The notes under the pieces are model-generated. The model did no database searches and had not been told where the DNA came from. It saw only the letters and a list, made by a program, of their open reading frames with translations. Below are positions 1 to 64,000 of a stretch of DNA of 64,000 bases, one piece after another; within the stretch, counting starts at the first letter, position 1; the number at the start of each line of letters is the position of its first letter. Source of the stretch: Massalongia carnosa (lineage: Eukaryota); NCBI GenBank assembly GCA_965645245.1, contig OZ287082.1, positions 868,001 through 932,000 on the forward strand, given 5' to 3'. Position numbers and translations under genes: made by a program.

Positions 1-13
1 AGTACTCTTTCAA

Positions 14-2182
14 ATGCACGATGGAGTACTGAAACCGGTAGCCTATTTTTCCAAGAAGATGACCCCTGCCGAGTGTAACTATATGATTTATGATAAGGAA
101 CTCCTCTCTATTGTAAAGAGCTTCGAAGTCTGGCGCCCCGAGGTTGCAAGTGCTGCTCCTGATAAACCTGTTAAAGTATACACCGATCACAAGAATTTAG
201 AGCACTTCATGACCACGAAGCAGCTAAACAGAAGGCAAGCCAGATGGGCCGAATTTCTTTCCGAATTTAATTTCAAGATTATGTATCGACCGGGAAAGCA
301 AGGAGAGAAACCGGATACGCTTACTCGACGCTCTCAAGATCTCCCGAAAGGATTCGAAGATATCAGAGAGCAACATCAGTTTCAAACGCTGCTTCAAGAG
401 CATCAACTAGATGACGATGTACGAAAAGCGTTAGCAGTCGTGATCTGCGCAAACACAGCGGACGACGACGACGACGACGATAACAATCAAGATAATCAAA
501 GCGAATTCATCGAGGAAGACACAACAGGATCGGAGGAACCCAACGCAGAACCTACATCAGTGATCGACGAGACCGAGAGCTCAGTAACGAAGACTTTGGA
601 GGAACTAATTGAAGAAGCTTACGAAAAAGACGAAACAGTTCAAGACATAGTAGCAGCAAAGAGGAAGGAACTGAGGAAACTCCCATTGAACCTCATAAAA
701 AGAGGAATAAAGCTAGCAATGGGGGACCTCAAACTAGAAAACGACAAGCTGTATGTCAAAGGAAGACTATACGTACCAGATTACGAGCCATTGCAGCTAC
801 ATTTACTGAAAAAGCATCACGAACCACCATTACAGGGCCATCCGGGATACAAAAGTATGTATCAGATAATGAGAGAAAATTATTTCTGGTTTGAAATGAA
901 GGATCACTGCAAGAGATACGCAGTTAACTGCTCCGTATGCCGAAGATCAAAAGCATACAACGACAAGAAGCAAGGCCTGCTGAATCCTCTTCCCATTCCA
1001 AATAGAAAATGGATGGACGTGTCATTGGACTTCGTCGAATTCCTTCCAGAATGCCGAAGACGAAACAGAGTCTATCAACACATATTAGTGATAGTAGATC
1101 GTTTAACGAAAAGACGATTATACGAACCACTAACCTCTCTCTCTACTGATGAACTGATGGATGCGATGTCCAGGAGATTATTCTCCTCTTACGGATTTTC
1201 TATATCAACAGTCAACGATCGCGGTAGTCAACTAACCGCTCACTTATGGAAAAGAGTTTGCGAAAGATACGGGGTGAGAATCAAATTTTCATCTGCACAT
1301 CATCCCGAAACAGACTGTCAAACCGAAAACGCCAACAAGGTAATGAAAAATTATCTCCGAGCATACGTCAGTTACACACAAGACAATTGGGTGGATTATC
1401 TTTCAGACGCAGAGTTTGCCGCCAACAATCATGTAAATGTATCAACGGGAATGACTCCATTCTTCGCAGACCATGGCTTCCACCCACGCTGTGGCATCGA
1501 ACCACCAGGCACATACGAAGGAAAAGGAAAAGCAGAGATACTGCATGCTGACAAAATCATAGAACGGCAAGAAGCCATGCGAACCTGGCTCCGAGATCAA
1601 TTAGCCTGGGCTCAGGAAGAACAAACACGACACGCAAACAAAGGCCGTCAACCTCACCCCGAATACAAAATCGGTGACATGGTTTATGTAAACGCCAAGC
1701 ACTTTGCTTCAGAAAGACCCAGCAGATCATTAAGCTTCAAGAACATAGGACCATGGAAGATAATAAGAATTATCGACAATAAAGCATACGAATTAGAGAT
1801 CCCGGATCAGTTAAAGAACGTTGGGCTTACCCCCATCTTTCATCCGTGGAAGCTACATCTCGCACCTTCCAACCCATTCCCAGGACAAGTCTTACCGCCT
1901 GGACCGCCCATAGCCATAACCGAAAACGACGAAGAGGATGCCCACGAAGAATGGGAAGTCCTCGAAATAATAGACTGCCGCGAAACAAGAAAGTTCGGCG
2001 TGCAGTACAAAGCAACCTTCATTGGAAATTGGGATGAATGGAACGCGAACCCTTACTGGCAACCATGGACCGACTTCAAGAATTCAAAGGACAAAATCCT
2101 CCAATACCAACGAGAACATCTACAGAAACCCAAACCACCAGATGATCTAACAAAAATAGATGATAATCAAGAATCAGGCTAG
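14..2182 (+). CDS. pol: Ty3/gypsy (chromovirus) Pol C-terminal part: RNase H, integrase, chromodomain; 5' part outside the window
   Basis: RNase H motifs YDKELLSIV and YTDHKNL; integrase zinc-binding H..HPG..CSVC, core SLDFV / NDRGSQ / QTENAN; C-terminal chromodomain-like EWEVLEIID...WQPWTDF. Confidence 0.93.
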   Translation: MHDGVLKPVAYFSKKMTPAECNYMIYDKELLSIVKSFEVWRPEVASAAPDKPVKVYTDHKNLEHFMTTKQLNRRQARWAEFLSEFNFKIMYRPGKQGEKPDTLTRRSQDLPKGFEDIREQHQFQTLLQEHQLDDDVRKALAVVICANTADDDDDDDNNQDNQSEFIEEDTTGSEEPNAEPTSVIDETESSVTKTLEELIEEAYEKDETVQDIVAAKRKELRKLPLNLIKRGIKLAMGDLKLENDKLYVKGRLYVPDYEPLQLHLLKKHHEPPLQGHPGYKSMYQIMRENYFWFEMKDHCKRYAVNCSVCRRSKAYNDKKQGLLNPLPIPNRKWMDVSLDFVEFLPECRRRNRVYQHILVIVDRLTKRRLYEPLTSLSTDELMDAMSRRLFSSYGFSISTVNDRGSQLTAHLWKRVCERYGVRIKFSSAHHPETDCQTENANKVMKNYLRAYVSYTQDNWVDYLSDAEFAANNHVNVSTGMTPFFADHGFHPRCGIEPPGTYEGKGKAEILHADKIIERQEAMRTWLRDQLAWAQEEQTRHANKGRQPHPEYKIGDMVYVNAKHFASERPSRSLSFKNIGPWKIIRIIDNKAYELEIPDQLKNVGLTPIFHPWKLHLAPSNPFPGQVLPPGPPIAITENDEEDAHEEWEVLEIIDCRETRKFGVQYKATFIGNWDEWNANPYWQPWTDFKNSKDKILQYQREHLQKPKPPDDLTKIDDNQESG

Positions 2183-2225
2183 CTGGCAGGGCGCCTGCCA
2201 CTTAGCGCTTCGGAGACCTCGCCAA

Positions 2226-2380
2226 TAGAAGGGGGGGATAGTGTCAGGGTCCTAGCCTGACATAAGGCTGAGATGGAAGGGGGGATCACGGGAGCACGCG
2301 AGGCTAGCGCGACACTCGGTACAGATATTTCTAGCGAGTCGCGCACAATGATTCTTTTCTTCTTTTGTAGATAAATTTTA
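2226..2380 (+). mobile_element. Gypsy polypurine tract and start of a truncated 3' LTR
   Basis: AGAAGGGGGGGATAG followed by TGTCAGGG at 2242; a near-identical PPT/LTR junction is on the minus strand at about 32892-32907. Right boundary approximate. Confidence 0.75.
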
Positions 2381-2382
2381 GT

Positions 2383-3228
2383 TTAATAGCGGTTGATTAG
2401 AATCGACGACAGCTTCCTTACAAGACCTGTGTAGACATGAGTGTATCGACTAGCATCGCAGGTGAAGGTAAAGAAGTAGAGTTCATTCAGAAGTCCTAGG
2501 GGCTTGATGGGTCCAACAAGATCAGAGTGAACCTTCTGGAATAATTCCTCTGTCTTCTTCTGAGTTGACCGATTATATTGCTTTGTTGCCTTTCCTAGTT
2601 CACAGGAGGACCAGTACCAATCATCCTTGATGTCATCCAGAAACGATACGTCTAGACCTTTTAGGTATTTCCGACAGCTTGAGATGTTGAGGTGACCGAG
2701 ACGGGCGTGCCATGTTGTCAATTTCACCTTGCTGGACGTGTGATAAATCGCCGTCTCAGGCCATTGAAAGATATCGGCTTCTATTCTTGTAAGCTGAATA
2801 GCCAGGTCTGGGGTGTGCAAGGTCTTCAGCATGAAGTTGGTATTGACTCTTGGTGCATAGCCTATGATGTCTCTGGTTGAAAGAAGAAACAGATTCCAGT
2901 TCAGGTTGTCAAAGTAGACCTTATGTTGATTGAGTAATCCAAGACTGACAAGATTTACTGGACATTGTGGAATGTAAAGAACGTTATTAAGGACGAGTAT
3001 TGACGAAGTTGTGTCATCGTCTGATGCTAACGTTATACGAATCATTCCCCTTCCTGGCGAAGTGCCATTAGAAGTAGAGCATGCCAGGTCTGTAGGATAG
3101 ACTATGTAGTCAGCGAAAGAAGATCTGTTGTTACATACGTGCATGTCTGCGGCACTATCCAAAAGCCAGGAATTTCTGCTGAGACTCGTCATGGTCATAA
3201 CCTTCTGCAGCCTAGTGGGCATGACCAA
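2383..3228 (-). pseudogene. pol: Copia A pol fragment: protease, GAG-pre-integrase, start of integrase
   Basis: WLLDSAADMHVCN; WHARLGHLN; VHSDLVGP; similarity to the 36182 pol ends abruptly after HVYTG. Confidence 0.88.
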
Positions 3229-3234
3229 TGTGAG

Positions 3235-4156
3235 TCAACTGTCCACAGTTGGCACATTTGTTGTGGTGAGAGACATTGATGGCGTTTTGGTTTTTGAAAC
3301 AGAGGTTTTTGTCCCTCTTGTTTTCATAGACTTCAATGGAAATTTGGGTCGCTTCTCAGGATACTTTTGCCAGCATCTTTCTGGTGCATGAGCGGTTGTT
3401 CCTTTACTCACACATTCCGAAAAAGTGCAAGTTCCTGGCGGTGTCTTATCGTTTCTACTTGAAACGTTGGTATGAAATGCCTTCTTGTCAAACATATTGA
3501 CAGAATAAGAGGTAATCGCTCTGCACGTAACAGTGAGATTTGATTTGCTAGTGAGCCAGTCGCGACGAAGTTGAGCTATAAGAGGTAGATAGACATCAGA
3601 AACGTTCCGTAACAAATATCCTTGAAGAACTTGTTCTGCACCCATTTCTCAATTCCGAGTTCTCTTCTATCATGCCCTTTATGGAGTTTAATGCTTTTTC
3701 ATATTCGGCGCAATATTTAACAGCGCTTTCATACTCCGTCATTCTTTTAAAGCTCATGTTGTAAAGAATTTCGGTGATGCTCATGGTTGCAATATCTTGA
3801 AACTTTGTTCTCAAAGTTCTCCACATTTCACCGGCCGATTTGTTTGCAAGAAGAGTATGATACTGTTGAGCGACTCGCATTTGGATGATCCCTTCGGCCT
3901 TGGGCATAAGATGATTCAGTTTTTCAATGTCCGCTCCGACTTTGGTGAAAATCTGTCCATCCTTGATATGTGCATCAGTGAATCCCATTCCCAAGTATTT
4001 AAGCTTGATTGTTTGATATGAGATGGCTGATATATTGTCTTGAATAGCAAAGATACAGTCTTTTTGCTTTAAAATTGCTTCCGTGTGGGTTGCCCATTGG
4101 GAATAGTCTTCAGCTTTCTCTAATAACAGGACTTTATCCTGAAGAGAATTCGTCAT
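3235..4156 (-). pseudogene. gag: Copia A gag, frameshifted near 3640
   Basis: Two overlapping ORFs (3596-4183, 3235-3645) are colinear with the intact gag at 35240 (LLEKAEDYSQWA / LLENSEHYSAWA; PLIAQLRRDW in both); Cys/His knuckle CTFSEC...H..ERC. Confidence 0.85.
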
Positions 4157-4339
4157 CGCGGGTTGATAAGGTAAAATAGACAAATTATATTGATATCTAA
4201 AGAGTTCTTATGACACAAGAAATGTAAATGATGGATGTAGGATATGAAAAGTAAATTCCTATTAAGAAAAAACTAGACAGTGATCCCTTCCTTTAATCAT
4301 TTTTCATTTCTTTATTTCCCGTAGTATCTGTCTCTATGC

Positions 4340-4530
4340 CTGCATTCGGAAGAAAACTCATATTCCGATAGCGGCCTAAAAAGCTATCGCATCCAGAAGA
4401 GAAAATCTCATATTCCGGAAGCGGCTTAAATGGTTCTCGCATTCGGAAGAGAAGTCTCATATTCCGATAGCGGCTTAAAAAGCTTTCGTATCCAGAAGAG
4501 ATAATCTCATATTCCGGAAGCGGCTTTGAT
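4340..4530. repeat. About 99-bp tandem duplication (50-bp sub-period) in the copia A leader
   Basis: CTCATATTCCG recurs four times; ORF 4293-4598 shows a 33-aa repeat. Confidence 0.75.
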
Positions 4531-5430
4531 GATTTTTTTGAAAGAAGTGATTTAGACTCCAAAGAGAGAGCGGAACTCGAATAACATGAATTTATCATGT
4601 TTTTTGACAGGCTCTCGTCTTTGAAGTGTGTATCTCTTCTTGCCTTGAGCTTTCTAATTGTAGTTTTGTCTCTGATCTTCGAAGAATCTATCTTAAATAG
4701 ATTCGCTCGATATTCAAAAGATCTACTAGTTTCATAATAGTACTCAAAGATTTTTTAAATATTATATCTTCATAATCAAGCTCTTTCTTGCAAGCAAGTC
4801 TTGTACTTGATAAGATGATATCTCTTGCTTTTATGAATCAAGAATAATCGTTGTAGTTTGTATCATTCTCGTCATAATAAATAGTCAAGGGGTTGAGATT
4901 GTTTCTAAAGACACAGATGATTCAGCTTCTTGTCTGTAAGAATTCAAACAGATACGATTGTATAGCTTATTTAGCACTGTAGTACTGCGGATAAAAGGCT
5001 TTCGATTCGTGTAGAATCAATAGTGCCCTTCCGGGCTCATAACCTGTTGAAATAGGTATATGACTATGGCTATATGACTATGTAATAATAAGTGTATGAA
5101 TAACCGTGATATTAAGTATGAAGAGTGCTATTCAGCAGTCTTTATCCTATTACTGGTCACCCTCTGTTGATTGATTGATTTTTCTTACGCCGATATGACA
5201 CCAGCTGAAGCTGGCCCATGCGGGAGATACTACATAGGCTATATAAAGGCAGAAAACCCGAACGGGTAAAAAACTGCTCCTGCGTACCAGGTTTGTAGAG
5301 GACTCGCTCTTTCCCCGGGTTGATCTCTACGGTTTGGGAAACCCGCTATACCCGTTATGCGCCTGAGTAAGTGCAAGAATAAAAGAGAAGAAAAGAAAAT
5401 AAGTAGAAGAAAAAACCAATTCTCCTCTCA

Positions 5431-8400
5431 TTATTGCTCCGTCATTTGCGCGGCAATGGTGTACTGTGTTAGTATGCCCGTACGCATAAGCCATGCAGTG
5501 ATTATTTTGATCGCTTTGGGGTCTGTTATCAGTTTTTGATAATCCAGCGAGCCAGCTGCACGCAACATATCGATTCTATTATGCAATCCGCAGAACATTA
5601 TCACATGTTTCGCCGTTTGAAAGCGGCTTCCGCACAGGCAGGCCGCGGACTCAATGTCTGGCACCTTGCGTTTGAATAGAAAACTCGCTAACCCGATTTT
5701 CTCTGTTCTAATTTGAATTGCGAGGGAGCTTTGCGCCTTATTCAGCAGCTTGTGCGTGTTCAACCTGTTTTTGTGCAATGGACCCGACTGTGCTATTGTT
5801 GGATCAAGCGTATGTATTGATTGATACGCTATCCATTTGTCCTTCCATTTTTCTTTAAATCGTTTCGCTATGATTCCGTCTCTTTCTCTTTGAAGTGCGG
5901 CATATTCTGCTCGTTTTTCCTCTTGTGCATTCTCCGCTTTTTCCCATGGTGGTGTGCGTTTGGGCTTTCTCTTTGTTGATACTTCAGCTGTCAGCTTGGC
6001 CACCCATCTCTGTCTACGAGCTCCCGGTGTTTCTCCAATAATCCGTTGTCGCCCTCTTTTCCCTTTCAATCTCGTTCTGATTTTCTCGCATGCCTGTTCT
6101 ATGACTTTTGCCTGACCGTTGTGTTGTAGCCTCGATCTACCTTTGGCCTGCAGATGATCCAAATGTTGCGTCAATGGACAGATGAATGTTTCCGCCTGTA
6201 ACACCTCGATGGGTGTGGCCCTGTACGCTCCGGCTACTACTCGTAAACATTTGTTTTGTACGATCTCGAGTTTGCTTTTCCTCGTGACTTTGACGTGCTT
6301 TTGTGTTTCCTCCGGCGTGTGCCATACCAGAGAACCATGGGTCATTGCCGGGCGTACCACCGCCGTGTACACGTGACGGGCTTGTAGGAGGGTCGCACCC
6401 CAAGTGGCTGCGGCGATTCTAGTCAGCGCTCTCGTTTGTCTCGTCATTTTCTTCTGTATCTCTTTGTAGTGCGCCGACCAATTGAGCCTCGTGTCTATGT
6501 ACACCCCCAGCACTCGTACAGATTTCGTGACGTTGAGTAGTTTGCCGTTTACTGTGAAGGAAGCTTCGAGATTGAATTTCTTGGGATTTTTTGCTAGATG
6601 TATGAGCTCGTATTTATGCGGCGCGAACACGGAGCCGTGGCGTTTCGCCCATCGTTCGCAATTCTCGTGTATTTCTTTCAATGTTTTGCAATTTTCTTCC
6701 GTGGATTTGCCATATGTCAGGATGTTCACGTCGTCTACGAATCCTATGCCTGCCGCGTTTGTGCTGGGTCTATTGCAAATGTCTAAGAGGTCCGCATTGT
6801 AAAAGAGATATAGAATGGGAGATAGAGGAGATCCCTGAGGGATTCCTATGCTCAGCGGAAATGCGTTAGTGGTGCGTTGATTAATCGTGAGCGTGGTTTC
6901 TCTTTCTTTCAAGAAACTATCCGTCCATTTGGCTATCCACTCTGGGATCTTTCGTTTTCTCATGTTGTGAATGAGCCTACGATGAGAGACGGTGTCAAAG
7001 GCTCCCGATACGTCTATGCTCAATAGAGATGCCACTTTATCGTTACCCTGATTCCATACGGTGTGCACTTGTTCAGTGAGCAGCTCCAGTGCTGTTTCCG
7101 TTCCGCGGCCCGGCCTTGCACCCATTTGAGTATCCGGGATCAGTTTAAATTCTTCCGTCAGATGGCTAATTTTCCTTGCTATAATGGATTCCAATGCTTT
7201 GCCCAACGTGTTCAACAACGCTATGGGTCTCCATGCCTTGGGATCCGTATAGTTTCCTTTTCCTGGCTTCTTTAGCGTGATAGTGTTGGCGATTTTAAAG
7301 ACTTTCGGATGATATCCTTCATTCACACATGCTTGAAAAAGTGGTGTCAGCAATTTGATTAGGTTTTCTGAACAGGCTTTGAGAATTCTATTTGTGATTC
7401 CATCCGGTCCTGGGGCTTTGTCTGGCTTTGGCTTTCGCAGCGCCGCCGCCACTTCTTCTTCCGTTATCAGTGCTGGACATTCTGGTGTTGGAGGGTACGA
7501 ATATCCTACGAGATCCCCGAGATCCGCGTTAGGAGGAGGGGGAAAGAAGGACTTCTTCAGCATATTTACTCTCTTCTCGAACGTGTCTGCTATCGTATTG
7601 GGATTTTGTGCTGTTGCTAACGGGGGCATTTTTGGAATTTCTCTTGGTGCGTCGCTTCTGTCTTTGCCCCATTTTGCGAGTCGGAAGAGTCCTGTTCTTG
7701 ATGCTGCAACTTCGGCCATTTGTTCTCTGAAATGAAGATTTCTTGCCTTACCGATGATTTTCTGTTTTTTGTCGTTCATTCTGATGTAGTTTTTCCAGTC
7801 TGACAGATTTCTTTCCGCCGTCCAGATCCTACGAAGCCTGCGGGTCTCCTTCGTTGCCTCCTCGCACTCTCTATTCCAGAAGGACTTCGCCTGGGGACTA
7901 GGTTTAGCCCATGGTACCGCCTCCTGAACGATTCTTTTGAGGTAGTCTTGAATATCTGCAGTGTATGCATCAATTTCGTTGGCGCCTCGTACGACGCGTG
8001 GTGTGGGGGCATTTCTCTCAACTTCTCTCAGTTTATTCATGTCCAGGAGTTTCCAGGCTCTTCGGCGGGGAGGCGTAAGGGGTTCACAGGTGAGGCGGAG
8101 CCTCGTCGATATTGGTACGTGATCTGAGTCTTGATTCAGCTCCGGGACTGTGATACAGTGTTCCAATCTTTCTACGAGATCTTCCGTCATGAACACCAGA
8201 TCGATGGTGCTGAATGAGTTTCTTGCCTCCCATGTCACTGTTCCTCTTGGCAGGGTGAGCGAAAGATTTTTACTTTCAATGATGTCTAGTAGCTGTTCGG
8301 ACGCCTCGTGTTGACCTCGCACTCTCGCACCTCCCCAATGTGGATGATGAAGGTTGAAATCCCCTAGCAAGATGTGTTCTCCTGGCCCGTTCAGTTGACG

Positions 8401-8805
8401 CAGGGCGGCCGGTAGGGTAGACGGACTATCCGTCGCTGAGATAGATAACGGGGATGGATTGTAGATGTTGTGTATATGAATTTTTCTTAACACGCTTCCT
8501 ATTCTGATTTCTATATTCAATGTGCATAGATCTTCTGTTGGATATTCCACGTCCCAACTTTCTGGATCTATCTTCTCGTTGATATAGAAGCAGACGCGTG
8601 TGTCTCCTCCGGATTTGTAAAGTAAGTGAAACCCGCTCTGATAGGGGTTGAGTAGTAGGGCCGTTGTAGGGTTTTTCCATGGTTCTTGAATAGCAATGAT
8701 ATCGAAATTCTTTGTTTTCTCGTCTGCAAGCAATGGTATCAGTGTGCCTTTCGCACTTTTCCTGACGTTGTACTGCAGAATTGTGAGAGTGTTCGTGTCT
8801 CTCAT
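5431..8805 (-). CDS. LINE ORF2: AP endonuclease, reverse transcriptase, C-terminal CCHC
   Basis: QYNVRK, IAIQEPW, LLGDFN, TIDL, SDH; RT motifs KAPGPDG, WRPIALLN, GAFD, QGSPLSP, FVDD; CLCG..QTAKHVIMFC. Confidence 0.95.
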   Translation of the reverse strand: MRDTNTLTILQYNVRKSAKGTLIPLLADEKTKNFDIIAIQEPWKNPTTALLLNPYQSGFHLLYKSGGDTRVCFYINEKIDPESWDVEYPTEDLCTLNIEIRIGSVLRKIHIHNIYNPSPLSISATDSPSTLPAALRQLNGPGEHILLGDFNLHHPHWGGARVRGQHEASEQLLDIIESKNLSLTLPRGTVTWEARNSFSTIDLVFMTEDLVERLEHCITVPELNQDSDHVPISTRLRLTCEPLTPPRRRAWKLLDMNKLREVERNAPTPRVVRGANEIDAYTADIQDYLKRIVQEAVPWAKPSPQAKSFWNRECEEATKETRRLRRIWTAERNLSDWKNYIRMNDKKQKIIGKARNLHFREQMAEVAASRTGLFRLAKWGKDRSDAPREIPKMPPLATAQNPNTIADTFEKRVNMLKKSFFPPPPNADLGDLVGYSYPPTPECPALITEEEVAAALRKPKPDKAPGPDGITNRILKACSENLIKLLTPLFQACVNEGYHPKVFKIANTITLKKPGKGNYTDPKAWRPIALLNTLGKALESIIARKISHLTEEFKLIPDTQMGARPGRGTETALELLTEQVHTVWNQGNDKVASLLSIDVSGAFDTVSHRRLIHNMRKRKIPEWIAKWTDSFLKERETTLTINQRTTNAFPLSIGIPQGSPLSPILYLFYNADLLDICNRPSTNAAGIGFVDDVNILTYGKSTEENCKTLKEIHENCERWAKRHGSVFAPHKYELIHLAKNPKKFNLEASFTVNGKLLNVTKSVRVLGVYIDTRLNWSAHYKEIQKKMTRQTRALTRIAAATWGATLLQARHVYTAVVRPAMTHGSLVWHTPEETQKHVKVTRKSKLEIVQNKCLRVVAGAYRATPIEVLQAETFICPLTQHLDHLQAKGRSRLQHNGQAKVIEQACEKIRTRLKGKRGRQRIIGETPGARRQRWVAKLTAEVSTKRKPKRTPPWEKAENAQEEKRAEYAALQRERDGIIAKRFKEKWKDKWIAYQSIHTLDPTIAQSGPLHKNRLNTHKLLNKAQSSLAIQIRTEKIGLASFLFKRKVPDIESAACLCGSRFQTAKHVIMFCGLHNRIDMLRAAGSLDYQKLITDPKAIKIITAWLMRTGILTQYTIAAQMTEQ

Positions 8806-10412
8806 AATTGATCGTCATTGTTGAGAAGTTCTTCGTTAGTGCTTGGCGTCCTGATGCGTGGACGACCTCTCACCGGCTTGGCGAAGGCCATTTCTCGAAT
8901 CTCCGGATTCATCATTCTTGTCGTTCTCCATTCTTCTCTTCCTCGTAGGGGCTTCTCTCTATCCTCTCTCCTGGGCGATAATGATCGCGATCGTGCCACC
9001 AGCGGTCTTCCTGCGAGGTTCGTGCTTGGCTTTCTTTTTCTTATTGTTTCCATAGCCTCTGTCATTTCTTCATCGTTTGTCTCCTGTACCTCTTCCTCCT
9101 CTACTATGGTGCTCCCTGTCCCGTCGGTCTGGCTTCGTTGGGTGTCTTTGTTGTTGTCGGTTGTGATGATCACTTCGACGTTCTGCAGCGGTGCGTTGGG
9201 AGATGGTGTGCTTTTCGATCCTAATCCTCTTTCCTTTCTCTTTTCCTCTTCTCTCCCGCTCGGAGGTGTTGCGTAAAGTCTTCTAGCGGAGTCCCTTGCG
9301 ATTTCCGTTCGATGCTTTCTCTCCTTTCTTGTTCTGCATTCTGCCGCCCATGCTGGGTGGCCTTTTTCTCCACACGCTCCGCATCGTAGGAACCTCGGCG
9401 CCTTGTTGCCGGGGCACGATCGGCTTTCGTGTCTCCCCGCGCAGTATCCACATGTGGTGGGATTTCTGCAGAACTTTGCTATATGGCCGTATTGTTGACA
9501 ATTGAAGCATTGTGTGAGCTTGCATCCGGCTTCGAATAGCTCGCACGTCTTGATTTCTCCTCTGTCTGCTAGACCTACGAGGATGAGCCGATTGGCCATC
9601 TCCGCAGTTTCTACCTCGATGTGCATAGACGCGTATCTCTTGTTCTGCTTAATGGCTCTAGTGCTCCATGCCACTCTATTAATTTTTAGGTCTTCGTGCA
9701 GATCCTTGTTTTCTCTTATCAGATATTCTATGGCCTTCATTTGTTTTGGTCCTCGTACATCGTTCATCCGCATGCCGTGTGCTATTACCGCGTATCCCTC
9801 TTTACGAATCGTCGCCGATGCCGCCACATTCTTTATCCATGCTGGTTGTGATTGGAGGCTCTGCTTAGCCTGCGCTGTTTTGGTGTGGATTTTCAAATCC
9901 CCGCTGGGGAGCTTCCTGATACCCGCTATCTCGCTGTTGGGGATTTTTATAGCTTCTATGATTTCTTTTGTCGTCTTTCTTCCCAAGGCCTCTTGCTCTT
10001 TGGGATCTTCTATTCTGACTATGAGTTCTTTCATCTTTCTCTTTTCTCTAAGCATGTTTTCATCGATTTGGGTCTGCGTCTTTCCGATATCCCCAGTCGT
10101 TCCCCTACGGCCCCCAGACGCGACGGCGGCGTAGCTGAGCGCTTTTCCATTGTTTTCTCCCTGCTTCTCAATCTTCTGTAATCTTTGTTGTATGTCGTGC
10201 AGTGTGCTTTGAAGACTTTCTTGATTCGACGCGTCAGGCGCGTCGCGTTTTGCCTCGTTTTGTTCTATGAACTCCACCAATGCGAGTATCTAGCGACTCA
10301 CTACTGCGCCTGGTACGGTCTCCCCCATACCTTTTAGTACCTCCCTCGCTTTACATGTTAAGTGGTAGGCTTCACTCATTTCACGCGTCAAGGCGTATTC
10401 GTTCGTGATCAT
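8802..10412 (-). pseudogene. LINE copy 1 ORF1 (gag-like, three CCHC knuckles) with an early nonsense codon
   Basis: In-frame ATG at 10412; TAG at 10290-10292 aligns with W in RRWIL of the intact ORF1 at 10743; CFNCQQYGHIAKFC. Confidence 0.85.
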
Positions 10413-10742
10413 TCTTTAGAATCACCAGCGTCCAAAGGGTTCCAATTTTTCGATTTCAATCCTGAAATTAAATAGATAATTTTGTATTGCATACGTCTTC
10501 TGAATAGGATCCTGCGCCTGAACAATCCTCTCACCCTCTGTTAAGTAAGGTAATCTTTATCTTATCTTATGACTAGGTCTGATGCGGCTTCTACGGTTTC
10601 CTAGATGCTATGTTTATTTTACTGATAGGAATTGGATATTCAACAGATCTACATAAACTTATTACATATTATTTATTCTACAGACTGTAAAAGGCGATGT
10701 GGATTAGAATAATATTTGCAAGAAACGACTAATTAACGGAAA

Positions 10743-12374
10743 ATGAATACGACAACGAGTGTCGAAGCCCAAGGGCAAGAGATAAGTGAAACTCACGAGC
10801 TAACAAGCAAAGCAAGAGAATTTCTGGAAAGAGCAGATGTGATTGTAGCCGGCGCGGAGGCGAGGCGTTGGATACTCGATCTTGTTGAGTTCATAGAAAA
10901 AACTTCATCGGAACGCGACGCGCTCGACGCGTCGACGCAGGAAAATTTTCAAGATACATTGCAGGATATTCAGCAAAGATTGAAGAAGATAGAAAAACAG
11001 TGCGAGAATAACGGCAAGGCTCTCAGCTACGCGGCGGTCGCAGCAGGAAAGCGTAAAAGCGGACAGGAAACCGAAGTGAAGAATCAAGGCCTCAACGAGG
11101 AAAACACCCTCAGAGAGAAGAGAAAAATGAAGGAAATCATAGTGAGAATAGAAGACCCCAAGGAGCAGGAAGCCCTAGGTAAAAAGACCACAAAGGAAAT
11201 AGTAGACGCCCTACGAGTCTCTAACGAAGAGGTGACGGGCATCCGACGACTACCAAGTGGAGATCTAAAAATTCACGTAAAAACACCGGAAGTCAAGGAA
11301 ACCTTGCAAGCACACTCGGAATGGATAAAGAGAGTTGCTGCATCAGCGACGATACGCAAAGAAGGCTATGCAATTCTAGCTCACGGAGTAAAAATGAACG
11401 AAGTCAGAGGGTCAAAGCAAGCGAAAGCATTGGAATACTTGACAAAGGAAAACGCAGGATTGCATGAAGGACTGAAAATCAATCGAGTAGCCTGGAGCGC
11501 CAGAGCCCGCAAACAAAACAAGCGCTACGCCTCGTTACACATCGAGGTAGAAACTGCAGAAATGGCCAATCGTTTGATCCTCGTAGGACTGGCGGACGAA
11601 GGGGAAATAAAAACATGCGAGCTCTTCGAAGCCGGCTGCAAGCTCACGCAATGCTTCAATTGTCAGCAATACGGACACATCGCGAAGTTTTGCAAAAATC
11701 CCACCGTCTGCGGGTACTGCGTCGGAAGGCACGACAGCAGAAACTGCCCATGCAGCAGAACCGGAAGGTCCCTACGATGCGCAGTGTGCGGGGACAAGGG
11801 ACACCCAGCGTGGGCAGCGGAATGCCAAGTCAGGAAAGAGAAAAAACACCGCACGGAAATCACAAGAGAATCACGCCGGCGCTTGTACGCAGTGCCGCCC
11901 CCACGCAAAGGAAATAAAGCAATCCTCAGCCAAGCGCAGGGGGGGCGTATGGAAGTCGTAGTCGAGGACGAAACCGAAGCAGGTCATGGGAATCAACAAC
12001 ACCAATCAAAAAAACCCACCGACGCCTCACAAAACGAGTTCCCATCGACACACATCACCAACGAGGCGGAGCCGCAGGAAGGAGAAGAGGCGGAAAACGA
12101 AGTGGAAATGACAGAAACTACGAAGACGATAAGTAAGAGAAAAGAAAGTGCGAGATCAATTAGAGAACTGAGAGTCACTCGGTCGCGCTCGTTATCACCA
12201 CAAGAAGCACAAGAACGGAGGATTCTACGAGGGAGGGAAGAATGGGGGTCGACGAGGGCAAAAATAATGAACCCAGAAAACAGAGAGTCGGTCTTCGCCA
12301 AACCGAAAAGAGGACGTCCGATGACTAGAGCAAGAAACACCAACGAGATACAACTCAACGAAAGAATGCTATGA
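10743..12374 (+). CDS. LINE ORF1 nucleic-acid-binding protein
   Basis: Three CCHC knuckles; SYAAVAA motif; stop overlaps the ORF2 start (ATGA). Confidence 0.92.
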   Translation: MNTTTSVEAQGQEISETHELTSKAREFLERADVIVAGAEARRWILDLVEFIEKTSSERDALDASTQENFQDTLQDIQQRLKKIEKQCENNGKALSYAAVAAGKRKSGQETEVKNQGLNEENTLREKRKMKEIIVRIEDPKEQEALGKKTTKEIVDALRVSNEEVTGIRRLPSGDLKIHVKTPEVKETLQAHSEWIKRVAASATIRKEGYAILAHGVKMNEVRGSKQAKALEYLTKENAGLHEGLKINRVAWSARARKQNKRYASLHIEVETAEMANRLILVGLADEGEIKTCELFEAGCKLTQCFNCQQYGHIAKFCKNPTVCGYCVGRHDSRNCPCSRTGRSLRCAVCGDKGHPAWAAECQVRKEKKHRTEITRESRRRLYAVPPPRKGNKAILSQAQGGRMEVVVEDETEAGHGNQQHQSKKPTDASQNEFPSTHITNEAEPQEGEEAENEVEMTETTKTISKRKESARSIRELRVTRSRSLSPQEAQERRILRGREEWGSTRAKIMNPENRESVFAKPKRGRPMTRARNTNEIQLNERML

Positions 12375-15300
12375 AGAACACAGAAACCCTTACGATACTG
12401 CAGTACAATGTCAGGAAAAGTGCAAAAGGCACACTGATACCCTTGCTGTCAGATAAAAGAACACAGGATTTCGACATCATAGCTATTCAAGAACCGTGGA
12501 AAAACCCTACGACGTCCCTACTTCTTAACCCCTATCAAAGTGGGTTCCATCTTCTTTATAAACCAGGGGGCGACACGCGAGTTTGCTTTTATATCAATAA
12601 CAAAATAGACCCAGAAAGCTGGGAAGTGGAATACCCGTCAGAGGATATGAGCACATTGAAAATAAAAGTAAAAATCGGAAACGGAACAAAAATGATTCAC
12701 ATACACAACGTATACAATCCATCGCCCTTATCCACTTCCTCGATAACTAGCCCGTCCACCCTATCGACCGTATTACACCAATTACAAGACCCCGGAGAGC
12801 ATATTCTTCTAGGAGACTTCAATCTCCATCACCCATACTGGGGTGGAGCAGGGGTACGAGGACAGCACGAGGCGTCCGAACAACTGCTGGACATTATAGA
12901 AAACAAAAATCTCTCTCTCACACTTCCAAGAGGAACAATTACATGGGAAGCAAGAAACTCGACCAGCACCATTGATCTGGTGTTCATGACAGAAGATTTA
13001 ACGGAGAGATTGGAACACTGCACCACGGTCCCGGAGATGAATCAAGATTCCGATCACATACCGATTTCAACGAGACTGCGGCTCTCCTGCGAACCCCTGA
13101 CAAAGCTCCCACGAAGGGCCTGGAAACTTCTAAACATGGACAAGGTAAAAGAAATCGAGAAAAGAACCCCCGCACCACGCATGCCGCACAGCATCGAGGA
13201 AATCGATCAATATACCAAGGAAATCCAGGATTACCTCAAGGAAATCGTAGATAAAGCAGTACCATGGGCCAGACCAAGCCCGGAGGCGAAACCCTTTTGG
13301 AATAAGGAATGCGACGACGCAACAAGAGAGACTCGTAGGCTACGAAGAATCTGGACCGCGGAAAGAAACCTAGCGGATTGGAAAAACTACGTTAAAGCAA
13401 ACGATAAGAAACAAAAAATTATCGGTAAAGCAAAAAATCTCTGCTTCAAACAGCAAATAGCCACAATCACAACTTCCCAATCCGGACTCTTCCGTCTAGC
13501 AAAGTGGGGTAAAAACAAAAGTGACGCCCCCAGAGAAATCCCAAAAATGCCCCCCCTGGCCACAACCCAGGACCCTGATACGATAGCCAATACCTTCGAA
13601 GAGAAAGCGAAAATGCTAAAGAAATCTTTCTTCCCCCTACCCCCGGACGCAGATCTCAGCGACATCGTAGGATACACGTACCCGCAAACCCCAGACTGCC
13701 CCATCCTGATCACGAAAGAAGAAGTGGCGGCAGCGCTTCGTAGGTCGAAACCAGACAAGGCACCCGGTCCGGACGGGATCACAAATAGAATTCTCAAGGC
13801 ATGCTCGGAAAATCTGATCAAGTTGCTGACACCACTGTTCCAGGCCTGCGCAGAGCAGGGTTATCATCCTCGAGCGTTCAAAACCGCCAACACCATCACG
13901 CTGAAGAAACCAGGAAAGAGTAATTACGCGGATCCTAAGGCGTGGAGACCCATTGCGCTCCTAAACACGCTTGGAAAAATGCTAGAATCCATTATAGCAA
14001 GGAAAATAAGCTATTTAACGGAAAAACTCAGATTAATTCCAGACACGCAAATGGGAGCAAGACCAGGCCGCGCAACGGACACAGCGCTCGAACTACTCAC
14101 GGAGCAGGTACACACGGTCTGGAATCAAGGGAAAGACAAAGTAGCATCGCTTCTTAGTATCGACGTCTCAGGCGCCTTCGATACGGTTTCACATCGTAGG
14201 CTCATTCATAATCTGAGAAAGAGAAAAATTCCGGAATGGATCACGAAATGGACAGAAAGCTTCCTCAAGGAAAGAGAAACCACTCTCACTATCAATCAAC
14301 GAACAACCAACGCATTCCAGCTGAATATAGGAATTCCGCAAGGATCTCCTTTGTCCCCCATTCTATATCTCTTTTATAATGCAGACTTACTCGATATTTG
14401 CAATAGACCAGGTACCAACGCAGCGGGCATGGGTTTCGTAGACGATGTCAATATACTGTCGTACGGAAAGTCCACCGAAGAGAATTGCAAAACGCTGGAA
14501 AAAATACACAACGACTGCGAACGATGGGCCGCTCGCCACGGCTCCGTATTCGCGCCACACAAATACGAGCTGATACACCTGGCAAAGAATCCAAAGAAAT
14601 TCAACCTGGACGCATCCTTCGCGGTAAGAGGCAAGATCCTGAAGACCAAGACTTCGATAAGAGTCCTGGGAGTATACATTGACACTAGACTCGATTGGGC
14701 AGCGCATTACAAGGAAATTCAGAAGAAAATGACGAGACAAACAATGGCACTGACCAAAATCGCAGCCTCAACCTGGGGGGCGACCCTCCTACGAGCCCGC
14801 CACGTGTACACAGCAGTGATACGCCCCGCCATGTCGCACGGCTCGATAGCATGGCACATGCCAGCCGAAGCAAGAAAGAAAGCCAAAGTTGAATCAAGAA
14901 GCAAACTCGAAGGCATACAAAACAAGTGTTTACGAGTCATAGCCGGAGCGTACAAGGCTACCCCAATTGAAGTATTACAGGCAGAAACCCACATCCCTCC
15001 CTTAACGCAACATCTAGACCGCTTACAAGCAAAAACGAGATCCAGAATCTCGAACAGCGAACAGGAAAAAATTATAAAGCAGGCGTGCAATAGAATTCAA
15101 GTGAAACTCAGAGGCAAAAGAGGTCAATCGAGAGTCGCAGAGAAAACACCGGGAACTCGTAAACGAGAATGGGTAACAAAGATGACGAAAGACGCACCGA
15201 AAACAGTTAAACTGGATCAACCCTCTCCCCCTCCCTGGACAACGATCGACGAGGCACAGAAGAGACAACGCACAGCGCAAGTAACGACGCAGAACCAACG

Positions 15301-15778
15301 AGACGGGATAATAAAGAAGCATTTTGAGAATCAGTGGATCAACAAGTGGAAAGCATATCAAGCAAAACACACGTTATATCCCACGATCGCACAACAGGCG
15401 CCTATACACAGGAAAAGGCTTAACGCACACAAGTTACTAGACAAAGCGCAAAGCTCACTAGCAACACAGATAAGAACGGAAAAAATCGGATTGGCCAACT
15501 TTCTATATCGGCGCAAGGTCCCAGGTGTGAACTCGGCGGCATGTCCCTGCGGAAGCCTCTTACAAACAGCCAAACATGTAATCATGTTCTGCAGACTGCA
15601 CGAACACAGAACGCACATGCTACGAACGGCAGGCTCGTCAGACTACCGCAAGCTAATCACCGAACCCAAAGCTCTCAAAGTAGTAACCGCGTGGCTCATG
15701 CGCACAGGTATTTTAACACAGTATTCCATTGCCACGCAACTGCTTGAACAGCAGCCGGGCAGTCTCTCTTCAGTTTGA
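12371..15778 (+). CDS. LINE ORF2 endonuclease / reverse transcriptase
   Basis: Same motifs as copy 1 (QEPW, GDFN, QGSPLSP, FVDD, CPCG..H..FC). Confidence 0.95.
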   Translation: MKNTETLTILQYNVRKSAKGTLIPLLSDKRTQDFDIIAIQEPWKNPTTSLLLNPYQSGFHLLYKPGGDTRVCFYINNKIDPESWEVEYPSEDMSTLKIKVKIGNGTKMIHIHNVYNPSPLSTSSITSPSTLSTVLHQLQDPGEHILLGDFNLHHPYWGGAGVRGQHEASEQLLDIIENKNLSLTLPRGTITWEARNSTSTIDLVFMTEDLTERLEHCTTVPEMNQDSDHIPISTRLRLSCEPLTKLPRRAWKLLNMDKVKEIEKRTPAPRMPHSIEEIDQYTKEIQDYLKEIVDKAVPWARPSPEAKPFWNKECDDATRETRRLRRIWTAERNLADWKNYVKANDKKQKIIGKAKNLCFKQQIATITTSQSGLFRLAKWGKNKSDAPREIPKMPPLATTQDPDTIANTFEEKAKMLKKSFFPLPPDADLSDIVGYTYPQTPDCPILITKEEVAAALRRSKPDKAPGPDGITNRILKACSENLIKLLTPLFQACAEQGYHPRAFKTANTITLKKPGKSNYADPKAWRPIALLNTLGKMLESIIARKISYLTEKLRLIPDTQMGARPGRATDTALELLTEQVHTVWNQGKDKVASLLSIDVSGAFDTVSHRRLIHNLRKRKIPEWITKWTESFLKERETTLTINQRTTNAFQLNIGIPQGSPLSPILYLFYNADLLDICNRPGTNAAGMGFVDDVNILSYGKSTEENCKTLEKIHNDCERWAARHGSVFAPHKYELIHLAKNPKKFNLDASFAVRGKILKTKTSIRVLGVYIDTRLDWAAHYKEIQKKMTRQTMALTKIAASTWGATLLRARHVYTAVIRPAMSHGSIAWHMPAEARKKAKVESRSKLEGIQNKCLRVIAGAYKATPIEVLQAETHIPPLTQHLDRLQAKTRSRISNSEQEKIIKQACNRIQVKLRGKRGQSRVAEKTPGTRKREWVTKMTKDAPKTVKLDQPSPPPWTTIDEAQKRQRTAQVTTQNQRDGIIKKHFENQWINKWKAYQAKHTLYPTIAQQAPIHRKRLNAHKLLDKAQSSLATQIRTEKIGLANFLYRRKVPGVNSAACPCGSLLQTAKHVIMFCRLHEHRTHMLRTAGSSDYRKLITEPKALKVVTAWLMRTGILTQYSIATQLLEQQPGSLSSV

Positions 15779-16151
15779 AAAACAAGTATCGCAGATTTTC
15801 GAGATACAGGAATCAATCCGCGGGAGCGGCGAACCCCCGATGAAGCGGATACGCAGGAGTAGTTTTTCACCTTTGGGTTTTCTACTTATTACATAGCTTA
15901 TATAGCATCTCCCGCATGGGCCGGCCTTCGGCCGGTGACACAACGGCGTAAGAATAATCAAATCAAAAAGGCGATGTGAAGAGAAGAAGAATTATTAACT
16001 ACTGCATCAAATTCTGATGTGTAGTTCAATTCTGTCGCTTAAATTTTATTTATCGCACAGTTTCGGGGTTTAAAATTAGGCCCGTCATTTTGCAAACGGA
16101 TGTATCTCAGTTATAATTATCATAAATTATATTTAATTTAATGAATAAACG

Positions 16152-16409
16152 TGTTAAATATTCAACTTCTACCAGCACATCAGATTAGATTAGATCAGAT
16201 CCAGGCTAACCGTATCGGTTACTTAAGACCTTTAGCAGTATCTTAATCAACCTAGGCTCGGATAAACTATAATCACTTCGCTTTGTAGAGGATGACCATA
16301 TTAAAGGAGAAGACTGCTTCATAGCAACTCTTTATCTTATACATCAGAGTCATACACATTGTCATTTATTAAATAGCTATATAGTCATAATTATAAACCT
16401 ATTTCAACA
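16152..16409 (+). mobile_element. Copia solo LTR
   Basis: TGTTA...TCAACA; shares TTCAACTTCTACCAGCA and GGCTCGGATAAACTAT with the 33420 LTR; flanks AAACG/AAGCG (TSD with one mismatch). Confidence 0.85.
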
Positions 16410-16653
16410 AAGCGTGATTATATTTACTCGATTATTAGACTTATTATTATATGATTTTTGGTTTTAATTATCGTTATATGAAAAATATCTCGAGAAATTT
16501 ATTTTAAATTCAACTTATTCCGAAAATCAAAAAAATTCTTCTGCTTCTCACTTAACGTAATAATATTTCTGGATCGCGCAAAGTATCTTCGGATTCTTTT
16601 ACGAGTGATTTATTGTGTCAAATTGACTAGTTTGTAAACGAGAAGACTTCTAT

Positions 16654-18002
16654 GATAATGATAATTCTTATTCCGATGTGGTACCGGCCGAAGGCCGGCC
16701 CATGCGGGCAAATCTATGGAATTATATAATACATGGAAAACCTTTTAAGGAAGAAAAACCAAGGAATCCGACATCTCTCCGAATACTTTTCGAGTCTCGG
16801 TCGAGGGATCTATCTGAAGAACAGTTGACCGGTGACAGGTTAAAGGAAAGGAAAGTCGCCTTTTAGCGACTTGACGTGTGGTTGTCAATGATATAAATGC
16901 TGTGCTGTCATTGAGAACTGAGTCAGTAAGCCGGTCTTCATTAACCAAGCGGTGACTAGTTTCATCGCTCTGGATGAGTCGGTAATTAGTCGATAGTTGT
17001 TTGTGCCTATAGAACGTAACATTGACTGTCTGTTGCTGTTAAGTTTGCAAAACATGATTACATGTTTCGCGGTTTGTTTCGGCCAGCCACATGGACAGTT
17101 TGGTGTTAGGACGTCGGGGACGTGACGTCTAAATAGAAAGTCGGCTAGGCCTATCTTTTCTGAGCGTATCTGGATAGTTAGAGCGCTTTCTGCTTTGGCT
17201 AGAGTTTTGTGTAATTTGATGCGTTTTATTTAGTGGGGCTGCCTGTGCTGGAGTAGGCGTAGATGTGCGATTCTGATATGTTTTCCATGAGGTCTGCCAT
17301 GCGTCTAAATATCGTTTTTTTTATTTTTGCGGTTATTTTACCTTGAGCCGCCCGCGCCTCTTCAATTTCTCGAGCTGTATTCGGGGGGGTTCGGCCCATG
17401 GTGGGTGCGCTACCGGCGACGCGATTTTATGTGTGTCCGATATTATTTTCTTGGCCCATGCGTGTTTCAGCATTCCCGGGGTACTCGCAGGAGCTCGTTT
17501 GCGTCTAGCCTGGCCTCTGAGTTTGTTTGCAATAGAGTTGCATGCATTGATGATGAATTTCTTTTGACCTCCCTGACACAAGCGATGTCTAGCCTGCGTC
17601 TGAAGTTGATCTAGATGTATGTCAATAGGAGCTATGTACGTTTCTGCTTCCAATACCGCTATTGGGGTCGCCTTAAATGGTCCAGCTATAGTTCGTAAGC
17701 ATTTATTCTGTATGACGGCTAGCTTGTTTGAGATGCCGTTCGATTTTTTTATATCCTTTGGCATGTGCCATATAGTAGAACCATACGTTATGGCCGGGCG
17801 AACTACGGCGGTGTATATCTGGCGGGCTTTTGGAAAGGTGGCGCCCCATGTGGAGGTAGAAATTTTTGTCAGTGCCCTGGATTGTTTTGTCAGTTTTTCC
17901 TGAATCTTTCTGATATGTGGACCCCATTTCAATTCGGATTCCCAAGATTCTAATGTCTGTTTTTGGTTTAATGATGCTGTTTTCTATCTTAACAACAGCA
18001 GT
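16654..18002 (-). mobile_element. Tad1-like LINE copy 3, 5'-truncated
   Basis: 14-bp TSD GAGAAGACTTCTAT at 16640-16653 and 18003-18016; ORF2 C-terminal homology (STWGATF..ARQIYTAVVRPA); conserved 3' hairpins. Confidence 0.9.
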
Positions 18003-18130
18003 GAGAAGACTTCTATTATTATGCAATTGAAATGATATTTTACTGTTCAGATTTAAGAATTGACTTCGAGACGAGCTTTCAACAACTGACATCAACTAAA
18101 CAGAAAAAAGTCGAAAGAAGGTTATACGTT

Positions 18131-21100
18131 TCATGGCCCCATATGAACGAACGCTCCCCACAAGACAGGATGATATCCCGCATCGCGCAGATGATCAACG
18201 CTAGCATGCAACCCCTCAGCAGTTCCTTGATAGCGTAGATGATCGTCTAGCCCGAATAGCTCGGTATAAAACGCTCTCGCAAGCTCAAGTGAAGCTTCAT
18301 CGGAGATCTTCCACATGCCGGAAATCGTATGTGGAACGCCGGCCATGTTGAAACCCCCTGCGACATGCATCCCCTCGTCACGTAGCAGAAGATCTTTATT
18401 CGCGGCTGTCTCGCATGCTGACAGGAACACTAGCCGACAATGTGCAATTTCCATCTTCATCAAGGCTCGAACGTTGAGTGGACGGTCTGTCCAGTCTGCG
18501 AGGCGTATGGCACTTTTCGAGGGATCCTCATGATCGGCAACGCCGTGGCATGCAAAGTGCGCGATTTCGCACGTGCGCAAACGAGATGTGATTTCGTTGA
18601 GCCTCGGCGACAGCTGATCATCGACAGGGATTTTCTTGTCAATGATGCTCTTTATTAGTGCTACTTCGACGTCGGCGTCGAGGTTGAATGTCTCGTCCAT
18701 GTCTGGCGTTTGTGGCATGCCGACTAGAAGTGCCTCGTCGTGGTTTCCTTTGGATTCTAGATGTTCTGCACGCCTCCGTAAGAAATCCAAGACTCCGATT
18801 GAGGGAACGTAGGACGAGATTACTCTCTCATGAACCGATGGACAGTCTTGAGTCGATCTAGAGGATTTCCAGTCTCCAGCTGCGTGTATTGGGAACAAGC
18901 TCAGCCATCCCGACGAGATCCAATAGATGCGTTGTTTCCCACGTAGATGTTTGAATAGATGCTCTCGCTCGAGATAGGTTAGGATTGGTTTTGCTGTTGT
19001 CGTCCATAGCCATAACATGACTTCCTCGAAAGACTTGCAGGCCTGCAAGAAGTCGTTCATAATCCCGGCCTGAACCTCATACATGCGTTGTGCTTGGATT
19101 ACAACGTCCGCCATTCTGAGTTTAGGCAATGCTACAGCGTGAGCGCCCTGCGAGCTTGTGATGAGAGCATCGCAGCGGTATTCACTGATATTCAAATAAA
19201 CTACAGGGAAATCTTTGCTCGAAGCTGTGGTATTTCTCTCGATAGAAGGGAGCAAAAAGTCCTTGAAGCCATTTTCGTTCCTTATGGTCTGCAGCAATCT
19301 CGTGTATGCATCAGCGTTCGCATGCCTCTCAAGGCGGATCTGATCCTTGGCAGGAAGCACGCCAACAATAACGCTGTTCGAATCCGATACCGTTTGTGAC
19401 ATCAGCGTGCTTCGAAGCGATTCGAACTGACTAGAGAGATTTGGGTGAGCCTTGCGTAGCGTGTCAAGTGGCGTTGCTGAGAGTACGAAATGATTCCAGA
19501 TGAATGCTCGACTCTGCTCCAGCGCGAGTACAATTTGCGCTGCCGGGACAGATGCACCCATCGCTAAAGCTGTAGCGCTGCTGGGAAGATAATGATACTT
19601 GCGAACCAATCTCAGCTGCTCAAAGCGATTCGAGTACATGAACATCGCCTGAGGAAGAAGATTTACCGCTTTCCTGATTTGTTCATATGCCTTTCGGTAA
19701 TCCGAGTTGACGGACACTTCCAGTACCGACGCGACATTCGCGGCTCTCAACAGCAGATCCGTGCGCGCATTTTTTCTTGATGCCAGTTCACTGCACTCTT
19801 TTAGCGCTCTCCGACCATAATCGATATCGTGGAATTTTTCAAAAATTTCGTTGAACACCTCAGCTCTGTTCGTTCGTGATATAGTTTTGTGATCATCATG
19901 CAGTGACTCGTGGTTTACGGCTTCATCAAAGGAGGCAACGCTTGCGATATAATCTGGAAAGTGACCGGACCTGGTCGCTTTTTTGTGCAAAGCTACACCA
20001 ATGTTCATTGTAACATCTGCTCGATAGCGCCCATCCGCACCCGAGCTGTTTTTCACCTTTTCATAGTGCTCCAGAGCTGAATCTAAATCGGCAACGTTCT
20101 GCGTGATTTCGTAGCCTCGAAGGTATGTGCTCCCTAGATTACAATTGACGAGCTGGGAGATATTCAGGCCGAGTCCTACAGGCGAATTGAGTACAGAAAC
20201 CAGATAGGATTGGGCATCTTGTAGCAATCTCAGTTCTGGACGCAACGAGAACATCAATATTAGCGAGTAACTCAAATTGCACGCTCGACCCGCATATCGA
20301 GGGCTACGTGCGTCAGCAGCACTTAGGCTTCCTCGAAAGAGATTGATTGCACTCGCAAGGTCTTCTTGGGAACCCCAAAAGAGATATCGCTCTAGCATTG
20401 CGTGACCCATGCCGTTTTTCAACATTGCAAGGTCAGTATGATCAGCCTCTGGACTAAGTTTTTCGAGGTTCTTGATTGACAAGGCATACGTTTGAATCGC
20501 ACGATTTAAATCGTCTACCGACGAATTTTGCCGGAATTTGATACAAAGGGCGTTGGCTAGATCATTTTGTGTCAAGGCCAAGTTGTGCCGGTTGCCAGGC
20601 ATGATGCACGCAGCACTCAGCCAATTCAATGCCTGATCGAGATCTTGAATATCGCCACTGCAGTTGTACTGGCTTGTAAAACATGTTCCAAGGACCCAAA
20701 TGCAAGACGCCAGGTTGGCCGTGTCCCATTCCTCTAACTGGTCAATGGCAGCATATATCGCTGTGAAAGCCTGGCTCAAGTCTCCAGGTGATCCGTCCAA
20801 GATATGCCTCGATCTGCATACCTGCGCGCACCAGCGATTAAAGTCCCAGCAGGCCTCGTGCTCGGTGTATTTTAGAGACAGCTTGGAAAGATCTACCGCC
20901 CGATCCAGATACCGCCTTTCCCCATCGAGATCATAGCGGCAGGAAGATATCGCGCTCGTACGGTAATAGGCCCAGCCACGGGAGTTGCTGCTCTCCTTGA
21001 TCATTTCCACCGAGCTATCGGCTAGTCTGCACGCTTCGCTCATAATACGTCGTGATTCGGCAATATCCTTCTCTCCGCCTGCTATGATTCGTAAAGCGTC

Positions 21101-22117
21101 TGCTTTTCCAATCGTAGCTGCAAAGCTGTCGGGTCGAGTCCGCAGAAGAGTTTCGTATAGGTTTAATGCTTTTTGAACGTCTTCCGTTCGGTCCCAGACC
21201 CGGTGGCGTTCCATGTAGTGCTGAGCGTATTCGGCAAGCCACAGAGCATAGTTCGAATCAGTGTTGGCAGTCTGCCCCACGCTTCTGTTGTAGTAGTCCA
21301 GACAGTTTGCGGAATGATTTTCTTCGTGATTGATCTGGAATAGAGTGTGATGTGCAATGGCCGCGTTCCGCCAGATTGTTCCATATGGCATTGAAAGAAA
21401 CGGACGAAGCCGCTGGATCGCACGTTCGTGGTATTCCACCGCCTCTATCAACGAGCTGACCCGAAGAGTGTCCGACGGTAGTGTTGTCAAGCGAATAAAC
21501 TCTCCGAAGTTGGACAGCAGTTGCGCCTGTAGTGGATGATTCTCTGAGATATTGACTGCTCGAAGAAAATTGGATTTAGCCTCCAAGCGATCGTCTGAGC
21601 TTTTCGTTCGATTCCATCTTTGCTTTATGATGTAGCCTAGGTTGGTCACAAACGCACCTAACGCTGAGTGACTAGGCTCCGCGGCAGCGACGGCTCTACG
21701 AAAGAAGTGGACGGTAGTGTCGAGATCATCCGTCCTTCTCGTCTGCTCCCATTTAGCTTGACAGGCAAATGCCAGAGCACTCAACCGGTCCGGCCTATTA
21801 GAATCATCAGGCTTCGTGTACTTGACTGCTACCACGTATAATGCAATTGCTGCCTCGACTTCCTCGATTCTTCTGGTTGCTTTCCAACCCGCAACATGTT
21901 GGGCTGCACAGTGACTACACAGAATTGGACGGTCGGGGTGATCGCCAGCTTGCTGAACGGCACAGATCAATGATTGAGCGTTCCGGGGGAGACCTTCGAG
22001 CCAGCCATCTTTCTGGTAGAATTGACCGCTAAGTAAATCGTCGGAGAGCGTTTCGTCTTGCTTTAGCGTTCTTATTGCATGATCGAGCAGTGCTTGAGGG
22101 ATTCGATCCGAAGACAT
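18131..22117 (-). CDS. TPR-repeat + CHAT (caspase HetF associated with TPRs) cysteine protease, 1328 aa, intronless
   Basis: Repeated helical units (DLDTTVHFFRRAV, DLNRAIQTY, DLASAINLFRGSL); CHAT motifs WLW...P, RIYW..SG.LSLFPIHAAG, VISSYVPS, catalytic HFACHG and FLSACET, terminal WGAFVHMGP. Confidence 0.93.
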   Translation of the reverse strand: MSSDRIPQALLDHAIRTLKQDETLSDDLLSGQFYQKDGWLEGLPRNAQSLICAVQQAGDHPDRPILCSHCAAQHVAGWKATRRIEEVEAAIALYVVAVKYTKPDDSNRPDRLSALAFACQAKWEQTRRTDDLDTTVHFFRRAVAAAEPSHSALGAFVTNLGYIIKQRWNRTKSSDDRLEAKSNFLRAVNISENHPLQAQLLSNFGEFIRLTTLPSDTLRVSSLIEAVEYHERAIQRLRPFLSMPYGTIWRNAAIAHHTLFQINHEENHSANCLDYYNRSVGQTANTDSNYALWLAEYAQHYMERHRVWDRTEDVQKALNLYETLLRTRPDSFAATIGKADALRIIAGGEKDIAESRRIMSEACRLADSSVEMIKESSNSRGWAYYRTSAISSCRYDLDGERRYLDRAVDLSKLSLKYTEHEACWDFNRWCAQVCRSRHILDGSPGDLSQAFTAIYAAIDQLEEWDTANLASCIWVLGTCFTSQYNCSGDIQDLDQALNWLSAACIMPGNRHNLALTQNDLANALCIKFRQNSSVDDLNRAIQTYALSIKNLEKLSPEADHTDLAMLKNGMGHAMLERYLFWGSQEDLASAINLFRGSLSAADARSPRYAGRACNLSYSLILMFSLRPELRLLQDAQSYLVSVLNSPVGLGLNISQLVNCNLGSTYLRGYEITQNVADLDSALEHYEKVKNSSGADGRYRADVTMNIGVALHKKATRSGHFPDYIASVASFDEAVNHESLHDDHKTISRTNRAEVFNEIFEKFHDIDYGRRALKECSELASRKNARTDLLLRAANVASVLEVSVNSDYRKAYEQIRKAVNLLPQAMFMYSNRFEQLRLVRKYHYLPSSATALAMGASVPAAQIVLALEQSRAFIWNHFVLSATPLDTLRKAHPNLSSQFESLRSTLMSQTVSDSNSVIVGVLPAKDQIRLERHANADAYTRLLQTIRNENGFKDFLLPSIERNTTASSKDFPVVYLNISEYRCDALITSSQGAHAVALPKLRMADVVIQAQRMYEVQAGIMNDFLQACKSFEEVMLWLWTTTAKPILTYLEREHLFKHLRGKQRIYWISSGWLSLFPIHAAGDWKSSRSTQDCPSVHERVISSYVPSIGVLDFLRRRAEHLESKGNHDEALLVGMPQTPDMDETFNLDADVEVALIKSIIDKKIPVDDQLSPRLNEITSRLRTCEIAHFACHGVADHEDPSKSAIRLADWTDRPLNVRALMKMEIAHCRLVFLSACETAANKDLLLRDEGMHVAGGFNMAGVPHTISGMWKISDEASLELARAFYTELFGLDDHLRYQGTAEGLHASVDHLRDAGYHPVLWGAFVHMGP

Positions 22118-23412
22118 GCTGCAAGATCCATCTCCGTGCGTATCAAGAGATCTCGTGGGATAGGCAATGACGACGCGGCTATCGCCGTAGCCTCGTGCTC
22201 TAGTATTTGGCCTCTAGGCGCGACACCAGATGAGAGTTTCGTCGTTGCATCAAGTCCAACAAGCTATTATACCGCCCACTATACCGACAAAGAACGGACG
22301 AGCGACAGAAGAGTTGTGATGAGGCTGAACTTCGTCACAGGGTTGCGCTAGTCGCCAGGCTATTCCGAAACGGAATGGGCTTTCCCAAGAGCGCCTGCGA
22401 ATTCGAGAAGACTCCCCTCCCCCCAGCGAAAATCATTCCAAATTAGGACTAGCTACCAGCCACCTCTCCATACTAAATAATTAGGTGCATTCATTAATAA
22501 TATTACAGGTATAGGCAGCCAACTCTCTGTATAAATTTATCACTATGATAGGTAGACCGCCCTTCTTCTCTCCCTTATCTTTTTCTTTGCTATGACCCTC
22601 ACATCAACGTCCCTGTATGCACGTTTGCAAAGAACTATAGCGAGTTTACCGTCGTCTCATCGTCTTCCTCCGAATGAGAGTAAAATCTTTATCTCCTGAG
22701 AGGAGGGAAAACCCCGCCTTCAGAATTATGCCTTTACTCAAGGCTTTGCATTGATCACAGAGACTAATGATAAGAAGAATCATCTCGTTATACTAGATTG
22801 CACCCGTCGTCACAAAAGAGAAAGAAACACTAAAAAGCTAGAGGAGAAGGACCGCGTACGAAAAAACACGATGGTCTCGTTCAACGCGTGCAAATATCGA
22901 CTAAGTCTGAAGCAAAATAAAGACGAATCGTGAAGATTAATCATCACCAACCCTGATCACAATCACGAGATACTTCAAATCCCTTCAATTTCAAAGAGCA
23001 TCGTAGTCAAGACCTCGATCGAGCAAAGCAACTGTCCTAGATCAAGCAAAAAGTCTTCGTGATGCATCAACTAGATACGATCAAGCATCTCGCGTTTTGG
23101 GAATGACTGGCCTGCGCCTTTCGAAGAAGGATTATTACAATCTGGCTCGATCTCAAAGCAAACATACACCTGAAGAAGAATTGATCTATACACTTGGATT
23201 TGTAGAAGAAGAAGGATTTCATGTACGGGCTTTAGAGAAATATCTCGTTGAAAACAATAGAAGAGTTGCGGGGGCAACCGCCCAAAAGGGGCAACTGCCC
23301 AAAAAATGCCCCATCGTGAATAAATCATAGAAAATCAACCACTTCCGAAAACTCTCCATACGATTTTGCAGGTGAAAATTCGATCAATTTTCTATCAACA
23401 TTAGCTATCATC

Positions 23413-24980
23413 ATGGTTCGAAATTATAAGCCGAAACGTCCAAACCCCGAGTACTTTGACGACCCTGACGATATAGCTCCCCCACCAGACGTCGACTACG
23501 ACACTCGAATGGAACGTGCCCTAGAGATTTGGACCACTGGCCAAGCTTCTAATATGCCTATAAGTCTTCGTGAAGCAGCTAGGCTTCAAGGGGTGGTATG
23601 GGAGACTTTACGAGATCGAAAAAATGGTGCTATATCGAAAAAAGCAGCCAACCATGCCATGCAAAAGCTCACTCCGCTAGAGGAAGACGTTCTTGTCAGT
23701 TATATCGTCGTTCTAGCTAGCTGGGGATATCCACCCACCCATCAACAGCTCCTAAAGATGGCGTACGAGCTCCTTCAAGCGTAGGGCGACATGAACCCCC
23801 TAGGGCACACCTGGATCCAGCAGTTTATGGACCGTCACCCAAGCCTTAAGTCAAAAGTCATCAGTCCTATCGAAAAAGAGCGTACTCTAGCTACAGATCC
23901 CGCTACCATTCTACGCTACCTCGAGCTCTATAAGAATCCTGTGGAGCAGTACGATATTGACACCGAAAACCAATACAATATGGATGAGAAAGGAGTTGTA
24001 ATGGGGGTCATTGGCAAGACAAGGGTTATAATACCCAAAAAGGAGATATCTCGGTACATGACGGCTTGTGGGAATCGAGAGTGGGTGACTCTTATTGAAG
24101 CTATTGGGCTTAGTGAGAGGTCTCTTAAACCATGGGTTATTCAAGGGCAAACAACAGATGAAAGCTTGGTGGGACGCCTTTAAAACCGGCCATATATCAG
24201 TCTCGGAGAATGGTTGGACAGATAATGAGCTTTGTTTTGAGTGGTTAAAGCGGTGCTTTGAACCAGAGACTCGTCCAACGACTCCTAGCAAGTGGAGACT
24301 CCTTATATTCGACGGCCATGGGTCTCATCTTACAGGGAAAGCTATCGATTTTTGTTTAGAGCATAAGATTCTCTGTCTTTGCTTGCCAGCTCACATTACT
24401 CACCTCGTACAGCCTCTCGACGTCGGGGTATTTAGGCTTTTGGCTCACTACTACAAGACAGCGGTTCGAGAACAGGGTCGATTCAATATTACATATCAAA
24501 TATCAAAATTCGACTTCCTAGAGCTAATTCAAGAAGCTCGAGTAAAGGCAATTACACTAGAGAATGTCATTAAAGCGTGGCACGCTACTGGCCATATGCC
24601 CTACAACCCGTCTGTCGTCCCTCAACAAATACCCTCTTCGATACCAAGCTCTGAACCCTCAATTATGAGCTTATATTCATCCTCCTTTCAACCTCCCGCG
24701 ACGTCTACAAGTGGAAGCAGGCCAACAACTAGAGATTGGAACTGCTCTCGTACCCCTTTCAGCTGCTACTCCTGCTAATATCGTGGACGTCGACAAGCTT
24801 TTCGCCGGAGCAAAGCTAGCTAGCGTTCAAGTGGAGTTTGACTACTGGGAGCAAGTTGCCCTTAAGCTTGCTAAAGCATGTGGCCAGAAGATGGCTCTAA
24901 GTACGAATTCAAGGGCAAACTATTACGGAGCTCGTAGAGGCTGGAAAGCAAAAGAGGAAGAAGAAATGGAGAAGTCATGA
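23413..24980 (+). pseudogene. Fot1-like DDE transposase with a stop and frameshifts
   Basis: HTH region SLREAARLQGV..ETLRDR, KLTPLEE; NMDEKG, LIFDGHGSH, QPLDVGVF split over several ORFs. Confidence 0.88.
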
Positions 24981-26005
24981 GGCCTACGGAGAGGCCAAGG
25001 TTATGGACAAGGAGACGGCGGAGCGAATCGAGGCCGAAAAGCAGGAGAAACGACAGGCCAAGAAGGCCAAAGCTTGGGAGTCATGGAAGAAAGCGAACCA
25101 AAGTCAAGAGAATACTCTTTGGAAGCAGTTCCTCTCGTGGACGCCTCGACTATGTGGAGGGGAGGCTGTTACACTACCACCATCGCCAAAGAAGACCCAG
25201 GTTGGCACTCAAAACCACATAATCAACCCTAGCGCCAAGCTCTCCCTTAACCCTACCGATACGGAGACGTTTACGGCTCGAGAGCGCCTCGAAATTGAGT
25301 TCTCACCCACCAGAAAAACCCTAGGCAAGCCTCTAAGGCCAAGGAATCAACGAGAAAGGCAGGTTTTAGAGGGCAAAGGAGTACAGACAGGGCCGGTGGA
25401 CCCTCCGCAAGGTGGCCAAGGGGAAGCTCCAAAAGAACCACTCAAGAGTACGCGTGGCAGAGTTATTAAGGCCAGAGTTATATGGGAACCAAAGGGCAAT
25501 TAATAAGGCAATTGATGGTTGTGGGCGGTGGGTTTTTTCAAATTGTAATGCTAGTAGTACTTAGATTTCGCCTGTAGTTGTACCAAAAGCTTTGTACCTT
25601 TTCATCTCTATTTAAAACGGGGAATATCACTCGGGTTTAATACATCAAATAAGTGTGAGACTTTAAACCAACTTTAAGTCAAATTAGGAAGGAGCGAAGG
25701 TAGGTACATAAAGTGGCCATAAAGACGTCCACGGCGAACAAGTATTTCTGGATAAAAACATACCAAATTCTTTAGCAAAGCTCCCCAAAAGTACCTCCGC
25801 CACCGTTCAAAAGAGTGAATTGCATATGCCACTCAAAAGCTTCGATACGCCCTAAGCTTTTGAACCCTCCCCCTCCTGCCCGCCTTCTTGGCTGTCTCCT
25901 TCCGTAGTACTCCCTTCACTTGTTCCTTCGTCCTGGCACCACCAAAGGACGCTCCCTGTCCACCACTCTCTGCTTCCACGCTCTGACAAAAGAGAATCAC
26001 TTTTA

Positions 26006-29000
26006 CTTTGGATTGACAATAGCGACGGTCCACCTAGCCTTATCGGAGGCCGGCCTTACAATAGGCCGCCCCCCTGAATCCTAATGCGGTAAGGTGGTTA
26101 AGGAGGTGTTTGCTATAGCAAACAATCTGGTCAATAAGGTCCTCGGGAGGACACCCTCGCAATTTCCTTCTAGATAGCATTAATATAATCACCTTTCAAA
26201 GCCTTCAGTCTGCTACTAAGCCTCCTGTAATCAAAGGATTATGAGCCCGGCTAGACGCTAGGGAAGTGCTATATAATCTCTTCTCTTCCTACATATCTAG
26301 TCCTTTTTCCTTGTAGGCCAATTATCAAGCCTCAAAGAACCTCCTCAGCTGTCGGTGCTTAGGCTTCAACAATGGGACCAGAAACCTATCAGATAAAGCC
26401 GTTGATAGGTGAAAAGAACTACAATGTATGGAAGGAGGAGGTGAAAGGCCTCCTCAGTTTAGACGAACTGTGGGATATAGTTAAAGGGGAAGAACTCCGA
26501 CCCTTAATGCTCCGCCTCGACCAGTGGACTCCCCTTCTAAGATAGAGGATGGAGTCACCACCCCGGCCATAGTAGTGACACAAAGCACTATTGAGCGGTG
26601 GGAGGACAAACTGGAGGCCTTCGAGGACAAACAGAAGAAATGGGACAAGCGAAGGGTAAAAGCAGCTACCAAGATATACTTGAACTGTGGAACAGGCCCT
26701 CGAATCCATATAGAGGGCCTGGAAGACCCAAAAGAGATGTGGGATGTACTGGAAAAGCATTACAAAGCAACAAGTCTGGCCACTAGAGACCTGGCCTTCC
26801 TTCAACTTCGTGCTAGCCAATCAGATTTCAAATCCATTCAGGAGTACGCCGAACACCTAAAGAAGGCCCACTCCCAGTTGATACAACTCGGTCACAAGTT
26901 ACCAGACTGGGTTCTCTCTACCTCGTTCCGACTTGGTCTTAAACCGGACCTGGAACCTTATATCTTCAGTCTCGTAGAGACTGCAAGAGCAAACATGAGG
27001 GAGTTAGACGTTGACGAGATGATGATGGCCTTAATAGATCATGATAACCGCCAACAAAACTTAGAGAAATCCAACAAGGCACTGACGGCTAAGTTCAACA
27101 GGAAGGAAAAGAAAGAAGAAGATAAGAAGAGCAAAAAGGAGAAAAAGGAGAAAAATACCAATTCGTCAAAATGTGAATACTATGACGGTCCTGGCCACAA
27201 CAAGACCAATTGCTATTAGGAAACCGGCCCCATCTAAGGAAAACTTGATGAAGAATAAGAAGGAGGATAGGAAGGAGGATAAGGACAAGAAGGAATCTAA
27301 TCCCTCGTCCAAATCAGCCTTCGTTCCAAGATCAATGATAACCAAGAGCCTCTTTACTAACGTCCATAAGTCTCAAAATAGGGATCGTACCTGGTGGATA
27401 GACTCGGCTTCCGATGTCCATATTTGCTATGACAAAGACCTATTTGATGACTATCAATCAATTAGAGGGAAGGTCATAAAAACGGCCAACTCCACTGACA
27501 TGATTATTAAAGGAAAAGGATCTGTTACCCTGTATCTAGACGTGGATGGTGAATCAAAGGCTGTATGCCTAAAGGATGTCCATCACGTACCCGAGTCAGC
27601 ATACAATCTGTTTTCTGTAGGTGTTATTGAGTCGAAAGGATTCGAATTTCGAGTAGGAAAAGGAAGAACTGAATGTTTTGCCCCTGACGGAGAACTCTGT
27701 CTTACTGGTACTCGTCAGTCTTCTGGATCCACACACTCGATCGACCTGGACCAATCAAAGACCTTAAATACCTCTTACAAATCCTCTGACAATGTCTCGT
27801 GGACGGTGGGGCACCGACGATTAGCCCATCTCAACATGAAGGACGTCAAGATTTTAGCTAAACTCTCCACTGGCATTGATGCAATTAAGGCTGATAAATG
27901 TGAATCAGCAGAACCTAAAATCAACGTGTGTCCATCATGTGCAATAGGAAAACAACATCGAAATCCAGTTAGAATTCAACGACTAAAGGCCACCAACATC
28001 GGTGAAATCGTACATACCGACATTGCTGGCGGGGGGGACTTACCTCAGACAATTGGGGGAGCCAAGTATGCTGCCTCCTTCGTTGATGGTTTTACTGACT
28101 GGACGGTGATTTACCTTCTGAAGAAAAAATCCGAATTAAAGGAGGTCCTAAAGGACTATTTAGCATGGATGAAGACACAAGGACACCCGGTCAAACTTAT
28201 GCGCAGTGACAACGGAGGGGAGTATGCTGCCATCAGACCTTACAAATTTTGAAGGACAATGGCATCGAGTGGGATGCGACAGCACCACACAATCCGAATC
28301 AGAATGGGGTAGTCGAGAGGTGCTTTCGCACCCTCTTCGAGCGAACCCGTGCGATTCTTAGTGACAGTGGAATGCCTTCTAATCAATGGGGGGAGGCTAT
28401 TTCCTACGTTACTTACCTGAAAAACAGGAGTCCAAGGCATGGTGATAAAACACCCTTCGAACTGATGTATGGCAGACAGCCAGACTTGTCGGGTGCTCGT
28501 ATCTTCGGGTGCGTAGCATACTCTTACAATGTTGACCCTCAGAAGAAGAAGCTGGACGACAGAAGCATCAAATGCAGATTTCTTGGCCTTCAAGACAACA
28601 ACAAGTATCGCCTTTGGGACCTCACCTCCAAGAAACTCATCATTTCGGCACACGTGCTATAGGACGAGACCGCATCCCTTTCGGTTGAAGAATTGGGGGA
28701 TGGTGGCGACGACTATGGCTTCTTACAATTCTTCTACCGAAATGGTGACGACGAGGTGGACACATCAGGGGTGATAATTTATGCAAATGAAGAGGAGGAA
28801 CTCGTTGATGAGGAACCAACTAAACGGCCTTTAGAACCGGAATTTGCAGATGAAGGAACCGGGAGAGAGGACGATGATAAATCAGAAAGTTCGGAAAATT
28901 CCGAGGACTCACAAGTAGCCGACCTGACCTCTGGGTCATCAACTGCTCCTTTTACGGGCCAATTTACTAGTAATTCCGAGCAGTCGATCAAATCCGCACC

Positions 29001-31035
29001 AGGACAGGTACCTCAGGAACCTAGACCACCACCTCCACCAACATCATCATCCCGACCATCCCGACCATCCCGAAACACCTCTCGACCCGATTATGCTAAA
29101 TTAGCTGATCCATGGTCTAAGAAAGGAGGTAACAAGGGATTCGCATTGAGAGCTCTTAAGGCCTCCTTGAACGACCTCACCGTCCCCAGCACCTACAAGG
29201 AGGCCATTCAGTCTTCAGAGGCTACCGAATGGATCTGAGCATCAGAGGAGGAGGTTGAATCTCATTCCATCAACGGGACCTGGGACCTGGAAATTCCACC
29301 ACCTGGTAGGAAGATCCTCCCTGGTGGATGGGTTTATACCACCAAACTCGGTCCGGATGGGGAAATATCTCGATATAAGGCCCGATGGGTAGGTAAAGGT
29401 TTTTGCCAGATAGAAGGCATTGACTATAATCAAACCTATGCCAGCGTGGTCAAATCAATGACATGGAAGGCCCTGCTAGCTATAGCGGCTAGATATGACC
29501 TGGAGGGCGAACAGATCGACGTGGTCACCGCTTTCCTTGAGGCCCCTCTAAAAGAGGAGGTCTGGATGGAACAACCCCATAGGTTTGTCAAACCAGGGGG
29601 ATTGCTTGTCACTCAAAGAAGGCCATGTATGGTCTCAAGCAGGCCCCCGTAAATGGTATTCCACCCTCACTGACTATCTTATCACCATGGGCTATAGGAG
29701 AATAAACGAGGACCATTCGGTCTATATTCATCAACAAAATGGCATCATAATAGCGATTTATGTGGATGATCTACTTCTCATCGGACCCTCTCTTTCGGAC
29801 ATCAGTCTCTTGAAGACAGAATTGTCTCACCGATTCCGGATCAAGGATCTCGGACCAATTAATTTCTATTTAGGGATGCACGTCACTCGGGACCGGCCAA
29901 ATAGAAGAATATATGTTCATCAATCGGCGTACATTAGGCGGGTCATCGATACAGTCGACATGTCCGATTGCAAATCCGTCAAAACACCCATGGAGACCAA
30001 TCTTCTTCTGGTCAAGAATTACTATAAAGGCAAGATATACGAGGCCACAAATAGAGAGATCAAGGCATATCAAATGCTTATTGGATCTCTATTGTGGTTA
30101 GTATGTATGTCTCGGCCGGATATTGCTTACTCGGTGAATCGCTGCAGTAGATACTCAATCAATCCTACCCCCTATCAAGGCGCAATTTTAAAAAGAATCA
30201 TTCGACATTTGGCTGGAACAAGGGACCTAGGCCTATGTTTTGGATCCTCCTATGAGGGTATTCACACCGATTTAATCGGTTATACTGATGCCTCTTATGG
30301 AGACTGTCTGGACACTAGGAGATCCACTTCCGCCTATGTCTTCCTCCTGAACAGCGGACCAATCAGCTGGTCAACGAAACGCCAGGCCTCGGTGGCCACC
30401 TCCACAGCTGAGGCTGAGTATATGGGGGAGTGCCATGCTGGCAAGGAGGCTGTCTTCTTGGCGAATGCCTTGAAATCCTTGGGATATGGTGTCAATGACC
30501 CCGTCCCTCTGAAAGCTGACAATAAGGCGGCTATAAAGCTAGCCGACAACCCCATCAATCATCCTCGGGCCAAACACATCGATATCCAGTATCATAAGAC
30601 GAGGGAGCTGATCGCTGAGGGAGCTATTCAAATTAGCTATGTGCCCACTAAGGATATGATAGCTGATGGACTAACCAAGCCTCTACCGTGGATCTCCTTT
30701 CGAAGGTTCATCGATCAGATGAATATGACCACTGCCTCTGAGGCATCAAATCAATGAGGTTGATTCAAACTTCTGGAGATTGGAACCTTCCTATTGTGAG
30801 GGAGCTTTGGATTGACAGTAGCGACAGTCCACCTAGCCTTATCGGAGGCCGGCCTTACAATAGGCCGCCCCCCTGAATCCTAATGCAGTAAGGTGGATAA
30901 GGAGGTGTTTGCTATAGCAAACAATCTGGTCAATAAGGTCCTCGGGAGGACCCCCTCGAACTTTCCTTCTAGATAGCATTAATTTAATCACCTTTCAAAG
31001 CCTTCAGTCTGCTACTAAGCCTCCTGTAATCAAAG
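26006..31035 (+). mobile_element. Ty1/copia element B, decayed, inserted in the Fot1 element
   Basis: 231-bp LTRs at 26006-26236 and 30805-31035 (about 8 substitutions by eye); PBS GATTATGAGCCC at 26237-26248; PPT GTGAGGGAG. Confidence 0.92.
26372..30757 (+). pseudogene. Copia B gag-pol with several frameshifts and stops
   Basis: WWIDSASDVH (protease), HRRLAHLN, RSDNGGEY and QNGVVER (integrase), YVDDLLL (RT), GYTDASY and KHIDIQYH (RNase H). Confidence 0.9.
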
Positions 31036-31611
31036 CTTTATAATCCACTTCGCACCAAATATCCACTCCAGCCCGCATCCAAGAGTCGATTTTTGGGCTG
31101 TCCCGAACCAAAATCCACCCAAAATGGCTTGTAGAATTGACCTCGCATAGAGAGATACTGGTTCTATGGCGTGAAGAGGTAGGTTCGCGATATTTGAGGA
31201 TGTATTGGTGGTTGAGTGCAAAACAAACCGAATCGGGGATATCGAATGGGACGACTTCTAGATTTTTAGCACTCGCCAGAGCTGAAAAAGGGATATACTA
31301 ACAGATAATCTCTGCTCTCCCAGAGCGTACGCTTCGATCCATTGCTTTTATAACGATTTATATGGTGTGGTTGTTGAATAAATTATGAAAAAGGAGCAAT
31401 GGGGCACTTTTTGGGCGGTTGCCCCCGCAACTCTTCTACTCCCCGAAGACGTGTTGTTGAAAATTTCTTTTTCTTTAACGCTGAACAGATCCGACTGACT
31501 AGACGATTCGTCATTGAATTTTTGATTGAAACGGATGCTACGTTCAATACAAATCAGTTGGACTTACCTCTATCGATGTGAATTGACATCATCAACACTA
31601 ATCAGACTTTC

Positions 31612-33350
31612 TGTAATAGGGTAGGCCTAGTATACGTTCGTTGAGGCCTGCTGGGTCAGAAACCTCTACGTGGTGCAGGCTATCAACAACCTCCTCGGTA
31701 GTGGCCAATATCTGATCATCGCCAACGCGGAAGTCCACCTCGGTGGCCATTTGAACGATCAACGTCTCTACTGATCATTCGTCACCTCGAACGCACACAT
31801 ACAAAGCCCATTCATTCGGAATGGCCACACCCCTCAGGCGGAAGCCTTTTACCTCATCGAAAAAGCCCATTCATTCGGAATGGCCACACCCCTCAGGCGG
31901 AAGCCTTTCACCACATCGAAAAAGCCTATCAAGCTGGTTATCGCTTAGATATGCGTAAGCTTTCCAGCTTATTTGTTAGGTAGGTTTACGTTCTAAAGGA
32001 GACTCGTTTTGGATTTGATAAATTGATCTGGTTTATCTAGGATGGTTGTTGATGATAGAAATCATCTCTAGCTAAATATCTATTTTATCTTATCCCATCA
32101 CCTTTTGTGCGTACTCGGTAGCCAGCCATTCACTAAGTGCAACACTTGCTAACCGAGTGACACTTCTATTAGTGGTGATATTGGCAGGCCACCTACCAAT
32201 TAGTGTGGTCTAATCGGTTAACAAAGCCCTTTCATTTAGAATGGCCATACTTACACACCTTTATTTATACGATACCATTATCTGCCCTCGATCACGGTCA
32301 GTCTTTCCTCCATTGAATCAAAACATTTAAAGAGAGAGAACGTTCGTCGAACGTGTGGAAATACACCGTCTAGTTCATCGAGTCTATAGGATTCCTAGCG
32401 CTTGAAGATCTAGGTGTATGCACCGCGTGGTAGAAGGACGGTCTCATTGCGTTCAACATGGAACAAGGGAGTGGTTTTACCCTGGGGGCCAGGTTTCCAC
32501 TTCTTGACTGTTGTTTATGTACATAAAGAGCAGTCACAGCGTCATATCCTTAGGATGCATACGCTTAATGAATTAATAATAAATAATACGTTCGTTGAAC
32601 GTAAGACTGGCCTATGTGGCTATGTGGGATACGTAACCCAGTTAGGCATAGTGTGGGGACTTAACTTATTATGGAGGTGTTTTCGTAGTACACGAAGTGT
32701 CAGGCAGCTTGTCCTGATATTATTCAGTAGCTATGAACTAGAATTTAACTACAAGGAAGGAAAGAAAAGAATAATCATCGCTGAATCCTAAACATAATCT
32801 ACCGTGGCGCGCTAGCCAGTCAAGCGACGCGCGCTACTGCTTAGGCGAGTCACCCTATCCCGTGACTGTCGGGTCAGGCCAGGATCCTGACACTATCCCC
32901 CCTTCTATGGACGACGTCTCGGAGTCGTGAATAATTCGCTCCGTTAATCCAGTTCTTGGCTAAAAGAAACGAATAATCGCTTATTCATGGCTAAGCCTCA
33001 TCGGGTCCATCTACTGAAACCGTAGATGGTCTGACTTTATCGATCGTCTGATCCATCCCTGTGAGGTCCTCTGGCGCCTTCGGTTTTCGAGGATGTTCTC
33101 TATGATGTTGCAGAACCTTTTCGATAGACTTTCTGAAGTCGGTCCATGGTTGCCAAGGTGGGTCGGCGTTTCATTCGTCCCAATTTCCAATATATGTGGC
33201 CTTATACTGTACCCCAAATTTCCTTGTCTCTCGACAGTCCACTATCTCTAAGATTTCCCACTCTTCGTGTGTTGCCTCCTCATCGTTCTCGGTGGTCAAG
33301 ACAGGGTTTCCTGCTTCAGAAAAGGTATGAAGTCATCAAAAAACGTTAAT
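31612..33350 (-). mobile_element. Degenerate gypsy 3' end: chromodomain remnant, PPT and probable LTR leftward from 32892
   Basis: Minus strand encodes GNWDE*NADPPWQPWTDF, like ORF 14-2182; AGAAGGGGGGATAG-TGTCAGG junction; left boundary at TGTAAT (31612) is tentative. Confidence 0.65.
31803..31925. repeat. About 60-bp direct repeat, two copies, with a partial third near 32223
   Basis: AAAGCCCATTCATTCGGAATGGCCACACCCCTCAGGCGGAAGCCTTT occurs twice. Confidence 0.85.
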
Positions 33351-34089
33351 AAGGGCCAACTCACTCCTATTTCCAGGAGTATTTTACTAGCTATTATCAA
33401 CGTCAGAAGTGTTAGTTTGTGTTGAATGTTCAACTTCTACCAGCATTGCCTAGCCGATAGATTAGATAAGATCAGATCTAATCTAATCGCATAGAGGCTC
33501 GGATAAACTATTATCATCTCGCTTAGCAGAGGTGACCAATATAAAGGGAACAGATTGCTCTGCACTCCGTAGCAACTCTGCATCCTTAACATCATGGTCA
33601 TACAGGCCCCTATCTTTACATAGTCATATAGCCATAGTCATAGACCTATTCAACAGGTTATGAGCCCGGAAGGGCGCTATTGATCATACAGGAATCAAAG
33701 CAATTCTTATCCGCAGCATCACGATGCAAAATCATTAGCTGAGCATCATTATCCTTTCTCGAAAAGAACTAGACGGACAATGCAAAGACTAAATCTCTAC
33801 TTGTTTACAAACCTGAATCAGGCGGGATTCGCACCCGCAAGTCTAGCTAGTTGAACAGCTTCGTGAAAGCACATCATGACAACCTCTCAATCAGATAGAG
33901 ACGTTTAACAACAACGCCACCTGATCCAGCGTTCCCTACCTACAAAGGGTTATCAGAAAGAGCATGGAAATCGTCTACATCATAAGCAGAGAGGCTCTTT
34001 GCCAGACTACAAGCATCAGAAGACATTCTCTTCATATCAGACCATCAGAATGCTCTCATGCCCGAATATCTGAGAGGCACTCCGGAGGA

Positions 34090-34800
34090 TGACGTTGACC
34101 CAGAGGCAGACTCCAGTGGACCAATTCCATTGTTTGACCTCTGCTGCATCACTATCATTTGACTTTTGACCCAGAGGCAGACTCCAGTGGACTAGCTCCA
34201 AGGTTTGACCTCTGCTGCATCATCACTCATTTGACATTAACCCAGAGACAGACTCCAGTGGACCAGTTCCAATGAGTGACCTCTGCTGCATCATCATTCA
34301 TTTGACTTTGACCCAGAGACAGAACTCCAGCGGACCAGTTCCAACGATTGACCTCTGCTGCATCATCATTCATTTGACTTTGACCCAGAGACAGAACTCC
34401 AGTGGACCAGTTCCAACGATTGACCTCTGCTGCATCATCATTCATTTGACTTTGACCCAGGAACAGACCTTTTCACTGAGTTTTGTTCAAAAACCGCGCA
34501 GCGCGGCCTTGACCACTTATGAAACTCTGATTTCTGCTGAATCATCAATTGACTGACGTTGACCCAAGGGCAGACTTCATTCTGACTTTTGCTACATCAC
34601 CACTCAACTTACTTTGACCCAGAGACCGACCATCTAAACTATTTTTCAGGGTCCGATTTCTGCTGAATCATCAAATGACTGACGTTGACCCAAGGGCAGA
34701 CTTCATTCTGACTTTTGCTGCATCAGCACTCAACATACTTTGATCCAGAGACAGACTTAGGAAATTCAGTTCCAAGGTTTGATCCTTGCTGCATCATTCA
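34090..34800. repeat. Tandem repeats in the copia C leader: about 5.5 copies of 71-72 bp, then 2 of about 125 bp
   Basis: ACCCAGAG..AGA.CTCCAGTGGACCA...GACCTCTGCTGCATCA recurs near 34098, 34169, 34240, 34311, 34383 and 34455. Confidence 0.9.
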
Positions 34801-35239
34801 TTAACAGACTTTCTGACTAGTCTACGCGTATACAGATGGAGTAATCAGACTTCAATTAAGCAGAACGCCTCAATCGGGAAATTCAATCCGGAAAAAACCT
34901 TATTCCATTTAACAGGCCCGGCCTATTAAATGGAACGGTCGGACCGTGGTTCCGACAGCCCCCTATCTCCATATCACCAAGTGAAAGTTTCACCATCTGA
35001 AGAGAGTTCTTTCATGAGGGTACAAGCGTTGTGGCAAAGAAAGGAACATCACAGTTTGATGACAAAGGAAGGGAAATGTTTTGTCTATAACTAGATCACA
35101 TATTCCCATCTCCTCCATTCATTCCAGTGCACATCCTACTCCTGCACCAATCTCAGAAACTTAGATACCTTTCAATCTACAAAAGTTTACTAGAGACCTC
35201 TTCTTCATCTTCATCTGACTCTCTTCATCTGACTTCATC

Positions 35240-36175
35240 ATGTCTCTTCCTGAAATCAACAGTTCCACAGAGAAGCCTCACCTTCTAGAGAACTCGGAAC
35301 ACTACTCAGCATGGGCTAGTTACACCAGAGGTATTCTGCTGAAGAATAAGTGTGACACAGCCATTCTGGAAACCCAACCAGAGATCTCATTGGACTCCAT
35401 CAGAGAGAGCCTCATCGTATCAGGGTTTACTCCGGCCAGTCTTACTACCAGCATCCTCGTCAAAGAACTTCGGGATGATAAGAACAGACAGAAAACCGAG
35501 ATGACCAAGGCTATTAGAATCATCCATGGACTAGTTGCACCATGTCACTACAACCTCATCAATAACAAGACCGCTGCCGAGATGTGGGCCATTCTGAAGA
35601 ATAGATTCCAGGACGTGGCACCAATGAGCATCACGGATGTCATCTTGAGGGTTAGTACGAAAAAGATGAGAGACTTCGACACAGTCAGTCAATACTGTTC
35701 AGAGTATGACGGTGCCTTCAATCAGATCAAGGGCATGTTGATCGAAGAGGTCAAGGTGAACGTCGACTCCATAGAGTTTGTACTTCAGGGAATGCTGCTT
35801 GGTAACTGCACAGACAAGTATGACCCGCTCATTGCACAACTCCGCAGGGACTGGACGCACGACACCACAAACCTTTCGGAAACAACAAAAATCCTCATAG
35901 CCTATGCACGAAACCTAACTGTCAAGGCTTTTCACACTGGCGCTTCCAACAGAGGTAGAGCACCTATCGGAAGTTGCACCGTTCCAGAGTGTGTAAATAG
36001 GAACAGAACACGACATTGGCCAGATGATTGTTTCCAGAAATTCCCCCATCTAAAACGGGCGAGAGGAGACACGGCTGAATCAGGGAGGGTCAAGAGACAA
36101 AAGAACTCCAATCCAGAAGTCACCACGTCAACTCCAGACACCACAGTCACTACAACTCCCACAGTGAGCAGTTGA
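35240..36175 (+). CDS. gag: Copia C Gag
   Basis: TAAEMWAILKNRF; Cys/His knuckle CTVPEC..H.PDDC. Confidence 0.9.
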   Translation: MSLPEINSSTEKPHLLENSEHYSAWASYTRGILLKNKCDTAILETQPEISLDSIRESLIVSGFTPASLTTSILVKELRDDKNRQKTEMTKAIRIIHGLVAPCHYNLINNKTAAEMWAILKNRFQDVAPMSITDVILRVSTKKMRDFDTVSQYCSEYDGAFNQIKGMLIEEVKVNVDSIEFVLQGMLLGNCTDKYDPLIAQLRRDWTHDTTNLSETTKILIAYARNLTVKAFHTGASNRGRAPIGSCTVPECVNRNRTRHWPDDCFQKFPHLKRARGDTAESGRVKRQKNSNPEVTTSTPDTTVTTTPTVSS

Positions 36176-39100
36176 CTCACAGTGGTCATGACTACCACTC
36201 TACAGAAGGTCATGACCATCAATCATCTCAACAGAGACACCTGGCTACTAGACAGCGCAGCGGACATGCACGTATGCAATCACAGGCCGTCGTTCATCAA
36301 CTACATAACACGCTCCACAGGTCTGGCAGGATCTACATCAGATGGCACGTCTCCAGGGAGGGGAATGAGCCGGAAAACGTTGGCACTACAGGACGACTCA
36401 CCCTCGTCAGTGTTAATACTGAACAATGTTCTTTTCATTCCACAGTGTCCAGTGAACCTCGTCAGTCTGGCACTACTCAACCAAAACAACATCTACTATG
36501 ACAATGTTAACTGGACCCTATTCAACGGGATTAGTCAGAACATCATAGGCTATGTGCCAAGAGTCAATACAAACTTTGTACTAAAGACCTTGGACGCCCC
36601 AGACGTGGCTACACATCTTATGCAGACAGATGAGAGCACCTTTCAGTGGCCGAACACATCAGTCTACCACACGTCAGCCATAACAGACCTGTCAACATGG
36701 CATGCGCGTCTTGGTCATTTAAACCTGATCACCTGCCGAGCTTTTCTGAAAAGACTCGATGTGTCGTACTCAGACAACGTGAACAAAGATTGGTACTGTT
36801 CATCCTGTGAACTCGGAAAGGCCACTAAGATGTACAACCGGACACCTCAGGAGAGAGCAACAGGCATCTTTCAAAGGGTTCATTCCGATCTAGTAGGACC
36901 CATCAAACCAGCAGGACTTCTTGAAGAACAGTACTTCTTTACCTTCACCTGCGATGCCAGCAGATACACTCATGTGTATACAGGCATCAAGAAGAGCGAA
37001 TGGTTTGATCATCTGTTGACATACTACAGTCTAGCTCAGAACAAGACAGGAAAGAGCAAGCCAATAAACATCTTTCGAACTGATTTCGGCACAGAACTTC
37101 GAAGTCTGAAATCGGATGATTGGTTCTTGAAAGAAGGGATAACGTTTGAACCCTCCGCACCGTATTCACAGGAACAAAACGGTGTGTCTGAACGAACAGG
37201 CAGAACTATCATGGACATGACTAGATGTACCATCATTGCAGGAGGCATTCCGGACTACCTATGGACAGAGGTGGTTTTAGCTATGGTTCACACAAAAAAC
37301 GTCAGACCTACAAATGCTTTATCCGGAAAGACCCCATTTGAAATTTACGAGTCAAAGTCACCTCCTCTGAATCATCTGCGAGTGTTGGGATCAACCGTGT
37401 ATGTCCTCATTCATGAGGAAGAACGCAAAGGCGCCAACAGCAAATCGGCCAAATTTCTACCTCGGGCCCAACGCGGAGTCTTGTGTGGGTACGATGGATG
37501 CACGATCTATCGAGTCTTTCTGGAAAAGGACTACAGGGTCATCAGGGTCAAAGATCTGCGCATTCACGAAGACGCCATCTCCAAAGACCAGACCAACGTT
37601 CCTACATACGAAGCCATCATGACTCCCGATATAGTCACTCCATCAAAATCAACAGTCATTTCATCCCCCACAACGATTCCAAAACGTGGACGTGGCAGAC
37701 CCAGAAAGCATGCTCAGATAGAACACGCATTGTCTCTTCTATCAGACACAGCTTTAGATGAACTCAATCATACTCCTACATACTCCTACATAGACACAGA
37801 GGATCCACTCGTTCTTCTTGCCAGAACCTTGGAGAAGGAAGGATCATCAGGATTGGAAGACTATGACGCACTGTCTCAACTCGACATAGCTGAACCTCAG
37901 ACATACCATCAAGCTATGAAAGGTCCACATTCAGAAAGCTGGAGTCGTTCCATGGACAATGAACACAACAGTCTTCTCGAGAACGAAACATGGACTCTTG
38001 TCAGAACCGAGGATATGGAGCCCAATCATACTGCTCTCAGTGGAAAATGGGTATACAAACTGAAACGAGACGTCAATGGAAATATCACACGGTACAAATC
38101 CAGATGGGTGGTGAAAGGCTATCTCCAGCAGTACGGAGTAGATTTCGAACAGACCTATGCCTCCGTAGTGAAACCAATGGCCTTCCGATTATTGTTTACC
38201 ATAGCAGCTCATCATGACTTGGACATCGAACAGCTTGATATCGTCACAGCATTCTTGTATGGGGTAATAGATCAATTGATTTACGTCCAAATGCCCAAAG
38301 GATATGAAAAAGCGGGCATGATCTGCAAACTGAACAAGGCTCTCTATGGCCTGAAACAATCTCCACGCCTATGGTATGAAAGGCTATCCGAATTTCTACT
38401 TACCAAGCTGGGTCTGTCCAAACTTCACGCAGATCATAGTATCTTCTCTTCTTCGGCAGGAATAAGAGGTCCAATTGTTACCTCCTTCGTTGATGATCTG
38501 AACATCATAGGTCCAAAGGGATCTCCAATGATATCTAAAGTCAAGAAACAACTGAACATTGCGTTCAAGATGGTGGAAATGGGCTCAATCAGTCATTATC
38601 TAGGCCTAAAGGTAGAACGAAATCGCGATAACAGAACAATCAAACTATCTCAATCTACCTACATCGAAAAGGTCCTGGAGAAGTTTCATATGCAGAACGC
38701 GAAAACTACCACCACCCCAATGAAAGAAGGCAGTCTATTCAGAAATGAATCCCAGGCCTCAGAATCAGACATTAAACAGTATCAAGCAATCGTCGGCTCC
38801 ATCATGTTTGCTATGATAGAAACAAGGCCTGACATTGCCTACGCGACCTCAGTGGTCAGCCGACATGCCAAAAATCCTGGCAAATCACACATGGAGGCAG
38901 CCAAGCAGATTCTCAGATATCTCAGTGCAACCAGAGACAGAGGCATTACCTTTGGTGGCGGAGATTTGTCTATACAGGGCTATTCCGATTCTGATTGGGC
39001 CGGTGACAAGGAAGACCGCAAGTCCACCTCCGGATACGTCTTCATGCTGAACAATGGACCAATCAGTTGGGCCTCAAAAAGACAGAAAACCGTTGCCCTC

Positions 39101-39478
39101 TCATCCACAGAAGCCGAATATATGGCACTCACCTTAGCTGCTAAAAAGACCATATGGATACGCTTATTGATGACAGAACTCGGCCTGATGCAGGATGATG
39201 CTACTCCGACAGTGAATGTACTTGAAAGGGAAGGCGCTATAGCATTGAAAGGTGATAATCAGAGTGCTATAGCACTGGCCAATAATCCCGTCTTACATTC
39301 AAGGACTAAGCACATCGACATTCAGCATCACTTCATACGGAATGAGGTCACAGAGGGTCGAATAGACCTTACCTATGTTTCAACAGAACACATGGTAGCG
39401 GACGGACTGACCAAACCGCTTACCCACGTCAAATTCTTCTCCTTCATCAGACAACTTCACATGAATTCATCTAGTTGA
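36176..39478 (+). CDS. pol: Copia C Pol (PR-IN-RT-RH), in frame with gag after a single TGA
   Basis: WLLDSAAD, WHARLGH, RTDFGTE, QNGVSER, KALYGLKQSPR, FVDDL, YSDSDWAG, KHIDIQHH. Confidence 0.95.
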   Translation, partial: LTVVMTTTLQKVMTINHLNRDTWLLDSAADMHVCNHRPSFINYITRSTGLAGSTSDGTSPGRGMSRKTLALQDDSPSSVLILNNVLFIPQCPVNLVSLALLNQNNIYYDNVNWTLFNGISQNIIGYVPRVNTNFVLKTLDAPDVATHLMQTDESTFQWPNTSVYHTSAITDLSTWHARLGHLNLITCRAFLKRLDVSYSDNVNKDWYCSSCELGKATKMYNRTPQERATGIFQRVHSDLVGPIKPAGLLEEQYFFTFTCDASRYTHVYTGIKKSEWFDHLLTYYSLAQNKTGKSKPINIFRTDFGTELRSLKSDDWFLKEGITFEPSAPYSQEQNGVSERTGRTIMDMTRCTIIAGGIPDYLWTEVVLAMVHTKNVRPTNALSGKTPFEIYESKSPPLNHLRVLGSTVYVLIHEEERKGANSKSAKFLPRAQRGVLCGYDGCTIYRVFLEKDYRVIRVKDLRIHEDAISKDQTNVPTYEAIMTPDIVTPSKSTVISSPTTIPKRGRGRPRKHAQIEHALSLLSDTALDELNHTPTYSYIDTEDPLVLLARTLEKEGSSGLEDYDALSQLDIAEPQTYHQAMKGPHSESWSRSMDNEHNSLLENETWTLVRTEDMEPNHTALSGKWVYKLKRDVNGNITRYKSRWVVKGYLQQYGVDFEQTYASVVKPMAFRLLFTIAAHHDLDIEQLDIVTAFLYGVIDQLIYVQMPKGYEKAGMICKLNKALYGLKQSPRLWYERLSEFLLTKLGLSKLHADHSIFSSSAGIRGPIVTSFVDDLNIIGPKGSPMISKVKKQLNIAFKMVEMGSISHYLGLKVERNRDNRTIKLSQSTYIEKVLEKFHMQNAKTTTTPMKEGSLFRNESQASESDIKQYQAIVGSIMFAMIETRPDIAYATSVVSRHAKNPGKSHMEAAKQILRYLSATRDRGITFGGGDLSIQGYSDSDWAGDKEDRKSTSGYVFMLNNGPISWASKRQKTVALSSTEAEYMALTLAAKKTIWIRLLMTELGLMQDDATPTVNVLEREGAIALKGDNQSAIALANNPVLHSRTKHIDIQHHFIRNEVTEGRIDLTYVSTEHMVADGLTKPLTHVKFFSFIRQLHMNSSS

Positions 39479-41683
39479 GTTCATACCGCGCAGCGCGGTT
39501 TTGATCATCAGAACAAGTACTGGCAGAACTTGAGGGAGGGTGTTGAATGTTCAACTTCTACCAGCATTGCCTAGCCGATAGATTAGATAAGATCAGATCT
39601 AATCTAATCGCATAGAGGCTCGGATAAACTATTATCATCTCGCTTAGCAGAGGTGACCAATATAAAGGGAACAGATTGCTCTGCACTCCGTAGCAACTCT
39701 GCATCATTAACATCATGGTCATACAGCCCCTATCTTTACATAGTCATATAGCCATAGTCATAGACCTATTCAACAGTTTGTTTCCGCATACATCCAAAAG
39801 TTCCCTAATTTAGGTGCACATAGTACACAAAGGGTGGAAGGTTTGCATTCGTTGATAAAGAATGTGACAAATAGGCATACATCTATTAAGGATTCGATGC
39901 GGAGAATATGCGAAACAGTACAAAGGATTCAGATTGATTACGAAATATCAATCAATCATCAACGAATCAACAACTCTCGATCAATGAATAGAAGAGCGCT
40001 CAAAGACCTTATAGGTTTAATAACTCATCATGCTATTGATCTCATATTTAGAGAGTTGAATGTAGCTGAACTTTTAACCGAAAATTTCAATCAATAGGTT
40101 TCTTTTGAAGTTGAAGAGACTGCATTAATCGAATCAATCGATGAGAATTGTATGTATGATTACGATCTTTCGTGCAGATGATGATTGTATCGTTGCGTCA
40201 TTGATGTTATCCTCATACTTATTTTCCTCATTCATCCCCGCTGATTTTTCGATGACCCGCCTTTTGTGATCTCGTGGAGAATGGTTTTCGATCTCACCAT
40301 AAATTTCGCTGAGATGTTTCGAAGAGCAGCTCACAGGAAGACCACAGAAGAGCAGAATGAAAAGGCGGATGAGGGGGGGAATGCTCAACAAACACAAGAA
40401 TCTGAGCCGGAAGAGGAGATCGAGAAGGCCGTTGACAATAATACTAAGGATAGATTTCGTCGCGGGGGTGTTGATTTGCTGCATGCGGTCGCACATCAAT
40501 CTATTGATTTTCATAAATCAATAGAAAATGTGCATAGAAGGGAAGGATACACTCGTGAACTCGTCAAATTCACTGCTATTTTCAATAAAAATGGCAGGAT
40601 AAGGAGCTGGCGAGGCCACTTATCCCTACAACTTTCCCCGACGAAATCCGACCGAAGGACAACCTCATGTATAAAAAGAGTGAGAGTCGCCAGCGGGCTT
40701 ACACTGGCCGTGAGGCAGCTGAGGTAGATGAAGCTAAGCAGCGACGTGCTAAACGTAAGGACTCGATTGAAGAAGGGAGGAGAAGAAGGCATGAGAATGA
40801 ATTGCGGGCAGGCGGTGAAGACAAGGGTATGATTGATGATAAAAAACCTACGATATCAGCAAATCGATCGATGTAGCGCGGCTAATATTCGATATAGATT
40901 CCGGAGATGCTATCATCGAATCTGACGATGATGACCTGCAATATATAGCAACTCAGCCTATCCTCAATCCTCCACTCTCTCTGAATGAGAATGATGATTT
41001 TATCCCTTCATCCCCGACATCTTCTTCCGATTCATTTGAATATATTGATGAATTACTGACGAAACATAGTCAATAGGCTCTTTTTTAAACGGTTCCCTCT
41101 TCAAAGCTCCTTCCCTTTATAAGTTAGCCTCAGTCAAAAAAACATCCGCGCTAGCTAGCTATTATCCACATCGTCTGCAATAACAATACGAGGGTTACGG
41201 GTGTGATAGCCAAAAAATCGAAGGCTCAGTTGGAGTTGGAGTCTTAGCAGAGGGTCGATCAAGCGGCCAAACAAGCAAGGGCTGAGGAGAGGAAAAACGC
41301 AGCTGCAAGAAAGGTTGCTAAGACTATGAAGCCTAAAAAGGATGATGTTTCGCAATTGAATGATGCATTTTCGGAATTGAGATCATCGCAATGAGTGATA
41401 GGAGTAGTAGTAATAGTAGTAGTATGAATAGATGAGGATTTTTCAGAATGCGGGACTAAGCTAAATCAGCTAGAGGAAGCTTGCGAAGAGACGGTGGACG
41501 TGCACATATTTAGTATGAGGAGGTGGCTTGTAGCTAGTCCTAATTTGCAATGATTTTCGCTGGGGGGACGGTGAGGGGGACTGTCCCGAATCTTCTCGCT
41601 GCGAATTCATACACTTAATGTCCTCGACTGACGGTCGTTCATAATCCCTCACCTTTCGACGTGCGTGGAGTTATTCCTTGATT

Positions 41684-42843
41684 ATGCTTCCTAGCTCCAG
41701 TATGAAGGAGACTTCATTGCCCCATCGCTATGCGAAATCGCTCGCCAACCACGGATACGGACATGCGTTGTACGAACCAATATCCGTCCAAGATCTCCAG
41801 CCCGGGAGCTGTGGATACCTCAACGGCGAAGGCGCATGGAATCCCGTCGTCCGACTGGACCAGACCGACGAGCTTCGCAAGTATGGTCTCGGGGTGTGCA
41901 ATCTGCAGAAAGCGCCGCAAAGCACGAGGAGCTGGGGGCCGAAAGTCTCCTCTACAGTCACGCAAACCAAGCTCGACTTCAAGGCTGACGCATCGTGAGT
42001 TCTCGTCTTCCTGGTCTGGGTGATCGTGATCGTCCTTGCCCCGCATGAATGGTGACCAAAATGCTAGGCTCCTACCAGCGGGAATACCAGTCGATATTGG
42101 CGCGTTGTTCCAATACGAAGTGAGTCACGACGAAGGGACCATACTCCTGACTTCATCGCCAGTCATCAAAGAATCGCTGTATCACGAAGAGCCATTCAAG
42201 CAATGGGTGAAACACAATGCTCGCATCATCGCCACCGTGTGGCCTGACGTTTTGACACACGGGCTCTACATCGTGACATCCACGCATTCTACGGCCGAGG
42301 CGCGCATGAACATCTTGCGGAGCAACACCCACCGAGTCGCTGTGGGCTTCAACGTCGGGTTTACGCCCGTCGGGGAGATCGCGCCGACGGGCACGTGGTA
42401 CACCGCGTCTGCCGATAGCGGCTGGATCACGGTCAAAGCGGACAAGGTTCGCACATGCCACCACGATGGCTGATCGCTGTTCACGGTGATTGACACGTCG
42501 ATTGACACGTCGGTTAGGCTGGAGACGACAAAGTGGTTTTCTTTGGAGGGCTATACTTCCGATGGCCTTGGGGCGGACTGGCCACGGTGAGCGACGAGTA
42601 TCATACCGAGTCGACTCCCATCTGACGTGCCTGTCACAGGCTCACATCAAGACGGTCCCGTTCATGAAATGGAGAGGCGCGAGTGAAGACGCGCGATCGA
42701 TCACGATTGCGAAAGCGGATCACGCCACTGACACCGAAGATCCCTACGCGGGTTCATTCGACATTGAATGCGTCGCTCTCGGAACCGTGGAACATCGACT
42801 CGCGGAAGAGCCCGCTGCCAGTGACGATGCAGATGATTTCTGA
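41684..42843 (+). CDS. Gasdermin-like pore-forming protein (putative), 320 aa, four exons: 41684-41994, 42068-42446, 42518-42586, 42640-42843
   Basis: Three GT-AG introns give one open frame of 963 nt. Motifs GHALYEP, PGSCGYL, a beta-hairpin-like alternating segment (TKLDFKADAS..GIPVDIGALFQYEV), FKQWV..N, GLYIVTS, a second hairpin (VAVGFNVG), DKVVFFGG, then a 55-aa acidic tail. Alternative ATG at 41702. Exon model is well supported; family call is by motif resemblance only. Confidence 0.62.
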
Positions 42844-43944
42844 AGTTTACGTGAACCCAACCGGTCGCTGTGGCTTGTTTCAAGAGATGACATCATCGCT
42901 CGATGGCACATTCTTCGTCACGATTTGTGCGAACACGATCAATTCTTTCACGTCGTAAAGAGCGGGTTGTTATTTATGATTAAGATGACTAGCTCATCAT
43001 GAAAACCAATGACTTAAAATGATGTCTTTATCGTCATTCCGTTAGAATCTGCTGATTAACACTAATACAATACATTTGCTGCAACTTTCGTAAAATCGAC
43101 TATTAATTATGCATTCATCGTGTAATCACTTGAATTATTGCTTCTTTATTTCCAATCCGACGAGAGTGCAAAATCATTTAGTCCCAACGATTCAATGCGT
43201 GTGTGTCAGTGACCCAAAGGATTCGTGGCTTAAACAGAAGATGATACGTACCTTTATTTAATAGACGGACTTTTCCCTGATTTTTCGAATATTAACCGGA
43301 TCTTCTCGTCATCGTCAGAGCCCCCGCAGTAAAATAAATGAATGCCTCGAGAAGAGTATACACAGAGGTCCTCCGCGGTGCAGAGTGCAACGTGCAGAGT
43401 GCGAAGTGCAGAGAACATCGATGTGCAGTCAACGCCCATCGCCATGCCGACGAGAATGACGATCATGTGCGAACAAACGAGATCTCGTCTCCCAACCTGT
43501 AGAGATTGTGCCGTGTTCGTTGACAATCACGATGGGAGGTCCAAGGTGTCGTCGGCTCGCTGTCAATGATTGCTTTCTCAGCTGGTGCTGGACAACAACA
43601 ATCGCGATAACGCGATGATGCAGCCGAAAAGGCAATCGAAGCCGACGACAGGGTACGTCGGCAGGAGGCATCTTCCGTAAAATGAATCGTTGGACTTTGG
43701 GATAGCGCAAGGCTGGGGCTTTCAGCGGCACAGCGGGTCACGTTATTCGTGCCGCACCCTCCTTCTAGTGCGATGGAAGTTCTCGATTCACTTTCATTAC
43801 TATTACACCTTCATCCAGTGTCTAGTCGGAATGCCGTTATGCTCGATACATGCATAACGTGGACTGCAACGGTGTCAGCCTGCCTGCCTTGATCCGCTCA
43901 TCCGAATCGAAAACAACAACGCCTGGCTGATAACGACGAAGGTG

Positions 43945-46438
43945 ATGTTTGGCATTGGAGAGGTGGGTGCGATCATCGGTATCGCCGATGTAGCGACTCG
44001 AGTATACCTTCAATTGGCGGGTATTCTGCAGGAAGTGAAAGATGCCGACGACACGATAAGCAGTCTGCGGAACAAAGCCAAAACGTTTCACGATATTTTG
44101 AAAGCGGTCGGCGCAGTAACGAGGAAGCGGACGAAAAATGTGAACATCAATCCGGTCAGCGACGACGAGGCTTGCATACTGTGGTGCCTGAAAGCTGCCG
44201 TGGCCCGCAGCGAGTCTACAGTAGCGAAATTCGAGCAGAAGCTGAAAGAGCTAGGGCGCGGAGATGCCGGAAAAAACTGGCTGAACTCGGCCAAGCTACA
44301 ATGGAAACTGAATGCTCGCGGTCCCGCCATAGCACGATTGGAATGCGACATACAAGCCAATATCACCGGGTTGCAGCTTTTGTTCACCTGCTTCTTGCCG
44401 TACGCTAATAAGCGCCTGTTTCGTTGGGAAAGGCTGACTCGATCATCTCAGATTCATGCACGAGAGGACCTTGACAGCGCTTCACATCGACAACAAGAGG
44501 ACCAAGGGGTACCTGAAGAAGATACGACATAAAATGGACGAACACGAACGCGCTTTTCAAACGTTGGCCCATCGGTCTCGTTCAGCCGAGGCCTCACCCC
44601 TTCGGCCGGAATGTCGGCATGAGACGTCAGACGTGGAGCAAGCAAAAGTCGGGCATGCTGGGGAAGACGATGACCTCAACTTGCAGGTGATGGAGAAGAC
44701 GCTGGGAGTGGCGCGTTCGCTGGTGGACACCATCTCCACAGGTGGAAGCGTGGCAGGGTGGACCAGCCGTGGCGCAAAGACGCGGATCGAAAGCAGACAT
44801 GGAGAGGTCCATGGAAGATTTCGCAGGGACGGTGGCGGGACAACGGATGGCGAGGTGCGTGGTGGTGAAGGACGATCGACCGATACCGCCTCAGACGAAC
44901 GTCAAACGGAGCCGACGGTGCGACACGCAACGAAACGTCGTTGGGTTAGCCCTGATGGTCAGAACATCGACGAGTCTTATTTCTACTCACAGGCTTCCAT
45001 GATGGACCCAGTGGAGCTGATGACGGAACTGTTGGATAAATACGTGTTGGAAGCGAGACAAGAGTTACTCGCTCGTCGTTTCGATCTGGCCAAATCGTAT
45101 CTGCTCAAAGCGACGAAGCAGGGAGAGGAGCGAAAGGCGGTATACAATTTTCCCTTTGATGAGAAGCTGGACATTGGAATCAGCCTCGCCGAAGCATACG
45201 TCGGGCTCGGGGAATTCGATCGTGCGGAGTGTACCCTTAAATCGCTGCGTCCTTTGGCAGCGGACCATCCGCGGAAACTGGGGGAGTTGCACTATTCCAT
45301 CTCGAATCTGCACCGGATCGAATACTGTCGAAGCAAAGACGCTGCACTATTGGATCGTCTAGAACACTCCGCGCAATACTCCTACCGATTTGCGCTGAAT
45401 TCCGACGACATTCCACAACCGTTTCTGATCGAATCGGCGGAGATACTGATTGACATGTTCAAGTGGAAGGGGGACGACGTCGCTGCTCGGACGTACCGCG
45501 CTCGACATCCGGCAACGTCATCGCTTTCCACCTCGACTGTCCTCGATGATTCGGCGTTGAAGTCGCAGGTGAGCTCCGCAGGCGGTGCCTCGCAGGAAGA
45601 GAGTCATTTCGTCGAGTCTGGATCCTCAACACGCATATCTTCGCCATTACGAGTGCCATCTTCGATGGAGGACCCATCGTGTACAGAACCCCCCGCCTCC
45701 TTACCGACTTCCGTTGGAACCATGTCTTCTCCGCCCGTTGCGTCCGCAAGCTTCCTTGCCCAAGTGCAAGACGGCGACGTTGCAATGACGTCGTCCTTGC
45801 TCGTGTTGGGGTGCCACATCGAGCAAATCGACGAGCAGAGCGGCCTCACTCCGTTGCTGATCGCCGCGAAAAACAAGAACGCGGAAATGTGTGTGTTGCT
45901 GCTAACGCACAAGGCCAATGTTCACGCGCAAGATCGAGACGGACGGACTGTTTTGCACATCGCTCTGCACGGCAGTGGCGGAGAAGACTTGATTCCGCTC
46001 CTGTTGGCGCATCACGCGGATCCAAACGTGGCGGACGGGAAATGTCGGACTCCTCTCCACTACTGTGTCGAATACAACAAGCCACGTGCCGCGCAGAGTT
46101 TACTAAGCACGCACGCGAAGAAGGAGGCACTCGATATGGCAGGGGAAACGGCCCTGCATCTAGCGATTCGGAGGAAGCGGACGGGTCTGTTTGAGATCCT
46201 GCTTAACGCCGGAGCAGTTTTCGATCGAAAAACCATGCCTCGCCCTTCCGATGACATTAATTATCTGATTGTTCAACACATGATGCGGCGGATGAACAAC
46301 GATGTCCAGTCCGTCATCAACAGGCAGGACTCGAACCTCACAACTCGTTCAAAACAATCGATTCAGACCGCGAGCTCGAAGCGCTCCCTTCGCCATCGAC
46401 TCAGCCCTCGACTGTTCAAATCGGCCTCATCCTGTTGA
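43945..46438 (+). CDS. HeLo-like/SesA-type N-terminal helical domain + TPR-like helices + ankyrin repeats, about 813 aa, one intron (44400-44451)
   Basis: N-terminus MFGIGEVGAIIGIADVATRVY..L..VKDADD.I..L; ankyrin repeats GLTPLLIAA, GRTVLHIAL, CRTPLHYC, GETALHLAI; intron GTACGC...GCTGAC...CAG restores the frame. Confidence 0.8.
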
Positions 46439-46868
46439 ACGGCCGGAGGTAACATGACGCGATCCTGCGCAGCGTCCCGTGCGCCATTGGGGGGTACAAA
46501 TCGTGAATGTCAGCGGGCCGTTTAGAAAATTGCAGCAGCACGATTCATATCATGTTCTATTCTCACGATGTGAAACGCGTGCTCTACAAGTTAAGCATCT
46601 ACGGCTTTCGGGTTGGGAACGAATGAAATTGAAAGACGGGGTGTTTATTTTCAGACCGCTTCAAGTATATAGATATTGCGAACCCATCCGGTTTCGCGAC
46701 ACTAGCAACTACATACACACTCGTGGAGAGAAATACGCGTCAATGGACGCTAATCATACACGATAACGGATTCTACGTTACGCACGATTCCCGCAACAAG
46801 GTTATTGACGCAAGGTTTCGTTCGGGTACGAACGGGAGAAACGCAGGAGTTGAACGGCGCGGCGCCGT

Positions 46869-49253
46869 TCAAGAGAGTACAGTATTATTATTGGATACGG
46901 TGACTGTAGAAGGCTCATCCGCCTCATGCAATGAATCGGTCGGGGGTTGGGTCTGTCTGTCCTTTGGGGGCCAAGATTGAAGCTCTTCCTGTTGTAGTTG
47001 CTGTCGATTCCAAATGTACAACGTTGGCAATCGATCATCACGCTGTCCGGGAATGCAGCGTTTGATAAACCACGGTAGAACATCCTTGACCTGATACTGG
47101 ATAAACTTTTTGGTGGGGACCCCAAAGATGTAATTCATCTCCTCCAACGTGGTCACGTGCACGCTTCCAGGAACTAACAACCACACTGAAAGCGCGGCCA
47201 TGGCATCGAGGCCGACGAACAAACCCAGCAGCCGTGTCGGGCCCAAGGCGTGGATCAGTTGTGGCACGGTCAAAGCTAACAGGCCTGCCAGCATGAAGTT
47301 GACGGAACAGCTGAGCGACATTCCAGCTTCTCGGTTGATGAGGGGGAAGACCTCGCTGGAATATAGAAAGGGAACCACGCCGGCTCCGGGGGAATATGCT
47401 GCCGTGTAGAGGATGACAAAAACCTCCAGGACTACGTGTTTGGCGGTTGGGTCTTGGAGCTTGAAGCTGAACGCAGCGGCAAGCAACAAGGGCACCATCG
47501 CCGTAAGTGACGCCAACAGCAAAAAGCGACGCCCTTTGGTATCGATAAACCAATACGCAACCGGAGAGAAGGCTGCGTTGGCGGCAGCAAATCCAAGGCT
47601 CAGCCATAGGCTTTCCATAGGCTTGGAGCTGCCATTGCTAAATATTGTGGTGGAGAGGAACGCGAAGATATTGATACCAGAGAGTTGCCTGTCACGATTG
47701 TCACTGTTGGCGCTTCTTGCAGAGCCATGAACCAAGACTGGTCGGTGTACACTTACTGAGACGCCATGACTGTACAGGCCGCCAGACCGGCCCTGCGATT
47801 TCTCGAAACTGTGACTAGCTGCAGCAAGCGTTTCCCGTAGCTGGAGCCTTGAGCCTCCCGATCGTACATGTGGTCGTCGCTCCAATCTTGAAGCTGCGTC
47901 TCGATATCTGGGTCCTTGGAGAAAAGAAGGGTTTCCACCCGCAGCTGCGCATAAATGTAGTAAAGATCTCCTGCATGAATTGTCAGCCTCGACGCATGTT
48001 CCGATCGCTGAATACACACGCGCAGCCTGAAGCGATGTTTCCCGCAACCCTCGAAGCACCTTGTATGCTTCGACGTATTTATTCTTCTTGGCGAGCCACC
48101 GTGGCGATCCGAGAGCAAGTCAGTAAAACGATGTAACACGATATCACATCAAGCAGTACATACTCGGAACACACAATCGTCAAACACAGTAGAGGTATTG
48201 CGGGAATGGCACAGCTGGCAAGTTGCAGTCTCCAGGCAACCTTCTGCCTCCAGCTGTCATCGGAGCCCGGAAACACCGGGACGTCCGATCCAGGTGGCGA
48301 GACATTTTGGGGACCATGAAACAAGATGTTTACTGCTGAGCCAAGGAAAATTCCCACCGCTGTAAACGTTTGCCAGGACACGAGGAGGCGACCACGAGTT
48401 TTTGGTGGGCAGACTTCGGATTCGAATATCGGCACCACCGAGGCTTTGGCTCCGCAACCGATTCCGAGGAAAAGACGGCAAACGAACAACGACTGCCAAC
48501 TGGACGTGAAGGCGGAGCCAATCGAGGCTGCGAATGTGAAAAGGCTTGCAACGAAAAGAGCACCTCGCCTTCCCCAAAAGTACTCGTTCAACGGATCACT
48601 CAACCAAGAGCCAATTAAACTCGCGGCGAAGTAAAAGATTGCGTTGACACCCCCGAAAATCCAAAAGTTGCTGATTGTGCCGGAATCGAGGTATTCGGTT
48701 TGCAAGCCAAAGGCGTATGGCCATTGTAAATTTGCCCCGGTGATGGAGGTTTGAGACCATCCTTGCACAATGGCTCCGATGCAGCAGGTCAGAAGAATCA
48801 TGTTGAGGGCCCTGGTTTGCTCCCTTAGCTTTGGGTTCGCCTCTTTCTCCAATGCCTCTCTCTCAATACGATTTAGTTCCCTAGACGCCTTGAAGAGGAC
48901 ATCATCTTGGGCGAGAAGCGCGCCCCGAACCAGCAACGTCTCATCGAGGACATTTTCTAGATTATATCGGGTATAGAAGGCTCGCACGTCCCTTCGGAGG
49001 TCGTCTTCGTCACGGTAAAGCAGAGGGTTATCGATACTAGCGGAACTCGAGTCAGCAGTACGGCGGGCTCCGGCGGGGCAGAGGCGTCGCACATTCCTAG
49101 ATCGTTTTTCTCCAACAACTTCTTGAAATGCCGTCCTTGCAGTTGACGGGGGGCCTGAAAATCACGCTGGTATTAGCATGGAATTGATGTGTGTCATCCT
49201 ATGCATACTCTCTGATGCACGGAAGCTGCGTTCCTTCCGTTGACTTGTTCCAT
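46869..49253 (-). CDS. MFS sugar/polyol (myo-inositol-like) transporter, multi-exon
   Basis: QGWSQT..GAN, GRRGALF, RLFLGIG.GAK, ES..P...RG.L..SWQ, ESPRWL, IDTKGRR.LLL, YSSEVFP..RE.GMS; start ATG at 49253 inferred from splice sites. Confidence 0.9.
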
Positions 49254-49955
49254 GATGGTGTGCGACTGAAACAACCCTTGATCGAACGACACGAGCGTTG
49301 GATTTAGCGGATGCAGATGTGACGTGAGAAGGATCGCAGGACTCCGATAACAAGCAGAGAACACAAAGATCTTCTTATGGGTTCAATTGTCTAGACAAAA
49401 AGAAATCAGGTTGAGCCTCCTTCACGAGACGAGGCTGAGGCTTGTATTGATCGCTAGCTTGAAGACGGCGACGTAATGCTCCGTATCAGCCTCACATTTC
49501 ATGTAATCATACGATGCGACTCGAAACATTCGATCGAATACGCGGCCAAGGCAGAATAAGATTTCGATACGACATATCGATAATCGCCTTCTTTTATAAG
49601 GCAAACCTGCCTGTATTATTGATTTTGCCCTCAGACGTGCTTGCACAGCGAACTTAGTAAGCAAAGCCTAACTATAAAAAGTTAGACTTGTAGGCCAAAT
49701 AAGTTAGCGCCGAGTTAACCGGAAAATGTTAATAAAGGCGAAGGCTGAGCCACAGCACGTCTGAGGTACTGAGGCAATTTATATAAACAAATCAAATATG
49801 TAAAACGTTTTTCTTGTATGAGAACAACAAAACTAACACGTTGCGCTGCAGCGGATATCTCAAATATACATGAGTACAAAATATTTGACGTCGATTTAAA
49901 AAAAGTGTTGAAATAGATATACGATTATGATTATGGAATTAATCGTGTTATATCA

Positions 49956-50226
49956 TGTTAAATATTCAACTCCTACAAGTTCAATGAATATAGCACCTAC
50001 GACTGCCCAAGATGGATAGAGCACCTACAGAAACCGTAGATGCCCTATTAGGCTTAGCCTATAGATTAAATAAGATCGGCTCAGATAATCTTATCACCTC
50101 GCTTAGCAGAGGGTGACAAGTTATGGGACAAAGACTGCTGAACAGCACTCTTCATCCTTAACATCGCGGTCATACATACTATTTTTATCGTAGCCATATA
50201 GCCATAGTCATATACCTATTTTAACA
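49956..50226 (+). mobile_element. Copia solo LTR
   Basis: TGTTAA...TTAACA; perfect TSD TATCA; homologous to the copia A and C LTRs. Confidence 0.9.
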
Positions 50227-50884
50227 TATCATCAGTAATCGTTTTTGCTTTTCATATTCAACAATTTAAAGTTTAAAACGGTTTAAAGATTAAATTAATC
50301 ATGTGTCACGATTCTACCTTTTGTCTTTAGAAGTTAAACCTAATAGAGCACCTACGGAAATCGTTAATCGTGCTAAACCACTTTCGGAATAGAAGCGCAT
50401 CCCTTAGTGCTTTGGGCTCTGTAACGGTTCGACCATGCGTGGTGCGGACGGCAGGACCTACAGCGAACATAGCAGGAGTACCACTTATAGTAGAATAGAG
50501 CTTGGTCTGCGGACTAAGTATTGTGCCTTTTGGTCGGGAAGGACAGGTGGCGCAATGGTAGAAATCTATTCACTATCTCGCTTCGTCACAAAAACAACTC
50601 CGATTATGAATGTTTCAACTTTTTTACGTAGGGAATGGACTACTCTACCAAAGATGTGAGAAAGGCTATTTGGTTCAGCTGTGAATATTTTTTTTCTCGG
50701 CCGCATTCTCCTCACTAGCCTTCTTCCGTCTAGCCTTTTCCTTACAGCGGTAAGTTACTCAGTACTGCTAGCCAGCAGGCGCAATAGATAAGGCCTAAGT
50801 AGGTACGATGACGTACCAGGCGCGGAGAACCTATATGTGGTGTGATAAAGCGGTAGTGTCTCCATAGGAGAACTATTATAGTAA

Positions 50885-51750
50885 CCGTGCGACCGAGGTA
50901 AATCCGAATACATTGATTGACCCTTTCAAAATGAGGCTATTCAAAATCAAAGGCTGACGTTCATCTATCTAGCTTTCGGCCTTTTTACACACCAAGCCAA
51001 ACCGTTTAGCTATCGCTTTTCCATAGAGAAATATTTTCTTTTGTCTAGCCGTCTCAGCACGCTTTTGACGACCCTTCCTCCCTTTCCACCTCTTCTTGGG
51101 TACGATGTAGGTGATTGTGCCTCACATCTCGAACGGTAACGATTCCTCCCTTCTGAACAACGGTGCCAGCAAGCTTTTTTCGGGCCCTTTTAGCTAATGC
51201 AGCTGTATGTGTGGCTTGCAAGTCGCGTTGCGTCAATTCTAGTAAATTAGCGTTTGCAACCGACCCTTTGATAAAACGTCTGCATTCTTTCTGGAGTAAT
51301 TTCTTCATTATTATTCATTCGCTGAATAATGTTTTTCCCTTCATTAGCAACGTCTTTGGGCTTTTTAGGGGTATGAGATAGGATTATTGTCTCCGAAGAT
51401 GATATTGGTAGTGGTGGTAATGCCGGATTTAAAGCACGAATTTTGGTCAAGACTACCTCCGGATTGTAAGGTATCAACCCAGTTTTTTCCCAGGCTGATT
51501 TGATAGTAGATGATTGGAATGCCTTTGTACGAAATTGATTGAATGCGGTCAGAAAATCCAGAAGATTGAAGTCAACGTCACCCAACCGAATGGCGTTGTC
51601 AACCGCTTCAGCATGATAATGTTTTATTGGCTGAAAAACACCAACGTCCAATAGCTGCGTTAAATGGGTTGAATGGGGGGGTAATCTGAATAAACAGATC
51701 TTATTTTCTTTCGAATATTCCCAAAATTCATAAGTTAGATGATATCCATA
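50885..51750 (-). pseudogene. Fot1/pogo transposase 3' fragment, cut by LINE copy 4
   Basis: GYHLTYEF...LPPHSTHLTQLLDVGVFQPIKHYH...IKSAWEKTGLIPYNP; left boundary approximate. Confidence 0.8.
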
Positions 51751-52957
51751 TGATGATGATGATGATGATGTATTCATACTCCGATATATCACCGGCCGTA
51801 GGCCGGCCCATGCGGGCAAAGCTATCTAAGTTATGTTACATGGAAACCCTTTTTCAGGTGTAAAACCCATATCCCTTGATACCTGTCCGATGTGACACCG
51901 GGTCGACGTCGGACAGGAGACGCAGAGCGAAAATCATGTGAGAACTGTGACGCCTCGTGAGATAAGAAGGAAAAGAAAGTGAAACTACTGTTAATTGTAC
52001 AATAGTGTAGATGCCAGTGAGAATTAGGTCAGTAGACCTGTTTTCATTAGCCAAGTAGTTAATAGCTTTAGAGTTTTTGATTTTTCGGTCAGCTGTTGAT
52101 AGTTGTTCGTGCCAGCGGCGCAAAACATCTGTTCTCTATTGTCAATAAGTCTACAGAACATAATTACGTGTTCTGGAGTTTGTCTGTGCCAGCCACATGG
52201 GCAGGCCGGTGAGGTGACAGCGGGGACCCGTCGCTGATAGAGGAAGTCAGCTAGACCGATCTTACCGGTGCGGATCTGTGTTGTCAGAGCGCTTTCTGCC
52301 TTGTTTAGCAGCGTGTGTATTTTCAGTCGTTTTTTGCTCAGTGGGACTGATTGCGCTATGGAGGGTTCGGTGACGCGATTTTGATATGCGCTCCACGAGT
52401 CGTTCCAGACTTTCAGCTGTCGTGCTTTAATTGTCTGCATTTGATTTTGACGAGCCAACGCTGCTACGGAGACTTCGCGGAGATGCGCTGGGGAGGGGTC
52501 GGACCATGGTGGGTGTGCTTTGGGTAGTTGAACGATTTTTGCGTCGATCAGTAGGTTTTTGGCCCAGGTGTGCTTCAGCTCTCCCGGAGTGGGTTTTTGA
52601 AGGCGTTTGCGACCTGCCTTGCCTTGAAGTTTGTTAACTATTTTGCTGCATGCGGAAGAAATGACCTTCGATTGACCTCCGGCTCGGAGTCGATGTCTGG
52701 CCTGCGCCTGTAGCGTGTCGAGGTATACATCTATGGGTGCTATGTATGTCTCTGCTTCAAGAACTGGAATGGGAGTGGCTTTTAAGGCACCGGCTATGGT
52801 GCGAAGGCAGTTATTTTGCATAACGGAGAGCTTGCTCGTTGACGTTTTTGACTTTTTTACTTCTTTGGGCATGTACCATACGGTTGACCCGTATGTCATG
52901 ACCGGACGCACTACGGCGCTGTAAACTTGCCTTGCTTTGGTGAAGGTGGCACCCCAG
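51751..52957 (-). mobile_element. Tad1-like LINE copy 4, 5'-truncated
   Basis: (CAT)n tail, conserved 3' hairpins, ORF2 C-terminus in 52024-52911 (QIRTGKIGL, CPCG..QTPEHV.MFC); no TSD found. Confidence 0.88.
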
Positions 52958-53421
52958 AAAACTTCTTATATATCAGCGAGAATAATCAATATGTACATAA
53001 TCAAAATCAATTGCGAATCTGTTGTATTTATCGATACTTTCTCGAAGATTTTCTCTTTAAATTTCAATGCAATCAACTGTATGTTTAATTTAAAAGAAAA
53101 TAAAATGAATTATATTTATTCACATTCGAATTCCTTATAATCGATTTTGAAAAATCGAACTTTCATTCAAATATAGATTAACTCAACTTGTTGCGCGATT
53201 CCTTTGTGAAATCCAGAACACGACAAATGAAAAATCTCAAAGTTATTCGTATGACATGAGAATACTATTTAAAAACTTGTCGTTGAGAACACGACACGAC
53301 ATGATAAAATTGACTTCTTCTTATCGTGTTTTTACATTCATCCCCTGCATCACGATCTTTGCGATTTGGGAACACGTTGTTTTAGCCCGAGGAGTCGTGG
53401 TGTTCCCGTTTCACATGACGA

Positions 53422-55091
53422 TCAATCCCATCGCCAGCGCTTCGGGCGAATATGTTCCAAGTCCCATGACCGGTCGGGCGAGAGGAGCGACGTGGTGCTG
53501 GCGTTGCCTTCGCTGGGCTGTTTGGCCGGCGAGGTCGATGCGGCGCGCGCTTTGCGGAGCTTCTTCCACTGCGCCATGGCCCGCACGGGCAGATCGAGCG
53601 TGGGTGGACCGTCGCCGCCTTCCACCGGCATTTGGTGCGCCAGCAGAATGCCCGCCCTGCGCATCGCCTCGACGGTGGGATGAATCTCCGCGCCTTCGGG
53701 AATCTGGCGCCCGGGTCATCACGTCAGCCACGCCCACGACGGGGGGGGGGGGGAGGGGACACGCGACGCAGGGAGAGTTACGTCGCGGAGGGAGCCCATG
53801 TTCGGCGGCCAGTACCGAGGGACCCATTTGCCCGACTCCAACTCCAAGCGCGTAAAAATCGGCAGGATTTCTGTCTCGGTGTCAGCGGCGACCCGACGCG
53901 GCTGGCGCCCCAGGACGATGGTTCGGTACCGATGATCCACCAACACATGGTGCCCACCCACGACGACCCGCCGCCGAGCTTGAGCATGTCGTGCGGCTTC
54001 ATGTAGAGCTTGCGCTTCTCGTGATTGCTCAAGGGCGACTGCCTCATCGACGTCTCCAGCTTCGCTTCCCGGCGCTCCAGCCGGTCCAGCGAGGCGGTGG
54101 CAAACGCGAGCCGGGTGTCGCCGTCGTCCAGATCCTGCAGCTCCTGCACCATCCACGCGAGTGGCGTGTCCGACAGTTGCCGATGCTGATCTGGCTGCTT
54201 CATCCACCCGCCTCCCACGTCGCCATGGTTGCCCGCGAACCAGACCTCCTTGATCCCGGACTGCGCGCCGATGTCGTCGTAGGCGAACAGGGCCGGCTTG
54301 AACTTGAGGCGCCGCTCGTGGATGGACACGGCGTGCCGAATGTGGGTGGCGGCGGGGGCGGCGATGTGCCGATAGCTCTTGCGAAACAGCGGGATCTCGA
54401 ACTGGCCGACGCTGTTGACGCAGTCGAACAGGCCGAGAAAATGAATCACCACGCCTGGGCGGCAGAAGGTGGCCTTGAAGTCGTTCATGTACTTGATCCG
54501 GGCTTCATCGCGCGGGGTGAGCGGGTCGCGCCCCCGGGCTTGCTGATACTCGCTGAAGGAGTTCCAGGCGAAGCGGACCATCTCCTCGTTCCCTTGCGAC
54601 AGCAGGCCAATGGACTGCACCATTTCGGCCAAGAACCGGGCGGTGTAGGCGCCGCGGGAGAAGCCGAAGATGTAGATGGCGTCGCCCGGGGAGAAGTAGC
54701 GCATGATGAACTGATATCCCCCGATCACGTGCGCCTCGAAGGAGCTCCCGACGGCTTGATCCATAGTGGCGGAGAGGCGTGCTTGGAACCGCTTGAACAG
54801 CCCTCCGGTGTTGGAGCTGCTGGAGGTGGGTTGATTTTGGGCATAGGTGCCAATGCCGGCTGGGCCACTGCAGTCAGTGTCACGGCACGCCGATGCTCAG
54901 CGGGAGGGCGGGAACGGACGTTGGTAATAGTGAAATTGCTCCGGGCGCGACCGGTCGAGCATTTGATACAGCTTCACGATGTTCGTGTCGGACGTGTCCC
55001 CGGAGAACTTGTTGCCCGTTCCGTCGAAGCAGAGCACCAGGCGTCGGGACGTCGTCGTCGTCGGATCACCGACATCATTGTCCATCGCCAT
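53422..55091 (-). CDS. DUF2235 alpha/beta-hydrolase (Tle1-like putative phospholipase), multi-exon
   Basis: [17 protein letters not shown], nucleophile [40 protein letters not shown]. Confidence 0.9.
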
Positions 55092-56486
55092 GACCCGGCA
55101 ATGGCACTCAAGATTGATGAAGAAGAGAAGGAAGCGGAGTGATGCGGCGACGACGAGGTGTTCACGACGGCGGTTTGTTCGGGACCGGGCACGAAGTGAA
55201 AACTCCTTCTATCGGCCGAGAGTGTACGGAGTCGAGAAGTAGGCCTCGCTACTCATGAGCAACGAACGGGGACACGTATCGTTCCGGCTCGTGTCATGTT
55301 CCTGGTACCGTGTTACGTGATTTCGTTGTTTCGTGACACAGCTGCGTATGTATCATGTATGACCATCGAGACGTTCGAACCTTGTCTTTCATGTACAGAA
55401 CATGAGGTATTGAAAGAATCGTCACGACGTCCGAAATGAAGAAGTGGGGATGATGTGCGCGTCACTGCGGGGTCTTTCGAAACCTGTCGTCGAATCAGAA
55501 GCTCGATTCGCGTATAGCTGCCTGGGAATCGATGCGTTGCGGAGAAAGTGGAGACGACATGATCCGTTCTGCGCGCAACACGAGCACAATGAGTACCGGG
55601 GTCGGTCCACTTGCGAGGATGCGAGGAGATGCGAGGAAGTACGAAGGATGTACGTACACATGAATCAGACACGGTCCATGTTGCAGGATGCGGCAGTGCC
55701 CACTCTCTAGCTGCAGGGTGGCTCCCGCTCATCAGCTCGCATCAGGAACGCCATCTTTGATCGGGCGAGGCGGAGACGGCCAGAACGGCGGACGATTGGC
55801 GATAGGAGAGGTGTCGAGTATCCCGTACATGTGCATGATCGTTGCATGCATGTTCAGGCGGCAACGAACAAGCCCCCGCCGTTCGTCGTGAAAGAAGAGA
55901 ACCCTATCTTGTGCGGCTCGATGCGCATCGAGACTCGATGGATGCACGTGCAACGTCTAGACTCATGTGTCGGGTGGGAGATGAACCCAATTCGGTCGAG
56001 TCAATATGGCGGTTCGTCTCTGCCAGCAGAGAATGGGCGTGCATGACTAGTTGAGACGTATCGCCTCGGATCCGACAAGCGAACCATGAACAGTGGGCAG
56101 CACCGTGGAGAGATGGGCAAGGGGGCACGAGGGCTCGAGTGTCGTGCTCGAAGCGGACCAGACCAAATCGTGGACACAAGCGATGTGCAGGGAGACACCG
56201 GCGGATGGCGGCTGACAGCTCCAGATGTGCATCGGTCCGAAACGTGAAGAGTTGATCACGGTTGCATCCACGACGCATGCGAGTTATCGGACTCAGAGCC
56301 ATCCGCAGCATTCCAAAAACGCGCATGGAGCACGACGGGCGAGATGTCACTGGGTCGATCGGGGCACTGGCCAGACGGGCCGCGATCACGAACGGCGGAC
56401 ATACATAACGACGATGCTCCCGTGGGAAGGAGTACAGTGACACTGCGCGAGGGACTCCACGACGGAAACCCCCGCAATCGTGGACC

Positions 56487-59400
56487 ATGCCAGGCGAGGC
56501 CTTTTCGCTGTTTGGCTCCAAGAAGCCGGCGGAAGACAAGTATGCCGGCCAGGAATCCTATGGCGATCCCAAGGTCCTCTCGACCGGAGTGGTCGAGGAC
56601 CTCAGGGCCATCGGGGCCAAGGGGATTCCGGGCGATCTAGACACGCTGCTCAAGGTGGTCACGACCAAAGGACAGCCGGTCGACGACAAGCAAATGGTGG
56701 TAAGGATGGAGATGTCCCCTCCGCCAGGTGGTTTTCCGCTCACCGTCTCGGGACTAGATGGAGAAGCTCATCGCCATCACCGCATCGTTGCCGGAAACCT
56801 CCAAAACGCGGCACAAGCTGACCTGCACGATCGTGGATTCTCTGTGGGATAGCTTGCAACACCCGCCCCTGAGCTACTATGGCGAAAAGTATCAATATCG
56901 AACGCCCGACGGCAGCTTCAATGTTCGTCGACGGATGGGGATGCGGGGCTGTGGGAGATCACAATGCTGAGGATGGAGACAGAACATTCTAAACCCCGAC
57001 CTGGGGAAAGCGGGCACGCCGTACGCGAAGTCGGTTCGGAGCGTCAAGAAGCTGCACGGGGTGCGACCGGACCCCGGGCTTCTCTTTGACCGTAGGCGAG
57101 CATGAGATCATCCCCATCGGGTACTCGTTGACCGTTCCCTCTAGTGCTGCTGGCGCGCGAGGACGGCACCTTCAAGGAGAATCCGGCAGGAGTCTCGTCG
57201 GTCCTGTTCTACCATGCCACCATCATCATCCACGGTCAGTCAGGCAACCGCGCATCCACCACCCATGGGACGAAGCTGACGATGTTACGCTAGACATCTT
57301 TCGAACCAACAAATTCGACACCAACATCTCGGATACGTCATCCTATCTCGATCTGGCGCCGCTGTACGGTTCCAGCCTCGACGATCAGAAAAAGGTCCGG
57401 ACCATGAAGGAGGGTCTCCTCAAGCCAGACACCTTCCACGAGCGACGGCTTCTCGGCCAGCCACCGGGCGTCAATGTCCTGCTCGTGCTCTACAGCCGAT
57501 TCCACAACTACGTGGCCGATGTGTTGCTGAAGATCAACGAGAACGGTCGTTTCACCTTGCCGCCTAACGCCGACGCAAAATCCTACGCGAAGCAGGATAA
57601 CGATTTGTTCCAGACCGCACGGCTGTGAGTGCCCCCCCCCGTAGTTGATTCGCGGTCAAGTCGCTGACATCTCCCACAGCATCGTCGGCGGGCTGTATGT
57701 CAACATCTCGCTGCACGACTATCTGCGAGGACTCACCAACACCCATCATTCCGCGAGCAGTTGGACCCTGGATCCACGCATCGAGATCGACAAGCAATTC
57801 GATGGCGAGGGGGTGCCCCGAGGCGTCGGCAACCAAGTGTCGGTCGAGTTCAACCTCCTCTATCGCTTTCATTCGACCATCTCGTTGCGCGACGAGAAGT
57901 GGCTGAACGACTTCTTCAAAAGCCTGTTTCCAGACACGACGAAGCCCTTGAGCGAACTCAATCCGCAAGAGCTCGCCCAAGGGCTGTTGCGGTATGAACA
58001 AAGCATTGACGACGAACCCGGCAAACGGGAGTTCGGCGGTCTCAAGCGCGGAAGCGATGGCAAGTTCAATGACGCCGATTTGGTGAGAGTGCTGAAGGAG
58101 AGCATCGAGGACCCGGCGGGTAATCCATCCCCTCATCGCGTGACCGCCCCCATATACCGTTCTGGCTGAGATCCGCAGGCTTGTTCGGTGCTCGGAACGT
58201 TCCGAAGGCGTTACGAGTGGTCGAGATCCTCGGGATTCTGCAGTCGCGCAAATGGTACGATTCCAGTTCCGCTCCTCTCCTCGCCGGTTCAGATGTTGAC
58301 GGTGTTCGCACTTGCAGGCATACCGCCTCCCTCAACGAGGTGCGAGAATTTTTTGGATTGAAGCGCCACGAGCATTTTGAAGACATCAACGCGGATCCCG
58401 AGATCGCCGACATCTTGCGCGATTTGTACGATCATCCGGACATGGTCGAGCTGTACCCGGGGCTCTTCGTGGAGGAAGCGAAAGCGCGGATGGATCCGGG
58501 ATGTGGCGGCTGCCCTCCCTACACTGTTGGTCGCGCTGTGTTCTCCGATGCGGTCACCTTGGTCCGATCCGACCGGTTCTACACCATCGTGAGCGGGTTG
58601 AACCTGTCTCCTCGTGGCGATCGTCAGCTAACGCGTTCATAGGATTACACGGTGGCCACGCTCACCAACTGGGGCATGGCCGCGGTGGCGCAGGATTACA
58701 AGACGTTCGTCCCCCGACCATGCCGGCGGTGGACCGCCATGCTGACGATGACCGCAGCCTCGGAGGATCCATGATGTATCGACTGATCCAACGCGCGCTG
58801 CCCGGCTGGTTTCCGCACAACTCGCTGCATGTGATGCAGCCCATGTTCACCAAGAAAATGAACGAGGAGATCGCCCGCGAAATAGGGACCATAGCGCAGT
58901 ATACCTTGGATGATCCGTCGCCGCCCCGCAAACCGGTGCTCATCGCGAAGCACTCGACGATCACAAAGCTCCTCAAGGATCAACGGTGTTTCCGGGTCCC
59001 GTGGGCGACCAACCTCAATCAGCTCTTCCCGGGGAAACAGGATGTCTCGACGTACATGCTCGGAGGAGATAAACCGGTCAACACCGCCCAACGGAACCTG
59101 GTGGGTGACATTCTCTACGGGCCCACCGACTTCAAAAAACTGCTGTCGGATTTTGTGTTCAACATCGGGACCGCCTACCTCAAGACGGACCTGATTCGGT
59201 TGGGAAAAACCATTCAGCAGATTGATATCATCAGGGAGTACAGGGTCCGACCTTGACTCGAACGAGGCATTGAAGGCTGATGATTCCTTGTAGCGTCGCC
59301 ATCAGCGTCAACGCACGTATGCTGGGCGATCTTTTCTGTCTGGATCTGAACACTGATGAGAATCCCAAGGGGGAACACAGCACGGCGGAGCTGTACAAGT

Positions 59401-60672
59401 ATCTGTTGGATGTGCGCGTGTGGGGCTTCAACAACAACGATCCCGGGTTGGCGTGGAATCGGCGTCGATATGCGCAGGAGGCCGCCGTCATCCTCTCCAA
59501 GTCCACGGAAAAACTGCTGACCAAGGTCCGGGCGGAGAAGCTCCCGCGGGCCTTTGTGGACAAGTTGAAATCCATCTTGCCGTGGCAAGAGGCGGACAAG
59601 AGCCATGTCCCCAAGCAGGGCTCGCTGCGTTGGTATGGGACCTACGTGGTATCCGAGCTGTTTGAGGCCGGGAAAACGGTCAAGGAAGTATCCGATATAA
59701 TGTGGCTCACGGCCCTGGCCGGCGTGGGGGTGAATGTGGCGCTGGTAAGAGTGGTCCCACGCGCCTGCATCGGGGCGAGGAGCGATTAACCCCGTCTTAG
59801 TTTGCCGAAGTTCTGCAATTCTTCCTCGAGGCCGGTAATCAAAAACATTGGGCCAAAATCCAGGACCTTGCCCGCGCCAACAACGAGGAATCGGACAAGC
59901 TGATCCGAACTTACGTCCTAGAGGCTCAAAGGCTGACGAGCGCGGAGAAAACCCTGCGCATCGTGGCGGAAGACACCACGATCGATGGCCAGGCCTTTCA
60001 TCGAGGTGAAGCGGTGGTGTGTCTCTTTGTAAGTGCGAGGATGATGATGGAGGCTTTGATGATGGACGATCCGCTAAGGTTGGATAGGCGCGTGCGTGCA
60101 AAGACCCGAACGAGTTCCCGGACCCCACGGCATTCAAGCTCGATCGACCGCTGGAAAAGTACATCCATTTCGGCTACGGTCCTCACGAGTGCCTTGGCCG
60201 CGAAGTCGGCCTCATCTATTGCACGAGTCTCATCAAGGTGGTGGCGGGCTTGAAAAACCTCCGCCCTGCACCGGGGGCGATGGGAGTCTTGAAGAGCATC
60301 ACCATCGGGAGCGAGCGCTCCTATCTCACGTCCAACTGGGCGGAACTGACGTTCGACCCCACCAGTAAGAACCCCCCCCCTTTTGCCCCGTCCACGTACA
60401 CACCTCGCTGACCAAATACCACTCCAGCGTGGAAGCTCCATTGCGATGGCTGGGGAGCGGGAGTGTACCAGCCACCCGCGCCGGATGCCTCCGCTACGCA
60501 CGATTTGAACACAGTTGCCATCGCCCTCGCCAAACAATCCGCCGAGGCGGCCGGCGCAGAAAAGCCCAGCGACGCAAGTGCGGATTCCACGAAGTTGCCC
60601 GAAATCGCGAAGCAGAAGGCAGACGGGTACTCGAAGGGGATACCTAATGGCTCGGCTAAGGTTTTTTCATAG
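56487..60672 (+). CDS. Fatty-acid dioxygenase-cytochrome P450 fusion (Ppo / linoleate diol synthase family), many introns
   Basis: QHPPLSY, YRTPDGS, IIIHDIF, SSYLDLAPLYG, RFHNYV, EFNLLYRFH, FSDAVTLVRSDRF; P450 EAQR and FGYGPHECLG. Confidence 0.93.
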
Positions 60673-60734
60673 ATTGATTTAGTTTGAAATTGATATGATA
60701 ATCAGATAACATAATCCCCAAGAGATATACAATA

Positions 60735-62984
60735 CCGTATAATTTCCCATATAAGCCTGGACTTAACTATTAACCCCTTTTCGGCTATAAGCCTGTGTTC
60801 TAAAATTGAATTTTCAGACCGAGGGGGGGTATTGGGCTATAAGCTCCTAATTCTTAAGAAGATATAGAGGTACTTAATTTTCCTAGTAATTCTCACTGAA
60901 TTTGAAGTACCTTCCTATTATTCTTCATCCATCTCGCTGTCGCCGCTATTATCTTCCCCGCCATCGTTTTCCTCAATATTCGACCCTATTTCATCTCTTA
61001 AAACATACTCGTATCCCCCCCTAATATTCTCATCCATAACTACCTTATTTGTCTCGTCATTTGTCCCCTCATCTGCCCTCTCATCTATTCTCTCAGCTGT
61101 CTCTATTTCTTCCTCGTTATTTCGTCTCCAATTTCCCACCTCAATGCCCGGAAGATCTTCTACATGCAATTCGTCATCTTCCGATCCATCTATGGCCAGA
61201 GAAAGTCCTAATTTTCTAAACGCTCGACGAATTACATCGGAGCTTTCTTCATGAAATTCCTTCCAAGCTTGTCCAACCCCATTGAGTAAGCATGATTCGA
61301 CGATCCCCCACAGTGTATTTTCCCTGATTCCATTGCTCGAAATGCATGTCGAAATGCATGTCGGCCAGCTCCTTTATTCGATTTTTAATGGGTTTGTTGA
61401 CTGCTACGTCCAAAACTTGAACGTAGCCGGTGCAGCCCGAGGGGATAAAGGAAGGGGTAATATTCAACTCTCGAAAAGCATCTCGAACCTACAAATCAGT
61501 CAGTTAATCAATTGTTATCTTATCAGATTAAAAGCATACCTCGTCGGTTTTCTGTCCTCTGAATACGTCTAAAGTCAACAATCGAGGTATAGCATCTCGA
61601 GCATCTCGATTGACGAATCCGACGGTAGCGTACTTATATTGATGTTTTAGCCATCGAATCATGACCGTGGTATTGCTCCATGCAGTATCATTCCATTGGA
61701 CCGACACCCCTGTATGATACTGACTTATCTCCTTCTTTATACGACTGTTTTTGATTCCGTCTTTTCCCCTGAAGATAAGAAGCGGTTTGCAACGATTTAT
61801 CCCATCAGCAGAGACGTATATCATTAGTGTAGCTTGTCTCTTATCCCATCCCGATCTATGCGTCTTGGCCCATATCGTTTTAGCCCCCTTGAAGTCGTAG
61901 GTATGTCCGTCCAGAAATTCGTACGCAATTGGGGTTTGATCCATGTTACCAATATCACAAAGACGATATCTTCCCCCTCCGTGCTGTGGAATTTGACCTA
62001 TTAAGGGCTGAGAATTACGTCGATTGAATTGCAGCCAACTTTCAATAGTGGACCGCAAATTCTCGGAAACTATCTGTGATTTTTTGGTAACTGCTCGTGG
62101 AGAAATACCGACTCGATTCCTGAAGTTATTAAACCACCCAACAGAGAATTTGAAGCCTAGATACTCATTTCTTTTCCCCGCTTTTCGAATAATTCGATGT
62201 GGATACAAGTCGGCATATATATGTTTTCCCTGACGTATAATCCATCGTTTATCAACCTTCATTCCAGCTTCTCTTTTGTCTTTAAACAGCTCAATCAGCT
62301 GTCTTTCCAACTCCGGTTCCTGACAGCCAGTATTGAGAGGTCTGTTTTTTCTGATTCCAGTACTCATGTTTTCGATTACGGAGCTTGTTTTTAACCATCT
62401 ACGAAGCATAGCTAGACCAATTCCTAGATTTTTTGCAGCTTCGTATTTACTAATAAGCTTAAGAGTTCCGTCTTTTTGAGTCTTCCAAGTTGTTGTAGCA
62501 TAGTTGATAGCAGCTAACTTATTCTCTCGTGTGTAGGATTTTCTTCGACGAGTGATTTCATCATCCGAATTTCTATTAGACACGTCATCAGCCGATTCAC
62601 GTATCAAACGAAACTGTTCAGTTATCTGAGTATTGTCTCCGAAAGATGTCTGAGATGACTGTGAATAGCCTGATTTTTTGACACTTGACGCCTATAAGCT
62701 TCTGGAAACAACTGATTTTGTACGAGGACCGGTACGAGTCTTTTTAGGAGATATATGTGGGGGGGCCATATTGAGATGTATAGGAAGGGCAATGATCAAA
62801 AAAAGAGAAAATGTATTGGGGGGTGGCGGGAAAATTTTTTTTTTCACCCGTTGTTATAAGCCCCTATTTGACTATAAAAATGATTTGGCTATTAACCCCT
62901 TTTGGCTATAAACCCCCGTTCAAAATCACCTCGGTTCAGTCATCTTAGCTATACGCCCCGAGGCTTATATGGGAAATTATACGG
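60735..62984 (-). mobile_element. pogo/Tigger-like DNA transposon
   Basis: Perfect 24-bp TIR CCGTATAATTTCCCATATAAGCCT with TA TSD (60733-34, 62985-86). Confidence 0.95.
60918..62607 (-). pseudogene. pogo transposase with one intron (about 61489-61539) and a +1 frameshift near 61280
   Basis: CENP-B-type HTH (FKFSVGWFNNF), NMDQTP, LTLDVF, QVLDVAVNKP; an extra G breaks QWVGQAW; start codon uncertain. Confidence 0.82.
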
Positions 62985-63384
62985 TACTTGCTTGCTGTGC
63001 TTTTTAATATATTTGTTGGAAAACGACTTTTGTTACGTTCTACTTAGAGGCTAGTCATAGAAACGTCATAAACGAAGACAATAACGATAAAGAGAAAAGA
63101 AGGACATCAAAGGTCGGACGCGCTTCTATAAAGCAACGCGTTCTCTAGTCCTCATGTAGTAAGATAGCAAAAAAGTTTTCCGCGTTATCTCGTGACTCCT
63201 GTCATCCGGTCAGCAGGTTCATCTGCGATTTCCGTAGATGCTCGATTAGGTTTAAGTTCTAAAGCAATTGTAGTATATTTATGTTTTATTTCGTTGAAAA
63301 TTTTTGATAATCGATCTGATAATCGATTTGATTAAATCGCAGAAACACGGAAAACAACAATATGTCGATCCGCCTTCGGCATAC

Positions 63385-64000
63385 CGTAACAAGAGCTCAG
63401 TTAGGCCTAGTGCCACCTGCTAGCCTAACACGCTATCGCGGGACGGGAGAATCTCATTGGATATTATGAACACATCAGCGTTGATTTAGAGGAATAGTGA
63501 TCAGACGTGATCAGATGTGATCAGTCTGCCTAAAGAGGAAATCTACCGCGGTAGATTTAGCGATAGTTACGGGACATCGCTGCGGTCGGCATAGTCTGAT
63601 CACCTCTGATCACCTGTACCCTGCACCTTGTTTTGGATAGGACTTGGACTCCTATATATACGCTCGTTATGTCTAGATAGGAACAGCAGTGTTCAACTAC
63701 TATAGCTTATCAATAGCTCGTACAGAGTCTTAGCAAAGATAATCGCTCTGAAGTCTGCTCTCCATCTTTGCCAAGCCTCCATTCCCCTGTGGCGGAAAGA
63801 CAGCCCCTTGGAATCTTACACTTTGAACACTCCTGACAGAGCAACACTTCACCACCGAAAACATGTCCAGCATGGCAGGCATTATCCAGGAACCCACCCC
63901 TCTACGAAGAAAGGGAAGTTACAGCCAAACTACCCAAACTACCCACACCGGACCTATTCAAGCGAGAACCAGGAAAGATCAAGGACTTCCTGATCCAGCT
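63385..64000 (+). mobile_element. 5' LTR (about 63385-63820) and start of gag of a probable gypsy element running off the window
   Basis: (C)GTAAC...CTTACA ends, TATATA at 63653, self-complementary PBS, ATG near 63863. Confidence 0.6.

Follow-up and report, generated by a model that had tools for sequence, protein, structure and literature searches.

The window analysed here, a stretch of 64,000 nucleotides from Massalongia carnosa (contig OZ287082.1, positions 868,001 to 932,000), is fungal in character and rich in transposons, with reverse transcriptases of the Ty3, copia and LINE types as well as transposases of the pogo type. Two of its genes form the subject of this report: (i) a gene of four exons for a gasdermin-like protein, and (ii) a divergently oriented gene for a protease of the CHAT type. 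The former is composed of the following parts:

41684..41994, forward strand: exon 1, residues 1-103 and two bases of codon 104
41995..42067, forward strand: intron 1, 73 nt, GTGAGT..AG, junction gap-free against the annotated relatives P0001 and P0343
42068..42446, forward strand: exon 2, 126 codons, the region of the helix and the LYIVTS strand, weakly similar in sequence to bacterial gasdermins
42447..42517, forward strand: intron 2, 71 nt, GTTCGC..AG, donor atypical, junction gap-free against P0001 and P0343
42518..42586, forward strand: exon 3, 23 codons, carries the VVFFGG strand
42587..42639, forward strand: intron 3, 53 nt, GTGAGC..AG
42640..42843, forward strand: exon 4, linker, KWRG, acidic tail and TGA stop

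Joined by these coordinates, the exons give a coding sequence of 963 nt (320 codons and the TGA) with no internal stops, although in its unspliced form the gene falls into four pieces in three reading frames. An earlier, sequence-only reading of this DNA had proposed that the fragmented open reading frames splice into a clean frame of 320 amino acids, and this was confirmed: all three introns are of the GT..AG type, and CTRAY-like branch sites can be read in the introns. The protein model contains the motifs YGHALYEP (residues 25-32), GSCGY (41-45), LYIVTS (170-175), VVFFGG (236-241) and KWRG (263-266). Two annotated fungal proteins run colinear with it through each of the three junctions, namely P0001 of Aspergillus taichungensis (118 of 274 residues identical, 43%, E 1e-75) and P0343 of Monilinia fructicola (135 of 307, 44%, E 1e-90), and the gene is therefore not a chance frame.

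Two details of the gene model deserve comment. The junction at intron 2 is supported despite the unusual GTTCGC donor by P0002, an ORF fragment from another assembly which is 74% identical over exon 2; its homology ends exactly where intron 2 starts, and from there it runs into non-homologous sequence. The other detail concerns the start codon. Met7 of the model stands opposite Met1 of P0343 and the family consensus reads M-x8-Y, so that, judging from these alignments, translation may begin at position 41702, in which case the protein would comprise 314 amino acids and the numbering would shift by 6.

The second gene, and the transposons which separate it from the first, are arranged as follows:

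18131..22117, reverse strand: CHAT protease gene, intact and intronless, 1328 aa, candidate activating protease
18137..19015, reverse strand: CHAT domain, catalytic His codon at 18545-18547 and Cys codon at 18413-18415
23320..25503, forward strand: degenerate DNA transposon of the pogo/Tc5 type (DDE_1, E 4.9e-20; HTH_Tnp_Tc5, E 0.0098)
26006..31046, forward strand: copia-type LTR retrotransposon 1, 242-nt LTRs 95% identical (family D2), with Gag, Pol_BBD, rve and RVT_2
33419..39730, forward strand: copia-type LTR retrotransposon 2, 191-nt LTRs 99% identical (family D3), with Gag and a pol ORF of 1100 aa

The last 290 residues of the 1328-aa protein match the Pfam family CHAT (PF12770) with E 1.3e-32. 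They carry the motifs HFACHG and LSACE, with the catalytic residues His1191 and Cys1235 (numbered from the Met; His1223 and Cys1267 in the numbering of the ORF), and neither residue varies in any of the 20 homologues aligned. The N-terminal part of about 1030 residues is helical; no Pfam repeat family matched the first 1060 residues at E<=0.01, and TPR families are recorded, in precomputed annotation, on more distant CHAT homologues. The whole protein is 98% identical to P0179, which also has 1328 residues.

Between the start codons of the CHAT gene and the gasdermin-like gene lie 19.6 kb, of which the three transposons make up about 13.5 kb. The gap showed no further host gene that could be recognised, and the CHAT gene is thus the nearest gene upstream that does not belong to a transposon. 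Before the insertions occurred, the two genes were probably divergent neighbours only a few kb apart. The present spacing exceeds the criterion used in the fungal gasdermin census of Clave et al. 2022 (PMC8851545), which counted S8 or CHAT protease genes within 10 kb; as reported there, the census comprises 1,884 het-Q1 homologues, and 19% of these fungal gasdermins lie near CHAT genes.

Additional data on linkage came from relatives of both proteins. When 10 exon-2-like fragments were compared with the 14 closest CHAT homologues, the lengths of the ENA contigs coincided for a single pair: P0002, which is closest to exon 2, and P0187, a homologue of the CHAT protein (47% identical), are each recorded on a contig of exactly 36,662 nt. 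The two may therefore share a contig, an indirect sign that the CHAT and gasdermin-like genes are linked in a second assembly as well. With P0299 and P0314 as queries, no relative was found on metagenome contigs, and none of six accessions flanking three family members was among the listed HET-Q2-like proteins.

The fold of the gasdermin-like protein is predicted from models of its relatives. Two of them were modelled by AlphaFold with family alignments, namely P0001 (pLDDT 83.5, pTM 0.82) and P0147 of Fusarium oxysporum, which is 33% identical to P0001 (pLDDT 88.4, pTM 0.86). When each model was compared exhaustively with 48,161 PDB representatives, the 11 chains that reached Z>=5 were without exception gasdermins in either case, and gasdermins occupied ranks 1-11 and ranks 1-13 of the two comparisons. 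The top match of both models was 8sl0 (Z 10.4 over 170 aa at 3.6 A, and Z 10.8 over 170 aa at 3.9 A); RCD-1 chains (8jyx, 8jyy, 8jyz) scored Z 5.7-6.8, chains of the MACPF and cholesterol-dependent cytolysin class followed at Z below 5, and by rank 50 the score had fallen to Z 2.3-2.5. The sequence-only reading had stated that a closest structural match with a non-pore-forming fold would speak against it. This was not observed; the top ranks belong to pore-forming gasdermins with both models. Its further proposal that LYIVTS and VVFFGG form beta strands agrees with the models of the relatives, in which both segments are present on predicted strands.

The exhaustive alignment is independent of Foldseek, and a re-examination of the Foldseek list agreed with it; over all these comparisons, RCD-1 chains cover Z 5.6-7.4. 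Foldseek gave no match in the PDB at E<=0.001; all 15 entries listed down to rank 17 were gasdermins (E 1.5e-3 to 6.6e-2, TM 0.2-0.42), of bacterial, animal, Trichoplax and Neurospora origin. At the sequence level, the matches of the family profiles to PDB entries at E<1 were exclusively bacterial gasdermins (E 0.034-0.66), aligned at equivalent positions. A second search with family profiles gave three bacterial gasdermins (E 0.041-0.15) and nothing else at E<=10, and RCD-1 chains gave no sequence match to the profiles at that same threshold. Matches to 9v2s, 7n52 and 7n50 fall on the region of the helix and the LYIVTS strand. When 70 members were compared with PADLOC, bGSDM was the only family matched by any of them (3 of 70, best E 0.029), and the protein-atlas leads were all gasdermin families. 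Because these signals, each of them weak, agree with one another and no competing family appears, the gasdermin fold predicted for the family can be regarded as firm. Both models are nearer to the open, pore-state bacterial protomer (Z 10.4-10.8) than to bacterial gasdermins in the resting state (Z 4.6-6.4), and the structural alignments to bacterial gasdermins extend into the C-terminal hairpin which follows the KWRG motif.

A search with exon 2 among 1.84 billion proteins returned 241 cluster representatives at E<=1e-3. The named members come from Aspergillus, Penicillium, Fusarium, Metarhizium, Alternaria, Monilinia, Camillea, Stipitochalara, Knufia, Claussenomyces and Gymnopilus, and every one of them is annotated as hypothetical. 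The core motifs are kept across the Ascomycota and in one member from the Basidiomycota (Gymnopilus), and, of the C-terminal blocks, the VVFFGG strand is conserved best.

In Pfam, in a search assumed to include the models Gasdermin (PF04598) and Bact_GSDM (PF26164), there was no match for the four exons (E<=1), for P0001 (E<=10) or for any of 42 full-length members (E<=0.1). Dataset S1 of the het-Q1 census (PMC8851545) contains none of the 15 family accessions from GenBank that were checked, although five of the 15 derive from four strains that the census covers (F. verticillioides 7600, A. alternata Z7, M. robertsii ARSEF 23 and M. guizhouense ARSEF 977). Five RefSeq XP numbers are likewise not in this dataset, which uses GenBank numbers, and six locus tags of family members had no mention in the searchable literature. 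The suggestion, made earlier from the N-terminus of the protein, that it belongs to a separate subfamily therefore holds, given the lack of a match in Pfam, of a match to RCD-1 at E<=10 and of an entry in the census for the 15 accessions. The family could nevertheless be already included in the unannotated gasdermin-like structural clusters which Barrio-Hernandez et al. 2023 (PMC10584675) describe in the AlphaFold database, or in the supplement of Johnson et al., which is reported to list 52 fungal gasdermins. The kind of system is thus a known one, and the family appears to be uncatalogued, having neither a Pfam nor a census entry.

The lengths of some family members call for separate remarks. 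Among the extra-long proteins, Pfam recognised an F-box on two Fusarium gene models; P0158, P0135 and P0145 had no Pfam match. Other members measure about 235-250 aa and might be taken for forms that naturally lack the tail. Gene prediction that broke off at the small 3' exons is the likelier cause, since the end of P0009 is non-homologous and P0002 continues through the position of intron 2.

The last exon contains two features which bear directly on the way in which the protein may be activated:

42667..42678, forward strand: codons of K263-W264-R265-G266, candidate protease site, with the proposed cut after R265 (base 42675)
42676..42840, forward strand: 55-aa acidic tail with 15 D/E and 3 K/R, candidate inhibitory peptide

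Both had been pointed out in the sequence-only reading, and the joined model confirms KWRG at residues 263-266 (the codon of R265 being 42673-42675), followed by 55 residues of which 15 are Asp or Glu. The same reading had asked whether the [FW]RG motif is conserved. We aligned the window model with 70 relatives (71 sequences in total, each 265-360 aa long) and reduced the set to 48 at 80% identity. In 31 of these 48 non-redundant sequences, an Arg preceded by a hydrophobic or aromatic residue is kept at the columns of W264 and R265; the region is absent in seven, and other residues stand there in ten, some of them probably misaligned. Across the full set of 48, the motif position is followed by G in 19 sequences, by D in 9, by S in 4, by A in 2 and by T in 2. 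The tails of the 31 motif-bearing sequences (30 relatives and the window model) are 22-58 aa long and contain 7-23 D/E and 0-5 K/R. Both structural models place the motif in a low-confidence loop that connects the last long core strand to the C-terminal hairpin (pLDDT <50 for residues 257-271 of P0001; block mean of 67 for loop 241-253 of P0147).

This layout matches that reported for the bacterial gasdermin of Runella, in which a CHAT protease cuts the loop directly before the C-terminal peptide, after Leu247, and a Leu-Gly pair is required. By analogy, the position of the candidate cut site is well supported. Separase cuts after Arg, and metacaspases and paracaspases have been described to cut after Arg or Lys, which makes R265 plausible, again by analogy, as the P1 residue. 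In the literature searched, no cleavage motif of the Arg type was found for a fungal pair of CHAT protease and gasdermin.

Taken together, these data indicate that the gene most likely encodes a protease-activated gasdermin of an uncatalogued family. We consider it rather probable that its product is an executor of regulated cell death with a gasdermin fold, in which the acidic tail acts as a lock until the upstream CHAT protease cuts the linker and pores follow. Under this proposal, the residues up to about 262 would constitute the pore-forming domain, the flexible linker would bear the conserved W264-R265-G266, and the 55-aa tail (predicted as a beta hairpin in the relatives) would hold the protein inactive. 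Removal of this tail by the nearby caspase-like protease is probably needed for activity. The CHAT protease might sense a biological trigger through its long helical N-terminal region and then cut the linker, most simply after R265; the N-terminal domain freed in this way, expected to be toxic, would oligomerise and perforate membranes. Several points weigh against this proposal: the protease gene lies 19.6 kb away, the family has no match to a Pfam gasdermin model and no Foldseek match at E<=0.001, the one CHAT protease with a mapped gasdermin site in the literature consulted cuts after Leu, and both models are closer to the open bacterial protomer than to the resting state.

The proximity of the two genes may of course be coincidental. 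The product would then be a genuine death protein of the gasdermin fold which is cut by another protease encoded elsewhere, or not cut at all, as in RCD-1 and the Trichoplax gasdermin. Such a reading accommodates the distance of 19.6 kb, and it is in line with the census, in whose reported figures 20% of the gasdermins are without a protease neighbour (PMC8851545), and with accounts of RCD-1-type fungal gasdermins that act without cleavage. We nevertheless regard it as unlikely. If no processing took place, it would be difficult to account for a conserved hydrophobic-Arg-Gly motif in an exposed loop that precedes an equally conserved acidic tail; furthermore, with the transposons set aside, no recognisable host gene upstream is nearer than the CHAT gene, and P0002 and P0187 both occur on ENA contigs of 36,662 nt.

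It is less probable still that the protein has a gasdermin-like fold and forms no pores, either serving another role or representing a decaying copy in a transposon-rich region. A fold by itself is no proof of function, and the locus is indeed crowded with transposons, but the four exons are open, the splice sites are valid, the conservation extends over the full length, and the core motifs have been kept across the Ascomycota and in a member of the Basidiomycota. Hardly any weight, finally, can be given to the view that the family is not related to gasdermins, and belongs instead to another class of beta-rich pore-formers (of the MACPF/CDC kind) or has an unrelated fold which confused the aligners. 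MACPF and cholesterol-dependent cytolysin chains do reach Z 4-5.4, and the sequence matches to gasdermins are marginal (E 0.03-0.7). However, gasdermins outrank those chains in two independent models, with top Z values twice theirs, and the marginal matches, like the protein-atlas leads, are exclusively to gasdermins.

Of the known systems, the protease-activated gasdermin Q1-6 of Podospora anserina (Pa_6_6615, about 35 kDa), reported to be processed by its TPR-CHAT neighbour Q2L-6 (PMC8851545), is similar in design, since in both cases a fungal gasdermin-type protein is accompanied by a protease whose CHAT domain is C-terminal and whose N-terminal part is long and made of repeats or helices. 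Our genes differ in being 19.6 kb apart across transposons; the comparison with Q1-6 is drawn from its published description. With the pair HET-Q1/HET-Q2, the protein of the window shares a hydrophobic or aromatic P1 region at its candidate cut site (L237-F238 in HET-Q1). HET-Q2, however, is described as a subtilisin (S8) with the cut after Phe238, and the inhibitory peptide of HET-Q1 is given as 38-43 aa, in contrast to the 55-aa tail found here. At the level of the census, no sequence similarity of HET-Q1 to the family was detected.

Bacterial gasdermins (Runella zeae and Vitiosangium; 7n52, 7n51, 8sl0, 9a84) provide the best structural matches and the only marginal sequence matches. Their cleavage loop lies directly before a short C-terminal peptide, with a Gly at P1' in Runella (Leu-Gly), a layout resembled by the candidate site described here. 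In contrast to them, the gene of M. carnosa is eukaryotic and has three introns, the candidate P1 residue is Arg instead of Leu, and the tail, which is acidic and for which a structure is predicted, exceeds theirs in length. The palmitoylated N-terminal cysteine reported for bGSDM is also absent, the first Cys being residue 43 (in GSCGY). RCD-1 of Neurospora crassa shares the fungal gasdermin fold; unlike our protein, it has been described as a bare pore-forming domain that is activated without cleavage and possesses neither the tail nor the motif.

Gasdermins cut by linked proteases are now regarded as an ancient cell-death module common to bacteria, fungi and animals. The picture of fungal gasdermins has been based on one sequence family, the relatives of HET-Q1 and RCD-1. 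The locus described here points to a second fungal family, invisible to both Pfam and the het-Q1 census. As a tentative generalisation, which we put forward as possible and not as the likelier outcome, this would be a widespread fungal gasdermin family missed by both catalogues and, by its structure and its marginal sequence matches, nearer to bacterial gasdermins than to RCD-1, a family whose members are locked by an acidic beta hairpin of about 50 aa and released by an Arg-specific CHAT protease cutting between hydrophobic-Arg and Gly. If the motif is not the cut site, the locus becomes a routine divergent gasdermin homologue. If the generalisation is true, fungi possess two or more gasdermin lineages with a deep split between them, and a cleavage motif can be defined for a fungal caspase-like protease. 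Confirmation of these proposals would extend the range of pyroptosis-like systems in fungi, provide a testable motif for cleavage by CHAT proteases, and add a further link between the bacterial and eukaryotic gasdermins.

The AlphaFold models of two database relatives of the gasdermin-like protein, P0001 (Aspergillus taichungensis) and P0147 (Fusarium oxysporum), were aligned best to the open, oligomeric protomer of bacterial gasdermins (8sl0, 9a84; Z 10.4-10.8), with clearly lower scores against the resting-state bacterial gasdermins 7n50, 7n51 and 7n52 (Z 4.6-6.4).

In the gene models of some relatives the gasdermin-like domain is joined to other parts; these architectures may be genuine fusions with a sensor or adaptor domain, or they may reflect faulty annotation. 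An N-terminal F-box was found in two Fusarium models, P0174 and P0177 (E 3.9e-4 and 2.3e-3), and basidiomycete WD40-repeat proteins (an 801-aa cluster of the protein atlas) gave a structural alignment over 245 residues (TM 0.58 by query). A Pfam scan of P0158 (Gymnopilus, 735 aa) revealed no additional recognisable domain. The database record of P0032 (Penicillium argentinense) carries the precomputed Pfam accession PF27522.1, a match that was not returned by the local Pfam copy. Two relatives from Fusarium fujikuroi (P0165/P0166 and P0173) have adjacent locus tags (FFB20_05643/FFB20_05644) and adjacent accessions (QGI68467/QGI68468), and this consecutive numbering suggests that a tandem duplication took place in this species.

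Mobile elements of the window include two non-LTR (LINE-like) retrotransposon copies, arranged head-to-head:

5431-10289, minus strand, LINE-like copy with a zinc-knuckle ORF1 and an ORF2 encoding endonuclease and reverse transcriptase
10737-15778, plus strand, LINE-like copy with the same two ORFs (zinc-knuckle ORF1; endonuclease and reverse-transcriptase ORF2)

Copia element 2, an LTR retrotransposon lying between the CHAT protease gene and the gasdermin-like gene, contains tandem repeats towards its 5' end: a 71-72-nt unit present in five copies (34090-34467) and a 126-nt unit present in two (34526-34777). Positions 53100-60700 form a GC-rich stretch (GC 0.58-0.59) with numerous long overlapping frames on both strands; it probably contains an unmodelled multi-exon gene, and a fragment at 56993-57628 matches animal-type haem peroxidase (E 4.5e-8, Pfam scan).

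One further gene is located approximately 1.1 kb downstream of the gasdermin-like gene:

43945-46438, plus strand, gene for a possible SesA/PigL_N-like protein with ankyrin repeats

The first 195 aa of its product are similar to the SesA/PigL_N domain (protein-atlas feature score 0.97), an assignment which we treat as a lead, and the Pfam scan gave no match for this region. It is followed by a weak TPR match and also by ankyrin repeats (Ank_2, E 3.9e-22, Pfam scan). SesA/PigL_N is known as an N-terminal domain of NLR-like proteins in fungi. Taken together, the CHAT gene, the gasdermin-like gene and this downstream gene look like a small gene island of the cell-death/immunity type.
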